Below the pieces are notes generated by a model that saw nothing but the letters and a program-made list of their open reading frames with translations, was not told where the DNA came from and searched no databases. A stretch of DNA of 64,000 nt, taken from positions 20,488 to 84,487 of the forward strand of contig CAKTZI010000011.1 of the NCBI GenBank assembly GCA_934635385.1, in the 5' to 3' direction. Positions 1 to 64,000 of the stretch are shown piece by piece (the first letter of the stretch is position 1; each line of letters starts with the position of its first letter). Position numbers and translations under genes: made by a program. Origin of the DNA: an uncultured Kiritimatiellota bacterium (GTDB lineage: Bacteria > Verrucomicrobiota > Kiritimatiellia > RFP12 > UBA1067).

Positions 1-456
1 CAGCGCCTCGATCGCGGCGGGCGGCGCGTAGAGCGACGTGTCGAGGCACGTGTGAAGCCCCGCCGCCTTGAACCGCCCGAACAGCTCCGCCGCCCACTCC
101 CAGAAGAACAGCGGCTCGCCGCCCGACAGCGTGACGCCGCCGCCCGTGCGGTCGTAGAACGGCCTGTCCTCCAGCGCCCGGACGACGAGCGCGTCCTGCG
201 TCCACGGCCTCCCGTAGAGCCTGAACGCCCGCGTCGGACACGTCGCCTCGTCATGCGTGCAGTGCGCACAACGGCGGCAGAGGTGCCGGAAGCGCGCCTC
301 CTGCGGCCTCGGGTCGATGGACTCCGGGTTGTGGCACCAGACGCAGCGGAGCGGACACCCCTTCACGAAGAACGTCGTGCGCAGCCCCGGCCCGTCGTAG
401 ACGGCCATGCGCTTGACGTCCAGCATCAGCGGCGTCCGATACGGCACTTCACTCAT
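1..456 (-). CDS. Glycyl-radical enzyme activating protein (radical SAM, PFL-AE family). Only the N-terminal 152 codons are present; the 3' end lies outside the window.
   Basis: Absent from the ORF track because it is open at the window edge. Translation from the ATG at 456-454 gives MSEVPYRTPLMLDVKRMAVYDGPGLRTTFFVKGCPLRCVWCHNPES. This contains the CxxxCxxC radical-SAM motif, followed by a Cys-rich ferredoxin-like stretch (CRRCAHCTHDEATCP) and GGGVTLSGGEP. The start overlaps the stop of the upstream gene (ATGA). Confidence 0.85.
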   Translation of the reverse strand, partial: MSEVPYRTPLMLDVKRMAVYDGPGLRTTFFVKGCPLRCVWCHNPESIDPRPQEARFRHLCRRCAHCTHDEATCPTRAFRLYGRPWTQDALVVRALEDRPFYDRTGGGVTLSGGEPLFFWEWAAELFGRFKAAGLHTCLDTSLYAPPAAIEAL

Positions 457-3400
457 TCCGCATGCCTCCAAGTCGAGAACCAGCGCCGCTTCGTCGGGCG
501 CTTCGAGAGGCCGCCGTCAAACCAGTCAGGGTAGGCTTTCAGCACGGCCCCGCCCAGCGGCGCGGCCTCGTATGCGAGATCGTCCGGCCCGGCGGCATCC
601 GCCTTCAGCAGCTCCGCCCACGTCGCCTCCGGCTCGAAGCGCGCGGCGTCGTAAGGCTCCGGGTCGGGCAGCCCCGCCCCGTCGCCGGGGATCAGGAAGC
701 CGGACTGCGTCGGCGCGAGGCGCTCCGGCGCGCGCGTCACGCGCCCCGTCGCCGGGTCGAGCCACTTGCCGTCCGCCGCCAGGGGCCTGGCCGTCCCGGA
801 CGCGTTGACGAGGAAGAAGACCGTCGTCCTCCCGTCCGTCCGCGCGACCTGCCCGAACGGGACGTCGAGCCGCGCCTCCGAGGGATCGCCCCACTGCAGG
901 ACGGCCTGGCACCGGTGGCAGTAGCCGAACCAGGCCTCCTCCGCCCTGCCCCAGACCTGGTTGCGCCCGAAGTGGACGCCCCACCGGCCCATCGTGACGC
1001 CGGGCTTCACGTCGTCGCCCCACGGCTGGTGGACGACCGAGTGGAGGACGAGCCGGTTGACGCCGCCGAGGTACGCGCCGTCCCCGCACCGCTTCAGCTG
1101 GGCCGGCGTCTCCGTGAAGGCGGTCGTCTCCGGCGCGCCCGTGAACGCCTCGGCCTCGATGACGTTGTGGCGCGTCCCGTCCAGGCGCCTCCAGCGCGCC
1201 CACGCGCGGCGGTCGACCTTCGCGGGCCTGTCCGGCGTGAACCAGAACTCGGTCATCAGCCGGTCGACGTGGGGCGCGGCCTCTGCCGTCTCGAACGGCC
1301 CCCCGTACGGCTCGCAGGAGAGCTCCAGCCCCTCCGCGCGCACGCGCCGCCCCACCTCGGCGAAGAGGACGTCTCGGTAGAGGTCCTTCACCGTCCGGTC
1401 GAAGTCGCGCCGGAACCTCGCCGCCTCGGCGGCCGTGTAGAGGTTCGTGTAGCCGCCGAGGACCGGCAGGTACGGCATCGGGTCGTAGCCGCGCCGGCGG
1501 CGGAACTCCTCCGGCATCTCCGGCGTCCACGTCGGCGTCCCGGCCTCGTAGCTGTCGAGGAGGATGTGCGTCAGGCCCGCCGCCCGCAGGTCGGGGCCGA
1601 GCCGCCGGTGCAGCTCGCCGAAGACGGCATCGAGATGGAATCGCACGGCCTCGCGGCTCATCTTGTCGCACTCGAGGCCCCGGTTCGCCCAGTCGCAGGG
1701 CTGCGTGAACGCGCCCATGGGGACGTGCCCGACGGGCACGCCGCGCACCGTGCCGAGGGGCACGTAGTCCGTCCGCCGCGCCGCGCAGTCCGGCTTCTCG
1801 TACCGGCCCGCGTCCTCGTTGTAGACGGGGAAGAGCGCGTTCGCCGCCAGCGGGATCTCGCCGACGTCGCGGACGCCGAAGACGAGCTCGCGCATCGCGA
1901 GGCGCGGGGGGATCCACGTGCCGCCCGTGTGCGTGTAGCCCGGGCAGTTGTGGAGCCCGATCCCGATGCCGCGCCGTTTCCCCTCGGCGCAGGCCCGCCT
2001 CACGCACGTCCACCAGGCGTCCGAGTAGGGCTGCCCGATTCCCGTCGGGACGTTCGCGATGCGCTTGGCCCACGGCACCGTCGCGTCCGCCAGCCCGAAG
2101 ATCGTCGCCGACGTCACGCCCCTGCTCGCCATCCAGTCGAGGTCCTTGACGATGCCCTCCTCGGTGACCTGCCGCCCCATCCAGTGCCACCAGACGCCAA
2201 CGTGCGCCTGCGGGGGTGGATTCGCGAACACCTCCTCCGGCGAGGGACGCTTCTCCGCCGCCGCGCGCACGGGCGCGAGGGACAGGTACCCGGAGACGGG
2301 ACAGGCCACGCGCCGGAGGCCATGTGCGAGGGCGACCGTGCCGGTCGCGCGCCCGAACACGTCATGCGCCGTCGCCTCGGCCGCCGCCGCGAGGTCGAGC
2401 GTGAGCGTCGCCTGCCGCGTCGCGTTGAGGACAAGGGTCGCGCGGTCGCCCGCACACGGCACGACCTGCCCCTCGGCGTAGACGGCCACGACGCGCTCCG
2501 TCGCGTCGGCGGACTCGACGAGCGGATACATCAGCTCCGGATGGTGCGCACGGAACGTCCCCTTGAGCAGCGCCGACCGGTGGCGCTTCGCAAAGCCGAT
2601 CCAGTGGCGAATGACGGCACAATGGCTCTCGGGCAGCGTCGCCAGCCGCATCGAGTACTGCACGACGCCGAAGATCGCGTTCAGGATGACGCGTCCCGCG
2701 TCTTCGGGCGTGTCGTCCGGGCTCCAGACGAGCATGTCGGAATGGACGGCCGTCTCGCCGGACGTCAGGCGCAGGTCCGCGATGCGGCGGCGGTTCCCGA
2801 CCAGGTCCGACGGGCAGTCGGTCGCGCGCAGGATGTTGCCGTACGGGCGGATGCCGGGGCCGATGTACTTCTGCCGGAACTCGACCAGCACGTCCGGCTT
2901 GACCGCGACAAGCGCCGCGCGCACGTCCGTCATCAGGCGCTCCACGCCCTCGGAGACCGTCCTGCAGTCGCGCCCCTTCCAGCCCTCGGCAAATGCAGGG
3001 TCGTTCGCATCCACGGAAAAGGCGTCGATGAAGTCGAGCTTGAGCCCGTCGAAGTCCCAGTCGCGTACGCAGCGGACATACGTGTCGACCAGGTACCGGC
3101 GCACCTCCGGGAAGCGCGGGTCGAGGACGCCGACGGTCTTGCCGCAGCGGAGGAACTTTCCCTCGAACCGCCTGTACGCGGCCGATTCCACGCCGACAAA
3201 CGGCACGGACAGCCAGAGAAGATACTTCTCGATGCCCGCCGCGTGGACGGCGTCGACGTGCGCGCGGAAGTCGGGGAAGCGGCCCTTCGCCGGCAGCCAG
3301 TCGCCCGTCGCGGAGTAGACGTCGCGCGACGTCTCCTTCTGCCAGCCGTCGTCGAGGATCATCGACTTCATGCCGAGTTCCGCCGCGAGGCGCGCCTCGC

Positions 3401-4094
3401 GTTCGAGATCGGCGGCGTGGACGTCCTGCCAGAACGCATACCAGCTCGAATAGAGCGGCTCGAACGCCGCCTCCGGCACGCGGCAGGGGGTCAGCCCCGC
3501 CGTCCGCTCGATCCAGCGCGTCGCCTCGGCGACGGCTTCGCCGAACGGCACGGGCCGGCGATCGACGAGGATCTTCACCTCGTAGGACGAACGCGGCGCC
3601 TCCGGCTGCGTGAAGAAGCGGAAGCGCCCTTCCAGCCGCGCGTCCGTCGAATGGCAGGTGATGGCGAACTTCACCGTCCGCCGGCACTCGGACGCGGCAA
3701 TCAGCAGATGGTTCTCGTCGCTTTCGTTGAAGACGCAGCTGATCGGCGGCATCTGCGCCAGCGCGGCGACGTGGCGCACCGTGCCCCATTCCGACGCGAA
3801 CAGGCGGCTGCGCTCGCTCTCCTCGGAGATGGGCACCCAGCAGTTGTGCGCATCCGCCCCGCTCGTCGTCAGGTAGGCGTCGAACACGGGCGGCGCCGCC
3901 GGGACGGGCGACGTCAGCGAGACGGTGAACACCTCGCGACCGACGGCGTCTTCGCCGCGCGTGACGTCAAACGTCCAGTCTCCCGGCTTCTCGCAGCTCG
4001 TCAGAAGCTCGACGGCCAGCGCCGCGCGGCAGGCGACGGCCGCAACCGCCGCCAGCGCAACCGCCCCTCTTCCCCCGGAAGCGGCGCGCGTCAT
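453..4094 (-). CDS. Two-module secreted glycoside hydrolase. The N-terminal half is GH36/GH27-like (alpha-galactosidase type); the C-terminal ~600 aa is an uncharacterised glycosidase-like module.
   Basis: 1213-aa ORF. It contains MILDDGWQ and DGLKLDFIDAF (KxD), motifs typical of the alpha-galactosidase clan. The C-terminal half begins VGVWWHWMGRQVTEEGIVKDLDWMASRGV, which resembles large Bacteroidota/PVC glycosidases. The N-terminus is hydrophobic and Ala-rich. There are ATGA overlaps at both ends. Confidence 0.7.
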   Translation of the reverse strand: MTRAASGGRGAVALAAVAAVACRAALAVELLTSCEKPGDWTFDVTRGEDAVGREVFTVSLTSPVPAAPPVFDAYLTTSGADAHNCWVPISEESERSRLFASEWGTVRHVAALAQMPPISCVFNESDENHLLIAASECRRTVKFAITCHSTDARLEGRFRFFTQPEAPRSSYEVKILVDRRPVPFGEAVAEATRWIERTAGLTPCRVPEAAFEPLYSSWYAFWQDVHAADLEREARLAAELGMKSMILDDGWQKETSRDVYSATGDWLPAKGRFPDFRAHVDAVHAAGIEKYLLWLSVPFVGVESAAYRRFEGKFLRCGKTVGVLDPRFPEVRRYLVDTYVRCVRDWDFDGLKLDFIDAFSVDANDPAFAEGWKGRDCRTVSEGVERLMTDVRAALVAVKPDVLVEFRQKYIGPGIRPYGNILRATDCPSDLVGNRRRIADLRLTSGETAVHSDMLVWSPDDTPEDAGRVILNAIFGVVQYSMRLATLPESHCAVIRHWIGFAKRHRSALLKGTFRAHHPELMYPLVESADATERVVAVYAEGQVVPCAGDRATLVLNATRQATLTLDLAAAAEATAHDVFGRATGTVALAHGLRRVACPVSGYLSLAPVRAAAEKRPSPEEVFANPPPQAHVGVWWHWMGRQVTEEGIVKDLDWMASRGVTSATIFGLADATVPWAKRIANVPTGIGQPYSDAWWTCVRRACAEGKRRGIGIGLHNCPGYTHTGGTWIPPRLAMRELVFGVRDVGEIPLAANALFPVYNEDAGRYEKPDCAARRTDYVPLGTVRGVPVGHVPMGAFTQPCDWANRGLECDKMSREAVRFHLDAVFGELHRRLGPDLRAAGLTHILLDSYEAGTPTWTPEMPEEFRRRRGYDPMPYLPVLGGYTNLYTAAEAARFRRDFDRTVKDLYRDVLFAEVGRRVRAEGLELSCEPYGGPFETAEAAPHVDRLMTEFWFTPDRPAKVDRRAWARWRRLDGTRHNVIEAEAFTGAPETTAFTETPAQLKRCGDGAYLGGVNRLVLHSVVHQPWGDDVKPGVTMGRWGVHFGRNQVWGRAEEAWFGYCHRCQAVLQWGDPSEARLDVPFGQVARTDGRTTVFFLVNASGTARPLAADGKWLDPATGRVTRAPERLAPTQSGFLIPGDGAGLPDPEPYDAARFEPEATWAELLKADAAGPDDLAYEAAPLGGAVLKAYPDWFDGGLSKRPTKRRWFSTWRHAE

Positions 4095-5284
4095 TTCCCG
4101 TCTCCCCGTCCGACCACACGCCTGACGGCATCGAGGTACGCACGGCCGTTGCGCGTGTCAGGCATGAGCCACGAGCCCTCGGTGTACTCGTTCCAGGCGT
4201 TGATGAGAATCGCGCCCGGCTTCTTGGGGTCTTCCGCCGCGCGCCGCAGCGCCGTGCGCAGCGCCCCCGCGAACTTCTCCGGCGTGGCGTTCGCGAAGAT
4301 GCCCATGTAGGGATAGTGGGACGCCCGCCAGGGGAACGGCTCCGCCGGATCGCAGCGCGCCGTGCAGTCCCATCCGCGCGGAACGATCGGGATGTGCATC
4401 GGCGACACCTCCGCGAGCCCGCAGTTCACCGCGTCAGCCGATTCCACGAGATCGTCGTATTCCATCACGAACTGGCGGCTCCGCTCCATGGCCGAGCCTT
4501 TCTTGGAATGGAAGCCGTTGATGGAGTAGACGGACGTCGAGTCGAAGCCCGCCTCGACCGCAGGGCCGGCGTTCCCCGCGTTGAAGACCATCGCGTTGAA
4601 GTGGACGGGCGGAAGTCCCTTCGCCCGCACGAGCGCCTGCGCCTTCGCCAACGTCTCCCGCGTCTTCGCAGGGCCGCCCATGTCCTTCACGAACCGGTCG
4701 CTCGAATACATCGAGAAGAAGATCTTCCCGTCCTTCCGGTAGTAGCCGGGATCGGCGAAATAGGTCTGCGCGCAGTAGGCGAACGCGGCGAGGAAGTCTT
4801 CCTCGGTGCGCGCGAGCTTCCAGAGCCAGTGCTTCTTCTCCTCGCCGAACTTCGACTGGAACGGCACGTCGCGATCATGGTAGGCCCACATCAGGGCGAA
4901 CTTCATGCGGCTGCGGTTCGCCGCCTTCATGAAGCCCCGCTCCAGACCCTCGTGCTGAATGGGCTTTCCGTTCGCCCAGTACCAGTCGTAGAGGAAGACG
5001 TCGATGCCGGCGTCCGCCGCGAGGTCGATCTCCTGCGCGGCGACCTTCGGGTCGCTTTCGTCGTAGAAGCCCATGAGGGGAATGACCGGCTGGTGGTGGC
5101 CGGGGAACTTCGCCACGGTGTTCGAGACGCACATCCATTCGGTCGTCCCCTTCCCGTAATACGCCTCCCATTCGGGGTAGACGTGCCATTCGGGGTAGTA
5201 GATGCACAGGACGTCGATCTTGTCGGGTTCGCCGCCCAGCGCCGTCAGGGCCAGCAGCGACAGCATCGGAATCAGTTTCTTCAT
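4091..5284 (-). CDS. WbsX-family (PF14307-like) glycosidase/glycosyltransferase-fold protein with a Sec signal peptide.
   Basis: MKKLIPMLSLLALTALGG signal. IYYPEWHVYPEWEAYYGKGTTEW...FPGHHQPVIPLMGFYDESDP...GIDVFLYDWYW matches the conserved WbsX N-terminal block. An AAGGAG Shine-Dalgarno sequence lies upstream. Confidence 0.75.
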   Translation of the reverse strand: MKKLIPMLSLLALTALGGEPDKIDVLCIYYPEWHVYPEWEAYYGKGTTEWMCVSNTVAKFPGHHQPVIPLMGFYDESDPKVAAQEIDLAADAGIDVFLYDWYWANGKPIQHEGLERGFMKAANRSRMKFALMWAYHDRDVPFQSKFGEEKKHWLWKLARTEEDFLAAFAYCAQTYFADPGYYRKDGKIFFSMYSSDRFVKDMGGPAKTRETLAKAQALVRAKGLPPVHFNAMVFNAGNAGPAVEAGFDSTSVYSINGFHSKKGSAMERSRQFVMEYDDLVESADAVNCGLAEVSPMHIPIVPRGWDCTARCDPAEPFPWRASHYPYMGIFANATPEKFAGALRTALRRAAEDPKKPGAILINAWNEYTEGSWLMPDTRNGRAYLDAVRRVVGRGDGK

Positions 5285-5329
5285 GTCTTTTCTCCTTTGT
5301 AGTTTCTCTTGTGAGGTTCGCCCGCGAAA

Positions 5330-7549
5330 TCACAGGCCTTCCTGCGCCTCGGCGGTCGCGAGGAAGTGCAGCTGCTCGGCGCGGGAGAGGTCGACCCAGC
5401 GCACGTTCCAGCCGCAGACGCGCACCTGCAGGTCGGGGTAGCGCTCCGGGTGCGCCATCGCGTCGCGCAGCGTCGCCGCGCGGAAGCAGTTGAAGTGGAT
5501 GCACTGCCCGCCCCGTTCGGCATACGCCGTGAGGAGCGCGACGAGATGCGCCGCCGCCTCCGGGTTCTCCGCGAGCGTCATCGGCACGATGACGTCCGAG
5601 ATGAACCCGTCCGCCGCCTCGGCCTGGTCGAGCTTCGTCTGCGAGAGGATGAGCGCGGTCGGGCCGCCCGTGCCGCAGCCCGCCGTCGCGGAATTGTTCC
5701 GCGAGAGCGTCTCGCCCGCCTTGCGGCCGTCCGGCGTCGCCGCCGTCTGCCGTCCGAGCAGGAGGTCGTTGTCGATCGACCAGAGCCCCATCTGGAACGT
5801 TCCGCCATGCCCGTTCGGCTCGCGGTTGAGGCGGCGCGCGAGAGCGTCGGACACCTGCCGCGCAAAGGCGTCCGCGCGGTCGTCGTTGTTGCCCCACTTG
5901 GGCGGCACGCGGCGCGCCCGGAGGCGCAGCGTCTCGTGTCCCGCCCAGTCGGCCTTCAGGATGTCGCGCAGTTCGGCCATCGTGACGGCCTTCGCCTCGT
6001 CGACGAGATACCGCACGGCGGCGAGCGCATCGACGACGGTCGCGAGCCCCGCGCACATGACGCCGGACTGGTTGTACTTGAGGCCGCCCGCACAGGCGTC
6101 GCGCGCGTTCGCCACCGCGTCGCGGAACGCGCCCGACATGAGCGGCGAGGGGTTGAGATCCGTCCAGCTCTCGGCGTAGACGCGCGCCGCCGCGCACGCC
6201 CGCGCCGCCACTGCGTCGAGCTGGCGCAGATAGGCGTCCAGAAAGCCGGCGGCGTCCGCCGGGAGCGGCAGGTCGGGGCCGAGTCGGAAGCCGTCGAACG
6301 TGCAGCCGGCGTTGAGCGCAAGCTCAAGCGGCTTGGCGAGGTTGATCCACGCGGTCATCGACGCAATGATCTCGCGGCCCTGGATGCCCGGCTCGTAGCA
6401 GCCGATCAGCACGGCGTCCGCCGCGTCGGCGGGATCCTTTCCGCGCCGCACGAACATCTCCTGCGCCACGTCGTCGTTGAGAAAGACGATCGAGCTGCGT
6501 CCGCGCGCGATGAGGCGGCAGACCTTCTGCAGCTGCTCCGGCGGCGTGCGGCGGCCGAAGCGGAACGTCAGCTTCGGGTTCACGCGGTTGAGTTCATCGT
6601 GCAGCTCAAAGGCGATCTCCGTCAGCTCGTTCCAGACGGGCGCGCCGTCGCGGTCGCAGCCGCCGAGGCCGACGTTCTTGTTGTTGACGAAGTTCTGGAT
6701 CCAGTACTTGTCGAAGGTCGCCCGCACGAGCGCCTTCGCGTCCGCGCGCGTCAGGCGTCCCGCCGCGAGGTCGTCGCGGTAGAAGCGGATGAAGAGGCGG
6801 TCGAAGAGCCCCTGCGTGCGCACGTACTCGCCCTCGGCCTCCTGGCAGCGGTCGTAGAGGAGCCACAGCTGCAGCGCCTCGCGGAACGTGCGTGGCGGAT
6901 GGGCCGCGATCTCGCGCAGCGTCGCCGCACAGGCCGTCGCGCCCCGCGCGTCGGCGACGTCCGCCCAGCGGCGGGCGAACGCGGACATCGCGTCGTAGAC
7001 TTCGGCGACGCAGTCGAGGAACAGGCGTTCCGCATCCGTCGCCGCCGTCTCGCGCCGCGTCCGCGCACGCGCGGCCAGTCCCGTCGGGCCGAGCGTCAGC
7101 ACCGACTCCCAGTCGGGACAGGTGTGGCTCGTGTCGAGACAAGCGTGGTAGGCGCCGTGCGTGTCGCCGCGCCGAACGTCCGTGCCGCCGCCCGTCGCGG
7201 CGAACTCGGGGCGTCCCCGCGCGAACGCCGCGACGCGCACGTCGCGCAGCTCCATCAGGAGCGTGTCGTCGGGACACCAATCGACGAACGTGTCGTCCGC
7301 GCGCACGGCGAGACGCGCGTGCGCAAAGAAGGCGACGAGCTGCTTCGTGCGCGTGACGACGAAGGGACAGCCCTTCGTCTCCTCGGCGATGCGCAGGAGA
7401 AGCGCGCGCAGGTCGGCGCGCGACAGCCCCGAACCGTCCACGATCTCGGCGGTGCGGTCAAAGGGGTTTGGCTTCTTCGCGGCCACCAGATTCGGCGGCA
7501 GGGCGGCAAGCGCCGCCGTGCCCACGACAAATTCCCGCCGGCTCATCAT
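5330..7549 (-). CDS. Glycyl-radical enzyme (PFL2 / dehydratase-lyase clade, divergent and short at 739 aa) with an N-terminal twin-arginine signal.
   Basis: The C-terminus HFNCFRAATLRDAMAHPERYPDLQVRVCGWNVRWVDL is the glycyl-radical fingerprint. LIGCYEPGIQGRE is the Cys-x-Glu thiyl loop. The N-terminus is MMSRREFVVGTAALAALPPNLVAAKK. A GGGGGAAGGA Shine-Dalgarno sequence precedes the start. Confidence 0.9.
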   Translation of the reverse strand: MMSRREFVVGTAALAALPPNLVAAKKPNPFDRTAEIVDGSGLSRADLRALLLRIAEETKGCPFVVTRTKQLVAFFAHARLAVRADDTFVDWCPDDTLLMELRDVRVAAFARGRPEFAATGGGTDVRRGDTHGAYHACLDTSHTCPDWESVLTLGPTGLAARARTRRETAATDAERLFLDCVAEVYDAMSAFARRWADVADARGATACAATLREIAAHPPRTFREALQLWLLYDRCQEAEGEYVRTQGLFDRLFIRFYRDDLAAGRLTRADAKALVRATFDKYWIQNFVNNKNVGLGGCDRDGAPVWNELTEIAFELHDELNRVNPKLTFRFGRRTPPEQLQKVCRLIARGRSSIVFLNDDVAQEMFVRRGKDPADAADAVLIGCYEPGIQGREIIASMTAWINLAKPLELALNAGCTFDGFRLGPDLPLPADAAGFLDAYLRQLDAVAARACAAARVYAESWTDLNPSPLMSGAFRDAVANARDACAGGLKYNQSGVMCAGLATVVDALAAVRYLVDEAKAVTMAELRDILKADWAGHETLRLRARRVPPKWGNNDDRADAFARQVSDALARRLNREPNGHGGTFQMGLWSIDNDLLLGRQTAATPDGRKAGETLSRNNSATAGCGTGGPTALILSQTKLDQAEAADGFISDVIVPMTLAENPEAAAHLVALLTAYAERGGQCIHFNCFRAATLRDAMAHPERYPDLQVRVCGWNVRWVDLSRAEQLHFLATAEAQEGL

Positions 7550-7565
7550 CGTCCGTCCTTCCCCC

Positions 7566-10500
7566 TTACCGGATGATGAGCAGCGCGCCGCCGCAGCGCA
7601 CCGTCAGCACGAGCGCCGTGTCCGTCCGCGTCAGGGAGAACATGCGCGAACCGGCCTTGTCCCGCGCGAGCGTGAACGTCGTCTGCGCGAGGCCGCTTCC
7701 GCAGGTGATGAGCGGATAGTCACCGGCCTTCAGCTTGTTCGGCTTGCCCGTCAGGTCGATTTCGCACGTGGCGGGCAGCGTGAGCGCGGACGCCTTGAGG
7801 TCGATCGCGTCAGCCACGCCGTCCGCCGAGCAGGCGAACGCCAGCGTCGTCTCGTCCGAAATCTCGACCGCGAGCGACGCACCGTCCGCAATCTGCGGCA
7901 GGCGGCGGAGCGACGACGCCCGCACCGTCCCTGCGCCCGTGAGCGTCGCCCCGTTCAGCGCCACGTAGCCGCTCGGCAACAGCCCCAGCCACTTCCAGGA
8001 GAGGTAGGCTTCGGCCGTCTTCAGCTCGGCTTCATCCAGCCGCCGGTTCCACATGAGGATCTCGCCCTGAACGGCCGCGCGCGTGTCCGCGCCGTAAAGG
8101 CGCTCGCTGTTGTAAAGGTACTCGAAGCAGACGGGCCCGTACGCGCCGTCCGGCTGGACGGTCAGGATCTCCGGACGACCGCGAAAGCCCTGCGCCGAGC
8201 CGTCCACCGTCTCGCCGTCGAGGCGCGTCACGCCCTTCGTCAGCACGTCCGCCGTGCCGGCCGGGTAGATGGGCGACGCGGCAGACTGCCCTTCGCGCAC
8301 CTTGTAAAGCGTCTGCGCCGCACCCGGCAGGACGCTGTTGCCGTCCACGAACGGCTGGCCGCCGCCGTACTTGGAGTCCTGTGCCATGACGAGCGTCTGG
8401 AATGCGTTCGTGACGACGTTCCCGGTCCAGGCGCCGTTCGCGGCGACGCGGAAGCGCAGCGTGTTGCCGTCGCTGGCCTGCGTCACGCCCTTCCAGTCGC
8501 TCGTCGTGACGTTCGAGTAGTCGAGCCACGCGCGCGCCGGGCCGAACCCGTGCGCCGACACGTCCTTCCACGGTGCGCGGTCGGTGGTCGTCGCCGTCAG
8601 GGCGAACGCGCCGTCCGTCGCCGTCGCGCCGAAGCGGCGGTCATGGAGCCACGTCACGCGCGACGCGGGCGACTTCGGCTTGGCCGTCGACGTGGTGTCC
8701 TGCTCGACAAGCGCACCTTCCGCGTCGGGGTCGAACCAGCCCGTCATGTCCTTCGTGTCAAGGGCGGTCGCGTCGGGCGGCGGCAGCGCGCCGTCGATCG
8801 TGAGCGTCGCCCCGTCGAGGTGGATCGTCCCCGAAAACGCGCCGGCGATCGCGGCGTCGGCCCGGACGTTCACCGTGCCGGTGCCGTAAAGGGCCGCGCG
8901 CGTCGTCGTGCCCGTCGGGCCTTTGTACTGCGCCGTCAGCCCCCACTTCGTCGCGAGATGCCACTCGATCTGCTGACGCTGCGCGTCCGTGAGTTCCCGG
9001 TCGAAGAGCAGCACTTCGGCATAGGCCTGTCCGCCGTTGTCCACGTTGTTCTTCGCCCCATAGCCCAACCCGGAGAAGCTGTTCGTCGTCGAGCCGAAGT
9101 CAATGGCGATGACCTGCCAGCCGCCGTTCAGCCCCGTCGTCGTCGGCTCGACCGCCTCGCCATCGACCCAGACGCGCGCACCGATCTCGTTGGCCTTCAG
9201 AATCGCGTCCTCCTTCGTGTGCGCGCCGACCTCGCCGCCGCGCAGGAAGTTCGCGTTGCCGCCGAGAAGCGCACCGCCGCCGCCCTGCTGCGATCCGTAG
9301 ACGAGAATCGCCGCGCGCGGCTTCAGGACGACATCCGCCGACACATCGTCTGCCGAGGACGTCTTGGTGAAGAAGATGCGCGGCAGGACCTGGTTGAGCG
9401 GTTCGCAGTCCCGCGCCTCCGTCTCGTCCGCGAAGGTCGCCCGGAAGCTGAGGCTGGGACGGTCGAACGACAGGTAGTCGTGTCCGTTCAGCCCGCCGCG
9501 CACACGGCGCGGATGGCAGAAGGTCATCACGTTGTGGTTCTCGTTGTAAAGCGCGTCGTAGCGACTGTTCCAGAGCCGCACGTCGCACGGCGTGGCGCGG
9601 CAGTCCGACCAGCCCTTGACGAAGGGATTGCCGTCCCTGTCGGAGATTGTCTGCCCGACCTGAAGCGGATTCACGCTCGCGTAGTTGGTGTAGGAGTTCT
9701 CGTAGGTGACGACCAGGTTGGAGATCGTCTCGCCCGCCGCCGCGTCCACCCACAGGAGCGGAAGCGCCGCCCATTCGGCCTGTCGTTCCAGCAGGTTGAT
9801 GGTCGAGCCGTCTTCGCCGCGAATCGGCATCTGCGCACCGTTGTCCGTCGCCGGCGCATAGTCGAGCGTCGCCCCGTTCCGCACGGTGATCTGCACGCGC
9901 GCGTTCACCGACGTCACGCACGCCGTCTCGCGCACGTCCATCGCCGCGCCGAGGCCCGGCGCCGTCGGTGTGCCGTCCGTCACGCGCAACGTCTTCGTGC
10001 CGTCGCCGTTGTCCGCAAACGACGCCGTCGCGAAATCCAGCGCCGCGCCGTCCGCCGCGTCGAGGCACACGAAGTCCGCCGCCGTCAGGGTGCAGGACGT
10101 GGGCACCGTCAGGATCGCCCGGTCGAAGCCGGACTTGGACGGCAGCAGAATGCGCACCGCCCCCGCCGTCTTCAGCGTGTCCGTCACGCGCGCCGTCCCG
10201 CAATCGGCATCCGTCGCGTCGAGAAAGCCGCCCGCGCGCACGTCGAGCGTGCCGATGACCGTCTGCGTACCCGCCGCGAGCTTCAGCGCGCCGCCTGCGT
10301 TCAGCTGGAGGGTGCCAAAGGTCGCCGTTTCGGACGCCGCCCACGCCGCGTTCCCCTTGCCGACCTCGACGATGCCCGCATACGGCGCGAAAAGCGCGAA
10401 TTCGGAAGCCGCTTTCGCGCCCGCCGCGAGGACAAGCCGTGCCGCGCTTTTCGAGCCGTCGCCCCGTCCGTTCCAGACGACACGCGCCGCCGCGTCGTTC

Positions 10501-11180
10501 CGCAGCGTGACGGTCGCGGACGCAGGAGCGTTCAGCGTCCAGTCGAGGCCGTAGACCGTCCGTGCGCCACTGGCCGTGCCGGCCTTGACCAGGAGTTCGG
10601 CGCCCTCCGCAAGCGTCAGCGTGCCGACCGTCTGCGGATCGGCCGAGCTGCGCGCGGCGAAGCTGTACTGATTGCCCGTGCCGACCACGCGCACGTCCGT
10701 TCCGAGATCGACGACGCTCGTGCCCTTCGAGCAGTGGGTGATCGTGCCGGACGAGAGCGTGAGCGACTTGCCGGGGAACGTGTAGCGCTCCGTCGCGCCC
10801 TCTTCGTTCGGCGTCGCCAGCGGCAGGTCTTTCCCCGACACCCAGTAGTCGTAGGAGGCGTTCGGCGGAAAGAAGCCCGTGGCCGTCGTGTCGGCCGCAC
10901 CGTTGCGGTAGAGCGTCCAGCGGTTGACCTTCGAGGAGGCCGTGAGCGAACTGCCGAAGAACCCTTTCCCGTAGTCCGCGTCAGACATGACGGTCGTCTT
11001 CGCGTCGCCGTTCAGCGTGTTCGCGTAGAGGCTGTCCGCATTGTAGTCCGACTTCGTCAGGACGGCATACGTCCCGTCGGACGGCAGGGCCGCAAAGCCC
11101 GCCAGCGACACAAGCCCCGCCGCAACGGCGACAAGTCCGTGACGGCACGTCTTTTTCTTTTGCGTGATTATCTTTTTCAT
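7566..11180 (-). CDS. Giant secreted surface protein with beta-helical/autotransporter-type repeats and at least two LamG (concanavalin-like) domains.
   Basis: 1204 aa with a signal peptide. Repeated GTLTLAEGAELLV- and TLQLNAGGALKLAAG-type strands. LamG domain ends are AEVLLFDRELTDAQRQQIEWHLATKWGL and GEILMWNRRLDEAELKTAEAYLSWKWLGL. An AAGGAG Shine-Dalgarno sequence is present. Only 16 nt separate it from the GRE gene. Confidence 0.85.
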   Translation of the reverse strand: MKKIITQKKKTCRHGLVAVAAGLVSLAGFAALPSDGTYAVLTKSDYNADSLYANTLNGDAKTTVMSDADYGKGFFGSSLTASSKVNRWTLYRNGAADTTATGFFPPNASYDYWVSGKDLPLATPNEEGATERYTFPGKSLTLSSGTITHCSKGTSVVDLGTDVRVVGTGNQYSFAARSSADPQTVGTLTLAEGAELLVKAGTASGARTVYGLDWTLNAPASATVTLRNDAAARVVWNGRGDGSKSAARLVLAAGAKAASEFALFAPYAGIVEVGKGNAAWAASETATFGTLQLNAGGALKLAAGTQTVIGTLDVRAGGFLDATDADCGTARVTDTLKTAGAVRILLPSKSGFDRAILTVPTSCTLTAADFVCLDAADGAALDFATASFADNGDGTKTLRVTDGTPTAPGLGAAMDVRETACVTSVNARVQITVRNGATLDYAPATDNGAQMPIRGEDGSTINLLERQAEWAALPLLWVDAAAGETISNLVVTYENSYTNYASVNPLQVGQTISDRDGNPFVKGWSDCRATPCDVRLWNSRYDALYNENHNVMTFCHPRRVRGGLNGHDYLSFDRPSLSFRATFADETEARDCEPLNQVLPRIFFTKTSSADDVSADVVLKPRAAILVYGSQQGGGGALLGGNANFLRGGEVGAHTKEDAILKANEIGARVWVDGEAVEPTTTGLNGGWQVIAIDFGSTTNSFSGLGYGAKNNVDNGGQAYAEVLLFDRELTDAQRQQIEWHLATKWGLTAQYKGPTGTTTRAALYGTGTVNVRADAAIAGAFSGTIHLDGATLTIDGALPPPDATALDTKDMTGWFDPDAEGALVEQDTTSTAKPKSPASRVTWLHDRRFGATATDGAFALTATTTDRAPWKDVSAHGFGPARAWLDYSNVTTSDWKGVTQASDGNTLRFRVAANGAWTGNVVTNAFQTLVMAQDSKYGGGQPFVDGNSVLPGAAQTLYKVREGQSAASPIYPAGTADVLTKGVTRLDGETVDGSAQGFRGRPEILTVQPDGAYGPVCFEYLYNSERLYGADTRAAVQGEILMWNRRLDEAELKTAEAYLSWKWLGLLPSGYVALNGATLTGAGTVRASSLRRLPQIADGASLAVEISDETTLAFACSADGVADAIDLKASALTLPATCEIDLTGKPNKLKAGDYPLITCGSGLAQTTFTLARDKAGSRMFSLTRTDTALVLTVRCGGALLIIR

Positions 11181-11213
11181 GTGTACTCCTTGTTAGCCGT
11201 TTTCAATTGTGAG

Positions 11214-11320
11214 CGTATTATCGCATAAATCTCCAGCGAATACTTGCACGATTGGGCTAAAAATGTGTATTATCAGACCATCACATTCAAATCGGGGATA
11301 CAATGTCCGCGTGGAGGCGC
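11214..11320 (-). promoter_or_regulatory. Conserved ~107-bp upstream module, copy 1. It contains the extended -10 TGCGATAAT (11217-11225, minus strand) and an upstream conserved block.
   Basis: Near-identical to 20691-20798. The shared core is gcgtattatcgcataa...cttgcacgattgggctaaaaa.gtgtat.atc. It lies directly upstream of the LamG gene. Confidence 0.55.
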
Positions 11321-11460
11321 GATAAGAACAAAGCTTCGCCTCCTCCTCGCTACTCAACACGGATGACGACGAATCCCCACGAGCCGAAGTCGAATGATCA
11401 AAAGCCGTGACGACGATGACGCCCTTGCAGCCGCTTGGCTTGACGGCGCGGTAGATGGTC

Positions 11461-12156
11461 TTAAAGGAGTGTCAGCATCTCGTCTGACGTCTTTCGCTCC
11501 CGCCTGTCTTGCAGTACTTCTTCCCTTGTCCGCATCGGTCGTCCCAAGAACGCTTCCACAAGAGCCTTTGCCCGTGTACGCTCCGCGTCTGTGGCATTGT
11601 AACGCTTGCAGTCGGAATCGAATATCCTTTCAAACGACGCCACATACGTCTCATATCGTCCCAGACAATATCGATAGGCGCGACGCCACGACTCGAATTT
11701 CTGGGGGTTATTCTTTCTCAACCGAACGGATTCGCCATTTGAGGCCATCGCTTTCCATCGGTCGAGTTCCCGTCTCATCCATCCGAATTGCCGAATTTTG
11801 GCTTTGCATTCGTCCTCAATCGTCCATCGCCCCGTCTCGCTCCACCGATAGGGCATCAGCCAACTCCAAACGTTTACGAACACACGGCATTGCCGTTCGT
11901 AGTCTTCGCCTTGAAGCTTGACGTCACACAATTTGTCGTCCAAAATCCGATAACAGGCCGCGCGAACGGCTCGGTTCGTCTCCGACAGGATCAGATCGCC
12001 CACGCGGTCGAGCGGGTCTCGCACATTCGGTTCGCCCAGCCGCCGAATGGCCCTGTCTGCCTTTTTCTCGACTTTGCGAAGGAAAGGGTCTTTTCCTCCG
12101 TCGCAGCCCACGACCGTCAGTGCTATCAGAATGCCGAATAAGATATGCCTTACCAT
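11461..12156 (-). CDS. Hypothetical lipoprotein.
   Basis: 231 aa. MVRHILFGILIALTVVGCDGG contains a lipobox. It overlaps the upstream gene by 7 nt (ATGGTAA). No recognisable family. Confidence 0.6.
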   Translation of the reverse strand: MVRHILFGILIALTVVGCDGGKDPFLRKVEKKADRAIRRLGEPNVRDPLDRVGDLILSETNRAVRAACYRILDDKLCDVKLQGEDYERQCRVFVNVWSWLMPYRWSETGRWTIEDECKAKIRQFGWMRRELDRWKAMASNGESVRLRKNNPQKFESWRRAYRYCLGRYETYVASFERIFDSDCKRYNATDAERTRAKALVEAFLGRPMRTREEVLQDRRERKTSDEMLTLL

Positions 12157-15100
12157 AGTTTCACCCCATCAAGATAAACAGATCCCAGCACCTCGCGGAC
12201 GGCCTCATGCCGCAGCTTGCGCACGCCCGCCGTGCCGAATTCGTCAATTGTGAACGTCTGCGTCTCGTCCGCCGCAAAGCACTTCCAAGGTTCCGCGCCG
12301 TCAGTCGTTTGGGGGACATTCCAGCCCAAGGGAATGCACCAGACGTTCTCCCCTGCAATCCATCCCACGGACAGGGATTCGGAGAGCTGTCCGCCCGGCG
12401 TCATGCGCGGATACGGTTGCGTACACGCCGCCGTGTCACGCGCATCAATGATGTTCTCGTCCAGGACGCGAAACCAGACTCCAGCACCATTCTCACGTGA
12501 GTGGCAGCGGTCTCCGTCAAAGTAGGAATGCGTGAAATAGCCGGTCTGAACGCCCATCGTCGATGGCACTTCCTCGACCCAGATCTCCTGGAACGAGACG
12601 TCCAGAGGAAGAACCTGTATGTCCAGCTGAAGTCCGATTCCGCCCGCGCTAAGCGACGAAAGCCCGTATGTGACTACGCCGGGATTGAGCGCGCGGACGC
12701 CTGACGGCTCCACGACCAGGATCGAGGGCGTATAGGAGACTCCGCCGCAAACGACTTCCAGCGGATTCGACTCGGCGTCAAGCGGGCATCGGTATGTTTT
12801 GTCCTTCTGCATCCTGCCACCGCCTTTCACATTCCACGAAACGTTCGCGACTTCTGGTTCAAAACCGCAGTCGATCAATTCATAAACGCCAAACTTATGT
12901 CGTCCTTCGCTTCCGTTTCCGCCTTCAATCTGAATCGGTCTAATTGTGACCTTGACCGCCGTCAGCGTCGCCTCGGACGTGATCTTCTCCCCGCTCTCCT
13001 CCTCGGTGAAGGTCGCGACGGCCTTGACGTCGCCCGCGCCGCCGCTCGCCGACTGCGCCCGGTACCTCACCTTGATCTTGAACGACTCGCCCGCCTCGAC
13101 CGTCCCCTCGCGCGGCAGGAACGAGCCGCCCACACGTTCGAGCCGTCCGCCGTCGCGCAGCTCGAAGGAATACGAGCCGCCCTTCGTCCCGCCGTAGACG
13201 CTGAACTCGGCTTCGGTCTCCGTCGAGCGCCGCGCGACCGTCTCGCCCGGCGCGTTCTCGTACTCGTCCTCGAAGATGATCGCGGACTCGGAGAACGTCG
13301 CCGAGACGGACAGCCCCTGCGGCTCGTGGTCAGGCTCGTCCTCATCGGGATACGTCGGCCTGTCGGGCGGCGACTCGTGCGAGCAGCCGCAGGGCCAGTC
13401 CGCGAACGACAGCTCGAAGCCCTCGAAGCGGCACGTGTACGTCCCGACCGCGCAGCCTCCGCAGCCGCAGTTCCCGTCGCAGCTGAACAGGGGCACGGTG
13501 AACGGCGGTGGCGGCGGCTCAAGGCAGCAGTAGTTGCCGTTCCACGACACGTCGGCGCCGTCGGGCGCGGGCGTGAAGCGCACGCGCCGTCCGCCTGACG
13601 CGGCGCGGGGCGCGACGGCGGACGCACGGAACGCGGCGACGGGCGAACCGTCCACGATCTCGCACCGGACAGGGCGGCAGACCGTCAGGTGTCCGTCCGC
13701 GTCTACGCCAATTTCGATGTCGGGATGGGATGCGCCGACGCAGACGAGCGTCAGCCGGCAATCGGCGGTGTAGGACTTGCCGAGCAGAAGGACGACGCGG
13801 TTCGTCTCGCCGGCCTTCGCGACGAACGATGGATCGGGCAGGTTCGACGCGCCGCTGCCCGTGAACGTCACGAGGGCGTTCGCGGCAGGGGCGACGAGAT
13901 CGACCCAGTAGTAGTTGTTGGAATGCGCGATGGAGGACAGGTCTTGGCGCGGGCCGAACTGCGGCTCGTCCGCCGCGACAAGCGGCGCGCCGTCCACGTC
14001 ATTCGGGATGCCGTCGTCGTCCCAGTCGTCAGGGTTGACGCGGCGATAGACGCGCTCGATGTCATTGGAGCGCGCGATGAAGTCGCCGTTCGGGAAGAGC
14101 TCGAGCTGCGCGTTGACGGCTGGATGGTCAACAACCTGTCTCTTGACCACGGAAGACACGGAAGCCACATTCGTGGACACAGAAAGGATTAGCGAAGAAT
14201 GCCCTTCGGGGTTCTCCAATCCGTTTTCTCCCAACATGTTCCCAGAAGTTGGGAGAACAGGGGTTGAGGAATCCCGAAGGGCTCCTTTCTCTAACCCATT
14301 CCGTGTCACCGGAGGCGTTTCATCTCTTTCCGTGGTTTGAGAAGAAGAAACGGACACTTCCGCTCTCTCATACGGGTTGCCGAGGAAGAAGTTCTCCCAC
14401 GTCAGCACGACCGAGCCGTTCGTGGTCGCCGCCGTCCAAAGATAGGACTGTCCGTGTCGCGCGAACATCGGCGCGCCGATGACGGCGATCTCGTTCGAGG
14501 CGTTCCGCAGCTGCGGGCGCACCTTGCCCCACGTGTGCGCCCAGAGCGACGTCACGACGTGGCGACCCAAAGGGAAAAGGAAGATGGAAGAAGGAAGAAG
14601 TGCGGAACGGTCCGCTTTCCTGTGCTGTCCGACGGCCTCGGATTCCGCAACAGAGGAGTTGTCCTCCGCACTTCTTCCTTTTCCCTTCTTCCCTTTTCCT
14701 TCCTCCCCCAACATCACCCATACACGCCCCCTGTAGGCGTCGGTGAGATGCCACGTGCTGACGAGCCGTGCGTTCGTCGGTCGCGTGTAGGAAACGGCCT
14801 TGTTCGTCCGCACCGCTTCGAGGCGGTAGCCCCGCACGACGTCGTTGGATGAGAGAGTGGGGTTGCTGTCGCCTAACGCGGAGTTGTAGGAGGAGGGGAG
14901 GCACGGAGTTTCTTTACTGTCTGTCGAAGTTTTGTCCACGGATTGACACGGATTATCACGGATTTGGATTTGTGTCGCTTCGTGTTGATTCGTGGATGAT
15001 CCTTCTCCCGATCCGTGTGAATCCGTGAAATCCGTGGATGCCTCTCCGTGCCTCCGCATCTCCTCATCCTCCGCATTAAGCGTCGCAGACCCCTCTGCGG

Positions 15101-15368
15101 ATGCCGCAGGCATCACTTCCTCAATTCGTGCCGATTCGTGAAGATTCGTGGCTACATTCGCCGGTTTCTGCGCGAAGACCGTCGCGACGACGACCGCCGT
15201 CACGAGGTCGGCCTTGCTGGACGGCGGCAGCCTAACGAACTGCTCCAACAACCCAAGCAGAAACTTTCGTGCGCACACAGCGGTCGCCGCCGCGAGGCAT
15301 CCGCCCGCAAGAGCCACGCAAGCCCACACGAAGTACGGTGTACGAAAGATTTCCGCAACTGTTCTCAT
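12150..15368 (-). CDS. Large membrane-anchored hypothetical protein (1072 aa) carrying several in-frame repeat-element insertions in its N-terminal third.
   Basis: Long ORF with an N-terminal TM helix (YFVWACVALAGGCLAAATAV) and the start preceded by TGATATAAT. The C-terminal two thirds have ordinary protein-like composition. No family recognised. Confidence 0.7.
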   Translation of the reverse strand: MRTVAEIFRTPYFVWACVALAGGCLAAATAVCARKFLLGLLEQFVRLPPSSKADLVTAVVVATVFAQKPANVATNLHESARIEEVMPAASAEGSATLNAEDEEMRRHGEASTDFTDSHGSGEGSSTNQHEATQIQIRDNPCQSVDKTSTDSKETPCLPSSYNSALGDSNPTLSSNDVVRGYRLEAVRTNKAVSYTRPTNARLVSTWHLTDAYRGRVWVMLGEEGKGKKGKGRSAEDNSSVAESEAVGQHRKADRSALLPSSIFLFPLGRHVVTSLWAHTWGKVRPQLRNASNEIAVIGAPMFARHGQSYLWTAATTNGSVVLTWENFFLGNPYERAEVSVSSSQTTERDETPPVTRNGLEKGALRDSSTPVLPTSGNMLGENGLENPEGHSSLILSVSTNVASVSSVVKRQVVDHPAVNAQLELFPNGDFIARSNDIERVYRRVNPDDWDDDGIPNDVDGAPLVAADEPQFGPRQDLSSIAHSNNYYWVDLVAPAANALVTFTGSGASNLPDPSFVAKAGETNRVVLLLGKSYTADCRLTLVCVGASHPDIEIGVDADGHLTVCRPVRCEIVDGSPVAAFRASAVAPRAASGGRRVRFTPAPDGADVSWNGNYCCLEPPPPPFTVPLFSCDGNCGCGGCAVGTYTCRFEGFELSFADWPCGCSHESPPDRPTYPDEDEPDHEPQGLSVSATFSESAIIFEDEYENAPGETVARRSTETEAEFSVYGGTKGGSYSFELRDGGRLERVGGSFLPREGTVEAGESFKIKVRYRAQSASGGAGDVKAVATFTEEESGEKITSEATLTAVKVTIRPIQIEGGNGSEGRHKFGVYELIDCGFEPEVANVSWNVKGGGRMQKDKTYRCPLDAESNPLEVVCGGVSYTPSILVVEPSGVRALNPGVVTYGLSSLSAGGIGLQLDIQVLPLDVSFQEIWVEEVPSTMGVQTGYFTHSYFDGDRCHSRENGAGVWFRVLDENIIDARDTAACTQPYPRMTPGGQLSESLSVGWIAGENVWCIPLGWNVPQTTDGAEPWKCFAADETQTFTIDEFGTAGVRKLRHEAVREVLGSVYLDGVKLW
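14197..14282. repeat. Imperfect inverted repeat (about 35-bp arms) inside a CDS.
   Basis: gcccttcggggttctccaatccgttttctcccaac pairs with gttgggagaacaggggttgaggaatcccgaagggc. Confidence 0.7.
14572..14707. repeat. Purine-rich/pyrimidine-rich inverted repeat element inside a CDS.
   Basis: gggaaaaggaagatggaagaaggaagaagtgcgga pairs with tccgcacttcttccttttcccttcttcccttttccttcctccc. Confidence 0.75.
14870..15152. repeat. Nested palindromic elements. The outer element is CGGAG-type (14870-15082), the inner is CACGGAT-type (14936-15037), and a CACGAAT-type tail follows.
   Basis: Outer arms are cgcctaacgcggagttgtaggaggaggggaggcacggag and ctccgtgcctccgcatctcctcatcctccgcattaagcg. Inner arms are ccacggattgacacggattatcacggattt and atccgtgtgaatccgtgaaatccgtgg. 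Confidence 0.8.
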
Positions 15369-15376
15369 TGGCTGGA

Positions 15377-15385
15377 ATTATATCA
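15377..15385 (-). promoter_or_regulatory. Extended -10 promoter TGATATAAT, 8 nt upstream of the ATG at 15368 (leaderless-type).
   Basis: The reverse complement of attatatca is tgatataat. The spacer to the ATG is tccagcca. Confidence 0.55.
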
Positions 15386-15468
15386 TGTTGGTGAGGATTC
15401 CCGCAAATGCTCACCTGTCCGAGACTTGTCGCGAAAAGAGGGAATCGTACGGGCTTTCTAAAGAAAGC

Positions 15469-15500
15469 GCATTCTCACTTTTTTAAAAAAGTGAGAATGC
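15469..15500. terminator. Perfect 32-bp palindrome, a putative bidirectional transcription terminator downstream of the LRR gene.
   Basis: gcattctcacttttttaaaaaagtgagaatgc lies 25 nt after the stop at 15525. Confidence 0.5.
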
Positions 15501-15524
15501 GATGCCCTGCTTTTTGCCCAGCGG

Positions 15525-18458
15525 CTACTTGCTGACGCGGATCAAATAGAAGCCGCTCGCGCCGCCCTTCACCGTCACCTTCGGCATCCACGGCGCGCCG
15601 TCGCCGACGGTCGAGGCCCCGGCCTTGAGCTCGCCCAGAGACGCTCCCTCGTAAAGCCGGTAGACGAGGCCGGGCCTCGTCTTGACGGTCTTCAGCACCG
15701 GGTCTTCCGCCGTCAGCCTGACTTCCGCGCCATTCGCCGTGTCGAGCGCTTCGTTCGCGTACTTCGCCTTCACCGTCGCCGCGCCGAGATCGATGACGCC
15801 ATTGACCGCCGCCGGGATGTCGAGATAGTCCGTGATGTCCGCCGCGTCGCGCACGATCCGCACCTTCGCGCCGTTCGGCGCGACCGACTTCACGTCGGGC
15901 GAAACTCTCACCGTCGCCACGTCCACACCGTCCGGAATCGTCACCTCCGCGACGGCTGCGGAGAACGAGAAGTCCGTCAAGGCGACGCATCCCCCGAAGA
16001 ACCCGTCGGGAATCTCCGTCACGTCCTCGCCCAACGCGACATGGGTCAGTTGTGCGTATGCCGACGGGAACAGGTCCTTCAGCGTGGTCGACTTTACGAC
16101 CGCCCCCGAATTCAACGCAACGCGAGCGAGGCTGCTGCAACCGTCGAACGCCTCGTCGCCGATGTTCGTCACGCCAGCGGGCAACGTCAACGACGTGAGA
16201 CTGCTGCATCCGTAGAATGCATAACTACCGATGCTCGCCACGCCATCGGGTATCGTCATCGACGTGAGGCCACTGCAGCCGCAGAACGCAAAGTTGCCGA
16301 TGCTCGTCACACTGTCGGGCATCGTCACCGACGTAAGGCCGCTGCATTCGAAGAACACGCTGCCGCTGATGTTCGTCACGCCGGCGGGTATCGTCGCCGA
16401 GGTATCGTCTCCAACATAGTCGTACAGAACTCCCCGTATGACAACAAACCCTTCGAGATCCGCAAGCCCGTCACAACACTTGAACGCGCTGTCGCCGATG
16501 CTCGTCACGCTATTGGGTAACCTTATCGACCTTAGGCCGCTGCAACCTCTAAACGCATCGTCGCCGATGCTCGTCACGCCGTCGGGTATCATCACCGAGG
16601 TGAGGCCTTTTCGATAGAAGAACACGCCGCCGCCGATGCTCGCCACGCCGGCGGGTATCGTCACCGAGGTATTGTCTCCGACATAGTCGCATAGAACCCC
16701 CTTTATGATAACAAAACCTTCGGAGTCCGCAAGCCCGTCACAGCCGGAGAACGCATAATCACCAATATTCGTCACGCTATCGGGTATCGTCACCGACGTG
16801 AGGCCGCTGCAGCCGGAGAACGCCCAGTCGCCGATCTCGAGCTTCGCTTCCGTCACGCCGTCGGTCTCGTAGACCTTGACGAACGCCACGCGCTGAAGCG
16901 TCTTGACGCCATGAAACGCGCTCTCGCCGATCATCTTGCAGTATTTCGCGAGTTTCAGCGTCGTCATGCCGCACGTCGAGTTCCCGAACGCGTCCTCCTT
17001 GATCTCCGTCACCGGGATGCCGTCGATCGTCTCCGGGATCACGAGTTCGGTCGATCCGAGCGCCTCGCCGCCGAGTCCGTCGATTCGCATCGTGCCGTCG
17101 GCCTTGACGGTCGCCCGGTAGTTGTGGACGAGCAGCGTGCCGTAGACCTGCGTGACGGCGTAGTTCGACGCGACCGTGCCCGCCGTGAACGCATAGGCGA
17201 AGGTGTTCTCGTAGGATCCGGGGGCGGTCACGGACGCGAAGTCCGAGAACGTCACGCCGTCCGCGCCGACGAACCCGTTGCCCGAAATGACAGGCGCCGT
17301 CTCGCGGGAATGCGCCGCGCCGTCCCACGCCCATTCGGCGTCCGCGCTCGTGAAGGTCAGTTCGCGCGGCGCGATCGCGAAGGTCGCCTCGACCGTGCCC
17401 CCGTAGTTGCCGACGCCCGTGACGGTGACCTTCGCCGTGCCCGCGTTCACGTTGGCGGCGTAGGCGATGGTGTAGTCGGACGACGAGAAGCTCGCGAGCG
17501 TGTCCGTGACGGAAACCGTCGGCGTCTTTGCCGTGCCGTCGTACTTGTAGCCCGCTTCGGGGATTCCGAGAAGCGTGAGCGTCGCGTTCGAGATTTGGCG
17601 CGGATTCACCGTGACGGTCGCCGCGTTCGTCACGCCCGCATAGCCGTCCGCGAGCGCACGATACCAGACTTTCGTTGCCGTGCAGACGTTCGTGAAGAGA
17701 ATCGCGTCCGCCTGCCAGGGGCCGTCCTTGGCGCGTGCGTATTCGACCGTCGCGCCGCTCGCCGGCGTCGTGACGGAAACGGAGATGCCGTGCCCCTCGC
17801 CGTCATAGCCGACATTCACGACCGCTGCCGTCGCACGGACGGTCGGATTCTCCGGGTCGGTTACGTCAACTTTCGTCAATGTTCCCTCCACGGTGTCGTC
17901 GCCATCTCTCAATTGCATCCTGAATGAGGACTTTCCGTCGTTGCAAGTGCATATAGTGTCTCGGAAGACGTAGGTCGCGTCAAACTCGTCGTCCTCCTCG
18001 TCATTCCAGCACCAGCACGTTGCGATGACGTGGCAGTCGCGACTCTCGATGATCTTCCATCCCTTGTTGTCGCTGTCGCTTTCGTCGGTCTCCCCGTCGT
18101 CGAAGATGTATTTCTCGTGTGACCCGATGGAGGTCAGCGTCAACTCATAGTTCCCCTTGTAGACTTCGGATGAGCCATCGTGCTCATATACGACATTCAC
18201 GACCGCTCCCGTCCACGTCCCCAAGACCCAACTCGGCCAGCCCTCGGTTGGAACCAAGTTGTCCGCATCAATCGTCGCCTGAAGCGTCTTCTTGGCGGAA
18301 GATGCCTCAAGGCCGGAATTCCCATTCCCTCCAGATGTTCCATTCTCGTACCATGTCGCCGTCCAGGCGTTGGCGGCGACGAGCAACGTGCCCACGAACA
18401 CGTAGGATCGTTTTACCACATGTCTAATCTTCAGTTGTTTCATGACTTTCCGATTCAT
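15525..18458 (-). CDS. BspA-type leucine-rich-repeat (LRR_5) cell-surface protein with Ig-like/MBG-type domains.
   Basis: Repeated IPDSVTNIGDYAFSGCDGL, IPDGVTSIGDDAFRGCSGL and LPNSVTSIGDSAFKCCDGL units. YDGTAKTPTVSVTD-type Ig modules. Signal peptide present. The track start at 18491 is a GTG; the first ATG (MNRKVMKQL) is at 18458. Confidence 0.85.
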   Translation of the reverse strand: MNRKVMKQLKIRHVVKRSYVFVGTLLVAANAWTATWYENGTSGGNGNSGLEASSAKKTLQATIDADNLVPTEGWPSWVLGTWTGAVVNVVYEHDGSSEVYKGNYELTLTSIGSHEKYIFDDGETDESDSDNKGWKIIESRDCHVIATCWCWNDEEDDEFDATYVFRDTICTCNDGKSSFRMQLRDGDDTVEGTLTKVDVTDPENPTVRATAAVVNVGYDGEGHGISVSVTTPASGATVEYARAKDGPWQADAILFTNVCTATKVWYRALADGYAGVTNAATVTVNPRQISNATLTLLGIPEAGYKYDGTAKTPTVSVTDTLASFSSSDYTIAYAANVNAGTAKVTVTGVGNYGGTVEATFAIAPRELTFTSADAEWAWDGAAHSRETAPVISGNGFVGADGVTFSDFASVTAPGSYENTFAYAFTAGTVASNYAVTQVYGTLLVHNYRATVKADGTMRIDGLGGEALGSTELVIPETIDGIPVTEIKEDAFGNSTCGMTTLKLAKYCKMIGESAFHGVKTLQRVAFVKVYETDGVTEAKLEIGDWAFSGCSGLTSVTIPDSVTNIGDYAFSGCDGLADSEGFVIIKGVLCDYVGDNTSVTIPAGVASIGGGVFFYRKGLTSVMIPDGVTSIGDDAFRGCSGLRSIRLPNSVTSIGDSAFKCCDGLADLEGFVVIRGVLYDYVGDDTSATIPAGVTNISGSVFFECSGLTSVTMPDSVTSIGNFAFCGCSGLTSMTIPDGVASIGSYAFYGCSSLTSLTLPAGVTNIGDEAFDGCSSLARVALNSGAVVKSTTLKDLFPSAYAQLTHVALGEDVTEIPDGFFGGCVALTDFSFSAAVAEVTIPDGVDVATVRVSPDVKSVAPNGAKVRIVRDAADITDYLDIPAAVNGVIDLGAATVKAKYANEALDTANGAEVRLTAEDPVLKTVKTRPGLVYRLYEGASLGELKAGASTVGDGAPWMPKVTVKGGASGFYLIRVSK

Positions 18459-18769
18459 AGGGTTCCGCACCCCAAGTTTTACGGAAGGCACAGTCGCCGG
18501 GCGCAGAAAAAGGAACGGCGTGCCTTCACATCATGTTCCACCTGAGGCACGACCAAGCGCCTTATCAAAAACACGGAATAGAAGACACGCCGCGTGTGAC
18601 CGACACGCGACGCATCTTACATATTCGGCTCTTGATTGAAGATTTGGTCGGTTTTCAGATGGAGCCAAATACGCAAGAATGCGTACGCCTCGCGGGCCTC
18701 GGATGGGTTTCCGCGAGTCCTTCTCCTTTCGGCCCCATTGGGCAACCGTAGGTAAAAGGTTTTGCCGCC

Positions 18770-18810
18770 CGAGTTTACAAAATCAGGTCAGACCTAAATT
18801 TGTAAACTCG
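18770..18810. promoter_or_regulatory. 41-bp near-perfect palindrome (12-bp perfect arms) in the long leader of the LRR gene. It could be an operator or an RNA hairpin.
   Basis: cgagtttacaaa-atcaggtcagacctaaa-tttgtaaactcg. Confidence 0.4.
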
Positions 18811-18915
18811 TTCAGCCGAGGGCTGACGTCGGTGCCCGTCAGCCGTTTCAAAGAGCCATCACGGTTTTGGCCGTGCGCCGGGCGAGGCACCTCCCGCCCG
18901 ACGAAACCTGCGCGA

Positions 18916-18924
18916 ATTATACCA
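18916..18924 (-). promoter_or_regulatory. Extended -10 promoter TGGTATAAT, about 455 nt upstream of the LRR gene ATG at 18458.
   Basis: The reverse complement of attatacca is tggtataat. The track shows no minus-strand ORF of 60 aa or more between it and 18491. Confidence 0.45.
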
Positions 18925-19158
18925 CGTTCCGCCAAACGCCGTCAAATCGGCAAGTCGCATGATCTTTTCCTGTGGTTTTGCGCTCGAACGGCAGTGCTTT
19001 TCTTTTCATATCACGCAAGCAGGGACAAGTACTTCTTGAACAGTGAAAACGGAGGATTCGTCACGACGATGTCGGCCTCCTTCAGCAGTTCGAGGCATTC
19101 GGGGCTTCAACGGTGGAGGCACCTTCCGAGCGCGCGGCAGGCATCGGAGCTTCCTCTT

Positions 19159-20685
19159 TCAGTACCGCTGCAGCAGCTCCAGCATCTTGCGGTCGATCCG
19201 ATGGCCCTGGAACGCCTCATAGTCCACGTCCGCGCGATTGCTGTCCAGCAGCCCGAACCCGCCGCGGAAGTTCCAGAACGCCCAGCCGATGTTGCGCGCC
19301 TTCAGCTCCTTCAGCAGGCTTTCGAGATAGGCGAGCGACACGTCGTGCGGCGTCCGGTTGAAGACGCCCGTCTCGCCGACCATGACGAACCGCCCCGCCG
19401 CGAGCGCGTCCTCCCAGGGGGCGAAGACGTTGTCGCGCAGGAAGTCCGCGCCCGTGTAGGCCGCTCCGTCCCGGTTCACGAGCGGCTGCGGCGCGTCCCA
19501 GCCCGCGAAGCGCACGGGCGTCCGCGCGGGCATCCACGGCAGCCGCCAGCGGTAGGACGGGACGACGCGCGCCGACCGCCCGTCCGCCGCGAACACGAGG
19601 GCGTCCACCTCCATCCAGTCGCCCTGACCCAAGCCGATCTCCAGCCGCGCGCACGCCGGCACGTCCACCGCAAACGGCGCCACGGGTACACCCGCCCACT
19701 CCTCGTTGGAGCGCGCCACAAGGTTCGTGTAGCCGTCCGCCCCCTTCTCCTGCGGGAAGAAACGCCGGCGACCGACTTCGCGGCCGTCGGCCTTCACGAC
19801 GAGTTCCGCGAGGCGGTTGACGCGACCCGGCACGACCGTCAGCCGGCAGGCGGGTACCCGCTCGATGACGATCGGCTCGTCCACCCCCTTCTTGCGCGAG
19901 CCGTAGAGCGGACTCGTCACGGGGACGGGCGGCCACTGCGGCGTCGGCCACGCGCCGTCGCGCCTGCACCAGGGCGCCTCGTAGTGCGTGATCTCCATCG
20001 GGTCGTACACGTGAAGGCTCAGGCCGACGGACGCGGGAATCTCGCCGCGCGGCGGCATCCGCGCCATCTGGAGGCCGTCCGCCACGACGAACCGCGCGGG
20101 CGACTCAGCGTGGATCGCCTGCTCGCAGGCGGCGATGAACGCCGCGTAGGCCGCCGCGTCGCAGTCGGCGCTCGGCTCGTTGAAGAGGTTGAAGGAGAGG
20201 GCGTCGCCCGGAACGTCGCGGTAGCGGCGCGCGAAGAACGTCCAGCAGGCGACGTTCGCGCGGATGAGCGCAGGGGCTTCGAGAATCGCCTTCTTCGAGC
20301 GGCTGACCGCATAGTCCACGCCCGGCGGAATCGAGAAGCAGAACTGGATGTGGATGTTGTGCTTCCGGCCCCAGCCAAGCATCTCGTCGATGGGCGGGAA
20401 GAGCGCGGGGTCCGGCTCGAACGTGCCGGGACGGCAGAAGTAGCGGTGGTCGATCATGACGCGCGCGAAGTTGAAGCCCCAGTCGCGCATGAGGATGAGG
20501 TCGCGCTCGTCCCACGTCCCGGAGAACATGCCCTTGATGGCCTTGCCGTCGATGTTGAAGCCGCGCCAGCGCACGGCGGGACGTCCCGGCGCGCCAGCGG
20601 GCGTCGCGTCCGCCGCGCACGCACCACCGAAGCAGACGCCGAAGCCGAGAATGAACAGGAGAGCAATCTGTGAGCCGTTTTTCAT
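19159..20685 (-). CDS. Glycoside hydrolase family 5 (cellulase/mannanase-type), secreted.
   Basis: MRDWGFNFARVMIDHRYF. FNLFNEPS carries the NEP acid/base Glu and MVGETGVFN the nucleophile Glu. Signal peptide MKNGSQIALLFILGFGVCFGGACAA. The true ATG is at 20685; the track ORF is extended to 20781. Confidence 0.85.
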   Translation of the reverse strand: MKNGSQIALLFILGFGVCFGGACAADATPAGAPGRPAVRWRGFNIDGKAIKGMFSGTWDERDLILMRDWGFNFARVMIDHRYFCRPGTFEPDPALFPPIDEMLGWGRKHNIHIQFCFSIPPGVDYAVSRSKKAILEAPALIRANVACWTFFARRYRDVPGDALSFNLFNEPSADCDAAAYAAFIAACEQAIHAESPARFVVADGLQMARMPPRGEIPASVGLSLHVYDPMEITHYEAPWCRRDGAWPTPQWPPVPVTSPLYGSRKKGVDEPIVIERVPACRLTVVPGRVNRLAELVVKADGREVGRRRFFPQEKGADGYTNLVARSNEEWAGVPVAPFAVDVPACARLEIGLGQGDWMEVDALVFAADGRSARVVPSYRWRLPWMPARTPVRFAGWDAPQPLVNRDGAAYTGADFLRDNVFAPWEDALAAGRFVMVGETGVFNRTPHDVSLAYLESLLKELKARNIGWAFWNFRGGFGLLDSNRADVDYEAFQGHRIDRKMLELLQRY

Positions 20686-20690
20686 GGTGT

Positions 20691-20798
20691 GCGTATTATC
20701 GCATAATCCGCCAGCAAATGCTTGCACGATTGGGCTAAAAAAGTGTATGATCGGCTCATCCCCTTCAAGGCGGGAATACAAGGGCGCGACAGGCGGAG
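20691..20798 (-). promoter_or_regulatory. Conserved ~107-bp upstream module, copy 2. Its extended -10 TGCGATAAT (20695-20703) lies 9 nt from the GH5 ATG.
   Basis: Aligns with 11214-11320. It lies between GH5 and the divergent AraC gene. Confidence 0.55.
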
Positions 20799-20855
20799 AC
20801 GCCTTGGCGCCGACCGTCCGGGCCGACGGCCCTCATCGCCGCGCGCCCCTGATTT

Positions 20856-20864
20856 TGCTATAAT
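20856..20864 (+). promoter_or_regulatory. Extended -10 promoter TGCTATAAT, 6 nt upstream of the AraC ATG (leaderless-type).
   Basis: gattttgctataattcccgcATG. Confidence 0.55.
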
Positions 20865-20870
20865 TCCCGC

Positions 20871-21812
20871 ATGACGAGATCTGACAAGACACAGGGGCAG
20901 GGCCGAAAGAACAGGACGCACAAGACGCAGAGGACGCACAAGACAGGCTTGGCGAACCCTGCGGCCTGTTCGCCTTGCGGGTCTTCTGCTTCAGCGTCCC
21001 CTGCGTCCTGTTCGTCCCGTGCGTCCTGTTTGCCCCCAGCCGGCACCACCGCCCTGACCGACCCGGAGAAGGAGGCTCTGCGCGCGGCATTCTTCGCCGC
21101 GCTCGGGCCGAACGCCGCCGTCTTCAAGGAACTGCTGGAGCGCGCCCCCGAGCTGTGCTTCTACATGAAGGACCGCGAGGGCCGCATCATGGCCCTGAAC
21201 CGCCGCAACTGCGAAGTCTGCAACATCCGCAGCGAATGGGACGCGATCGGCCGCACGTCACGCGACCTCTTTCCGCCGACGCTCGCCGACGACTACATGG
21301 AGCTGGATCACGAGGTCCTGAAGACGGGGCGCCCCGTCCTCCAGCGCGTCACCGCCCACCCCGCCGACTACTCCAACCGCCTGATGATCTCCGACGTCTA
21401 TCCGCTGCGCGACCGGCGCGGACGCCTCATCGGCACGGCCCGCGCCTACCGGCTCACGAGCCGCGACTCGTCCGAGGCGCGCAACTACAACGCCCTGCGC
21501 GCCGTCGCGACCGAGATCGACCGGCGCTATGCCGAACCCCTTTCGCTCGACGCCCTGGCCCAGCGGGCGGGCATGTCGAAGAGCACGTTCAAGCGCACGT
21601 TCACCCGGCTTTTCGAGGTCTCGCCCGGCCAGTACCTGCTGCGCGTGCGGCTCAACGCCGCGCGGCGGCTGCTGGAGACGACGGACAAGCTCATCTCCGA
21701 CGTCGCGCTCGACTGCGGCTTCTACGACCAAAGCCACTTCAGCCGCCTCTTCCGCCGCGCGCGCGGCCTCACGCCCGGCGCCTATCGCCGCGCCCACGCG
21801 CAGACGGGATAG
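20871..21812 (+). CDS. PAS-domain AraC/XylS-family transcriptional regulator.
   Basis: The C-terminus LSLDALAQRAGMSKSTFKRTFTRLFEVSPGQYLLRVRLNAARRLLETTDKLISDVALDCGFYDQSHFSRLFRRARGLTPGAYRR is the AraC HTH. A PAS-like block (FYMKDREGRIMALNRRNCEV) precedes it. The first ~55 codons are encoded by a palindromic repeat element. Confidence 0.8.
   Translation: MTRSDKTQGQGRKNRTHKTQRTHKTGLANPAACSPCGSSASASPASCSSRASCLPPAGTTALTDPEKEALRAAFFAALGPNAAVFKELLERAPELCFYMKDREGRIMALNRRNCEVCNIRSEWDAIGRTSRDLFPPTLADDYMELDHEVLKTGRPVLQRVTAHPADYSNRLMISDVYPLRDRRGRLIGTARAYRLTSRDSSEARNYNALRAVATEIDRRYAEPLSLDALAQRAGMSKSTFKRTFTRLFEVSPGQYLLRVRLNAARRLLETTDKLISDVALDCGFYDQSHFSRLFRRARGLTPGAYRRAHAQTG
20909..21031. repeat. 123-bp inverted-repeat element (GGACGCA-type) within the 5' end of the AraC ORF.
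   Basis: Arms are gaacaggacgcacaagacgcagaggacgcacaagacagg and cctgcgtcctgttcgtcccgtgcgtcctgttt. The centre contains a small hairpin, ggcgaac...gttcgcc. Confidence 0.75.
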
Positions 21813-21882
21813 GTCGCCTCGTCCTCGTTCCACCAGACGCCTGACAGGACTGGCTTCACGACGCTTCGCGCCCTGCAAGCCC

Positions 21883-22623
21883 TCAGACCCCCATCAGAAC
21901 AAAGGAGTAGTTGTCGGGGGCGCCGTGGCGGACGACATCCGCCGCGATGCGCGCCGCCGCTGCGTCCAGCGTCGGCGCGGCGGACACGAAAGCGGCGAGG
22001 CGTCCGGCCGAGACGACATCGTGCACGCCGTCCGTGCAAAGGAGAAACCGCGAGGAATCCGTCGACTCGAGTTCCGTCCATTCGACGCGCACCGTCTCCG
22101 CCGCGCCGATCGCGCGCGTGAGCGCATGGCTGCCGCCGCCGAGGCGGTGGTCATGCGTCAGCAGTTCCGGCATGCCGCGCCGGAAGCGGTAGATGCGGCT
22201 GTCGCCGACATTGCAGATCGCCGCATGGCGCGGATTCGCCGGATCGAGCACAAGCGCGGCGACCGTCGAGGCCACGAGCGGCACGCCCTTCTCGCGGGCG
22301 TAGGCGTACAGGGCCGCGTTCGCGTCCTCAATGGCCTTCTGCACCGCCGACGTGCGGGCCTTGAACGTGTCCGCCGCCGCATAGACGACCATCTTCAGGT
22401 TCGCGCACACGATCTCGCTCGCCCGCGCGCCTTCCGCGCCGCCGCCCACGCCGTCCGCGACGCAGTAGACGAGCCGTTCGTCATCGACAAAGAGGTGATC
22501 CTGGTTGTCGGCGCGCGCCAGCCCCGTTTCGCTCATCGCGGCGGAGCGGATCCGCGATGCCTCGGACGACGGCGCGGCATCCGCCGAGGACCTTTCCCTT
22601 TTGCGAAACCCGAAGAGAATCAT
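21883..22623 (-). CDS. PP2C-family Ser/Thr protein phosphatase.
   Basis: GLARADNQDH...VYCVADGVGGGAEGARASE...ICNVGDSRIY...LLCTDGVHDVV. The ATG is at 22623. The 639-aa track ORF (to 23802) is an artefactual extension running antisense to the next gene. Confidence 0.8.
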   Translation of the reverse strand: MILFGFRKRERSSADAAPSSEASRIRSAAMSETGLARADNQDHLFVDDERLVYCVADGVGGGAEGARASEIVCANLKMVVYAAADTFKARTSAVQKAIEDANAALYAYAREKGVPLVASTVAALVLDPANPRHAAICNVGDSRIYRFRRGMPELLTHDHRLGGGSHALTRAIGAAETVRVEWTELESTDSSRFLLCTDGVHDVVSAGRLAAFVSAAPTLDAAAARIAADVVRHGAPDNYSFVLMGV

Positions 22624-22634
22624 CGTCTCACGCC

Positions 22635-24416
22635 TTACTTGTCCAGCAGGGCCCAGTCCTGTGCCGCGACCGTCGCGCCGCCGACGCGGACGGGCGCGTC
22701 CGTGAAGTTGACGACGACCGACTCGCCGTTGGCGTAGCTCGTCTTGAACACGCCCGGCGCGACTTCCGCATGGTCGTCGATGAACTCCAGCTGCAGGTGC
22801 TTGAGCTTCTGGTAGACGTCGTAGCCTTCCTTGATCTTCGCGACCGACTGCCGCAGCTCCTCGTCCGTCGCACAGCCGAGGTCCTCGTTGCCCATCCAGT
22901 TGTTCCCGACCGTCAGGAACTTCGCGTAGAAGTAGAAGCACGGACGCGCCGCGAACTCGACGGCCTTGATCTGCGTGAGACGATCCTTGAGCGGCGCATT
23001 CATCGTCGTCGTGAACGGGTTGTTTGCGATGATGCCGTTGTAGACGACCTGCCAGATCGGCACGACGCGCTTCGCGAGGCCCTTGCCCGCCGCATAGTCG
23101 CGCGCAATCGCCTGCGGGTCGCCGAAATAGGCGTAGAGCGCGTAGTCGAGGTTGCCGGCGAACCAGTCGCCGCCGCTCTCGCTCGCGAAGCCGCCGAGGT
23201 CGCGCTGCGAGATCGCCGCGCACGCGCCCCAGAACTTCGCGCCGTCCGCCGGCGAGCAGGGATGCCGCCTGTCCGTGCAGGCGAGCGGCTCGCAGATGGA
23301 CACGACGTCGAAGTAGCCGAGGCCCGTGAAGCCGAACGCCGCCATGCGCGGGATGTCGCGCGTGCAGAACTTCTCGTAGGCGCGCTGCGGGCACATGTAG
23401 TAGGGGCGGCCGCCGCCCCACGTCACCTTCCCGTTGCGCGTCGGCCGCAGGAAGCCGTCCGCGTCCTTCAGCACCCACTCGCCGTCCCAGTCGGCGGAGA
23501 CAGTGTAGCCCTCGTAGAAGTTGCCGTGCGGCACGATGAGGTAGCCGGCGTCGCGCGCATGGCGGATCGCCGCCTTCAGCTTCGCGTCGCCGCCGAGCTT
23601 CGGCTCGGACGGGAAGACCTGCGGCCAGCGGCCGTCGTGCCCGCCGATGTTCCAGCCGACAAGGCAGAGCTCGGCGTCGCCCACGCCCTGCCGCTTGAGC
23701 TCGTCCACGATGTCGCGGACGCGGTCGAAGGTGACCATGGCCTTCACCTCCGGCTCGCTCTCCGGCGACTGGTGCGGCACGGGGCTCGGCACGGGCTTCC
23801 ACGCCTGGCGGATGCGGATCTCCGGCGCGAGAATCGCCTTCTCCAGCGTCGGGTTCGACGCGAAGCGCGTACGGAACGGCTTCACCGCGCCGCGCGCGAG
23901 CTGGTAGTCCCGGTAGATCTTCGCGAGCGCCGCATACGGCGTGCCCGGCGCGCGGCGGTGGTAGACGATCACGAGGTCTTCATAGGGGTCGCGGCAAAGC
24001 CCTTCCTCCAACGTCGCGGCGACCGTGTAAGCGCCCTTCTCCGCGCGCACCGTCTCGCGCACGAACCACTTGAGCGACGTCACGACCGCGAGACAGGCGC
24101 CGCGCGGATTCGACCATCCGAACATCGGCATCGACATGCGCTCCTCGCCGGCGAAGAACGTGCCGTCGTCACGGTCGTATTCGCCATAGACGCCGTAGGG
24201 CGTGAACCAGTAGCCCGCCTCGCCCCTCGTCGCGTGCGCGAAGTCGGGCACGACGTCCAGCCGCTTCGCCTTCATCGCGCGGATCCTCTCGCGGCTCACG
24301 GTCAGCGTCTCGCCGCCTTCGGTCGGCACGAGATCGACCGTCTCCGTCACGACGCGCCCGTCGCTCATCGTCCAGTTCAGCGCCGCCGTCGCGGCCAGCA
24401 CCAGCATCATCTGCAT
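22635..24416 (-). CDS. Hypothetical protein of 593 aa, possibly glycosidase-like with a TIM-barrel fold; function unknown.
   Basis: Long ORF with protein-like composition. It lies 11 nt upstream of the PP2C gene. A candidate TTGACG-18-TAGACT promoter is upstream. No confident family assignment. Confidence 0.65.
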   Translation of the reverse strand: MQMMLVLAATAALNWTMSDGRVVTETVDLVPTEGGETLTVSRERIRAMKAKRLDVVPDFAHATRGEAGYWFTPYGVYGEYDRDDGTFFAGEERMSMPMFGWSNPRGACLAVVTSLKWFVRETVRAEKGAYTVAATLEEGLCRDPYEDLVIVYHRRAPGTPYAALAKIYRDYQLARGAVKPFRTRFASNPTLEKAILAPEIRIRQAWKPVPSPVPHQSPESEPEVKAMVTFDRVRDIVDELKRQGVGDAELCLVGWNIGGHDGRWPQVFPSEPKLGGDAKLKAAIRHARDAGYLIVPHGNFYEGYTVSADWDGEWVLKDADGFLRPTRNGKVTWGGGRPYYMCPQRAYEKFCTRDIPRMAAFGFTGLGYFDVVSICEPLACTDRRHPCSPADGAKFWGACAAISQRDLGGFASESGGDWFAGNLDYALYAYFGDPQAIARDYAAGKGLAKRVVPIWQVVYNGIIANNPFTTTMNAPLKDRLTQIKAVEFAARPCFYFYAKFLTVGNNWMGNEDLGCATDEELRQSVAKIKEGYDVYQKLKHLQLEFIDDHAEVAPGVFKTSYANGESVVVNFTDAPVRVGGATVAAQDWALLDK

Positions 24417-24505
24417 ATCCGATTTGTCCTTTCTGTCTGTCTTGACTGCGTATGATTAGTTTCCTGTAGTCTATCAAACTTCCGTCCCGCACGTCAACGC
24501 CACGC

Positions 24506-24916
24506 CTAGTCGACGTCTGGCGGCGTCACCTTTCGCCGCAGGGCCTTGATCTCGGAATGGGCGTGCTTGGCGTCGAGCATCTTCTGCTTCTGACGGCGCG
24601 AACGGCGGCGTTTCTGGCGGCGGATCTTCTCGCGCTTCTGCCGCGCGTCGCTCTTGCGCTTGTGTTCGCGTTCGAGAATCGTCTCCGCCAGCGTCCGCCG
24701 CGCGAGCCAGCGGTTCGTCTCGCGGCTGCGCGTCTCGCCGCAGCGGACGGCCAGTCCGCTCGGCTCGTGTTCGAGGCGGACGACGTTCGACGTCTTGTTC
24801 GTCTTCTGTCCGCCCGGCCCGCCGCCGAGGATGAAACTCTCCTCCAGGTCCTCCTCGAAGACGGACGCCTCGGCCATCAGGGCCTTGATCTTCTCGATCG
24901 TCTCCGGCGAGATCAT
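24506..24916 (-). CDS. Class-I release-factor-domain (GGQ) protein, an ArfB/ICT1-like peptidyl-tRNA hydrolase.
   Basis: GGGPGGQKTNKTSNVVRLEH carries the GGQ motif, followed by a highly basic C-terminal tail. ATGA overlap with the upstream gene. Confidence 0.75.
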   Translation of the reverse strand: MISPETIEKIKALMAEASVFEEDLEESFILGGGPGGQKTNKTSNVVRLEHEPSGLAVRCGETRSRETNRWLARRTLAETILEREHKRKSDARQKREKIRRQKRRRSRRQKQKMLDAKHAHSEIKALRRKVTPPDVD

Positions 24917-25554
24917 TCGTCCTCCTTCAGATAGCGCAGAAGCTCATCGAACCGGCTGATGCGAACCGTGTAGCGGGTGTCGCCGAGCGAGCCGAAGCCG
25001 TAGGCGCAGAACGCGCTCTTCACGCCCGCGTTCGCCGCGCAGTCGAGATCCGTCCAGCTGTCGCCGACCATCCAGTCGCGGGACGAGAGGCGGTGTCCGC
25101 CGAGGCGCGCCGCACAGTCGCGGAGCGGCAAGGCGGACGGCTTCATTTCCGCGCAGTCGCCGCCCGCCACCACGGCCGAACCGAAGAGGCGGTCGAGGCC
25201 GAACTTCTCGAGGATCATCCGCGTCGCGAAATTCGGCTTGTTCGTGTTGACGCCCAGACGCCAGCCGCGCCGCGCGAGTTCCGTCAGCGTCTCGCGCACG
25301 CCGGGATAGAGCGTGACCGACTCGCAGCAGTGCTCGGCGTAGTGGCTGCGGAAGATCGCCGCAACGTCTTCGCCCGTCCGTTCGGGTATCGCGTGGTCGA
25401 GCAGGTAGCGCGCGCCACGTCCGACGAAGCCGATGACCGTCTCGACCGGCAGCTCCGCAAGCCCCAGGTCGCGCCGCGTGTGGTTGACCGTCGCCGCCAA
25501 GTCGGCCTTCGAGTCGATCAGCGTACCGTCCATGTCAAAGAAAACCGCATTCAT
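24913..25554 (-). CDS. HAD-superfamily hydrolase (phosphoglycolate phosphatase-like).
   Basis: MNAVFFDMDGTLIDS carries the DxDGT motif. NTNKP and a GDSWTDLDCA motif IV are present. Confidence 0.8.
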   Translation of the reverse strand: MNAVFFDMDGTLIDSKADLAATVNHTRRDLGLAELPVETVIGFVGRGARYLLDHAIPERTGEDVAAIFRSHYAEHCCESVTLYPGVRETLTELARRGWRLGVNTNKPNFATRMILEKFGLDRLFGSAVVAGGDCAEMKPSALPLRDCAARLGGHRLSSRDWMVGDSWTDLDCAANAGVKSAFCAYGFGSLGDTRYTVRISRFDELLRYLKEDE

Positions 25555-26111
25555 GCCCGTGTCTCCCGTTTCGAGAACTCGCAGCCGCAGTACGACTGCC
25601 GATAAAGCCCCAGTTCCGCCGCGCGGCGGACGGACAGCTTGAAGCCCTCCTTCTTCTTGAAATCAATCGTCAGGAACTGCGGCGCGCCCGGGCCGGACGC
25701 CACATCGGACATCGCCGCCTGCCCCGCCGCGAAGACGACGGCGCTCACCTTGTGCGGCGAGACGGTCAGCGACGTCGAGAACGTGTCGAGTCCGTTCGCC
25801 GCCGCGAACGCCGCCGCCTTCGCAAGGCTGTAGCGGAAGCACCGCGCACACCGCGCGCCCTTCTCCGGCGCGTCCTCGTAGCCGGCGGCGACTTCGCGCA
25901 GCCACTCGGCATGGTCATAGGGAAGCGCGGCGAAGGGGACGCCCTCGACACGCGCCAACCGCTCGGCGGCGACCCTGCGCCGCTCGAATTCCTCCGCCGT
26001 GTCGATGTTCGAGTTCGCGAAGAGCAGCGTGACGTCATACCCGACGTCCCGCAGACGCGGCACGCAGGCAGACGCGCACGGCCCGCAGCACGCATGAAGG
26101 ACAGCCGTCAT
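25551..26111 (-). CDS. queH: Epoxyqueuosine reductase QueH (DUF208).
   Basis: MTAVLHACCGPCASACVPRL...LLFANSNIDTAEEFERR...CGCEFS. The ATG at 26111 overlaps the murI stop (ATGA). The track start at 26144 is probably too far upstream. Confidence 0.8.
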   Translation of the reverse strand: MTAVLHACCGPCASACVPRLRDVGYDVTLLFANSNIDTAEEFERRRVAAERLARVEGVPFAALPYDHAEWLREVAAGYEDAPEKGARCARCFRYSLAKAAAFAAANGLDTFSTSLTVSPHKVSAVVFAAGQAAMSDVASGPGAPQFLTIDFKKKEGFKLSVRRAAELGLYRQSYCGCEFSKRETRA

Positions 26112-26788
26112 TTCATTCCTTTCAGGACACGCCGGATCTGCCACGCGACGGCGTCCGACGGATCAATCACCTCGGCGCGTCCCGCGCAGACCTTTTCGAT
26201 CACGGGCTTCAGGTGCGGAAAGTGCGTGCAGCCGAGGACGATGCGGTCGGCCCCCGCCTTCAGAAGCGGCTCGATCTTCGCACGGACGATCCGCTCGACC
26301 TCCAAACCATCCAAACCTCCCAAACCTTCCAAACCAGCCTTCTCAACTATCTCAACGAACTCGTCGGCGACGACGGCGAGCACCGTCACGTCCTGCGCAA
26401 ACCGCGCCTTCGTCTCGTTGTAAAGGCGACCGTGGAACGTGCCCGCCGTCGCGAGGACGCCGACGATGCCCGTCGCCGACTTGAGTGCGGCGGGCTTCAG
26501 CGCGGGCTCGATGCCGACGAACGGCACGTGCGGATAGTGCGCGCGCAGGTAATCGATCGCGGCGGCCGTCGCCGTGTTGCAGGCGACGACGACGAGGCCG
26601 CAGCCACGCCGCAGAAGCTCTTCGGTGTTCGCGACCGAGAGCCGGATGATATCCTCCGGCGGCCTGTTGCCGTAGGGACAGTTCTTCGAGTCGGCGAGGT
26701 ATTCCGTCGCGACGTCCGGGCAGAGCTTCTGAAACGCGCGCAGGATGCACGTGCCGCCGATGCCGCTGTCGAAAAAGCCGACCTTCAA
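26108..26788 (-). CDS. murI: Glutamate racemase.
   Basis: KVGFFDSGIGGTCIL, VVACNTATAAAIDYLR and LGCTHFPHLK. The start codon is TTG. It contains an in-frame CCAAACC repeat insertion. Confidence 0.85.
   Translation of the reverse strand: MKVGFFDSGIGGTCILRAFQKLCPDVATEYLADSKNCPYGNRPPEDIIRLSVANTEELLRRGCGLVVVACNTATAAAIDYLRAHYPHVPFVGIEPALKPAALKSATGIVGVLATAGTFHGRLYNETKARFAQDVTVLAVVADEFVEIVEKAGLEGLGGLDGLEVERIVRAKIEPLLKAGADRIVLGCTHFPHLKPVIEKVCAGRAEVIDPSDAVAWQIRRVLKGMK
26299..26339. repeat. Four tandem ~10-bp CCAAACC units inside murI.
   Basis: ctccaaaccatccaaacctcccaaaccttccaaaccagcc encodes GLEGLGGLDGLEV on the coding strand. Confidence 0.8.
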
Positions 26789-26792
26789 GACG

Positions 26793-27782
26793 TCAATTCT
26801 CGTCGCCCTTGTCGACGAGCGAATAGGTCGAGCCGTCGAAGCCGACGTCCACGCCCGCGCAGAGGAGCGCCGTCAGCTGCTCGTCCGAAAGTCCGCCGGA
26901 CGTGCGCGGCGCCAGCAGCTTCTCCGCATGCCCGTCGGCAAAGACGACGTGCGCGCACCAGCGCTTGCCGCTCTTGTGGTTGAAGGCAATCGCTTCCGCC
27001 TCGCCGCTCCAGTCGGAGTTGTAGCCCTTGCCGTTGACGTTTGCCTTGTACTGCAGCACACAGTCCGTCAGCGGATTTCCGTCGCCAACCGAATAGGAGT
27101 CCTGCTGCTTAGCGCTCATCTCGGTCGAAGGCACAGGCTCGCCGCTGATCGGCAGCTCGGCAAACAGGAGGCGGCGGTCAAGGCGCGAACTGCTGAAATG
27201 GATGCCTTCGCTGCCATCGCTCGTGCCGACGGCATCGCTTCCCTTCGTGAAGTCATAGCCAAAGGCGGCGTTCATCACATAGCTCCAACGCACCCGCACA
27301 TTCTTCTTGCCGGCGCGAAGGACATGCTCCGGGCACGTGTAGACCGCGCGTTCGCGACCAACAGCCGTCCACATCTTGCCGTTCGAGAGCGCGAAGTCTC
27401 CGTCTTCGTCCTGTCCGTTCGGACTGCAATAGGCACCGGGATTGTCGCAGTTGACGAAACTCGTCGGCTTCGAGCGCCCGCGCGTCCGCGTCCCATACTC
27501 GTCGTTCTTCGACAGCCAGCTGATCCAGCCGACCCTTTCGGTGTAGACGGTCTTTCCCTCGCTGTTGGCGCCGACCGTCGCATGGCTGCCGGCGTAAGGG
27601 AAGTAGCTTGTCTTCGATGCGACGCTGATCGCGCCCTGCGCCAGGTTGCGCATGTTCGAGAGGCATTTCGCCGCACGCGCCGATTCGGTCCCGCCGGAGA
27701 AGCTCGTGAGCAGAACGCCGGACAAGACGCCGATGATGGCAATGACGATGAGAAGTTCAATCAAGGAGAACGCTTTTTTCAT
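26793..27782 (-). CDS. Prepilin-type N-terminal cleavage/methylation protein, DUF1559 / H-X9-DG-like.
   Basis: MKKAFSLIELLIVIAIIGVLSGVLL. The C-terminus HVVFADGHAEKL is the DG-motif region. Confidence 0.8.
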   Translation of the reverse strand: MKKAFSLIELLIVIAIIGVLSGVLLTSFSGGTESARAAKCLSNMRNLAQGAISVASKTSYFPYAGSHATVGANSEGKTVYTERVGWISWLSKNDEYGTRTRGRSKPTSFVNCDNPGAYCSPNGQDEDGDFALSNGKMWTAVGRERAVYTCPEHVLRAGKKNVRVRWSYVMNAAFGYDFTKGSDAVGTSDGSEGIHFSSSRLDRRLLFAELPISGEPVPSTEMSAKQQDSYSVGDGNPLTDCVLQYKANVNGKGYNSDWSGEAEAIAFNHKSGKRWCAHVVFADGHAEKLLAPRTSGGLSDEQLTALLCAGVDVGFDGSTYSLVDKGDEN

Positions 27783-27791
27783 GTCTGGTCC

Positions 27792-30700
27792 TTATTCCTC
27801 AAACTGGTGGTAGAAGAGGACGCGGGTGCGATGGGGTGGACAGTTTTCCCTGACGTCCTTGATGTCCGAACGAACCGAGTCGCCCGTGCCGTCCGCGAGC
27901 GCCTGCCGCGTCTTGCGCTCACCCGACTGATAGCTCGGCACGGCCGGATCGCGCCAGACCAGCGCCACGGCCCGTCCGCCGAGCTGCGAGGACGGCATGG
28001 CCTTGCCGACGCTGCCGCCCGACGTCGACATCGGCTCGGCGCGCACGAACACGAGGAATAGCTGCTGGCGGTTCTCGAAGCATTCGCGCCAAAACGAGTA
28101 GAGGAACTTGCGGTCAACCTGATGGAGCGGGCTTTCACTCGCCGCCTCAAGGGGGTTGATACCCATGAACGCCTTGTTCTCGTCGTTCTTCTGGTTCGAG
28201 TCCAGCAGCTGCCATTCCATCTGGTCGAAGCCGCCCACCCAGTCGGCGACGACCGTCGCGTCCGAACTCTTCGCCCGCTCGCCGAAGACGCTGCGGAACT
28301 TATCCATGATCGACAGGAGGTCTTCCGCGCTCATCTTCGCGAGCGGGGCCTCGCCGAACGAGCATTGGCTGAGGCTCTTGCCCAGGTCCAGAGAATCGAT
28401 GAACTCGTTTTTCTTTCCGCCGTCCTGCCGCTGATTGCCGTTCGTCGAGGCGACATAGTAGTCGAACGGCGTCCCCACAAGCGCGGCGGAGAGGACGCGA
28501 TCATCGTCCGAATACGGGTTCACCTTGAAGTCGCCGACGCCCGCCTGGAAGCGAATCTCCCGCCCCTGATACGGCATGGCATAGATCGGATCCGTGCCGT
28601 CTCCGTTGTCATAGGCCGTATACGTGCGCCAGAAGCGGCCACCGTTGGCAAAGCTGCCGCCACTCGCGCTCGTCCTGTTCGCGAAACTGCCCCCGTTGAA
28701 ATCCGGCGAATAGTCGCCGCTCAAAAAGTTTTCGTTCCCTTCCATCAGGCCCATGACCGGCAGGAACTGGAGTTCGCCGATTGCCTGCAGATACTCCTGG
28801 TCGGAAACGAACATGAAGATGTCGCGATCGCGCCCGTTCTGTCCGAGAAGCGGGAAAATCTCACCCGTCCATTCGCTCTTCGACACCGCCGTGTTGGCGT
28901 TCTTCGCGAACCAGTCCTCCGGCGCAAAGTTGTAGCGCGGATCGACGGCATAGAGCGTCTTCCACAGGGAGTAAGACGCCGGAGCCTTCAAGTCGTCGGC
29001 AATCTTCTCCGTGAAAGTGACGTCGTAGTCGGCGCAAAAGCTGAGCAGCGGCGTCCCGTCGCCGCACTTGCGTGCCATGACGCCCTGCGGCACCGATCCG
29101 CTTGCATTCAAAAACTCCATGTCGTCCTTGTACGAAGCCGGCGCCATGTCCACGACGTTCCCATTTCCATCCATGACCTGCAGCCAAACAGCCGCATAGA
29201 GCTTATACGTGCCCGTGAAACCTGCAAACGAGTCGGAAAGGGCGGCCGCGCCGAGGTTCGCCGTATCCGTCATGAAATCAGCCTGAGGCTTCGCCGTAAG
29301 CTTATTCCACGTTCCATCGACGTTTCCGTCAGCCGTCAACGGACGGAACGTCGCGTCGTTCAGCTTGAGACCATCCAGCGTGAGGTAGGTCTTGTTGTTC
29401 TCGAAGCCATCCGGGCCCTTGCCGTTCGTGCATTCCTCGGTCACGACATACATGATCGGCATGTCAATCTCATTGCAGTCGAACGTCAGTTTCACCGAGT
29501 CGTCAATCGCGTCCTGGGTCTTCTCGATGTCCTTGTTGAAGGCGGATCCGGGGCTCGGTGACGCCGCCTCGCAAAAGAACGAGGCCACGCCATTCCGTAC
29601 GCGGCTCCCGCTCTGCCAGGCGTTTTGTTCCTGCTGCGACGGGTAGAGGTTGTTATTGCTGTCCGCCGGACGACAGCCCATGTTCGCCGGCGCAGCGAAG
29701 ACGCGCAGAACACCGCGCAACTTGAAATTCGAGTCGAATCGATCTGTTGTCTTCATGCGCTTGAAGGGATACGCCATCAGCACCTGCGTCTGCACGCGGT
29801 TGCCAAAGCCCGTAAACGTCAGCTTCGACCACGAACGCTTGATCTTCCATTTCTCTGGCTGAGAAGGGTCTTCCGGATCATAGTTCGGGTTGGGGATTTC
29901 AATGTCCAGGCTACCATTGTCGCGTGACTCGATTTCGGGCTGAAGCTGCGCCGGACAGCTGACGCCCGTAACCATCGGCACGGCCTCCACCGTCGGCAAG
30001 GCGAGGGAGATTGGCTTCTGGTCGCTGTCGAGGTAATCGTAGAGCGCGACCAGTCCAAGGCCGAGGTTCTTCTCGAAGATGTCACCGACATTGTCCTGCG
30101 TGTTGCGGCTCGTCAGCACCTGAGACCAATCCCTCGCGTCAAAATTCAGGAACGGCTGATGCGCACCGGCAAGATCGTAGGTGACGGATGCCGCAGACGT
30201 GCCCGACGAGCCAGAGGTGGAGGCGACCGACGTCGCGGCCGGGAACCACGTGTCGGTGATGAACAGCGCGTTCGCGGCATTGGCATCGCCGTTCTTCAGC
30301 AGTTTCGTCGATGTCTTGCCGATGTAGTTCATGAACGGCGTAAAGCCCGACGTTCCCGCGAGCAGATTGAAGTCGGCCAGCGACACGAACGGCGTATCGT
30401 AGCCGCTTGACGACCACTTCTGCTGCAGCGTGTCGAGCGTCGTCGCCATCCCCGTGTTGATGTCAAACGGGTCGCCCGCCGTCTGCGAACAGAGCGGCGC
30501 AAGCGTGATGCGGTTCGGGCCGGAGTCGCGCGGAGCGTCCGCGCGCAGGCGGTTCACGTCGAAGAGGTCGGAGACGTTGACCGCCGTGTAGGCATAGCGC
30601 CCCGCCTCATAGGGCAGCGAACGCCAGGCCGCCGTGCGCGTATAGCGGGAGAACTTGCGCACGTCGTCGATGAGCGCAGGCGGCAGGTAGGCGAGCGCCT

Positions 30701-31097
30701 CCAGCGTCAGCGTCGGCACCGTCGCCTCGGCATACTTCGTCGGGCCGAATGGCATGAACACGCGGCGGAACCAGAAGTCGCCGTCCGTATTGGCTTGGTC
30801 GTCACGCTTGTAGCCGCAGCCCGGATACGGATCGTCGTAGATGCCGTAGAAGCCCTTGCGGACATCCGTCTCGGACATCTCGTACTTGCCCCAGTTCTCG
30901 TCGTCGTTGTAGGCGCCGTCCAGCTCGTCGATCGCCCGCGCCAGCGCGGCACGCACCAGGTAGCGCGCCGCGATGTTGCGCCGGAGATAGCTCGACGGCA
31001 GTCGGCTCTGGCGCATGTAAATCGAGAAACTCACGGCGGAAACCACCATGAACGACAGAAGACCAAGCACGATCAACAGTGCAGAACCTTTTCTCAT
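27792..31097 (-). CDS. Giant GspK-like minor pseudopilin (1101 aa), comparable to Verru_Chthon cassette protein A-type proteins.
   Basis: MRKGSALLIVLGLLSFMVVSAVSFSIYMRQSRLPSSYLRRNIAARYLVRAALARAIDELDG is a GspK-type N-terminus. The ATG at 31097 overlaps the stop of the gspG-like gene (ATGA). The track ORF is extended to 31343. Confidence 0.7.
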   Translation of the reverse strand: MRKGSALLIVLGLLSFMVVSAVSFSIYMRQSRLPSSYLRRNIAARYLVRAALARAIDELDGAYNDDENWGKYEMSETDVRKGFYGIYDDPYPGCGYKRDDQANTDGDFWFRRVFMPFGPTKYAEATVPTLTLEALAYLPPALIDDVRKFSRYTRTAAWRSLPYEAGRYAYTAVNVSDLFDVNRLRADAPRDSGPNRITLAPLCSQTAGDPFDINTGMATTLDTLQQKWSSSGYDTPFVSLADFNLLAGTSGFTPFMNYIGKTSTKLLKNGDANAANALFITDTWFPAATSVASTSGSSGTSAASVTYDLAGAHQPFLNFDARDWSQVLTSRNTQDNVGDIFEKNLGLGLVALYDYLDSDQKPISLALPTVEAVPMVTGVSCPAQLQPEIESRDNGSLDIEIPNPNYDPEDPSQPEKWKIKRSWSKLTFTGFGNRVQTQVLMAYPFKRMKTTDRFDSNFKLRGVLRVFAAPANMGCRPADSNNNLYPSQQEQNAWQSGSRVRNGVASFFCEAASPSPGSAFNKDIEKTQDAIDDSVKLTFDCNEIDMPIMYVVTEECTNGKGPDGFENNKTYLTLDGLKLNDATFRPLTADGNVDGTWNKLTAKPQADFMTDTANLGAAALSDSFAGFTGTYKLYAAVWLQVMDGNGNVVDMAPASYKDDMEFLNASGSVPQGVMARKCGDGTPLLSFCADYDVTFTEKIADDLKAPASYSLWKTLYAVDPRYNFAPEDWFAKNANTAVSKSEWTGEIFPLLGQNGRDRDIFMFVSDQEYLQAIGELQFLPVMGLMEGNENFLSGDYSPDFNGGSFANRTSASGGSFANGGRFWRTYTAYDNGDGTDPIYAMPYQGREIRFQAGVGDFKVNPYSDDDRVLSAALVGTPFDYYVASTNGNQRQDGGKKNEFIDSLDLGKSLSQCSFGEAPLAKMSAEDLLSIMDKFRSVFGERAKSSDATVVADWVGGFDQMEWQLLDSNQKNDENKAFMGINPLEAASESPLHQVDRKFLYSFWRECFENRQQLFLVFVRAEPMSTSGGSVGKAMPSSQLGGRAVALVWRDPAVPSYQSGERKTRQALADGTGDSVRSDIKDVRENCPPHRTRVLFYHQFEE

Positions 31098-31552
31098 TGA
31101 CGCTCCTCGTCCGTCAGCCGGTAGAAGTTTGGCAGGTTGGGGGCGCGCGTGAACGTGGTCGATCCCGACGTCTCGCTCTCGCCATTCAACTTGCGGATGC
31201 AAAACCTGTACGTCTGTCCCCACGGATCGACGACCTGTCCGCCGCGCAGCTGGGCGTTGTAGAGAACCGGCACGTCGTCGCCGCTTTCGGACTTCTCGTT
31301 GCCGAGAATCATGCCGAGGTTGCCCTCGGTCGCGTCTTTCCATCCGCCGGTGTCATAGTCCACCAGCGAACGGTTCTTGGCATAGTTGCGGAAGCCAAGA
31401 ATCGCGTTCGTGATCTCCTTCGCGTCCTGCGTCGCCTTGGCGATCTTCGCGCGCCGCCGCGCCTGGCCCATGCTCGACCCGACAGCTCCGACGAGAACCG
31501 CGATCATCCCGATCACGACAAGAAGCTCCAACAGCGTAAAGGCCCGTCTCAT
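31094..31552 (-). CDS. GspG-like (major-type) pseudopilin.
   Basis: MRRAFTLLELLVVIGMIAVLVG, plus a DPWGQTYRF motif (DPWGxxY, typical of GspG). Confidence 0.75.
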   Translation of the reverse strand: MRRAFTLLELLVVIGMIAVLVGAVGSSMGQARRRAKIAKATQDAKEITNAILGFRNYAKNRSLVDYDTGGWKDATEGNLGMILGNEKSESGDDVPVLYNAQLRGGQVVDPWGQTYRFCIRKLNGESETSGSTTFTRAPNLPNFYRLTDEERQ

Positions 31553-32064
31553 CAGTTCACCTCCTCCGGGAACGTGTTGACGTCATCCGACGTGCCCCAC
31601 TTCCGGTCCGGGCCGGCGCTCCACACGCCGACCACGACCCCGCCTTCGCGGTTCGGGTGGCGCGCGCTCGACCCCGACGTCTGCGCCGTGCCGTTCAGCG
31701 CGCTCCTGATGTCCGTCACCTTCGTGGACACCTGCCCCCAGTTCACGGTGTCGAACGCGCGCTTGCCCTGGCGCAGCGTGTTGACCGAGCCTTTCTGCCA
31801 GATCGAGACCGTGCGGTACTGAAGGTCGCGATTGTCCGAACTGCCGCCGTGCGCGTTCTTCTGGGTGATGCCGGGCAGAAGGTCGTCCTCCACGTCATGG
31901 TAGGTGCCGAGCGACATCCGCTCCTCGCTCAGGTCCGAAACGCTCGCCAGCCCCGACGTCCAGGCGACGGACGACTGGTTGAAGAGCATCGTCAGGATCG
32001 TCACGAGCATCGACAAGAGCAGCGACGCCACGAGAAGCTCAAGTATGGTAAAGCCGCGTTTCAC
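31552..32064 (-). CDS. Pseudopilin, GspJ-like.
   Basis: KRGFTILELLVASLLLSMLVTILTMLF. GTG start overlapping the upstream stop (GTGA). Confidence 0.65.
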   Translation of the reverse strand: MKRGFTILELLVASLLLSMLVTILTMLFNQSSVAWTSGLASVSDLSEERMSLGTYHDVEDDLLPGITQKNAHGGSSDNRDLQYRTVSIWQKGSVNTLRQGKRAFDTVNWGQVSTKVTDIRSALNGTAQTSGSSARHPNREGGVVVGVWSAGPDRKWGTSDDVNTFPEEVN

Positions 32065-32651
32065 TTGTCATCCCTCCCCTGATAGCGGACCTCCGTATAG
32101 TAGACGGGCTGGCTCATCAGGGCGTCCCGCCGACGCGCAGCCCGGAACGCGAGCGAAATGGTCGCCCCCTTGCGCGTCGCCACCAGTCCGTAGAAATACT
32201 CGCTCGGCAAGGCCGACGGCCACGTGATCGACAGGCTCGGGCTGCCGTCCATCTGGGCCCCGGCAATTTCCTGAAACGCCTGCTTGGCCTTCGCCGTGCA
32301 GCCGGAATCGACACGGTAAAGCCCGGAGGCGTCGGAGCCGACCTTCTGGACGTAATCCGCCCAGCCCTTGCCGCTTTGCGTGATGCCGTCGCAGACCTTG
32401 GAACCTTCGCCCTGCGGTTCGCTGCCGATCGACGTCCAGCCCTGCCACGTCAGGTTGGTCGCCGACAGCTTCGCGACAAGCGGCGCGAAGACCGCATCCG
32501 CATAGCCGGCGACGGCCACGTCCTCCGTCGACTGGCGGCTTTCGCGCATGCCAAGCGAATAGAGGGACACCATCGCGAGGACGCCCGTCGCCATGATGAA
32601 GATGGCGAGGTTGACCTCGATGAGCGTAAAGCCCTTTTTCACAGCCGTCAT
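32061..32651 (-). CDS. Pseudopilin, GspI-like.
   Basis: MTAVKKGFTLIEVNLAIFIMATGVLAMVSLY. ATGA overlap. Confidence 0.65.
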   Translation of the reverse strand: MTAVKKGFTLIEVNLAIFIMATGVLAMVSLYSLGMRESRQSTEDVAVAGYADAVFAPLVAKLSATNLTWQGWTSIGSEPQGEGSKVCDGITQSGKGWADYVQKVGSDASGLYRVDSGCTAKAKQAFQEIAGAQMDGSPSLSITWPSALPSEYFYGLVATRKGATISLAFRAARRRDALMSQPVYYTEVRYQGRDDK

Positions 32652-33559
32652 ATCGTCGCATCCTCCTTGCTCGTCGCCGTGCCGGCCTTGTGGTCAGGCT
32701 TGGGGTTGCCGCCGGAATCCGGGCGGCAGAAATACACGTCGATCGATTTGTCGCTATCCGGCGAATCCGGGTCGAAATAAAGCGCCTTGACGAAGCTGAC
32801 GTCGCCGACTTGGCTCGGCACGTTCCCGCTGCCGAACGTGAAGTCGTTCGGCAGAGAGACGGTCGCGAACTCGAAGCCATAGCCGTCGCCGACCGTCCAC
32901 TGGGACGGTTCGTACGCGCTCGTCCCCTTGTTGACGAACGCATAGACCCGGATGTTCAGCTCGCCCTCCCCGGACTCGGATCGCGCAAACTTGAAGTCCT
33001 GCATATCCTCCGGGCCGGAGATGGTCTGGCCGGAAGCCGTCTGGCTCGACTCGTCCGCATTGTTGGCCCACCCGCGATACGTCGTGCCGTTGACGTCGAG
33101 CATCAGCACCGCATCGGCGACGACCGAATACTTCATGGCGCTGATCTGATTGTCGTCAAAGCGCCAGAGCTTCATGCCCTTGCCCTCCTTGGCCTCGTTC
33201 TCGTCCGTCACCACGTCGTAGCTGTTGGCGAGGTCGGCGAACTCGTCGGCGATGAGGTCGCCCTGTGCCCTCGTCACGCGCCCCGCGCGGCGCACCGCGA
33301 CCGCCTCGCCGACGACGATGGCGTTCTCGTCATCCGTCGCCGCGCGCACGAGCCGGTTGTAGCAATAGACCACGGTCGGCGAGCGGTCGATCATCGCCCG
33401 TTCCTTTGCCGCCTGGAGGAGGGATGTCACGACCGCCGTCGCGCCGCGCTCCGACATGCCGCGCTGCAGCGCGTTATAGCCGCTGACCGCCGCGACGCCG
33501 AGGAACGACATGATCCCCACGACGACCATCAGCTCCATCAATGTGAACGCTTTTCTCAT
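32648..33559 (-). CDS. Pseudopilin, GspH/FimT-like.
   Basis: MRKAFTLMELMVVVGIMSFLGVAAVSGYNALQRG...LLQAAKERAMIDRSPTVV. Confidence 0.65.
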   Translation of the reverse strand: MRKAFTLMELMVVVGIMSFLGVAAVSGYNALQRGMSERGATAVVTSLLQAAKERAMIDRSPTVVYCYNRLVRAATDDENAIVVGEAVAVRRAGRVTRAQGDLIADEFADLANSYDVVTDENEAKEGKGMKLWRFDDNQISAMKYSVVADAVLMLDVNGTTYRGWANNADESSQTASGQTISGPEDMQDFKFARSESGEGELNIRVYAFVNKGTSAYEPSQWTVGDGYGFEFATVSLPNDFTFGSGNVPSQVGDVSFVKALYFDPDSPDSDKSIDVYFCRPDSGGNPKPDHKAGTATSKEDATI

Positions 33560-33562
33560 CGC

Positions 33563-34195
33563 TCATTCCCAGTCTTCGGGATACTGCCTGCCCGGATTCT
33601 GCCGCGACACGCTTACGGAATCGGTGCGCCCGTTGTAGGTGATCCAGAACCGGCAGAACTTGCCGGCCCGCGTGCCCTGATAGCCGAACGCCATGTCGTT
33701 GACCGAGAGGCGGTTCTTCGCCCCCGCGCGCGTCGCCGACGCGAAGTCCTGACCGTTGACGCAGTGCTTGTCGCCGCAGTAGGAGTCGTACGTCTTGTCG
33801 TCGTGGTTGTCGTAGCATCCCTCGTTGTTGTTCTTCACCTTGTTCGCCTCCGCGACGAACAGCGCCTGCGCGTCCACGAGCTGCATCGTCGCGCCCGAAC
33901 CGACCGACTTCTTGACAATCTCGCGGAACACGCTGTCGGCTTCGCTGGCCGTCAGCGTGACCGTCTCCTTCTCGCCCATGTTCTGCGCATGGGCCTCGAT
34001 CGCCGACGGCCATTCGCCCTTCTGCGCATAGTAGGACGAAATCGCCTGGCTGAGGACGCTGGCCATCGCGGACGCGCGCTTGGCGCGCCCGTTGCGGATG
34101 GAGCCGACCGTCGCCGTCGAGACAATGCCCAGCAGGATGCCGATGATGGCCACGACGACCAGCAGCTCGACAATCGTAAAACCCTTCTTCATCAT
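33563..34195 (-). CDS. Prepilin-type N-terminal protein (pseudopilin).
   Basis: MMKKGFTIVELLVVVAIIGILLGIV. A GGGAGG Shine-Dalgarno sequence is upstream. The track ORF is extended to 34291. Confidence 0.7.
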   Translation of the reverse strand: MMKKGFTIVELLVVVAIIGILLGIVSTATVGSIRNGRAKRASAMASVLSQAISSYYAQKGEWPSAIEAHAQNMGEKETVTLTASEADSVFREIVKKSVGSGATMQLVDAQALFVAEANKVKNNNEGCYDNHDDKTYDSYCGDKHCVNGQDFASATRAGAKNRLSVNDMAFGYQGTRAGKFCRFWITYNGRTDSVSVSRQNPGRQYPEDWE

Positions 34196-34208
34196 TTCGC
34201 CTCCCTGA

Positions 34209-34829
34209 TTATTCCTTGACCTGTTCACGGCCCCAGCTGTAGATGTCGTCCTTGCGAAGGCCAACCTTGTACTTCTCGAACTTGCCGTCATAGCCGGCGC
34301 ACCAGACCGCGACCGACCCGCGAATCGTGACGGACTCGCCCTCGACGTTCGCCGTCACGAAGCCGCGCCCGTCCGTATCGACGGCGTAGCGCAGGCGATG
34401 CGTCTTGATCGTGCCGCCGGACGGGACTTTCGTTCCCTCGCTCACGCCCTGCCCCTTCATGCGGCGAATCACGTCCTGCGCCCACGGCGAGACGACGCCG
34501 CACTGGTCAAGGGCCGTCGTCTCCTTCTTCGTGTCGTCATACGAAAGCGAAAGACCGTTGTGCTTGGCGATCGTGTAGGCGATCTTCTCGTCGATGCCGT
34601 TTTCGTTGTTGCTGCCGGTGAGAATTCGGCGTGGCCACGAACCCTCTTCCTGGTAGATCTTCTCAAGGGCGGTGGCCACGTTGTGCACGAGTTCCTGTCC
34701 TTTCGCCTTCTGCGCCTTCTTCGTCGATGACGTGAACGCCGCCAGGCTGGCGCCGATCAGCACCGCGAGAATGCCGAGAACCACCAGCATTTCAATGAGG
34801 GTAAAGCCCTTTCTCCCGTTGTTCATCAT
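34209..34829 (-). CDS. Prepilin-type N-terminal protein (pseudopilin).
   Basis: MMNNGRKGFTLIEMLVVLGILAVLIGASLAAF. Confidence 0.7.
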   Translation of the reverse strand: MMNNGRKGFTLIEMLVVLGILAVLIGASLAAFTSSTKKAQKAKGQELVHNVATALEKIYQEEGSWPRRILTGSNNENGIDEKIAYTIAKHNGLSLSYDDTKKETTALDQCGVVSPWAQDVIRRMKGQGVSEGTKVPSGGTIKTHRLRYAVDTDGRGFVTANVEGESVTIRGSVAVWCAGYDGKFEKYKVGLRKDDIYSWGREQVKE

Positions 34830-34842
34830 TCTTCTGCCTTTC

Positions 34843-36033
34843 TCAATGGCTCATCTTGACGATGTCGTCGCCTTTCCATTCCATCACCGTCGCCTGGTCG
34901 GCGGTGTTGAGCTTGCGGATTTCCTCGTCCGACACCCACTGGGGGAAGGACTTTCCGTTCTTGCCCGCGCTCCAGAGGATGTAGCTCTGATGCGGCGGCG
35001 GCGAATAGTAGTAGAACTCGTTTCCCCAGCCGTCCACGACCGTCAGGTCATCCAGGACGTACTGGTCGCCGCTGTTGCTGTCCTTGCCGCCCTGCGACTC
35101 GGTCGAATACAGCACCGGATGCGGATTGTTGGCCGAGATGTTCGAGAATGCCTCGTCAGAATCCTGCAGCTGGACGCCATAGATCTCAAGGGGATACTGC
35201 ATGCGAAGCGTCCGTTCGAGATTCGGCAGCCAACGCGCGCAGACGGCCTGCGACGACAGGGCGGCGATCTTCCACTTGTAGCGGCGCACGTCTTCGTTCA
35301 CATCACTCCATTCCTCATACTGCACGCCGTCTTCGAAACGGCAGGGCAGTCGGTTGTTGGCCGTCCACGACTTCTGGTTCTGGTAGAGCGTGTCCATGTT
35401 CGACCCGCCGCCCAGCATGATGAGGTAGCGCGGCAGCAGATAGCTGAGGACGCCGAACTTGAAGATCTGCACGTCCGTCCAGTCTTCGTCGTCTCGCTTC
35501 GACGACAGCATGCCCTCGTCCGTAATCGCGCGAAAGCCCTTGGCCAACACCGGATTGTTCTTGAACTCCTTGTCTTTCGGATCGTCCGACTGCGACCGCT
35601 TGATCAGCATGTCCGAAACCTTCTTGATATAGTCCGCAATGCCCGGCTTCGTAAACGGGTAGGCCATGCCGATTGGCTGTGACTTGCAGGCCGCCTCCAC
35701 CCGTTCCCAGCTGATTTCCGTCGCCCGCGACGCGCTGCCCGCCGACGCACTGTCGCCCTTCAGGCCCGGATTTTTCTTGCCGACCTGCTGGATGCCATGC
35801 CCATCGACGTCGACCATGTAGTCGCGGCTGCCGTGAAGGCGAACGGGCGGATAGCACCCGTAGGCCGCGTAGTAGCCGGAGAGGCAGTTTTCCAGTCGCT
35901 GCATACGGTTGACAGTCTTGTTGCGCGCCGAGGAATCGCCCCCCGCTCCCGTGATGCGAAACGAAATCGTCATCAGCGTGACGATCACGACGACGACAAT
36001 CAACAGTTCGACGAGTGTAAAGCCCTTTTTCAT
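34843..36033 (-). CDS. Prepilin-type N-terminal protein with a large C-terminal domain; first gene of the pseudopilin operon.
   Basis: MKKGFTLVELLIVVVVIVTLMTISF. The ATG at 36033 lies 9 nt after TGGTATAAT. Confidence 0.7.
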   Translation of the reverse strand: MKKGFTLVELLIVVVVIVTLMTISFRITGAGGDSSARNKTVNRMQRLENCLSGYYAAYGCYPPVRLHGSRDYMVDVDGHGIQQVGKKNPGLKGDSASAGSASRATEISWERVEAACKSQPIGMAYPFTKPGIADYIKKVSDMLIKRSQSDDPKDKEFKNNPVLAKGFRAITDEGMLSSKRDDEDWTDVQIFKFGVLSYLLPRYLIMLGGGSNMDTLYQNQKSWTANNRLPCRFEDGVQYEEWSDVNEDVRRYKWKIAALSSQAVCARWLPNLERTLRMQYPLEIYGVQLQDSDEAFSNISANNPHPVLYSTESQGGKDSNSGDQYVLDDLTVVDGWGNEFYYYSPPPHQSYILWSAGKNGKSFPQWVSDEEIRKLNTADQATVMEWKGDDIVKMSH

Positions 36034-36042
36034 TCTTGGAGA

Positions 36043-36051
36043 ATTATACCA
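36043..36051 (-). promoter_or_regulatory. Extended -10 promoter TGGTATAAT, 9 nt upstream of the ATG at 36033 (leaderless-type).
   Basis: The reverse complement of attatacca is tggtataat. Confidence 0.55.
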
Positions 36052-36087
36052 CATCCCCTCAGAATCCCGCAAGCGGTCACGTGAAAT

Positions 36088-37506
36088 TCACTTGCCGACG
36101 CAGAAGCGCGAAAAGAGGCTGTCGAGCAGGTCGGACGAGTAGGTCGCGCCGACGAGCGCGCCAAGCGATTCGGCGGCCGCACGCACCGCGTTCCCCGCCA
36201 AAACAAGGTCAAGCGGCACATTTTGCAGGAGGGGCGTGAGGTGCGCGCGCGCCGCACACAGGGCCGACAACGCCCGGTCGTCAGGGGCGTCGGACGCCCC
36301 CTCCGACGCGGCGGACGCCGCCCGCCGTTCGAGCGCGGCCACAATCGCCCGCCTGAGTTCGCCCAGCCCCTCGCCCGTCTTCGCCGAGACGTTCAGCCCT
36401 TCGCCGCGCCCCAAATCGCACTTGGGATGGATGGGGAGGAGAGTGGGAGAAGCAGTCTCGGACGTGAGTGATGTGAGGGACGCGGGGGACGTGAGAGCCG
36501 AAAGAGACGCGAGGGACGCAGTGGAGCGAACGCTCGGTTCGCCTGACAAGTCAATCACAATGTCGGCTTCGGCGATCAACTTTTCGGCACGCTTCACGCC
36601 GGCGGCTTCGAGCGCGTCCTCCGTCTCGCGCAGCCCCGCCGTGTCAACGAGCCGAATCGGCCAGCCGTCCAAGTCCAGCCACGCCTCGACCGAGTCGCGC
36701 GTCGTGCCCGGCACATCGCTCACGAGCGCGCGGTTCTCCTCCAAGAGCGCATTCAGGAGCGAACTCTTGCCGGCGTTCGGCGGCCCCGCGAGAACGACCC
36801 GCGCGCCGTCGCGCAGGATGCGTCCCGCACGGACGCGCGTCGCCGCCGTGCCGAGCGCCGCGTCGAGCGCGGCGAGCGACGTGCGTAGCGACGCGAAGAA
36901 GCTGTCGGGCAGTTCGCCCTCGTCGATGTCGAGCGCGTGCTCCAGTTCGGACGACAGGTCGAGCGCGCGGTCATAGAGCGCGCGGTGCGCACGCGCGCGG
37001 CGTCCGGCCAGGCCGTCCAGCGCGGCGTCCGCCGCGCGCGCGGTCTTCGCCTGAATGAGGTCAAGAACGCTTTCCGCCTGGTCATAGTCGAGCTTGCCGT
37101 TCAGAAACGCGCGCTCGGTGAACTCGCCGCGCCGCGCGAGCCGCGCCCCGGCGGCGAAGCAGGCCTCCAGCACACGGCGCGGCGTGACCGCCCCGCCGTG
37201 GCACTGGAACTCGACGACGTCTTCGCCCGTGTAGGAATGGGGCGCGCGAAAGGCGAGAACGACGGCGGTGTCGAGGGGGGGGAGGTTTGGGAGGTTTGGG
37301 GGTTTGGAAAGTTTGGGGGGTTGGGAGGTTGGAAACAGGGCGCAGACGCGCGCGCACGGCAAGCCACCGGACGGAGGCGCGAAGCGGCCGCGCGTCAGGC
37401 GCGTGGCGACGGCGAACGCCTCAGGCCCCGAAACGCGCACGACCGCGACCCCGGCAGGGCCGGGCGCGGTCGCAATCGCTGCGATGGTCTCATTCTGATT
37501 CAGCAT
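36088..37506 (-). CDS. mnmE: tRNA modification GTPase MnmE (TrmE).
   Basis: TIAAIATAPGPAGVAVVRVSG, YTGEDVVEFQCHGG, GPPNAGKSSLLNAL, and the C-terminal FCVGK. It carries two low-complexity in-frame insertions. Confidence 0.9.
   Translation of the reverse strand: MLNQNETIAAIATAPGPAGVAVVRVSGPEAFAVATRLTRGRFAPPSGGLPCARVCALFPTSQPPKLSKPPNLPNLPPLDTAVVLAFRAPHSYTGEDVVEFQCHGGAVTPRRVLEACFAAGARLARRGEFTERAFLNGKLDYDQAESVLDLIQAKTARAADAALDGLAGRRARAHRALYDRALDLSSELEHALDIDEGELPDSFFASLRTSLAALDAALGTAATRVRAGRILRDGARVVLAGPPNAGKSSLLNALLEENRALVSDVPGTTRDSVEAWLDLDGWPIRLVDTAGLRETEDALEAAGVKRAEKLIAEADIVIDLSGEPSVRSTASLASLSALTSPASLTSLTSETASPTLLPIHPKCDLGRGEGLNVSAKTGEGLGELRRAIVAALERRAASAASEGASDAPDDRALSALCAARAHLTPLLQNVPLDLVLAGNAVRAAAESLGALVGATYSSDLLDSLFSRFCVGK
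36459..36525. repeat. GGGACGYGAG-type short tandem repeats inside mnmE.
   Basis: gacgtgagtgatgtgagggacgcgggggacgtgagagccgaaagagacgcgagggacgc encodes SLASLSALTSPASLTSLTS. Confidence 0.65.
37281..37336. repeat. GGTTTGG (CCAAACC) ~10-bp tandem units inside mnmE, in the opposite orientation to the murI copy relative to the coding strand.
   Basis: ggaggtttgggaggtttgggggtttggaaagtttggggggttgggaggttggaaac encodes QPPKLSKPPNLPNLPP. Confidence 0.8.
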
Positions 37507-37520
37507 CGCCGCACGTGATT

Positions 37521-37548
37521 TCTCCGTGCCTCCGTGTCTCCGTGTGAG
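37521..37548. repeat. Solo half-arm of the CGGAG-type element in the mnmE/antiporter intergenic spacer.
   Basis: tctccgtgcctccgtgtctccgtgtgag is nearly identical to 52546-52573. Confidence 0.7.
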
Positions 37549-37554
37549 AACGCC

Positions 37555-39858
37555 CTACTTGACGCTCTTGAAGAACTTGCGCATCTCCTCCGCCGTCGTG
37601 CACTGCGCGAGCTTCTCGTAGCCGTTGTCGCCACGCAGGGCCTTCGAGATGAAGCTCATCAGCTGCAGGTACGGCGTCTGCGTCGAGTCGTTCGCGATCG
37701 TGAGGACGATGATCGACAGCGGCGAGTTGTCGATCGTCTCGTAGTCCGGGATGCAGCCGTTCGCCGTGCCCGAATTGTCGAGAATCGCGACCGCGCCGAC
37801 GATGCCCTCCACCTCGGCGCACCGGCCGTGCGGCACGGCGATGCCGTGGTCGAGGCCGGTCGGCATCGACGCCTCGCGCCGGAGAACCGCCGCCGTCGCC
37901 TCCTTGACGTCCTTCACGTGCGACGGACACGCCGCCGCGATCTCGGCGACCATCTTCTCGATCGCCTCCTTCTTCGACGCCGCCTTGAACTTCGGCAGCA
38001 TCACGAAATGCTGGAGATGGCGGCCGACGTTCGTGTGGCGCGGCTTCGCGGCGGACGGCCCGTCCGCCAGCATCCGGTCGACGTCCTCGCGGCGGATGGG
38101 CTTCGCGATCTGGCGCGCGAGGTCGTTCATCTCGGAGGCGACCTCCATCCACGCCGTCATGACGATCGCCTCCTCCGCCGGCGTGCACGAGACCTTGATC
38201 ACGTTCCCCGAACGCTCGACCGACAGCTCCATGTTGTCCATCGCGATCTCCCAGATGCTGTCCTCCTTCGACAGGAGCGACGTGAAGAAGCCCTCCTCGC
38301 GGAACTCCGCGACGAGCTTCTCCAGGACGAGCGAGGCGACTTCTGGCGTCGAGAGCTCGAAGACGACGGGACGCGAGTTGTCGTGGCTCTGCTTCGGATG
38401 CCGCACGCCCCGGCGCTTCGGCGCGAACAGCCCGACGAGCGCGGGCGGCGCGACGACCGTCGTGACGAGCGTCATCAGGATGCCGATGCCGAAGATCTCC
38501 TGCGTGAGGAAGCCGCTCGACAGGCCGAGACCCGCGATGATGAGCGCGACCTCGCCGCGCGGCACCATGCCCGCGCCGATGCGGAGGCCGCCCAGCAGGT
38601 TGAAGCCGCAGCAGAGCGACGGCAGCATGCAGCCGATCACCTTCGCCGCGACGGCGAGCGCCGTGTAGATGCCGCCGAAGATCAGCACCGGCTTCGAGCA
38701 GAGCGCCGTGACGTCGACCATCATGCCCATCGAGCAGAAGAAGACGGGCACGAGGAACGTGTAGACGGGCGTCAGCATCTCCTGGATCGGATGCTTCAGG
38801 TCGGTGCGCGAGAGCGCGAGGCCCATCACGTACGCGCCGATGATCATCGCAAGACCCATGAACTCGAAGAAGCCCGCGAGGACAAGCGCGAGGCCGAAGG
38901 CCATCGTCGCGATGACAACGGGGCTCTTGAACGCCGCCTTCAGGAACTTCGCGATGTAGCGCGCCGCCAGGAGGCCGATCGCCGTCGCGCCGAGCCAGAC
39001 GCCGAACGCCTTCAGGGCGACGAGGCCGATCGCGCCCCAGTCCATCGCGCCCGCCGCGCCGCCAGCCTTCGCCGCCGCATGGTTCGCAACGATGATGCCG
39101 TTGCCGATCGCCAGCACGATGAGACCCAGGACGTCGTCGATCACGGCGCCCGCCATGATCGTCACACCCTCCTCGGAATCCATCTGCTTCTTCTCGGAGA
39201 GGATGCGCGCCGTGATGCCAACCGACGTCGCCGTGGACATGATGCCCATGTAAAGCGGCGCCTCCTTCGTCATCGCCTCCGCAAGCGGCACACCCTTCAG
39301 GTAGGCGAAGTGCTCGAAGAACTCCGGCAGCAGGTAGACCGCGCAGAGGTCGCCGAACAGGAACGAGACGATCACGCCGCCGAGGCCGACCATGAGACCG
39401 ACGAACGAGTAACGCAGGAAGAGCTTCAGGTTCGTCTCGAGGCCCGACAGGAACAGGAGAATCACCGAGGCCAGCGTCGCGATGCCGTAGAGCGCAGGCG
39501 ACGTCGCGTCGAACATGTGGCCCGTCTCCTTCGCGATCGCGCGCAGCTCCGCGCCATGGAAAAGGCCGGACGCGAACAGACCGTCGCCGAAGCCGATGCC
39601 GCCGAGGGCCCACGGGCCGATAACGATGCCGGCCGCGAGTTCGCCGAGAATGGACGGCAGCTTCAGGCAGGAGGCCAACGCGCCGCCCACGCGCGCCGCG
39701 AAGATGATGAGGCCGATCTGCAGGACGAGGAACATCATCTCTTCCACGCGGGGCAGGCCGAAGTTCGGATAGGGCGGGGGTCCGCCCTCATGCGCCGCAA
39801 AAACACCCGCCGCACACATCACTGTGGCGGCCACCAAAAACATTTTCTTGTTTTTCAT
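37555..39858 (-). CDS. CPA2-family cation:proton antiporter fused to a C-terminal PTS EIIA type-2 (PtsN-like) domain.
   Basis: The N-terminus is a multi-TM Na_H_exchanger-type domain (LPSILGELAAGIVIGP). The C-terminus REASMPTGLDHGIAVPHGRCAEVEGIVGAVAIL is the EIIA-2 active-site region. Confidence 0.85.
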   Translation of the reverse strand: MKNKKMFLVAATVMCAAGVFAAHEGGPPPYPNFGLPRVEEMMFLVLQIGLIIFAARVGGALASCLKLPSILGELAAGIVIGPWALGGIGFGDGLFASGLFHGAELRAIAKETGHMFDATSPALYGIATLASVILLFLSGLETNLKLFLRYSFVGLMVGLGGVIVSFLFGDLCAVYLLPEFFEHFAYLKGVPLAEAMTKEAPLYMGIMSTATSVGITARILSEKKQMDSEEGVTIMAGAVIDDVLGLIVLAIGNGIIVANHAAAKAGGAAGAMDWGAIGLVALKAFGVWLGATAIGLLAARYIAKFLKAAFKSPVVIATMAFGLALVLAGFFEFMGLAMIIGAYVMGLALSRTDLKHPIQEMLTPVYTFLVPVFFCSMGMMVDVTALCSKPVLIFGGIYTALAVAAKVIGCMLPSLCCGFNLLGGLRIGAGMVPRGEVALIIAGLGLSSGFLTQEIFGIGILMTLVTTVVAPPALVGLFAPKRRGVRHPKQSHDNSRPVVFELSTPEVASLVLEKLVAEFREEGFFTSLLSKEDSIWEIAMDNMELSVERSGNVIKVSCTPAEEAIVMTAWMEVASEMNDLARQIAKPIRREDVDRMLADGPSAAKPRHTNVGRHLQHFVMLPKFKAASKKEAIEKMVAEIAAACPSHVKDVKEATAAVLRREASMPTGLDHGIAVPHGRCAEVEGIVGAVAILDNSGTANGCIPDYETIDNSPLSIIVLTIANDSTQTPYLQLMSFISKALRGDNGYEKLAQCTTAEEMRKFFKSVK

Positions 39859-39868
39859 ATGGGTGTGT

Positions 39869-39877
39869 AGTATATCA
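39869..39877 (-). promoter_or_regulatory. Extended -10 promoter TGATATACT, 10 nt upstream of the antiporter ATG.
   Basis: The reverse complement of agtatatca is tgatatact. Confidence 0.5.
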
Positions 39878-39921
39878 CAAATCGCCGCTCGGCTGTAATA
39901 TACCCGTCACTGGACGACTGG

Positions 39922-40401
39922 TCACTGGACAACGACTGTCCGCTGCTCATAGTGTCCGGGCTGCCAAATGCGGACGACCGTGCCGTTCGCCTGAACCTGG
40001 TCGACGTAACGGCCCTCCACCCAGAAGTTCTGAACCTGCGTGACAGGCGTGACAACCGTCGGCTGAACGACCACGGGCGTCGTGACGACGGCCGGCGTCG
40101 TCACCACCGTCGGTGTCGTGACGACCACGGGCGCAGGTTCGACAACCGCACGGGAAACCACGCCACCAACCACGCCACCGACGAATCCCGGCCAGAAGTT
40201 GCGCCCGCCACGGCCCCAGAAGCCGTCGTTCGGACGATGATGCGGGGCACCATGACGCGGAGGAGGCGGCTGACGGACACCCGGACCGCCCGGACGGCCA
40301 CCTCCATGACCACCGGGGCCCGGACCGCCTGGACGCGCCAAGCAGACGCCTGTGCAGAGAATCGCCGCAACGGCGACAACGACTGTATTCTTGATGTTCA
40401 T
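39922..40401 (-). CDS. Small secreted Gly/Pro-rich protein with VVTTP repeats (hypothetical).
   Basis: MNIKNTVVVAVAAILCTGVCLA signal. AAGGAAAGGAAAAG lies upstream. The track ORF is extended to 40482. Confidence 0.55.
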   Translation of the reverse strand: MNIKNTVVVAVAAILCTGVCLARPGGPGPGGHGGGRPGGPGVRQPPPPRHGAPHHRPNDGFWGRGGRNFWPGFVGGVVGGVVSRAVVEPAPVVVTTPTVVTTPAVVTTPVVVQPTVVTPVTQVQNFWVEGRYVDQVQANGTVVRIWQPGHYEQRTVVVQ

Positions 40402-40488
40402 CTTTCTTTTCCTTTCCTTTGTTTTTTCAGGCTGATCTGCCTGACAAGAGAGACAGGAGACCAACCTTTTGCTTTCTGACAAAAAAAA

Positions 40489-41856
40489 TCAGTTTTTGAA
40501 CGAGTGGATCGGCGCGGGGATGCGGCCCGTGCGGGCGATGAACTTGTCGCACGCGAACGGCGAGACGCGCATCACCGGCGCGTGGCCGAGGAGTCCGCCG
40601 AACTCAACCGTGTCGCCGACCGTCTTGTCCGCGACGGGAATGACCCTGACGGCCGTCGTCTTCTGGTTGACCATGCCGATCGCCGCCTCGTCCGCGATGA
40701 TGCCCGAAATCGAACTCGCCGGCGTGTCGCCGGGAATCGCGATCATGTCGAGGCCGACCGAGCAGACGCACGTCATCGCCTCCAGCTTCTCGATCGTGAG
40801 CGCGCCCGCGTTCACCGCGTCGATCATGCCCTGGTCTTCAGAGACGGGGATGAACGCGCCGGAGAGTCCGCCGACGTAGGAGCTCGCCATGACGCCGCCC
40901 TTCTTCACCTGGTCGTTCAGGAGCGCGAGCGCGGCGGTCGTCCCCGGCGCGCCCGGATGCTCCAGGCCGATCTCCTTCAGGATGTCCGCCACCGAGTCGC
41001 CGACGGCCGGCGTCGGCGCGAGCGACAGGTCGATGATGCCGAACGGCACGCCGAGCCGCTTCGACGCCTCCTGCGCGACGAGCTGGCCAACGCGCGTGAT
41101 CTTGAACGCCGTGCGCTTGATCGTCTCGCACAGTGTCTCGAACGACGCGCCGCGACACGTGTGCTTCAGGACGTGGTTGACGACGCCCGGCCCGGACACG
41201 CCGACGTTGATGACCGCGTCCCCTTCCGTCACGCCGTGGAACGCGCCGGCCATGAACGGATTGTCGTCCGGCGCGTTGCAGAGCACGACGAGCTTCGCGC
41301 AACCGAGCGAATCGCGCGCCTTCGTCTTCGCCGCCGTCTCCTTGATGATCTCGCCCATAAGCCGCACGGCGTCCATGTCGAGGCCCGTCTTCGTCGAGCC
41401 GACGTTGACGGACGCGCAGATGTGGTCGGTCACGGCCAGCGCCTCCGGAATCGAGCGGATCAGCAACTCGTCCGCCCGCGTCATGCCCTTCGAGACGACC
41501 GCCGAATAGCCGCCGATGAAATTGACGCCGAGCTTCTTCGCCGCGCGGTCAAGCGTCTTCGCGAGACGCACGAAGTCCTTCGGCTTCCGGCAGCACGCCG
41601 CGCCCACAAGCGCGATCGGCGTGATGGAAATGCGCTTGTTGACGATCGGCACGCCGAATTCGCGCCCGATCTCGTCGCCCGTCTTCACGAGATCCTTCGC
41701 GTAGCGGAGCAGCTTCGCGTACACGTTGTCGCACGTCTTCGCGAGCGAGGCGTCCGCGCAGTCCAAGAGCGAGAGGCCCATCGTGATGGTCCGAACGTCG
41801 AGATTCTCCTCGAGAATCATCTTGTTCGTCTCAAGAACTTCCGAAAGGTTGATCAT
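40489..41856 (-). CDS. UPF0210 / DUF711 (PFL-like fold) protein.
   Basis: [35 protein letters not shown] matches the conserved UPF0210 N-terminus. It has the typical partner gene (ACT) upstream. The track ORF runs on through the intergenic repeats to 42069. Confidence 0.85.
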
Positions 41857-41860
41857 GGGA

Positions 41861-41944
41861 AAATAATCGAATAATCGAATTGGAGAATAATCGAATAATC
41901 GAATAATCGAATTGAAGAATTGGAGAATTGGAGAATTGGAGAAT
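41861..41944. repeat. Two adjacent 9-bp tandem arrays: AATAATCGA (about 5 units) and GAATTGGAG (about 4 units).
   Basis: aaataatcgaataatcgaattggagaataatcgaataatcgaataatcgaattgaagaattggagaattggagaattggagaatt fills the ACT-UPF0210 spacer. Confidence 0.85.
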
Positions 41945-42217
41945 TTAGATGCGGTGCATCTTCTCGAAGATCTCGGACTTCTGGCAGCGGATGTGCAGCC
42001 CCAGTTCGAGGCCGAGCTTCGAGAGTTCCGCACCCACCTTGTCGAAGGTCTTCCGGCACTTCGCGCCATCGACGATCATCATCATGTTGAAGTAGCCGCC
42101 CACGACGGTCTGCGAAATGTCGAGAATGTTGATTTCGTTCTTGGCGAGGTAGGCGCTCGTCTTCGCGATGATGCCAACGGTATCCTTGCCGACGACGGTG
42201 ATGATGACTTTTTTCAC
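41945..42217 (-). CDS. ACT-domain protein (UPF0237).
   Basis: [39 protein letters not shown] start with a strong AAGGAG Shine-Dalgarno sequence. Confidence 0.85.
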
Positions 42218-42226
42218 GTTTTCTCC

Positions 42227-42721
42227 TTATGAAACGACAGTCGCAACGTAGGGGTCGCCGCAGAGCGAGCAGATCGCGCCGTCGTGTACGGGCGCGCCGC
42301 AGTTCGGGCAACGCTTCTCCAGAACCTCGCCGCAGAACGCACAGAACTTGCCGCCCACGGGATCGGCCTTCGTGCGGTCGGGCAGAAGATACGACCGACC
42401 CTCGACTTCATACGGACGGTTCGACGGACAGTGCGGATTCGGACAGAACCCGCGCGGCGCGTGTTCCATCTGCGGCGAAAAGGCGAAAGACGACGCAAGC
42501 GGACGCATCGGCGGTTCGCTCTTCGCCGTCAAGTCAACGCCGAACTTCTGCGCGAGCTTCTTAATGACCTCGTCGTTCAGCTTCGTCCCGTCCCCCTGCT
42601 CGAACATCGACAGGGCGGACTGCTTGCAGCCGACTTCAAGCGCCACGACGCTCTGCGAAAGTTTCGCGGCGCGTCGTGCCTCCTTGATCTTCAGGCAAAT
42701 CTCTGGACTAAGTTCCGTCAC
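42227..42721 (-). CDS. XRE-family HTH regulator with a C-terminal zinc-ribbon.
   Basis: LSQSVVALEVGCKQSALSMFEQG is the HTH. CPNCGAPVHDGAICSLCGDP is the zinc-ribbon. GTG start. Confidence 0.7.
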   Translation of the reverse strand: MTELSPEICLKIKEARRAAKLSQSVVALEVGCKQSALSMFEQGDGTKLNDEVIKKLAQKFGVDLTAKSEPPMRPLASSFAFSPQMEHAPRGFCPNPHCPSNRPYEVEGRSYLLPDRTKADPVGGKFCAFCGEVLEKRCPNCGAPVHDGAICSLCGDPYVATVVS

Positions 42722-42744
42722 GGGTGGATATTATGGACTTTATT

Positions 42745-42849
42745 TTATCAACTGACAAGGGGGCTGTTATCAACACTATCAACAAGAATATCAACTTATC
42801 TACAAAATTATAAACTTATGAATGTTGATTTGTTGATAATTTATCAATA
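42745..42849. promoter_or_regulatory. Cluster of at least seven DnaA-box-like 9-mers (TTATCAACA variant) in an AT-rich spacer; a candidate oriC element or DnaA-controlled site.
   Basis: ttatcaact 42745, ttatcaaca 42767, ctatcaaca 42776, atatcaact 42788, ttatctaca 42796, tgttgataa 42831, ttatcaata 42841. Confidence 0.5.
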
Positions 42850-43494
42850 AACGCGCGCGACGATTTCGGACGGCAGAAGGTATTCTTCGCCCTTTTTATG
42901 CGAAATGCCGCGTTTTTCGAGTTCTTTGATCACAATACCGTTGATGAGGTTCGCGTTGTCCGCAAACAGCTTCTCCAGCTCGGCGCGACGTTTCGCCAGT
43001 TCTCCGTGCGGCTCGTTGGCAACCAGCACACTTTCCAGAATCTGCGCCCGACGGATGCGCCCGGCCTTCTCGGCGGTGTCCCGCGCCTCGCGCAGCACTT
43101 CGATCACGTGATCGCGCGTCTCGCCTTCAAAGCGGTCGTCCAACTCGATGTTGCGCTCCAGGAGCGCCACCTTGTTCGACAGCATGCCTTCCGCATTCTT
43201 CGCGAGAACGTCGCCGACCCTGTCGAGTTCGAGCTGAAGCTGCTGCACTTTCCGGCGAAGCGTATTCGCTTCGGACTGCAGCGCGGCGTTATTCGCGCGC
43301 AGGGAGCCGATCTTGATCTCCTGTTCGGCCTTGCTTTGCTTCAGGAACGAAATCATCTCGTCCTGCTCAGCCTTGTCGGCCGCCAGCGATTCGACGACGG
43401 CTTTCTGGACGTCGATTTCCTCCGGCTCTTCCTCGACCAACTCCTCTTCCGGCTCCTCGACGGGCGCGCGGTTGAGAAACTCACTGATGTCCAT
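42844..43494 (-). CDS. Coiled-coil hypothetical protein.
   Basis: 216 aa, Glu/Leu/Lys-rich with a heptad-like sequence. It overlaps the downstream methyltransferase gene by 14 nt. Confidence 0.6.
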   Translation of the reverse strand: MDISEFLNRAPVEEPEEELVEEEPEEIDVQKAVVESLAADKAEQDEMISFLKQSKAEQEIKIGSLRANNAALQSEANTLRRKVQQLQLELDRVGDVLAKNAEGMLSNKVALLERNIELDDRFEGETRDHVIEVLREARDTAEKAGRIRRAQILESVLVANEPHGELAKRRAELEKLFADNANLINGIVIKELEKRGISHKKGEEYLLPSEIVARVY

Positions 43495-44722
43495 TGACGT
43501 GTTCTCCTTTCAGTTCGCACCCCTCGTAGAGAAAGAGGCGGCAGTCAATCGGCCCGTTGAAAAACGGAATCCGCGTACGATAGTAAAGATTCACAAGATG
43601 GGAAAGCTCCGGATTGCCCGTGATGAGACCGCCCATATAGCCACGGCACTTCTCGTGCAGGAACGTGCCGATGCGCTCATAGACGGGCGCAAGCTCCTTC
43701 GGGTCGCCGAGACGGATGCCGTATTCGGGATTGAAAAAGATGCAGCCCTTCTGCTCAGGAATCGGCGTGTCGGCGAAGTCACACGCCTTGAACGTGATGT
43801 AGGGCGCGACACCGGCCGCAATCGCGTTTGAGTGCGCGTTCTCGATGGCTTCGGGCGAAATGTCCGTTGCGATGATCGGCGGCAGGTTTTCCGTCGTCTC
43901 CTTCGACTTCGCTTCCAGAATCATTTCCTTCCACAGCTGCTCCGGCGTGGCGCCGGCACGTTGGCGCGGCGCAATGTTCGGGGCCGATTCGCCGGGGATG
44001 ATGCGGTCGTAGCCCTTGATGGACTGAAACGCGAAGTGCCCCTTCAGCGAACCGGGCGCCTTGTTCATCGTCATCATCGCGGCCTCGATGGCGGGCGTTC
44101 CGCTGCCGCACATCGGCGAGAGGAACGGCGTGTTCGTCTTCCAGCCGAGCGCCATGATGCAGGCCGCCGCAAGCGTTTCCTGCATGGGGGCCGACCCCGG
44201 AATCTTGCGGTAGCCGCGCTTGGACAGTGGTTCGCCGGACGTGTCGAGATAGATGATCACCTCGTCCTGTTCCCAGTAGACGAACACCGCCGCGCCGATG
44301 TTCTCGCCGCCAGAATCGGGACGCCGCTGGCACTTGTCGCGCATGCGGTCGGCAATCGCGTCCTTCGTGTAGAGGGACGGAATGCGCGTGTCGCGAATCG
44401 TGTAGTTGTGGACAATCGACGAAACGGAAAAATAGCCGTCCGCGTCGAGCAGGTTCTCCCAGTCGATCGAATACGCCGCCTGGTAGAGGTCGCGGATGCT
44501 GCGGCAGGTCGTGCGCAGCAGCGGCACGAGAACGCGGTGCGCCGTCCGCAACTGTAGGTTGAGGCGCATGACGTCGCGCATCGCGCCGCGCACGACGACG
44601 GTATTTTCCGTCACTTCAATGGGCTTGTAGCCCATGTCGCGAACCTCGATCTCCGTCCAGCACGAAAGTTCCTTCGCGCAGGAGATGATGATCGGATAGT
44701 TCTTGTCCGTCCAGATTTTCAT
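43481..44722 (-). CDS. THUMP-domain class I SAM-dependent RNA methyltransferase (RlmL/UPF0020-like).
   Basis: SPMCGSGTPAIEAAMM is the SAM motif I. FFNPEYGIRLG is an NPPY-like motif IV. The N-terminal region is THUMP-like. Confidence 0.75.
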   Translation of the reverse strand: MKIWTDKNYPIIISCAKELSCWTEIEVRDMGYKPIEVTENTVVVRGAMRDVMRLNLQLRTAHRVLVPLLRTTCRSIRDLYQAAYSIDWENLLDADGYFSVSSIVHNYTIRDTRIPSLYTKDAIADRMRDKCQRRPDSGGENIGAAVFVYWEQDEVIIYLDTSGEPLSKRGYRKIPGSAPMQETLAAACIMALGWKTNTPFLSPMCGSGTPAIEAAMMTMNKAPGSLKGHFAFQSIKGYDRIIPGESAPNIAPRQRAGATPEQLWKEMILEAKSKETTENLPPIIATDISPEAIENAHSNAIAAGVAPYITFKACDFADTPIPEQKGCIFFNPEYGIRLGDPKELAPVYERIGTFLHEKCRGYMGGLITGNPELSHLVNLYYRTRIPFFNGPIDCRLFLYEGCELKGEHVNGHQ

Positions 44723-44764
44723 TTCGGTTTACCCTTTGACCTTAAAACGTGCCTCGCGGTTTGC

Positions 44765-45859
44765 TCAGCTGATGCGGAGCGGCATCAGGACGTAGAGGAA
44801 CGGAATCGAGCACTTGATCACCGCCGGCGAATGTCCGTCGGAGAGGTTCATAATCACCTCATCGTCGTCAATCGACTTCAGGCAGTCCATCACATACGAT
44901 GGATTGAACATGATCTCGATCTTCTCGCCCGCGTACTTGATCGGAACCTCGTCCTTCGCCTCGCCGATGTCGGACGCGGCAGACGTCACGGTCAGCTTGC
45001 CCTCGGAGAAGATGAGCTTCGTCGAGTGAGCCTCGTCCATCGTCATGACGCTCGCGCGGTCAAGCGCGTCCAGAAGCAGCTGGCGATCGACCTCAATGTG
45101 CTCCTTCGTGTCGACGGGAATCACCTGACGGTAGTTCGGGTAGGCATCGTCCATCAGCTTCGAGTAAATCATCAGGTTGTCGAGCTTGAAGCAGATCTGC
45201 GACTTCTGAACCATCATCGAGAGTTCCGTGTCGCCGTTCAGCGAACGCTGAAGTTCGCCCACGGCCTTGGACGGCAGAACGATGTCCTTCTCGGCATCCT
45301 TCGGGAACTCGACTTCCTGCTCGACGAGCGCGAGACGGCGACCGTCCGTCGCGACCATCGTGAGCTTCGCGTCCTTGAAGCTCAGGAGAACGCCCTTCAG
45401 CGTCCGGCGCGTGTCGTCCTGGCTCGCCGCGTAGGAGACCTTGCGCAGCATGTCGCGGAACGTCGCCTGCTGAATCGCGTAGGCGAACGCCTCCTCGTCC
45501 TTCGGCAGCTTCGGAAACTCGGATTCAGGCAGCCCGGCGAACTTGAACTTCGCGTTGCCCGCGCAGATCGTCGCGCGGTCTTTCGCGTCCGTCTCGACTT
45601 CGACCTCACCTTCGGCGACCTTCGAGATCGCGTTGAAGAGAAGCTTCACGGGAATCGTCGTCGCCCCTTCTTCCGCAACTTCGCACGGACAGACCGCCTT
45701 GATGGAAATGTCGAGGTCTGTCGTCGTCATGGTGAGCTCTGCGCCGCGCGCCTCCAAAAGGACGTTCTGGAGAATCGGCAACGAGCCCTTGCCGGCGACG
45801 ATGTTCTGGACGGACTTCAGTCCTTCGAGAAACTTGGAGCGGACGATCTTGAATTTCAT
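44765..45859 (-). CDS. dnaN: DNA polymerase III beta sliding clamp.
   Basis: MKFKIVRSKFLEGLKSVQNIVAGKGSLPILQNVLLEA...LMPLRIS. 364 aa, located immediately downstream of dnaA. Confidence 0.92.
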   Translation of the reverse strand: MKFKIVRSKFLEGLKSVQNIVAGKGSLPILQNVLLEARGAELTMTTTDLDISIKAVCPCEVAEEGATTIPVKLLFNAISKVAEGEVEVETDAKDRATICAGNAKFKFAGLPESEFPKLPKDEEAFAYAIQQATFRDMLRKVSYAASQDDTRRTLKGVLLSFKDAKLTMVATDGRRLALVEQEVEFPKDAEKDIVLPSKAVGELQRSLNGDTELSMMVQKSQICFKLDNLMIYSKLMDDAYPNYRQVIPVDTKEHIEVDRQLLLDALDRASVMTMDEAHSTKLIFSEGKLTVTSAASDIGEAKDEVPIKYAGEKIEIMFNPSYVMDCLKSIDDDEVIMNLSDGHSPAVIKCSIPFLYVLMPLRIS

Positions 45860-45892
45860 GGTTTGTTCCTTCTTAAATGTGCGTGTACGTGA

Positions 45893-45901
45893 ATTGTATC
45901 A
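45893..45901 (-). promoter_or_regulatory. Extended -10 TGATACAAT upstream of dnaN.
   Basis: The reverse complement of attgtatca is tgatacaat. An AAGGAA Shine-Dalgarno sequence follows. Confidence 0.4.
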
Positions 45902-45955
45902 AATAATACTAATTGAGGATAGAGTGTTTTCTATTTCTAATAGTTTTGTCGATAA

Positions 45956-45964
45956 TGTGGATAA
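45956..45964 (-). promoter_or_regulatory. Perfect consensus DnaA box TTATCCACA in the dnaA-dnaN spacer.
   Basis: tgtggataa on the plus strand, within an AT-rich 266-bp spacer. A second, weaker box (tgttgattg) is at 46009. Confidence 0.6.
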
Positions 45965-46125
45965 CTCGTCGAAAGCCTTGTTTTATTGGTGTTCATGCTC
46001 TTTTGCCCTGTTGATTGAAAATTTGACAAGGTGAAGAGCGAAGTTGACTGTGCTGCGCCGCTGTTCATGTCTGTTCATATTCCGCCGAGTTGTCTTCAGC
46101 CTGTCGTCAGTTCCTCTTCGGCTTG

Positions 46126-47544
46126 TCAATTGAAGTTGTCCTTGATGGAACAGCCGAATTCGGCAAGGATTTCGTTCAGTTCGGATTTGAGTTCGGGTTC
46201 GACATCGAACCGTTTTTCGATGTTCCGTACGCCATGGAGGATTGTGGCATGCGTTTTCTTGAAGGACTGCGCAATCTCCGGCAGGCTCTTCGTCGTGTAC
46301 TTGCGCGAGATGTACATGGCCATCTGGCGTGGCGTCACGAGCGACTGCGTCCGCTCGGCAGACAGGATCTGCTCGATCGAGACGTCGTATTTTTTCGCGA
46401 CGGACTGCTGGATTTCCTTGATCGTCAGGCTTCGAAGCGATTTCTCCTTCTCGATGTATTCCTTGAGAATGTGCGTCAGAACATCGTTCGTCAGCGGTGT
46501 CGTCGGTTCGACCTGGCGGAAGATGTGGATTCTGTTCAAGGCCCCTTCCATCGCGCGCACGTGGCTCTTGATCGTGTCGGCGATGAACTCTAGTGCGTTG
46601 TCGGGGATGCTCGGCACCATCGACTCGGACTTCTTCTTCAGAATCGCGAGACGCGTCTCGTAGTTTGGCGACTCGATTTCCTGCACCATGCCGCCCTCGA
46701 AGCGCGAAATGAGGCGCGCCTCGATGGAAGGCAGGTTCTTCGGCGCGACGTCGGACGTCATGACGATCTGGCTGTGCGCCTGCTGAAGGACGTTGAACGT
46801 GTTGAAGAACTCCTCCTGGCATTGCTTGCCCTTTTGAAGGAACTGCACGTCATCGACCATCAGCAGATCCATCTTTCGGTAGCGGTTGCGGAAACTCTCC
46901 ATGGTTCCGTTCTGCAAGGAGTTTACGTATTCGTTCAGGAATGTCGCGGCCGTCAGGTAGCAGATGTTGAGCGACGGGTTCTTCTTTTTCAGCTCGTTGC
47001 CGATCGCCTGCATGAGATGCGTCTTTCCGAGCCCGGTGCCGCCATGGATGAACAGCGGATTGTAGACGCTCTTGCCGGGATTCGCGACGACGCCCTGCGC
47101 GGCGGCAAGTGCCCAGCTGTTCGACGAGCCGCGCACGAAATTGTCGAACGTGTAGTCTTCGTTGAGCGGCATCGTCGAGATCAGTGCCGCTTTTGGATGG
47201 GCTTTCGGGACTGATTCTGTGCTGGACACCGCCGGTTCTGTCGGGATGACGACTGGCGGCTTGGCCCTTTCGCTGGAGCGGAATTCAATGCCGACTGGGG
47301 TGTCTGATGAAACGAGTTCAAGGCATTTCTTCAGCTTGTCCGAATACTTGTCGCGCAGGAAGTCCGCCGTGTAGGCGTTCGTGAGCGTGATGACGAAGAG
47401 GCCGTTTTCGCGCGTGACGGACGTAATCGTGGAAAAGTAGCGTTCGACTTGGCCGCGCTCTTCGGCAGAAAACAACGTGGAAAGGTAAGTCTGCTTGGCC
47501 CTTTCCCATGTCTCTTTCGATTTGATGTCAATCGTTTCGTTCAT
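46126..47544 (-). CDS. dnaA: Chromosomal replication initiator DnaA.
   Basis: FIHGGTGLGKTHLMQAIGN carries the Walker A motif. Also MVDDVQFL, and the C-terminal HTH domain ARQMAMYISRKYTTKSLPEIAQSFKKTHATILHGV. Confidence 0.95.
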   Translation of the reverse strand: MNETIDIKSKETWERAKQTYLSTLFSAEERGQVERYFSTITSVTRENGLFVITLTNAYTADFLRDKYSDKLKKCLELVSSDTPVGIEFRSSERAKPPVVIPTEPAVSSTESVPKAHPKAALISTMPLNEDYTFDNFVRGSSNSWALAAAQGVVANPGKSVYNPLFIHGGTGLGKTHLMQAIGNELKKKNPSLNICYLTAATFLNEYVNSLQNGTMESFRNRYRKMDLLMVDDVQFLQKGKQCQEEFFNTFNVLQQAHSQIVMTSDVAPKNLPSIEARLISRFEGGMVQEIESPNYETRLAILKKKSESMVPSIPDNALEFIADTIKSHVRAMEGALNRIHIFRQVEPTTPLTNDVLTHILKEYIEKEKSLRSLTIKEIQQSVAKKYDVSIEQILSAERTQSLVTPRQMAMYISRKYTTKSLPEIAQSFKKTHATILHGVRNIEKRFDVEPELKSELNEILAEFGCSIKDNFN

Positions 47545-47573
47545 CTCTTTTTCTCTTCGACTTCAAGTTGCTC

Positions 47574-47582
47574 ATAATACCA
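47574..47582 (-). promoter_or_regulatory. Extended -10 TGGTATTAT upstream of dnaA.
   Basis: The reverse complement of ataatacca is tggtattat, about 30 nt upstream of the ATG. Confidence 0.45.
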
Positions 47583-47630
47583 TAAAAATGGCGAAGTGTG
47601 GGAAAATAGAAATCAACGCGTGTCTTCAAG

Positions 47631-47653
47631 TTATCAACATTTTGTGTTGATAA
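47631..47653. promoter_or_regulatory. Inverted pair of TTATCAACA DnaA-box variants upstream of the dnaA promoter.
   Basis: ttatcaaca-ttttg-tgttgataa. Confidence 0.55.
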
Positions 47654-47674
47654 GTGTTGTGGTGAAATGAAAAG

Positions 47675-47702
47675 CCCCGGTCCGGAACGTCCGGAACCGG
47701 GG
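47675..47702 (-). terminator. Intrinsic terminator of the outer-membrane protein gene.
   Basis: GC-rich hairpin ccccggtccggaacgtccggaaccgggg, followed on the minus strand by cttttcattt. Confidence 0.65.
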
Positions 47703-47763
47703 ACCCGCTGTAACCACCAACAGGATTTTTCCCTCGGATCATGTGTGCGTGTGACCGAGAAAA

Positions 47764-48678
47764 TCAGAACGCGATGGCAATCGAGACGCCTGTGACGAAG
47801 TTATAGCTCTCCGAATAGGCTTCCGTGCCTTCATAAGCCGACGCGGCATCACGTGCCGACGAATCGAAGAGGTAGTCGTAGTAGGCGAGATAGGCGCCGA
47901 GCGAAACGCCGTCCGTGATGTTCCACGTCAGTTCGCCCTTGAGGCAGGTGTCCATCAGGCACGCCTCGTCGTAGCCGTCGCCGGCCTCGCCGAGGTAGGC
48001 CGTCACGCGGCGCTGGTCGCCCCAGCCCTGCGCGAGGGAGACGCGGAACGAGAGAATGTCGTCATCGCCCTCTTCCTTTCCTTCGACAACCGAGAACGTG
48101 TGGCCGATTTCGAGGTTGAGGTAGGTGCCCTCGTCGCGGTCGATGTCGCGCTCGTAGGAGAACGTCGGCTCGAACCAGAGGTCAGGCAGTCCGATCGAGA
48201 ACGTGAGGAACTGCGTGTCGTCATCGACGATCCTAGGATGCTGCTCATACGTGTAGCCGAGCTCGAACTCGATCGTCGTCGGCAGCCCTTCGTCCGGCCC
48301 GAACGCATGGCCGATCGCCACGCCAGGGTCGAGTTCCTGATAGCGGAAGGCATGATCGCGGTAGCCGGCCTTTTCGCCGTAGCGCGTGGTGTCGAAGATC
48401 GACTCGACGCTGAACGTCACCCAGTCGAAGAACGTGAGCGCCGCCGAGGGGGTGAGGATCGGGTCGTTGTTGTCCACGAGACCGTAGCTCATGAACTTCG
48501 AGTCGAACGCGAGGCCGACTTCCGCCGAGACGATTGAGGTCTCGCCGAACGTCACCCCTTCGCCCATGGCCCAGCTGAGGCCCTGCTCTTCGTTTTCCTT
48601 CGCTTCCGTTTCCGCCCGAACGCTGCCGCAGAACGCGGCTGCACAGGCGATCGTTGTCATGATGTGCTTTGAGTTCAT
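47764..48678 (-). CDS. Outer-membrane beta-barrel protein (putative porin).
   Basis: Signal peptide MNSKHIMTTIACAAAFCGSVRA. Alternating amphipathic strands. C-terminal ...GVSIAIAF with a terminal Phe. Confidence 0.7.
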   Translation of the reverse strand: MNSKHIMTTIACAAAFCGSVRAETEAKENEEQGLSWAMGEGVTFGETSIVSAEVGLAFDSKFMSYGLVDNNDPILTPSAALTFFDWVTFSVESIFDTTRYGEKAGYRDHAFRYQELDPGVAIGHAFGPDEGLPTTIEFELGYTYEQHPRIVDDDTQFLTFSIGLPDLWFEPTFSYERDIDRDEGTYLNLEIGHTFSVVEGKEEGDDDILSFRVSLAQGWGDQRRVTAYLGEAGDGYDEACLMDTCLKGELTWNITDGVSLGAYLAYYDYLFDSSARDAASAYEGTEAYSESYNFVTGVSIAIAF

Positions 48679-48763
48679 TGTTAGTTTTGACTTATTTTAT
48701 TAGTCTTATCTTAGTTTTTGTTTGTTTTTTGGCTTTGCCAAATCGAAGATTTTTATTGCTTCC

Positions 48764-48919
48764 CTACTTCTTGCCCTTGTCCTTGCAGTGGCAGTGGCCG
48801 CCGCAGAGCTTTCGGCTGCCGCCGCACTCGCACGGCGCCCCCTTCTTCCACGCCCGCCAGACGGCGAGCGCGGCAAGGGCGAGGACAAGCGCGAGGACGG
48901 CGACGGAGCCCGCGTTCAT
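48764..48919 (-). CDS. FeoB-associated Cys-rich membrane protein.
   Basis: MNAGSVAVLALVLALAALAVWRAWKKGAPCECGGSRKLCGGHCHCKDKGKK. The ATG overlaps the feoB stop (ATGA). Confidence 0.75.
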   Translation of the reverse strand: MNAGSVAVLALVLALAALAVWRAWKKGAPCECGGSRKLCGGHCHCKDKGKK

Positions 48920-51333
48920 GCCAACGCCTCCTTGGGAGCCGGACGGAAGATCGCCCAGAGAACGGCGGCATCGACCGCCAGCGTCACGGCTGTCCAGAAT
49001 CCGAAGCCGCCGCCGCAGGCCAAGATGCCGATCTGGTAGGCCGAGAGCGCGATCACGTAGCCGACCGCGAGCTGGAAGGCCATCGCGAACCAGCCCCACT
49101 TCTGCGAGCCCATCTCGCGGAAGGTCGTCGCGATCGCCACCATGCACGGCGGGACGAACAGGTTGAACACCATGAAGGAGAAAGCCGCAAGCTTCGGGAA
49201 GTCGCTCATCGAGCCGAAGAGGGCCGCAATGTTCGAGGCCGTCGTCGCGCCGTCAAAGCCGGAGGACACGAGGCCCAGCGTCGCCGTCGCCTGCTCCTTG
49301 GCGATCTCCGCCGAGACCGTTGCCGCCGCGCCCTGCCACGTGCCGAAGCCGAGCGGCGCGAAGATCCAGGCGATCCAGCTGCCGAGGTCATGCAGGATCG
49401 AACGCTCGATCTCCTCGTCCGCCAGCAGGTTCAGAGACCAGTCGAAGTGCATGATGAACCAAAGGAACACGCACGCCGGGAAGATGATCACGCCCGCCTT
49501 GAGCATGTAGCCCTTCACGCGCTGCCACGTGTGGATGAGGATGCCGCGCACGGTCGGCAGGTGGTAGGCCGGAAGCTCCATCACGAACGGGGCCGCTTCG
49601 CCCGCGAACGCCTTGGACTTCTTGAGCGCGATGCCGCCCAGCACGATGATGGCGATGCCGATGACGTCCATGAGCGGCGCCACGTACCACATCTCGCGGA
49701 AGAAGATCGCCGTGAACATCGCGATGATCACCGTCTTCGCGCCGCACGGGATGAACGTCGCGAGGATGATCGTCATGCGGCGGTCACGCTCGTTCTCGAT
49801 CGTCCGCGCCGCCATGACGGCCGGTACGCCGCAGCCCTTGCCGACGATCATCGGGATGAACGACTTGCCCGACAGGCCGAACTTTCGGAAGAGCCGGTCC
49901 ATGATGAACGCGACGCGCGCCATGTACCCGCAGTCCTCCAGGAACGCGAGGAACAGGAACACGATCGTGATCACCGGCACGAAGCCGAGCACCGTCGCGA
50001 CGCCGCCCCACGCGCCGTCGTTGACGAGCGAGGAAACCATGTCGGACGCCCCGACCTTCTCCAGCGCCTCGGAAATGAGCGCGCCGATGCCCGGAATCCA
50101 CACGCCGTAGTCGGACGGGTTCGGCTCCTCGACCTCCTTGGCGGCGTTGTAGGCCGCCTCGTCGATCGGCCATTCCTCCGCCGTCTCGCCGGTCTCCTCG
50201 TCCTCGATGGACGCCTCCTTCTCGCCGGCCTCCCACGCCGCGACCGTCGCCTCCGCCTTCGCGAAGTCTTCGCAGGCCGTGTCGTAGTCCTTGCCGTTGA
50301 CCTCGTGCATCGTAAACGGCAGGTGCCAGCCGTCGCCGAGGAACCCGTCGTTCGCCCAGTCGGTGAGCTTCGTGCCGGGGCCGCAGTCCGAAACCGCGAG
50401 GAACCACATCACGCAGAGCGAGACGATGAAGATCGGCAGCGCGAGGATCTTGTTCGTGACGATCTTGTCGATCTTGTCCGACAGCGTCAGCGTCTTCGCG
50501 CCGCGCTTCTTCGCCACAGCCTTGCCGACCAGTGTCTTGATGAAGTCGTAGCGCTGGTTCGTGATGATCGACTCGGCGTCGTCGTCAAGTTCCTTCTCGC
50601 AGTCGCGGACGTGCGCGTCGAGGTGCTGGCGCGTCTTCTCGTCGAGGCCGAGCATGTCGATGATCTCGGTGTCGCGCTCGAAGACCTTGACGGCGAACCA
50701 GCGGATGGCGCGCGCATCGACCTTGCCCTGGATCGTCTCCTCGATGTGGGCAATCGCGTGCTCGACGGGGCCGGTGAAGACGTGAGGGACTTCGCCCTTC
50801 TTGCCTTCACGCGCGAGCTTCGCGGCCAGCTCCGCCGCCTCGACGCCACCCTCGTTGTGCTGGGCGCTGATGCCGACGACCTCGCAGCCGAGCGACTCGG
50901 CGATGCGCTTCATGTCGATCTTGTCGCCGTTCTTGCGCACGAGATCCATCATGTTGACCGCGACCACCATCGGCAGGCCCAGCTCGGCGAGCTGCGTCGT
51001 CAGGTAGAGGTTGCGCTCGATGTTCGTGCCGTCCACGATGTTCAGGATCGCCGACGGCGAGTCCTCGACGAGATACCGCCGCGAGACCTTCTCCTCCAGC
51101 GAATAGGGCGAGAGCGAGTAGATGCCCGGCAGGTCCTGAATGACGACCGACTTGTCGCCCTTGAGGAGGCCGTCCTTCTTCTCGACCGTGACGCCCGGCC
51201 AGTTGCCGACGTACTGGTTCGAGCCCGTGAGCGCGTTGAAGAGCGTCGTCTTGCCGCAGTTCGGGTTGCCCGCGAGCGCGATCTTCACCGCACCCGACGC
51301 CGGCACTTTCCCTTCGTTAACTTTATTAGACAT
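48916..51333 (-). CDS. feoB: Ferrous iron transporter FeoB.
   Basis: IALAGNPNCGKTTLFNALTG is the G1 motif. A multi-TM C-terminal domain follows. A GAGGGAAG Shine-Dalgarno sequence precedes the ATG at 51333. Confidence 0.9.
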   Translation of the reverse strand: MSNKVNEGKVPASGAVKIALAGNPNCGKTTLFNALTGSNQYVGNWPGVTVEKKDGLLKGDKSVVIQDLPGIYSLSPYSLEEKVSRRYLVEDSPSAILNIVDGTNIERNLYLTTQLAELGLPMVVAVNMMDLVRKNGDKIDMKRIAESLGCEVVGISAQHNEGGVEAAELAAKLAREGKKGEVPHVFTGPVEHAIAHIEETIQGKVDARAIRWFAVKVFERDTEIIDMLGLDEKTRQHLDAHVRDCEKELDDDAESIITNQRYDFIKTLVGKAVAKKRGAKTLTLSDKIDKIVTNKILALPIFIVSLCVMWFLAVSDCGPGTKLTDWANDGFLGDGWHLPFTMHEVNGKDYDTACEDFAKAEATVAAWEAGEKEASIEDEETGETAEEWPIDEAAYNAAKEVEEPNPSDYGVWIPGIGALISEALEKVGASDMVSSLVNDGAWGGVATVLGFVPVITIVFLFLAFLEDCGYMARVAFIMDRLFRKFGLSGKSFIPMIVGKGCGVPAVMAARTIENERDRRMTIILATFIPCGAKTVIIAMFTAIFFREMWYVAPLMDVIGIAIIVLGGIALKKSKAFAGEAAPFVMELPAYHLPTVRGILIHTWQRVKGYMLKAGVIIFPACVFLWFIMHFDWSLNLLADEEIERSILHDLGSWIAWIFAPLGFGTWQGAAATVSAEIAKEQATATLGLVSSGFDGATTASNIAALFGSMSDFPKLAAFSFMVFNLFVPPCMVAIATTFREMGSQKWGWFAMAFQLAVGYVIALSAYQIGILACGGGFGFWTAVTLAVDAAVLWAIFRPAPKEALA

Positions 51334-51360
51334 AACTAATTCTTCCCTCAAAAAAAAATT

Positions 51361-51582
51361 TCACTCGACCTCGATCAGCGCCGCCTCGCCCTTGCGGATC
51401 GAGAGCTCGTAGCCGCGCACGGTCAGCTCGATGGGATCGCCGAGCGGCGCGACCTTGCGCACGGAGACCTCGGCCCCCTTCGTGATGCCCATGTCCATGA
51501 TGCGCCGCTTGACGGCGCCTTCCCCGTGAAGACGGACGACGCGCGTCGTCGCCCCGACGGGAATGTCATTCAATGTCTTCAT
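51361..51582 (-). CDS. feoA: FeoA-domain protein.
   Basis: MKTLNDIPVGATTRVVRLHGEGAVKRRIMDMGITKGAEVSVRKVAPLGDPIEL. Confidence 0.8.
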   Translation of the reverse strand: MKTLNDIPVGATTRVVRLHGEGAVKRRIMDMGITKGAEVSVRKVAPLGDPIELTVRGYELSIRKGEAALIEVE

Positions 51583-51693
51583 TCGTATTTTTCCTTGTTC
51601 GTGGTTGCAGACTTCTCTTTCAGATGTTCTGCCTGACAAATTTTTCAGCGCCTCGCTCTTCTCAACCTCTCACCTTCTCAACCTCACAACCCC

Positions 51694-51912
51694 TCATACC
51701 GGCGCGCATTCGATGCGCCGCGCGAGCTCGTCGTTGAGGGCGAGGCGGCTGTCGTGGATGCCGACGATCTTGCCGCCCTCCGTGTCTTCGATGACGCGGA
51801 CGACCGTCCCGGCCGAGAAGCCGAGACTCCCCAGATGCTTGCGCGTGGCGTCTGCCCCGCCCACGCGCATCACGCGCGCCGACTCACCGGCCTTGAAGAA
51901 CGACAATGGCAT
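51694..51912 (-). CDS. feoA: FeoA-domain protein (second copy).
   Basis: MPLSFFKAGESARVMRVGGADATRKHLGSLGFSAGTVVRVIEDTEGGKIVGIHDSRLAL. Confidence 0.75.
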   Translation of the reverse strand: MPLSFFKAGESARVMRVGGADATRKHLGSLGFSAGTVVRVIEDTEGGKIVGIHDSRLALNDELARRIECAPV

Positions 51913-51972
51913 TCAGAATTCCTTTCTCAGTTCCGCCCCCTGTTAGAGGGCACTAACTTCCAACAGGCGCGA

Positions 51973-52002
51973 AGTTTACCAAATCTAACTCGCGGCTGTC
52001 AA
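51973..52002 (-). promoter_or_regulatory. Candidate sigma-70 promoter of the feo operon: TTGACA, 18-nt spacer, TGgTAAACT.
   Basis: Minus strand reads ccTTGACAgccgcgagttagatttggTAAACT. Confidence 0.45.
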
Positions 52003-52050
52003 GGGGATGCCCGACACAGGTCCAGGGCTTCAGCATGAAAAGAGAATCCT

Positions 52051-52069
52051 CTCACTGTCACGCAGTGAG
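52051..52069 (-). terminator. Putative terminator hairpin after mnmG.
   Basis: ctcactg-cgtga-cagtgag, followed by a T-rich tract on the minus strand (aggattctctttt). Confidence 0.45.
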
Positions 52070-52084
52070 CAAAGGACAAGAGAA

Positions 52085-54592
52085 TCACTTGTTCAATGTC
52101 GTGTGGCTGCCGCGTTTGATCAAGACGGCGAGGACGGCGATGTCGGCTGGGTTCACGCCGGGTATGCGGCTTGCCTGTGCGAGCGTTTCGGGACGGAATT
52201 TCTTCAGTTTCTCACGGCTCTCATAGCGCACAGCCAAGCACTTGTCATAGTCGAGCCATTTCGGAATGACGAGTGCTTCGTCCTTCTTGGCTCGTTCAGC
52301 CGCTTTCTCCTCCTGCTCAATGTACGGTGCATAATGACGCATAATCATAACTTCTCGGTCAATTCGAGAAAGGCCGTTGAGATTGGTTGGCGTGAAAGGA
52401 GTTGTAATGGGATGGCTCACACGGAGGCACGGAGACACGGAGGTTTTTAACATTGAAGACACGAAAACGTCACTTGCGGGCACGAATTTCGTGTCTGAAT
52501 GTCCGTTTCTTCTATTTTCGTGTTTATCACATTCTCTTACAAAATTCTCCGTGCCTCCGTGCCTCCGTGTGAGGCTTTCATTTTTATTGAGCCTTGTCAA
52601 AATCTCCTGATACTCTTCTTCTATCGCATCAAGCGTTTCCTTCGACAGAATGCCAATGCGCTTGGCCGCAGACAGCAATCGATAGTAGGCATTGTCCTGA
52701 CGCAGGATGAGACGTCGTTCGGCACGGCTCGTGAACATACGGTACGGCTCGTCCGTGCCCTTCGTGACAAGATCGTCAATCATGACGCCAATGTAGGCAT
52801 CCTGTCGGCTGAGAACGAGCGGCTCTTCGCCTTTGACCTTCAATGCGGCATTGATGCCCGCCATGAGGCCCTGCGCGGCCGCTTCTTCGTAGCCCGTCGT
52901 GCCGTTGATCTGTCCGGCGAAGAAAAGACTGGGAATGCGCTTCGATTCGAGCGTGTGTGTCAGCTCGCGTGCATCGATGCTGTCGTATTCGATGGCATAG
53001 GCGTAGGCGAGAAAATCGGCATGTTCAAGTCCGGCAATCGAATGCACCATCTCTTCCTGTACCTTTTCGGGTAGCGAACAGCTCAAGCCGTTCGGATAGA
53101 TGACCGTGCCGTCCTTGTCCTCAGGTTCGAGAATGACGTGGTGCTGATGGGCTTCGGCGAAGCGTACGATCTTGTCCTCAATGCTCGGACAGTACCGAAC
53201 ACCCGTTCCGACGATTTTTCCGCTATAGAGAGCCGAAACCGCGAGGTGGTCACGGATGATTTGGTGTGTCTTGTCGTTTGTATGTGTCATCCAACACGGC
53301 AACTCCGGCAAATTGTTCCACGTGGAACAACTTGGGAATGCCTGCGGCGCTGAACGCGGAGAAGACGGAGAGGCGGAGACGCGGAGTTTCAGTTCAGATA
53401 CACTCTCCAAATCATCTCCGTGTCTCTCATTCTCCATTCCCTCCGCGTTAAGCGACAGCAACCCGGTCGAACAGGGAGAAGCCTGCGGCGCTGAACACGG
53501 AGAAAACGAAGAGGCAGAGGTGCGGAGTCTCGGATCTGGTGCTTCATCCTTTAAAGAAACTTCATCTCTTCCATTCTCCTTTATCTTCGTGTTAAGCGTC
53601 GCAGACCTCTCTCGCTCTCCCTCGCTCCGTGTCAATCCGTGATAATCCGTGGCCAACTCACACGGAGGCACGGAGGCACGGAGGTTTGTCGGGTTGTCTA
53701 CAGTTTCTCCGTGCCTTCCATTCTCCCTCACCTCCGTGTTCAGCGTCGCAGACATCTCTCCCTCGCTCTCAATCCGTGCCAATCCGTGATAATCCGTGGC
53801 TAAAAAAGTGTGTTCCACGTGGAACAATGGGCGAGGGGTGGCGCCATCTTGTCGCTGGCAGACGCTGAAATCACAGCTTGAAGCCTTGAGACGCGGTGGC
53901 GTACCTGTCTTCAGGCGAATCAGCTCGAAACCAAGAGCTGAAAGGCTCTCTGAAAGCTGATTGACGGCGGGGCGTCCGTCGCCGCCGCTTTCGCGGCACT
54001 GGTCGCCGATCCAAACGCGGCCGCGCAGGGCCGTGCCGCTCGTAATGACGACGGTTCGCGCGGTGAGTGTGCCGTGACATTCCGTTTTCACGGAATGCAC
54101 GGGATAGAGAACTGGTGTTAAATCAGCGTTTAGTTTGGCTGACGATTGGCTGGTTTGAAATGAATCAGCGTTTTGTCTAATGAGTTTTGAAGGCTGCCCG
54201 ACTTCAATACCGATCACGGCATCTTCGAGAACGGTCAGGTTGGGTTGCGCGGCGATGACGGCTTGCATACGCGCGGCGTATTCCCTCTTTGCGCATTGGC
54301 AGCGCGTCGCCCAGACGGCGGGGCCTCGGCTCAGGTTGAGAATCTTCGCCTGAAGGGCGGTGGCATCCGCGTTCTTGCCCATTTCGCCGCCCAGCGCGTC
54401 GAGCTCGCAGACGAGGTGGCTCTTGGCCAAGCCGCCGATGGACGGGTTGCAGGGCATGCGCGCAATGGCATCTGCACGGGAGGTGACGAGAAGAGTCGAC
54501 ACGTTCATGCGCGCCGCCGCAAGGGCGGCTTCGGCGCCGGCATGTCCGCCGCCCACGACAATGACGTCAAACTGTGACTGTAAAAAAGACAT
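52085..54592 (-). CDS. mnmG: tRNA uridine-5-carboxymethylaminomethyl modification enzyme MnmG (GidA). At 835 aa it is enlarged by three in-frame insertions.
   Basis: [66 protein letters not shown] and [15 protein letters not shown]. Typical MnmG proteins are about 620-630 aa. The ATG at 54592 lies 6 nt after TGCTATAAT. Confidence 0.9.
52416..52573. repeat. CGGAG-type palindromic element with a nested CACGAA-type core, inside the mnmG 3' region.
   Basis: Arms are ctcacacggaggcacggagacacggagg and tctccgtgcctccgtgcctccgtgtgag. Confidence 0.85.
53313..53827. repeat. Composite of three palindromic repeat units inside mnmG, bracketed by two copies of the palindrome TTGTTCCACGTGGAACAA.
   Basis: Palindromes at 53313-53330 and 53811-53827. 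Units at 53340-53462, 53481-53652 and 53653-53800. The unit ends (gcctgcggcgctgaac... and ...gttaagcgacagcaac) are shared with 60042-60167 and 61047-61316. Confidence 0.85.
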
Positions 54593-54598
54593 GGTGAA

Positions 54599-54607
54599 AT
54601 TATAGCA
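54599..54607 (-). promoter_or_regulatory. Extended -10 TGCTATAAT, 6 nt upstream of the mnmG ATG (leaderless-type).
   Basis: The reverse complement of attatagca is tgctataat. The spacer is ttcacc. Confidence 0.55.
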
Positions 54608-54740
54608 CACTTGACGCTGATTTGTGAACAGAAAATATTTTAATGTTATGAGACGTTGAAAATTCATTTTTACGTGATTTTAGTTAAAAACATCAATTTT
54701 TGAAAGATAACCGTTTTGTCAAGAGGAAAGATGTAAAATC

Positions 54741-55679
54741 ATGTCTACACTTATTGAAAAGTTATCAACATTCACGACCAACTTGCCCATTTTCACCGAT
54801 TTATGCTATACTTCTTCACACTTGAAAGTCATCTTCCTATTTATTGATGGTGTCGGCCTCGCCCGACCTTCGCCGGAGAACCCGCTGAACGCAGAGGTTT
54901 GTCCGACGCTGTGGCGTTTGATCAAATGCCATGGCAAGCCGATTGACGCCTGTTTGGGCGTGGAAGGCGTGCCGCAGTCCGCGACGGGTCAGGCGACGAT
55001 GTTCACGGGTGTCAACTGCGCGCAGGCGATGGGACGGCACTGCGAGGGCTTTCCCGGTCTCGAGCTGCGAAAGATCGTCACGCGCGACAACCTCTTCCTC
55101 GAACTGGCGAAGCGCGGGCGGCGCGTGAAGTTCGCCGATGCCTATCTCGTCGATTCGGCGGACGAGCTGGCGGATCGCCGCTTCAAGTCGGTGACGACCG
55201 TGATGGCCCTCACGCGGTCGGAGTCGATCTCGACGGTCGGCGACCTCATGAACGACAACGCGGTGCTGCAGGACCTGACGCGCGAGACCATCCAGGATCG
55301 CTACCCCGACATCCCGGTCATTCCGCCGCAGCGCGCGGCCGAGCATCTGTTCCGCCTCGCGCGCGCGAACGACCTCACGCTCTACGAGTTCTTCCAGACG
55401 GACGTGTCGGGCCATTCGATGGACTACGCGCGCGCGTGTGCGGTGCTGCGTACCTACGACCGCTTCCTCGCCGCGCTCGTGCGCTGCACGGAGGCGGCGG
55501 GCCTCACGCTCGTGATGACGGCGGATCACGGGAACATCGAGGCCCTCGGCGAACGCGGCCACACGCGCAACCCCGTGCCGTTCATCGCCTACGGCCCGCG
55601 CGAGAAGTTTCTGCGCGACCGCGTCGCGTCGCTCATTGACGTGACCCCGGCCCTGCTTGCGGCCTTCGACAGTTTGTGA
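54741..55679 (+). CDS. Alkaline-phosphatase-superfamily metalloenzyme (cofactor-independent phosphoglycerate mutase / phosphopentomutase-like).
   Basis: IFLFIDGVGLA...ATGQATMFTG...LVMTADHGNIE. A GAGGA sequence lies 13 nt upstream. The first ~25 codons lie in AT-rich DNA, so the start is uncertain. Confidence 0.6.
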   Translation: MSTLIEKLSTFTTNLPIFTDLCYTSSHLKVIFLFIDGVGLARPSPENPLNAEVCPTLWRLIKCHGKPIDACLGVEGVPQSATGQATMFTGVNCAQAMGRHCEGFPGLELRKIVTRDNLFLELAKRGRRVKFADAYLVDSADELADRRFKSVTTVMALTRSESISTVGDLMNDNAVLQDLTRETIQDRYPDIPVIPPQRAAEHLFRLARANDLTLYEFFQTDVSGHSMDYARACAVLRTYDRFLAALVRCTEAAGLTLVMTADHGNIEALGERGHTRNPVPFIAYGPREKFLRDRVASLIDVTPALLAAFDSL

Positions 55680-55685
55680 TACAAT
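55677..55685 (+). promoter_or_regulatory. Extended -10 TGATACAAT upstream of the ROK gene.
   Basis: ttgTGATACAATgcc. It is followed by an ~80-nt A-rich leader with an AAGGAAAA Shine-Dalgarno sequence. Confidence 0.4.
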
Positions 55686-55767
55686 GCCGCTGATGTCCTT
55701 TTACCGTTTACGACTCGACAAGACAACCCAAAACAACAAAACACAAAGAAAGTAAGGAAAACTGAAT

Positions 55768-57201
55768 ATGGCCTGTTCCTGTGGCAAGAATCATTGCGGT
55801 GGCGAGGGCGGTTGCGCGTGCGACCACTCCGCGTTCCTGGCGCCGATGAGCGCGCTCTGGCAAATCTACGACGGCATTGACTCGAAGGCGAACGCCCAGG
55901 TCGTCGCCATCGCGTGGGAGCGCGAGGACGGCAAGGTGTTCCGCTACGACCTGCCGATCCCGAAGCGGCTCGACCCGCAGGCGACGCAGTTCGTCTCGCA
56001 TGTCGTCGAGCGCATCGCGAAGTTCATCGTCTGGTCGGCCGGCGGCTGGAAGCTCTACCTCGCCGGCCCCGACGCGATCGTGAAGCCCGTCGCGAAAGCC
56101 TACACGAAGAAGGGCGCGCGCGCGTTCGACTACGACTTCTTCACGTCCATCTACGGGCGTCCCGTCGAGGCGGTCATCGTGCCGCTCGCGAAGATGCCGG
56201 AGTTTCACGAGAAGACGTCCGTCGTCAAGACGGTGGCGGACGGTTGCCGCATTGGCTTTGACCTCGGCGCGTCCGACTTCAAGATCTCCGCGCTCAACAG
56301 GGGCAAGGTCGTCTTCTCGAAGGAGTTCCCGTGGGATCCGCGCAACAATGCCGACCCCGAATACCACTACGCGATGCTGACGAACGGCCTCAAGGAGGCG
56401 GCCGCGTCGCTGCCGCGCGTCGATGCGATCGGCGGCTCGACGGCCGGCGTCCTCGTCGGCCAGAAGCTCGGCATCTCCTCGCTCCTGCGCGCGGTCAAGG
56501 AGAAGAACCCGAAGAAGTTCTCGGAGGCGCAGAACCTGTTCTTCCGCATCGAGAAGGACTGGGGCGTGCCGTTCGCGATCTATAACGACGGCGACGTGAC
56601 CGCGCTCGCCGGCATGATCACGATGAACAGGAAGGGCATCCTCGGCGTCGCGATGGGCTCGTCGGAGGCCGTCGGCTACGTCGACCCGAAGGGCGCGATG
56701 ACGGGGCGCATCAGCGAGCTCGCGTTCGCGCCGGTCGACTTCAACCCATGCGCGCCGAGGGACGAGTGGTCGGGCGACGCGGGCGTCGGCGCGATGGCGT
56801 TCTCTCAGCAGGCCGTCAACGGACTCGCCGAGAAGCACGGCTTCAAGTTCCCGAAGGCGATGAAGCTGCCGGAGCGCCTGAAGGTCGTGCAGGCCGCGAT
56901 GGAGAAAGGCGACGCGAAGGCCCTCAAGGTCTACGTCCAGATCGGCCGCTTCCTCGCGCACGCGATTCCGTGGTACAACGAGTTCTACGACTACGAGAAC
57001 ATGATGATCCTCGGCCGCGTGACCTCCGGCCTCGGCGGCGAGATCATCCTCGAGACGGCGAAGGCGCTGCTGAAGGACGTCTACCCCGAATGGGACGAGA
57101 AGATCGACATCTTCATGCCCGACGAGAAGGCGCGCCGCCTCGGACAGTCCGTCGCCGCCGCGCAGATTCCCGTCATCAAGAAGGGCGGGAAGCGGAAGTG
57201 A
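55768..57201 (+). CDS. ROK-family sugar kinase/regulator-like protein with a Cys-rich N-terminal extension.
   Basis: IGFDLGASDFKISAL, AIGGSTAGVLV and IYNDGDVTALAG are ROK/ASKHA motifs. The N-terminus is MACSCGKNHCGGEGGCACDH. Confidence 0.75.
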   Translation: MACSCGKNHCGGEGGCACDHSAFLAPMSALWQIYDGIDSKANAQVVAIAWEREDGKVFRYDLPIPKRLDPQATQFVSHVVERIAKFIVWSAGGWKLYLAGPDAIVKPVAKAYTKKGARAFDYDFFTSIYGRPVEAVIVPLAKMPEFHEKTSVVKTVADGCRIGFDLGASDFKISALNRGKVVFSKEFPWDPRNNADPEYHYAMLTNGLKEAAASLPRVDAIGGSTAGVLVGQKLGISSLLRAVKEKNPKKFSEAQNLFFRIEKDWGVPFAIYNDGDVTALAGMITMNRKGILGVAMGSSEAVGYVDPKGAMTGRISELAFAPVDFNPCAPRDEWSGDAGVGAMAFSQQAVNGLAEKHGFKFPKAMKLPERLKVVQAAMEKGDAKALKVYVQIGRFLAHAIPWYNEFYDYENMMILGRVTSGLGGEIILETAKALLKDVYPEWDEKIDIFMPDEKARRLGQSVAAAQIPVIKKGGKRK

Positions 57202-57713
57202 GTCGCGGCGCGGCGAATGCGTGCCGCATTGAGCTCGCGGGATCCCTGCCGTGTGCGCTGGGCTTGGCAAAAGCCGATCTTCGGCGTGCGGCGGCGTTCT
57301 TCGCCGCGCGAAGCGCGTCGCGCCTCGGTGTGCCGTTTCGCGCGGTCACGGTGATTTTGCAGGACGATGCGTCTTCCGCCGAAGTCCACTTGGCGATCAA
57401 CGGCGTGGCGGGTGCGACGGACGTCGTCACGCAGCGCTACGATGCGCTGCCGGGCGAGGCGCCGGGCGTCTATGGCGAGCTTTACGTCAACGCCGACCAG
57501 GCCCTGCGCGCCGCGCCGCGCCGTCGCGGCTGGAGCGCGGCGAAGGAGCTGCTGCTCTACGTCGCGCACGGCATGGATCACCTGTCGGGCGCGGACGACG
57601 CGGAGCCGGCGGACTATGCGCGCATGCGCCGCCGCGAGCTGGCGTGGCTGAAGGCGATTCGCGTGACCGCTCCACGCTCGACTGCCACGCACAGCGGCGC
57701 GTTTTTGGTATAA
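57198..57713 (+). CDS. ybeY: rRNA maturation endoribonuclease YbeY.
   Basis: GATDVVTQRYD resembles the conserved TDVLSF block. LLLYVAHGMDHLSGADD resembles the HGxLHLxGxDH zinc motif. GTG start overlapping the ROK stop (GTGA). Confidence 0.65.
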   Translation: MSRGAANACRIELAGSLPCALGLAKADLRRAAAFFAARSASRLGVPFRAVTVILQDDASSAEVHLAINGVAGATDVVTQRYDALPGEAPGVYGELYVNADQALRAAPRRRGWSAAKELLLYVAHGMDHLSGADDAEPADYARMRRRELAWLKAIRVTAPRSTATHSGAFLV

Positions 57714-57714
57714 T
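57706..57714 (+). promoter_or_regulatory. Extended -10 TGGTATAAT driving the glycine riboswitch and symporter transcript.
   Basis: gtttttGGTATAATatgc overlaps the ybeY stop codon. Confidence 0.55.
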
Positions 57715-57733
57715 ATGCAGAATTATCGCGCAA

Positions 57734-57823
57734 GCGGGTCCGGAGAAGCTTCGCAACGGTGCGAAGTGCCGAAGGTGTAACTCCCCGAAAGGGTCGGGGA
57801 CGATCTCTCAGGCAAAAGGACGG
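57734..57823 (+). ncRNA. Glycine riboswitch (single aptamer).
   Basis: cGGAGAAg, P2 hairpin gcttcgca/tgcgaagt, GCCGAAGGTGTAA, P3 hairpin tcccc/gggga, then CTCTCAGGCAAAAGGAC. This matches the conserved glycine-aptamer core. It lies upstream of an AGCS symporter, a known genomic context for this riboswitch. Confidence 0.8.
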
Positions 57824-57840
57824 AAAGGCAAGACAAAACA

Positions 57841-59376
57841 ATGATGCAGGCGGCCACATGGCTGGATACGTTCACGGACTACGTGAACTTGGTTGACGAC
57901 AAGGTCTGGGGAACTTCGTTCGAGATCGGCGGGTTTCCGGTTCCCCTCCTGATTATCCTGATCCTCTTCGGCGGAATCTGGCTCACGGTCCGCCTCGGCG
58001 GCATGCAGTTCGTCCAGCTGCCGCGCGCGCTCAAGTACATGTTCCGGAACGAGAAGGTCGAGCATGGCGCGAAGGGCGAGGTCACGAGCTTCGGCGCGCT
58101 CTGCACCGCGCTCTCGGCGACGATCGGCACGGGCAACATCGTCGGCGTCGCGACGGCCTACGTCGCGGGCGGACCCGGCGCGATCTTCTGGATGTGGCTC
58201 GCTGCGCTCTTCGGCATGGCGACGAAGTACTCCGAGGGCCTCCTGGCCGTCAAGTACCGCGAGCACGACGAGGCGACCGGCCACGTGCTCGGCGGGCCGT
58301 TCTACTACATCGAGCGCGGCATGGGCCCGAAGTGGAAGTGGCTCGCGTGCGTGTTCGCGTTCTTCGGCTGCTGCGTCGGCCTCTTCGGCATCGGCACGTT
58401 CTCGCAGGTGAACTCGATCTGCGGCTCGTTCAACACGTTCTTCAAGAGCTACATCGACACGGCGGACGTCCATAACTTCACGGTGTTCGGCAACAGCTAC
58501 TCGTGTGCGACGATATTCGGCTCGATCCTGCTGGCGTTCATGGTCGGCATGGTCGTGATCGGGGGCCTGAAGCGCATCGCGAAGGTGAGCGAGAAGGTGA
58601 TTCCGCTCATGGTCATCCTCTACGTCGCGTTCTCGCTCCTCCTCGTCTTCTGCAACCTCGGCAAGATCCCGTCGGCGATCGCGACGATCGTGCAGTCGGC
58701 GTTCGGCCTTCAGGCGGCGGCGGGCGGCGCGCTCGGCGCGATCATCGCGGCGATGCAGAAGGGCATCGCGCGCGGCATCTTCTCGAACGAGGCGGGCCTC
58801 GGCTCCGCCCCGATCGCGGCGGCGGCCGCGCAGACGAAGGAACCCGTGCGCCAGGGCCTCGTCTCGATGACGGGAACCTTCCTCGACACGATCATCGTCT
58901 GCTCGATGACGGGCCTCGCCCTCACGATGACGAACCAGCCGATCTCGGCCGAGTCGTTCAAGGGCGTGTCCGAGCTCTACTGCGCGAGCGCCGCGACCGG
59001 CGCCGAGGCCACGATGAAGGCATTCGCCGTCGGCATCCCGTTCCTGCCGGCGATCGTGACGGACGCGCTCGTGATGGTCTCGCTCGTCCTCTTCGGCTTC
59101 ACGACGATCCTCGGCTGGGACTACTACTCGGAGCGCTGCCTCGAATACCTGACGAACGGCCGGATGGGCCCCGTCTACGTCTACCGCTGGCTCTACATCC
59201 TCGCCGTCTTCATCGGGCCGTACATGACGATCTCGGCGGTGTGGGGCATTGCGGACATCTTCAACGGCCTCATGGCCGTGCCGAACATGATCGCGCTGCT
59301 CGCGCTTTCGGGCGTCGTCGCGGCGGAGACGAAGATCTACTTCAAGCGGCTCAAGGCCGGCGAGATCACGGAATAG
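57841..59376 (+). CDS. Sodium:alanine/glycine symporter (AGCS family).
   Basis: GEVTSFGALCTALSATIGTGNIVGVATA and ARGIFSNEAGLGSAPIAAAAAQT are signature AGCS blocks. Confidence 0.9.
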   Translation: MMQAATWLDTFTDYVNLVDDKVWGTSFEIGGFPVPLLIILILFGGIWLTVRLGGMQFVQLPRALKYMFRNEKVEHGAKGEVTSFGALCTALSATIGTGNIVGVATAYVAGGPGAIFWMWLAALFGMATKYSEGLLAVKYREHDEATGHVLGGPFYYIERGMGPKWKWLACVFAFFGCCVGLFGIGTFSQVNSICGSFNTFFKSYIDTADVHNFTVFGNSYSCATIFGSILLAFMVGMVVIGGLKRIAKVSEKVIPLMVILYVAFSLLLVFCNLGKIPSAIATIVQSAFGLQAAAGGALGAIIAAMQKGIARGIFSNEAGLGSAPIAAAAAQTKEPVRQGLVSMTGTFLDTIIVCSMTGLALTMTNQPISAESFKGVSELYCASAATGAEATMKAFAVGIPFLPAIVTDALVMVSLVLFGFTTILGWDYYSERCLEYLTNGRMGPVYVYRWLYILAVFIGPYMTISAVWGIADIFNGLMAVPNMIALLALSGVVAAETKIYFKRLKAGEITE

Positions 59377-59388
59377 GCCCGGCAGGCG

Positions 59389-59859
59389 ATGACCGTTGCG
59401 GACAGACTGGTCGCGCTCCTGAAGGCGCAGGGACTGACGTGCGCGACGGCCGAAAGCTGCACAGGCGGCGGCGTGGGGGCGGCGATCACCGCCGTCCCCG
59501 GCTCCAGCGCGGTCTTCCTCGGCGGCGTCATCTCCTACGCGAACGCGGTCAAGCGGGACGTCCTCGGCGTGTCGCCGGCGACGCTGGAGACGGTCGGCGC
59601 GGTCTCGCCCGAAACGGCCGCGCAGATGGCGGACGGTGCGCGACGGCTCCTGAAGGCGGATCTCGCCGTTTCCGTGACGGGCATCGCCGGGCCGGACGGC
59701 GGGAGCGCGGCGAAGCCGGTCGGCCTCGTCTGGTTCGGCCTCGCGACGAGGGACGGCGTGCGCACGGAGAAGGCGATCTTCGCGGGCGACCGCGCGGCCG
59801 TGCGCGTTCAGTCCGTCACGCACGCGCTCGGCATGCTGACGGTGGGAGCGTCCGCATGA
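59389..59859 (+). CDS. CinA C-terminal domain / nicotinamide-nucleotide amidohydrolase PncC-like.
   Basis: TCATAESCTGGGVGAAITAVPGSSAVFLGGVISYANAVKRDVLGV...GIAGPDGG. Confidence 0.85.
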   Translation: MTVADRLVALLKAQGLTCATAESCTGGGVGAAITAVPGSSAVFLGGVISYANAVKRDVLGVSPATLETVGAVSPETAAQMADGARRLLKADLAVSVTGIAGPDGGSAAKPVGLVWFGLATRDGVRTEKAIFAGDRAAVRVQSVTHALGMLTVGASA

Positions 59860-61355
59860 TGAGGCGCACCGTCATTCTCGCGGCGGGGGATTTTCCGCCG
59901 CGCGGCTCGGAGCCCGAACGGCTCCTGCTGTCGGCGGCGCGTGTCGTCGCCTGCGATTCGGCGGCAGCGACGTATCGGCAGCGCTTCGGCCGATGGCCGG
60001 ATGTCATCATCGGGGATCTGGACAGTTTCTTGCCAAAAGACGCCTGCGGCGCTGAACACGGAGGAGACGGAGAGGCGGAGACGCGGAGAGTCGAGCCACA
60101 CGCCCTATCCTTCCAAAGAACTCCGTGCCTCCCTTCCTCCATCACCTCCGTGTTAAGCGAAAGCAACAAAGACGCCTGCGGCGCTGAACACGGAGAAACG
60201 GAGGCACGGCGGAGGGTTGTGCGGATTGATGATGATGAGACGAACGACCTGGACAAGGCGATTGCCTATTGCCGGACGCAGGGGTGGGCGGATTTGGTCA
60301 TCGTCGGCGCGACGGGCAGGCGCACGGATCACGCGATCGGCAACGTCTATCGTGCGCTCGCGGCGGAAGTCCCGATCGTCGAGGCCGAGGGCGCTTTCCT
60401 GCCCGTGCGCGGCAAGCTGACGTTTCGGACGTGGAAGGACGCGGGCGTGTCCGTCTTCGCGCCTGATCCGGCGACGCGGATGACGTCGCGTGGCTTGCGC
60501 TGGAAGCTGGACGGCGTGCGGTTCGCGAACCCGTACTGCGCGACGCTGAACCGCGCATCATCCGAAACGGTGACGGTCACGAGTACGCATCCGGCGTTCG
60601 TCTACGCGGCGCGCAATCCCGCCGCCGTGCGGGCGGTTGTCGCGCTCGGCTCGAACGTCGGTGCGCGCGCGACGTATCTGAAGCGGGCGCTCGCGGCGCT
60701 CGCGGCGCTGCCCGAGACGCGGCTGCTGGACGTGAGCGCGGTGCGCGAAACGGAGCCGGTGGACGTCCCGGCGGAATTTGCCGCGCAGAAGTTCCTCAAC
60801 CAGGCGGCGGTCTTCGAGACGACGCTTGCGCCACTTGCCTTCTCGCGCGCGATGCACGCGGTCGAGGATCGGCTGGGGCGTGTCCGCACGGTGCGGAATG
60901 GCCCGCGCACGATTGATCTCGACCTGATTCTCTTCGGCGACGTGCGCCTGGACACGTCGGAACTGACCCTGCCCCATCCGCGTGCGCAGGAACGCGCCTT
61001 TGTCCTCGATCCTCTCAACGAACTCGGCATCAGACTTCCTCTTGTGGCCTGCGGCGCTGAACGCGGAGGTGACGGAGCGTCGGAGACGCGGAGCCCCGTA
61101 CCGAGTGTCCCATCCCCCACAGAACCTCCGTGTCTCCCATCCTCCGCTATCTCCGTGTTAAGCGAAAGCAACTCGGTCGTGCGGGAAGAGGCCTATGGCG
61201 TTCAACGCGGAGGAGGCGGAGAGTCGGAGACGCGGAGTTCCGTGTCGGGCGCCCCATCTCCAAAACAACCTCCGTGTCTCCCCTCCTCCATCACCTCCGT
61301 GTTAAGCGACAGCAACCCGGTCGGACAGGAAGATGCCTACGGCGTTCAACGGTAA
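59856..61355 (+). CDS. Fusion of thiamine pyrophosphokinase (N-terminal) and HPPK/FolK (C-terminal), interrupted and extended by in-frame repeat elements.
   Basis: TPK part: IIGDLDS, DDDETNDLDKAI and GATGRRTDHAIGN. HPPK part: VVALGSNVG, RNGPRTIDLDLILFG and LTLPHPRAQERAFVLDPL. No stop separates the two halves. The ATG overlaps the upstream stop (ATGA). Confidence 0.8.
   Translation: MMRRTVILAAGDFPPRGSEPERLLLSAARVVACDSAAATYRQRFGRWPDVIIGDLDSFLPKDACGAEHGGDGEAETRRVEPHALSFQRTPCLPSSITSVLSESNKDACGAEHGETEARRRVVRIDDDETNDLDKAIAYCRTQGWADLVIVGATGRRTDHAIGNVYRALAAEVPIVEAEGAFLPVRGKLTFRTWKDAGVSVFAPDPATRMTSRGLRWKLDGVRFANPYCATLNRASSETVTVTSTHPAFVYAARNPAAVRAVVALGSNVGARATYLKRALAALAALPETRLLDVSAVRETEPVDVPAEFAAQKFLNQAAVFETTLAPLAFSRAMHAVEDRLGRVRTVRNGPRTIDLDLILFGDVRLDTSELTLPHPRAQERAFVLDPLNELGIRLPLVACGAERGGDGASETRSPVPSVPSPTEPPCLPSSAISVLSESNSVVREEAYGVQRGGGGESETRSSVSGAPSPKQPPCLPSSITSVLSDSNPVGQEDAYGVQR
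60042..60216. repeat. One complete 126-bp CGGAG-type unit plus a truncated second unit inside the TPK domain.
   Basis: gcctgcggcgctgaacacggag...ctccgtgcctcccttcctccatcacctccgtgttaagcgaaagcaac. The direct repeat aaagacgcctgcggcgctgaacacggag occurs at both ends. Confidence 0.85.
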
Positions 61356-61366
61356 GCGAAAGCAAC
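61047..61366. repeat. Two tandem 144-bp units (126-bp palindromic element plus 18-bp linker) and a collapsed unit in which the two termini are joined directly. Together they form the 3' tail of the TPK-HPPK ORF.
   Basis: Units start at 61047, 61191 and 61335. The third is gcctacggcgttcaacgg|taagcgaaagcaac and contains the stop codon. Confidence 0.85.
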
Positions 61367-61395
61367 CTAGAAAACGGCAAATAAGGAACGAAACG

Positions 61396-61965
61396 ATGAA
61401 TGACTATGCGAAGACAATTGCGGCGCTGAAGCGCCGCGGATACGAGGCGACGGCGGTCGCGACCAAGGAGGAGGCCTCCACCCTCATCCTGAAAGAGGCC
61501 GAGGCGGCTCAGTCCGTCGGCTGGGGCGGGTCGGAGAGCGTGAAGGCGCTCGGCGTGCGCGAGGCGCTCGCGGCGGCGGGCAAGGAGATCCGCGACCACC
61601 AGACGCAGATGGATCTCTTTCTCCTCTCGGCGAACGCGCTGACCGAGGACGGCGTGATCGTCAACATCGACGGCACGGGCAACCGCATCGCGGCGTCCAT
61701 CTACGGGCCGAAGCGCGTCGTCTACGTCATCGGGCGAAACAAGCTCGTCGCGGGCGGCGTGCTGGAGGCGATCGCGCGTGCGAAGAAATTCGCCTGCGGG
61801 CCGAACTGCCGCCGGCTCGGCAAGAAGACGCCGTGCGCCGAGAAGAACCTCTGCGCCGACTGCGACTCGCCCGACCGCATCTGCAAGGTGACGGCTGTCT
61901 TCGACCGCTGTCCGTCGCACACCTCGACCCTCGTCATCCTCGTCGACGAGCCCCTCGGCTACTGA
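61396..61965 (+). CDS. LUD-domain (lactate-utilisation YkgG/DUF162-like) protein with a C-terminal Cys cluster.
   Basis: DLFLLSANALTEDGVIVNIDGTGNRIAASIYGPKRVVYVIGRNKL. An AAGGAA Shine-Dalgarno sequence precedes the ATG at 61396. The track ORF starts inside the repeat, at 61333. Confidence 0.7.
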   Translation: MNDYAKTIAALKRRGYEATAVATKEEASTLILKEAEAAQSVGWGGSESVKALGVREALAAAGKEIRDHQTQMDLFLLSANALTEDGVIVNIDGTGNRIAASIYGPKRVVYVIGRNKLVAGGVLEAIARAKKFACGPNCRRLGKKTPCAEKNLCADCDSPDRICKVTAVFDRCPSHTSTLVILVDEPLGY

Positions 61966-61987
61966 GAAAAATTTCTCAATGCCCCCC

Positions 61988-62017
61988 TTGACACCCAAAT
62001 GGGTAATATGGTATAGT
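61988..62017 (+). promoter_or_regulatory. Strong sigma-70 promoter: TTGACA, 18-nt spacer, TGgTATAGT.
   Basis: cTTGACAcccaaatgggtaatatggTATAGT, about 70 nt upstream of the ATG at 62087. Confidence 0.6.
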
Positions 62018-62086
62018 TCGCATCGTGAGGCCGAAAAGACACCCGAACGGGTGACAATTTGCCAACAACCAAAAAGGAAAACACAC

Positions 62087-64000
62087 ATGAAAAAACTACT
62101 GACAATGCTTTCCGCAGCTGCGACGGCCCTTGGCCTTCAGGCGGCGGATCTGTATCCGAGCGGCACGTCGTTCGACGGCGATTATTGGGGTGAATCGGAA
62201 CAGGCGCTGTGGTCTTCGTTGGAAGGTCTCAGCATTTCGGAAACGCCGTTTGACTATTCTGGTGATCTCCCCGTTCAGTTTCAAGACGACGATAACGGCA
62301 ATAACCTTCATATCGAGCGGAAGTTGACGGATGCGACTTTCCGTGCAATCGTGGCGGGAGGGGCCAAGCAGACTATTCCGAGCAACGGTCTTTGCGTCGA
62401 TACGCTGATTAAGTTCACGGCGTTCGACCAGGAGGACGTGGCGAGCATTGATGGCATGGATGCCAAGTTTGCGGTCTGGGTCAAGGAGATTGAGGGTGCT
62501 GAAGGTGAAGCCTCGACTTTTCAGTTGATGGTGACGGCTGGTCAGTGGGACAGCGATCAGGATACGCTTGTTCGTAAAGACTATGCGTGTTCGAGTGTGA
62601 TTACGGACATGGATAAATGGTATCGCTTGACAGTCAAGGTCATCTCGGACATCACGAACGGCAGCAATATTCCGGGCTATGTCGTGTGTGTCAATGGCGA
62701 GGTCGTGACATCGGGTGAGGCGCAGAGGGATGTCGCGAAGCTTTCGCTTTCATCAGAGGGTTCTGGCTGGAACGCGAATGGCGCGGTCTTCCCTGCCCTC
62801 GTCACCGATGACTTGACGATGAGCCATGTTGGCTTTGCGGGTACGGGCTGGATTGACGACCTTTCCATCACAGACAAGATTCCTGATTTTGTTGAGGCAA
62901 AGGAAGTTTTCACGGTTAGAGGAAGCGATTTTGTCAAGAGCTTCAAGTACAATGGCCAAATCTGGAATGCGGGCGATGCGGCGTTGATTGTCGCTTCGTC
63001 GAATGAGGCTGCTGAGTCGGCGACGGACATTGTGTACATTGATGGTTACTTTGGCCCGATGGTGCAGACCGTGAATCGTGAGGCAAATTCCGAGAACATC
63101 ATTGGTGCGGATGCCAAGGTTGAAGTGGCGACTGTCACGATTGACGGCGTGAAGACCTCGTATGCGACAGGCGATGGCGCACTTACCGCTGTCAATGCGG
63201 CGGTGTCTGCTGTGACCCTGAAGCTTGGCGCGGATTGCTCAACCGAACTTCTGTTTGAGAATGCGAATGGTGCAGAAATCACGCTTGATCTCGCGGGCAA
63301 GACCGTGTCGCACAATATTTACGCGGCGACCAAGGTGATCATTATTGACACGGTCGGCAAAGGAAAGGTCGATGGCAAGGTCGAATTTGAGTCCGAATGC
63401 CTTGAAATCAGGGGCGGAAAGTTCCTTGTCTCGAAGAACGCGAATGGCATCGACGCCACTCTGCTGGACGGCATGAAGTGGGGCAAGGATGAAGATGGTG
63501 CGTATTGGATGCTCGTCGAAAAGGGTGAAGGCGTGACCTTCGCGGTGGCGGCTGGTGCACATACAACCGTGACGGTTGAGATTGACGGCGAAGTTTTGGA
63601 GACGATTCCTGAAACGCTGATTGCGGGCCAGACGTACAGGGTGACGTTTACTGCGGCTAATGGCTATGCATTCGCCGAGGATGCCCAGACGGTCTTTGAA
63701 GGCACGGTGGCTGATGCTGACGTGACCATTGAAGGTCCGGCTGTCACGGCGATCGCGTATGCGATTACGTATAAGTGGACGGGCGTGGAAGAGGCGGATC
63801 TTGAAAACATCCAGAACATCAATCCGGAGACTTACACGATTGAGTCCGAGACGATTACGTTTGCCGCTCCGACCTGCGAAGGCTACACTTTCAAGAGCTT
63901 TGACCCGGCGGAGATTGCGATGGGTTCCACGGGTGACGTGACGGTCACGGGCACGTTTGAAAAGAGCGGCTCGACCAAGCCCACGACGTGGGACGAGGTG
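62087..64000 (+). CDS. Large secreted surface protein; only the N-terminal 638 codons are present and the 3' end is outside the window.
   Basis: Absent from the ORF track because there is no stop before the window edge. I translated the frame by hand and found it open from the ATG at 62087 to 64000. Signal peptide MKKLLTMLSAAATALGLQAADL. AAAAGGAAAA Shine-Dalgarno sequence. The C-terminal part, EGYTFKSFDPAEIAMGSTGDVTVTGTFE, resembles Listeria-Bacteroides (Flg_new) repeats. Confidence 0.8.
   Translation, partial: MKKLLTMLSAAATALGLQAADLYPSGTSFDGDYWGESEQALWSSLEGLSISETPFDYSGDLPVQFQDDDNGNNLHIERKLTDATFRAIVAGGAKQTIPSNGLCVDTLIKFTAFDQEDVASIDGMDAKFAVWVKEIEGAEGEASTFQLMVTAGQWDSDQDTLVRKDYACSSVITDMDKWYRLTVKVISDITNGSNIPGYVVCVNGEVVTSGEAQRDVAKLSLSSEGSGWNANGAVFPALVTDDLTMSHVGFAGTGWIDDLSITDKIPDFVEAKEVFTVRGSDFVKSFKYNGQIWNAGDAALIVASSNEAAESATDIVYIDGYFGPMVQTVNREANSENIIGADAKVEVATVTIDGVKTSYATGDGALTAVNAAVSAVTLKLGADCSTELLFENANGAEITLDLAGKTVSHNIYAATKVIIIDTVGKGKVDGKVEFESECLEIRGGKFLVSKNANGIDATLLDGMKWGKDEDGAYWMLVEKGEGVTFAVAAGAHTTVTVEIDGEVLETIPETLIAGQTYRVTFTAANGYAFAEDAQTVFEGTVADADVTIEGPAVTAIAYAITYKWTGVEEADLENIQNINPETYTIESETITFAAPTCEGYTFKSFDPAEIAMGSTGDVTVTGTFEKSGSTKPTTWDEV

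What the first reader, a model, noticed from the sequence alone, without database searches (positions are those of the whole stretch)
61047..61366. Tandem 144-bp (48-codon) units extend the ORF by about 110 aa and end in a collapsed unit with both termini joined
After the last conserved HPPK residues (LNELGIRLP) the frame continues through units starting at 61047 and 61191 (126-bp palindrome plus 18-bp linker). At 61335-61366 there is a third copy consisting only of the left terminus (gcctacggcgttcaacgg) fused to the right terminus (taagcgaaagcaac). The stop codon lies exactly at that junction. The collapsed copy resembles a deletion or excision footprint and defines the element ends. The conserved arms with a variable ~30-bp centre superficially recall repeat-spacer organisation.
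Basis: seen in the sequence. Interest (0 to 1): 0.65.

Follow-up and report, generated by a model that had tools for sequence, protein, structure and literature searches.

The report
Palindromic repeat units extending a gene
The extra 108-residue tail on this vitamin-metabolism enzyme is made of copies of a small hairpin-forming selfish repeat that sits, still translated, inside several housekeeping genes of a gut Kiritimatiellae bacterium. The repeat looks like the stripped-down form of a cassette that carries a small nuclease gene of unknown function.

Summary
Two 144-bp units (61047-61190 and 61191-61334; each a 126-bp palindrome plus an 18-bp linker) and a collapsed third copy (61335-61366) follow the last conserved HPPK residues. 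They add 108 aa, and the TAA stop sits at the collapsed junction.

The units belong to a dispersed repeat family limited to gut and rumen Kiritimatiellae. Each has a 22-bp terminal inverted repeat (GCCTGCGGCGCTGAACACGGAG), 47-nt arms holding four CGGAG boxes at an 8-nt period, and a variable loop.

In the same window the family also lies in frame inside the TPK domain of the same gene (60042-60167) and, antisense, inside MnmG (53341-53758). Relatives 74-88% identical differ in presence and copy number at these sites. One relative has the empty HPPK/LUD junction, where the two genes overlap at ATGA. AlphaFold models exactly the element-derived stretches as disordered.

Longer family members carry a GxxExxY (PDDEXK_3) nuclease gene between the same arms. 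Such genes are bracketed by similar box-array arms in at least five phyla. The units therefore look like gene-less miniatures of that cassette.

The behaviour resembles Rickettsia palindromic elements and REPIN/RAYT systems. The associated gene is different and has not been described as mobile. Mobility itself is inferred, not shown.

The parts
59856..61355 (+). TPK-HPPK fusion ORF, 499 aa (normal relatives are about 340 aa). It carries two element-derived stretches.
   Evidence: Pfam TPK_catalytic, Thi_PPkinase_C and HPPK. Relatives are 338-449 aa. The exact protein is found on 7 contigs from several samples.
61047..61172 (+). Tail unit 1: a 126-bp palindromic element with 47-nt arms and a 32-nt loop.
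   Evidence: nhmmer E 9e-45; -60 kcal/mol, z -4.8.
61173..61190 (+). 18-bp linker (tcggtcgtgcgggaagag). It is conserved family sequence, not host DNA.
   Evidence: The same motif follows units at 61317-61334 and 53464-53481, and precedes elements in L105, L121 and L126 (ctgcacgggaag).
61191..61316 (+). Tail unit 2 (left-terminus variant gcctatggcgttcaac).
   Evidence: (E 5e-45).
61317..61334 (+). Second linker.
   Evidence: aligned with the 53464-53481 linker.
61335..61366 (+). Collapsed unit: left terminus (18 nt) joined to right terminus (14 nt). The stop codon TAA at 61353-61355 lies at the junction.
   Evidence: D2: 61353-61366 is 100% identical to 61159-61172. A comparable collapse is seen in relative L092.
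61367..61395 (+). Spacer with an AAGGA ribosome-binding-site-like motif ahead of the LUD-domain gene (ATG at 61396). It is conserved in relatives that carry the array and absent where the two genes overlap.
   Evidence: window, L090 and L092 versus L094, where the HPPK stop overlaps the LUD start as ATGA. LUD_dom Pfam match.
60042..60167 (+). Full unit inserted in frame in the TPK catalytic domain, between the GDLDS and ETNDLDKA motifs, in the same reading frame as the tail.
   Evidence: (E 6e-42). The Pfam TPK_catalytic match is split into 2 stretches. AF2 pLDDT is below 50 for residues 61-112.
60168..60215 (+). Solo left terminus plus a partial left arm that follows the TPK unit. The 28-bp perfect direct repeat aaagacgcctgcggcgctgaacacggag lies at 60036-60063 and 60168-60195 (spacing 132 bp = 44 codons).
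   Evidence: E 3e-6. A remnant of this arm (HGETEARRR) is present in most close relatives.
53341..53758 (+). Array of the same family inside MnmG: units 53341-53463 and 53482-53607 and a third CACGGAGG-box hairpin at 53662-53754. It is antisense to MnmG (ORF 52085-54667, minus strand, 860 aa) and translated through.
   Evidence: The Pfam GIDA domain is split into 2 stretches. Copy number differs in L112 and L099.
52416..52573 (.). Related hairpin (CACGGAGG x3 / CTCCGTGC x3; 33-nt arms, 91% complementary, 92-nt loop) lying in frame in the C-terminal part of MnmG.
   Evidence: (I7).
14856..15096 (-). Family member with a 135-nt loop that holds a nested CACGGAT-box hairpin. It lies inside the long open frame 12150-15368 (minus strand).
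   Evidence: (I2). The ORF has no Pfam match, so its coding status is unverified.
37521..37545 (-). Solo CTCCGTG x3 box array between two minus-strand genes.

Best explanation
The tail is made of gene-less miniature copies of a hairpin-armed cassette family.

What the element is:
- The full-length form has two 47-nt inverted arms. Each arm is a 16-nt terminus followed by four CGGAG boxes at an 8-nt period.
- Between the arms the full form carries a GxxExxY / PDDEXK_3 nuclease gene of about 125 aa.
- The miniatures keep the arms, the subterminal 3' sequence and sometimes an 18-bp outer extension. The gene has been lost.

What happened at this locus:
- In an ancestor of this Kiritimatiellae lineage an element landed at the HPPK/LUD gene junction, where the two genes originally overlapped as ATGA.
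- The native stop was lost.
- The element entered in the one sense frame that has no stop codon (...PCLPSS.SVLSESN). That is the frame the parent nuclease gene itself uses to run into its right arm.
- Translation therefore reads through.

What followed:
- Recombination or slippage between the repeats changed the copy number. This lineage has two full units, and the period of 144 bp (48 codons) keeps the frame.
- One unit collapsed to its two termini. That shifts the frame by one and exposes the TAA that every right terminus carries.

The resulting 108-aa tail, and the 44-52-aa insert in the TPK loop, are disordered, non-conserved appendages. They are tolerated rather than used.

Shown: family membership and limits; dispersal to unrelated genes; presence, absence and copy-number differences at orthologous sites; read-through; predicted disorder; homology of the arms and subterminal sequence to GxxExxY cassettes.

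Inferred: the miniatures arose by internal deletion; the nuclease or a host function moves them; the tail is neutral.
For: 1. Family. The exact 22-nt left terminus occurs in 39 loci of about 9 GTDB genomes, all annotated as Kiritimatiellae, Verrucomicrobia or Lentisphaerae MAGs from gut and rumen samples. nhmmer finds 58 copies or fragments. The anatomy was derived from 21 copies.

2. Copies in genes. The TPK loop, the HPPK tail and MnmG (antisense) in the window. Also MnmG in L112 and L099, a beta-lactamase-family ORF in L109, a GH106 ORF tail in L127 and a TSP3-repeat protein in L101.

3. Polymorphism. Relatives 74-88% identical have 0, partial, 1 or 2 units at both sites. L094 has the empty ATGA-overlap junction.

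4. Frames. Only one of three sense frames of the element is open: TGA in the left terminus and TAA in the right terminus close the other two (sequence). All tandem periods seen inside ORFs are multiples of 3 (144, 141, 147, 132, 165).

5. Disorder. AF2 gives pLDDT below 50 and no secondary structure for residues 61-112 and 398-499. These correspond exactly to 60036-60191 and 61047-61352.

6. Parent cassette.
- L114 holds a GxxExxY gene between the same arms (TIGR04256 E 2.8e-37, PF13366 E 3.4e-36). The orthologous L108 holds a half-deleted remnant.
- Eight further loci examined, seven Kiritimatiellae and one Gemmatimonadaceae (L145), show the gene bracketed by 25-57-nt arms that are 81-85% complementary.
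- In five of the Kiritimatiellae loci the arms hit the window-unit HMM at E 3e-7 to 3e-10.
- The loop's 3' half aligns with the cassette subterminal sequence.
- Called GxxExxY proteins end ...PPCLPSSIPSALGKSN, in the same frame as the tail.

7. Generality. Similar box-array arms bracket GxxExxY genes in Bacteroides, Sphingomonas (between fabD and fabG), Treponema and Bernardetia, and in two Gemmatimonadota (L145 and Gemmatirosa).
Against: - No GxxExxY gene lies in the 64-kb window.
- No transposition event, target-site duplication or excised form was observed.
- Copies are about 20% diverged, and the gene-internal insertions are shared by orthologues across species. That looks like old, vertically inherited insertions and not recent activity.
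- The arms evolve more slowly (86/94 identical between window and L090) than third codon positions of the flanking gene (80%), while the loop is 15/32. This implies constraint or concerted evolution on the arms and could mean a host-level function.
- Three of eight GxxExxY genes sampled outside the phylum show no flanking arms.
- The nuclease's activity is unknown, and its fold match is only to the PD-(D/E)XK superfamily in general.
- Translation of the tail is inferred from ORF maintenance only.
Confidence: 0.65

Rival explanations
1. The hairpins are host-serving RNA or DNA structural elements, REP/BIME- or ERIC-like. They would stabilise, process or uncouple operon mRNA at gene junctions such as HPPK-LUD, and the ORF extension would be a side effect.
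For: The hairpins are strong on either strand (-50 to -65 kcal/mol, z -2.8 to -5.5). Many copies sit at the 3' ends of genes or between co-directional genes. The arms are more conserved than synonymous sites. A new RBS-like spacer follows the array.
Against: Copies lie deep inside essential coding regions in both orientations, where mRNA cleavage or termination would be harmful. No T-run terminator follows the units. Conservation sits in the CGGAG boxes, while the 3-nt spacers between them are mostly unpaired and do not covary. There is no strand bias in G:U-compatible mismatches (22 versus 21). Presence is facultative among close relatives.
Confidence: 0.15
2. The tail and the TPK insert are functional protein segments, such as a flexible linker or an interaction or localisation tail. 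The DNA palindrome would then be incidental.
For: The ORF is kept open through every unit, and the tandem periods are multiples of three. The sense reading always uses the same frame.
Against: Many 74-88% identical orthologues lack the tail and the insert. Both are predicted to be disordered. The same DNA is read antisense in MnmG and gives an unrelated peptide. The conservation pattern follows DNA boxes and not codons. Open frames are expected from selection against stop codons alone.
Confidence: 0.05
3. The units are recombination sites for a site-specific recombinase (integron attC-like or dif-like). The collapsed copy would be the product of site-by-site recombination.
For: The termini contain GTTAAGC (which fits GTTRRRY) and GTTCAAC (which fits RYYYAAC). 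The unit size of 126 bp falls within the attC range, and the centre is variable (sequence). This resemblance is from my own knowledge of attC and was not tested.
Against: The two arms bracket the cargo gene in inverted orientation, not as one site per cassette in direct orientation. No integrase or cassette array was seen next to the copies looked at. The units lie inside housekeeping ORFs. The collapsed junction does not lie at the canonical G/TT position. I did not search systematically for recombinase genes.
Confidence: 0.05
4. The feature is a purely local tandem duplication or an assembly artefact with no wider family.
For: The window comes from a metagenome assembly, and repeats can be mis-assembled.
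Against: The identical 499-aa protein is encoded on 7 independent contigs from different samples and assemblers. Homologous units occur at unrelated loci and in about 9 other genomes.
Confidence: 0.01

Closest known systems
Rickettsia palindromic elements (RPEs; Ogata et al. 2000 Science 290:347; Ogata et al. 2002 Genome Res 12:808; reviewed in PMC10969869)
   Same: Palindromic repeats of about 100-150 bp that are inserted in frame in unrelated housekeeping genes and translated as extra peptide segments the protein fold tolerates. They also occur between genes, and no transposase is evident within them.
   Different: The phylum is different (a free-living or gut Kiritimatiellae, not an obligate intracellular alphaproteobacterium). 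I did not test sequence relatedness to RPEs. The arms here are built of 8-nt-period CGGAG boxes. The units occur as tandem arrays of varying copy number. A gene-carrying parent form (the GxxExxY cassette) can be identified here; to my knowledge no such parent is known for RPEs.
REPIN / RAYT systems (REP doublets forming hairpins, mobilised by a REP-associated tyrosine transposase; from my own knowledge, Bertels and Rainey 2011)
   Same: Short hairpin-forming non-autonomous repeats whose arms are the same sequences that flank, in inverted orientation, a small associated gene. The repeats are lineage-specific and appear to persist vertically.
   Different: The associated gene is a PD-(D/E)XK (PDDEXK_3 / GxxExxY) protein and not a Y1 HUH transposase. 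REPINs are extragenic, whereas these are frequently inside ORFs.
MITEs of bacteria (Correia/NEMIS, ERIC, RUP, BOX; PMC10969869)
   Same: Small, non-coding, with terminal inverted repeats and many copies per genome. They derive by internal deletion from a longer coding element and occasionally fuse in frame with host ORFs.
   Different: No target-site duplication is detectable. The parent is not a recognised IS or transposase family. The arms are long internal box arrays, not simple TIRs.
23S rRNA intervening sequences that carry a small ORF in the loop of a long terminal stem (from my own knowledge)
   Same: A small gene enclosed by long inverted arms that would pair in the transcript and could allow the insert to be excised at the RNA level.
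   Different: The location is in and between protein-coding genes, not in rRNA. The cargo family is different. ORF maintenance argues that the miniatures are translated and not removed.

Membership tests
MITE (miniature inverted-repeat transposable element) | Small (under about 500 bp), no coding capacity of its own, many dispersed copies | tested here: met
   Units are 92-230 bp. There are 58 copies or fragments in 40 loci of about 9 genomes, plus at least 6 in the window.
MITE (miniature inverted-repeat transposable element) | Terminal inverted repeats | tested here: met
   Canonical copies have a perfect 22-bp TIR, GCCTGCGGCGCTGAACACGGAG / CTCCGTGTTCAGCGCCGCAGGC (for example L097).
MITE (miniature inverted-repeat transposable element) | Target-site duplication flanking each copy | tested here: not met
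   No short direct repeat flanks the canonical copies L097, L129, L105, L121 and L126. The 28-bp repeat at the TPK copy includes element sequence and is not a TSD.
MITE (miniature inverted-repeat transposable element) | A longer autonomous relative with the same ends that encodes a transposase | tested here: inconclusive
   A longer relative with the same arms exists and encodes a GxxExxY PD-(D/E)XK protein. Whether that protein is the mobilising enzyme is unknown.
Rickettsia palindromic element-like 'protein-coding palindromes' | Palindromic repeat inserted in frame in unrelated protein-coding genes without disrupting the conserved domains | tested here: met
   The TPK-HPPK and MnmG domains are intact on both sides of the inserts. 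AF2 keeps both enzyme domains confident and models the inserts as disordered.
Rickettsia palindromic element-like 'protein-coding palindromes' | Sequence membership in an RPE family | not tested
   No RPE sequences were compared. The host phylum and the box architecture differ, so I claim only the behaviour and not family membership.
REPIN / RAYT | The associated flanked gene is a RAYT (Y1 / IS200-like transposase) | tested here: not met
   The flanked gene matches TIGR04256 GxxExxY and PF13366 PDDEXK_3 only.
GxxExxY (PDDEXK_3) hairpin-armed cassette (defined here) | Arms homologous to those bracketing GxxExxY genes, including the subterminal sequence | tested here: met
   The window-unit HMM hits the arms of L135, L136, L137, L139 and L143 at E 3e-7 to 3e-10. 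The right-side subterminal sequence aligns. The tail shares its reading frame with the nuclease C-termini.
GxxExxY (PDDEXK_3) hairpin-armed cassette (defined here) | Carries the GxxExxY gene | tested here: not met
   tblastn finds no GxxExxY homologue in the window. The window units are gene-less miniatures.
CRISPR array | Direct repeats separated by unique spacers, with cas genes | tested here: not met
   The conserved parts are inverted arms of one palindrome, not direct repeats. There are only 2 units. No cas genes were noticed in the ORFs inspected. Rfam finds nothing in this region.
Intrinsic terminator | GC-rich hairpin followed by a U-run | tested here: not met
   No terminator-like site follows any unit in 59700-62100.
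Integron attC site | One site per cassette in direct orientation, with R''/R' core sites and an adjacent intI | tested here: inconclusive
   Core-like heptamers are present at the termini (sequence). However, the arms bracket the gene in inverted orientation. No systematic integrase search was done.

The most novel reading that the evidence does not exclude
GxxExxY (PDDEXK_3) genes, annotated everywhere as 'function unknown', may be the cargo or engine of a widespread, undescribed class of bacterial selfish cassette.

The cassette would be a PD-(D/E)XK nuclease gene of about 125 aa, enclosed by inverted arrays of an 8-nt box (consensus about AAC-AC-NGAGG). It would be inserted between, or co-oriented with, host genes in at least five phyla. 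It would spawn gene-less hairpin miniatures that, in gut Kiritimatiellae, colonise the coding sequence of housekeeping genes in frame.

The nuclease would recognise the box arrays, as DNA cruciform or hairpin or as RNA, to move or maintain the cassette.
Probability: 0.35. Interest if true: 0.8.

Novelty: new variant of a known kind. Interest (0 to 1): 0.6.

Why it matters
1. It extends 'protein-coding palindromes', so far described as a peculiarity of Rickettsia, to an unrelated, non-reduced gut lineage. It does so with clear filled, empty and copy-number comparisons in essential genes (MnmG, TPK-HPPK). This is a natural experiment on how proteins tolerate and acquire disordered segments.

2. 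It gives a candidate parent element for such palindromes. It also gives a testable role for the GxxExxY / PDDEXK_3 family, a very common small protein with no known function. The family had 3789 hits in one search. Only three papers mention its name in the library searched, none about its function, and the one survey that lists PF13366 gives its function as unknown.

3. On the practical side, these units inflate and fragment gene calls and break metagenome assemblies. Many GxxExxY relatives sit on contigs of about 1 kb. Annotators should recognise them.

Tried and rejected
- RNA strand test. I counted arm mismatches that would be G:U on the + strand versus the - strand: 22 versus 21, so there is no bias. 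MFE and z-scores are similar on both strands. This gives no evidence for a strand-specific RNA.
- Covariation. With 21 ungapped arm pairs, the paired columns are the invariant CGGAG/CTCC boxes. The variable spacer columns are mostly unpaired, so there is no compensatory signal to exploit. I therefore built no covariance model.
- Rfam. At gathering thresholds, only a glycine riboswitch elsewhere in the window matches.
- Strict full-element pattern in GTDB genomes. It gave only 2 true hits, so I replaced it with the 22-nt left terminus.
- Neighbouring loci. Loci around TPK-HPPK in 18 more distant Kiritimatiellae, Verrucomicrobia or Lentisphaerae MAGs contain no copies. The family is clade-restricted.
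- TSD search around canonical copies: none found.
- The 16-bp repeat GTTCCACGTGGAACAA that flanks the MnmG array (497 bp apart, 2 mod 3) cannot be a simple TSD of an in-frame insertion. It is a 14-bp palindrome and remains unexplained.
- PDB sequence search for GxxExxY found no relative. Foldseek gives only generic PD-(D/E)XK matches at E of 4e-3 or weaker. PADLOC and PHROGs give no match.
Full report
THE OBSERVATION

Downstream of the last conserved HPPK residues (...LNELGIRLP) the frame runs on through two 144-bp units. TRF reports 61046-61351, period 144, 2.1 copies, 81% matches, score 409 (repeat finder).

Each unit is a 126-bp imperfect palindrome (61047-61172 and 61191-61316) followed by an 18-bp linker. 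As single strands they fold into long hairpins of -56 to -60 kcal/mol, z -3.8 to -4.8.

A third copy at 61335-61366 consists only of the left terminus (gcctacggcgttcaacgg) joined to the right terminus (taagcgaaagcaac, identical to 61159-61172). The stop TAA (61353-61355) is the start of that right terminus. In complete units the same TAA is out of frame. Loss of 94 nt (1 mod 3) brings it into frame.

The ORF 59856-61355 encodes a 499-aa thiamin pyrophosphokinase-HPPK fusion. The identical protein is encoded on seven contigs from different samples, so this is not an assembly artefact.

IT IS A DISPERSED FAMILY AND NOT A LOCAL DUPLICATION

An HMM of the units finds five full copies in the window (61036-61189, 61180-61332, 60029-60173, 53330-53478, 53472-53607) plus fragments at 53662-53754, 14861-15097, 60170-60214 and 52421-52511. 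CGGAGNNNCGGAG occurs 18 times against 0.62 expected.

The exact 22-nt left terminus GCCTGCGGCGCTGAACRCGGAG occurs in 39 loci of about nine species-representative genomes. All are gut or rumen MAGs labelled Kiritimatiellae, Kiritimatiellaeota, Verrucomicrobia or Lentisphaerae. nhmmer finds 58 copies or fragments there. Eighteen more distant relatives fetched around their TPK-HPPK genes have none.

From 21 copies the anatomy is as follows:
- A 16-nt terminus, then four CGGAG boxes at an 8-nt period, making a 47-nt left arm.
- A mirror-image right arm of CTCC(G) boxes ending ...GTTCAGCGCCGCAGGC, or the diverged ...GTTAAGCGAAAGCAAC.
- 3-nt spacers between the boxes that vary and mostly do not pair.
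- A loop of 12-135 nt.

The 18-bp 'linker' recurs at other loci, so it is family sequence too.

THE FAMILY LIVES INSIDE GENES

The same gene carries a second full unit in frame inside the TPK catalytic domain (60042-60167), between the GDLDS and ETNDLDKA motifs. It is followed by a solo left arm. A perfect 28-bp direct repeat (60036-60063 / 60168-60195, spacing 132 bp = 44 codons) brackets it.

The array at 53341-53758, which looks intergenic on the + strand, is read straight through in antisense by the 860-aa MnmG/GidA ORF on the minus strand. The GIDA Pfam match is split in two around it. A related CACGGAGG-box hairpin (52416-52573) sits in frame near the MnmG C-terminus.

In relatives, copies lie within MnmG (L112, 775 aa; L099), a beta-lactamase-family ORF (L109, with two tandem units forming its C-terminal tail), a GH106 ORF tail (L127) and a TSP3-repeat protein (L101). 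They occur in either orientation.

Only one of the three sense frames of the element lacks a stop. A TGA in the left terminus and a TAA in the right terminus close the other two. That open frame is the one used in both TPK-HPPK sites. Every tandem period seen inside ORFs is a multiple of three (144, 141, 147, 132, 165). These open frames argue that the units are translated and not removed.

COMPARISON OF RELATIVES

Among proteins 74-88% identical over the conserved parts, lengths range from 343 to 449 aa against 499 aa here. The TPK-loop insert and the tail are each absent, partial, single or double.

At the DNA level:
- L094 has the empty junction. The HPPK stop overlaps the LUD-gene start (ATGA).
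- L090 has one full unit plus a solo right terminus.
- L092 has the whole array collapsed to a left terminus joined to a right terminus.
- The window has two units plus a collapsed one.
- All array-bearing loci share a short spacer with an AAGGA motif before the LUD ATG.

More distant homologues have neither insert. The MnmG array also differs in copy number among the window, L112 and L099. The tail is therefore derived, dispensable and not conserved as protein.

An AlphaFold2 model built from the alignment is confident for both enzyme domains. It gives pLDDT below 50 and no secondary structure for residues 61-112 and 398-499. These are exactly 60036-60191 and 61047-61352.

WHERE THE UNITS COME FROM

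In L114 the same two arms enclose about 500 bp carrying a 148-aa ORF that matches TIGR04256 'GxxExxY protein' (E 2.8e-37) and PF13366 PDDEXK_3 (E 3.4e-36). The orthologous site in L108 holds a half-deleted remnant of that gene between the arms.

A search for close relatives of this protein returned 12 loci. Of the eight new ones examined in detail, seven are Kiritimatiellae and one (L145) is a Gemmatimonadaceae. In all eight the gene is bracketed by inverted arms of 25-57 nt, 81-85% complementary and 409-568 nt apart. Five of the Kiritimatiellae loci have CACGGAG-box arms that hit the window-unit HMM at E 3e-7 to 3e-10. Three have a GGAG(T/G)TT-box variant.

The 3' half of the window units' 'variable centre' (...cccATCTCCAAAAcaaC|CTCCGTG) aligns with the subterminal sequence of these cassettes (...ccaATCTCCAAAAtgaA|CTCCGTG).

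The called GxxExxY proteins themselves run into the right arm and end ...PPCLPSSIPSALGKSN. That is the same frame as the HPPK tail ...PPCLPSSAISVLSESN. This explains why that frame is open. The 126/144-bp units are therefore best read as gene-less miniatures of a hairpin-armed GxxExxY cassette.

THE ARCHITECTURE OUTSIDE THIS PHYLUM

Similar arms bracket GxxExxY genes in other phyla:
- Bacteroides finegoldii: 30 nt, 90% complementary, CACAGAGG boxes, between radA and the next gene.
- Sphingomonas: 25 nt, 92% complementary, between fabD and fabG.
- Treponema: 16 nt, CACGGATT boxes.
- Bernardetia: 28 nt, 86% complementary.
- A Gemmatimonadaceae MAG (L145): 25 nt, 84% complementary.
- Gemmatirosa: arms plus an adjacent mini-hairpin.

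A Prevotella, a Persicobacter and a Fusobacteria example show none.

The protein is modelled with confidence (pLDDT 85). Its fold matches only generic PD-(D/E)XK nucleases (Cas4 SSO0001, lambda-exonuclease-like, splicing endonuclease; E of 4e-3 or weaker). It has no PDB sequence relative and no PADLOC or PHROG match.

In the literature library, PDDEXK_3 is listed as 'Unknown' (PMC3424549). No paper describes GxxExxY genes as mobile or hairpin-flanked.

MECHANISM, WITH ITS STATUS

Shown:
- An element of this family occupies the former ATGA junction.
- The native stop is gone.
- The entry frame is the open one.
- The 144-bp period preserves the frame.
- The collapsed unit supplies the stop.

Inferred:
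- The array grew and shrank by recombination or slippage between repeats. The perfect 28-bp repeat at the TPK copy and the different deletion products in L090, L092 and the window fit this.
- The collapsed unit is a hairpin or repeat-mediated deletion. An enzymatic excision footprint is possible but not demonstrated.
- Original dispersal was driven by the cassette's nuclease or by a host function acting on the box arrays.

Points against recent activity are the roughly 20% divergence between copies, the orthologous (vertically inherited) insertions and the lack of target-site duplications.

Between the window and L090 the arms are 86/94 identical and the loop 15/32, against 80% at third codon positions of the flanking gene. 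The arms are therefore constrained or homogenised. This keeps a host-level RNA or DNA role alive as a rival. I found no terminator signature, no strand bias in wobble-compatible mismatches and no covariation in the spacers.

COMPARISON WITH KNOWN SYSTEMS

The behaviour (palindromic repeats translated in frame inside housekeeping genes, tolerated as extra segments) is that of Rickettsia palindromic elements (PMC10969869, citing Ogata 2000 and 2002).

The arrangement of a small gene flanked by the same inverted arms that make up the short repeats is that of REPIN/RAYT systems. The gene here, however, is a PD-(D/E)XK protein and not a Y1 transposase.

Against the MITE definition, size, TIRs and copy number are met. 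The TSD is not met. The 'autonomous parent encoding a transposase' feature is only half met.

The feature is not a CRISPR array, an intrinsic terminator or, on present evidence, an attC site.

VERDICT

The feature is real and is explained in kind: a non-autonomous palindromic repeat that extends an ORF. It is a new variant of a known kind. It comes with an unexpected and testable link to a very common protein family of unknown function.

Noticed in passing
window 53315-53330 and 53812-53827: The 16-bp sequence GTTCCACGTGGAACAA, whose first 14 bp are a perfect palindrome containing CACGTG, flanks the whole MnmG array on both sides, 497 bp apart (2 mod 3). It is read as LFHVE at one copy and CSTWNN at the other. 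It is also present next to the array in L112. It cannot be a simple target-site duplication, and its meaning is unknown.
   Followed up: partly
window 36088-37506 (minus strand): MnmE/TrmE (Pfam-confirmed) contains two in-frame short tandem arrays: GGGAGGTTT x5.9 at 37280-37330 (peptide ...PPKLSKPPNLPNLPP...) and GGACGCGAG x6.7 at 36460-36519 (...SLASLSALTSPASLTSLTS...). The GGAGGTT motif resembles the arm boxes of the second GxxExxY cassette subtype (L138, L140, L141).
   Followed up: partly
window 14176-14307, 14570-14701 and 14937-15150: Three further palindromic or box-array elements of other types lie close together: 60-nt arms with a 12-nt loop; GGAAGA-type arms; and CACGGATT / ATTCGTG 10-mer arrays. 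All sit inside the open frame 12150-15368 (minus strand, 1072 aa, no Pfam match). This looks like a hotspot of nested hairpin repeats near the 5' end of a large ORF.
   Followed up: partly
window 20910-21030: Another hairpin whose arms are tandem 9-mers (ACAAGACGC / GCGTCCTGT). The arms are 29 nt, 86% complementary, with a 63-nt loop. It has the same construction principle but a different box.
   Followed up: no
window 57730-57833 (+): Glycine riboswitch aptamer (Rfam RF00504, 47.6 bits, E 1.2e-6). It lies upstream of the Na+/alanine symporter gene seen in L001.
   Followed up: no
window 16138-16839: Tandem 69-bp (23-codon) and 267-bp repeats that are 62-83% identical. They are probably a repeat-domain protein and are unrelated to the palindromic family.
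   Followed up: no
window 27733-36034 (minus strand): Five ORFs begin with a near-identical N-terminal segment (complement of ATGA..GAGAAG..). This is typical of prepilin-type N-terminal cleavage/methylation domains, which are common in PVC bacteria.
   Followed up: no
window 41858-41945: An AT-rich 8-mer tandem array (AATAATCG / GAATTGGA, about 11 copies) in an otherwise GC-rich window.
   Followed up: no
L147 (Sphingomonas parapaucimobilis plasmid, 482294-483835) and L146 (Bacteroides finegoldii): GxxExxY genes with box-array inverted arms are wedged, co-oriented, between conserved neighbours: fabD and fabG in Sphingomonas, and radA and an FAD-dependent protein in Bacteroides. This is the pattern expected of a small selfish insert expressed by read-through.
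   Followed up: partly
L096, L107, L111, L120, L122, L124, L130, L131 (rumen MAGs): A family subtype of about 190 bp has a conserved 95-nt interior (cattttggagttttgcttcgcacaactgaatgac...) that contains its own nested hairpin. In L131 it lies just upstream of a large ORF.
   Followed up: partly
L116 2588-2800, L114 5426-5465, L118 upstream of 5926: Solo copies of the 15-16-nt terminus sit 24-27 nt outside full elements, or bracket them as nested palindromes. This hints that the terminus itself may be a preferred insertion target, or that repeated insertion and deletion occurs at one site.
   Followed up: partly
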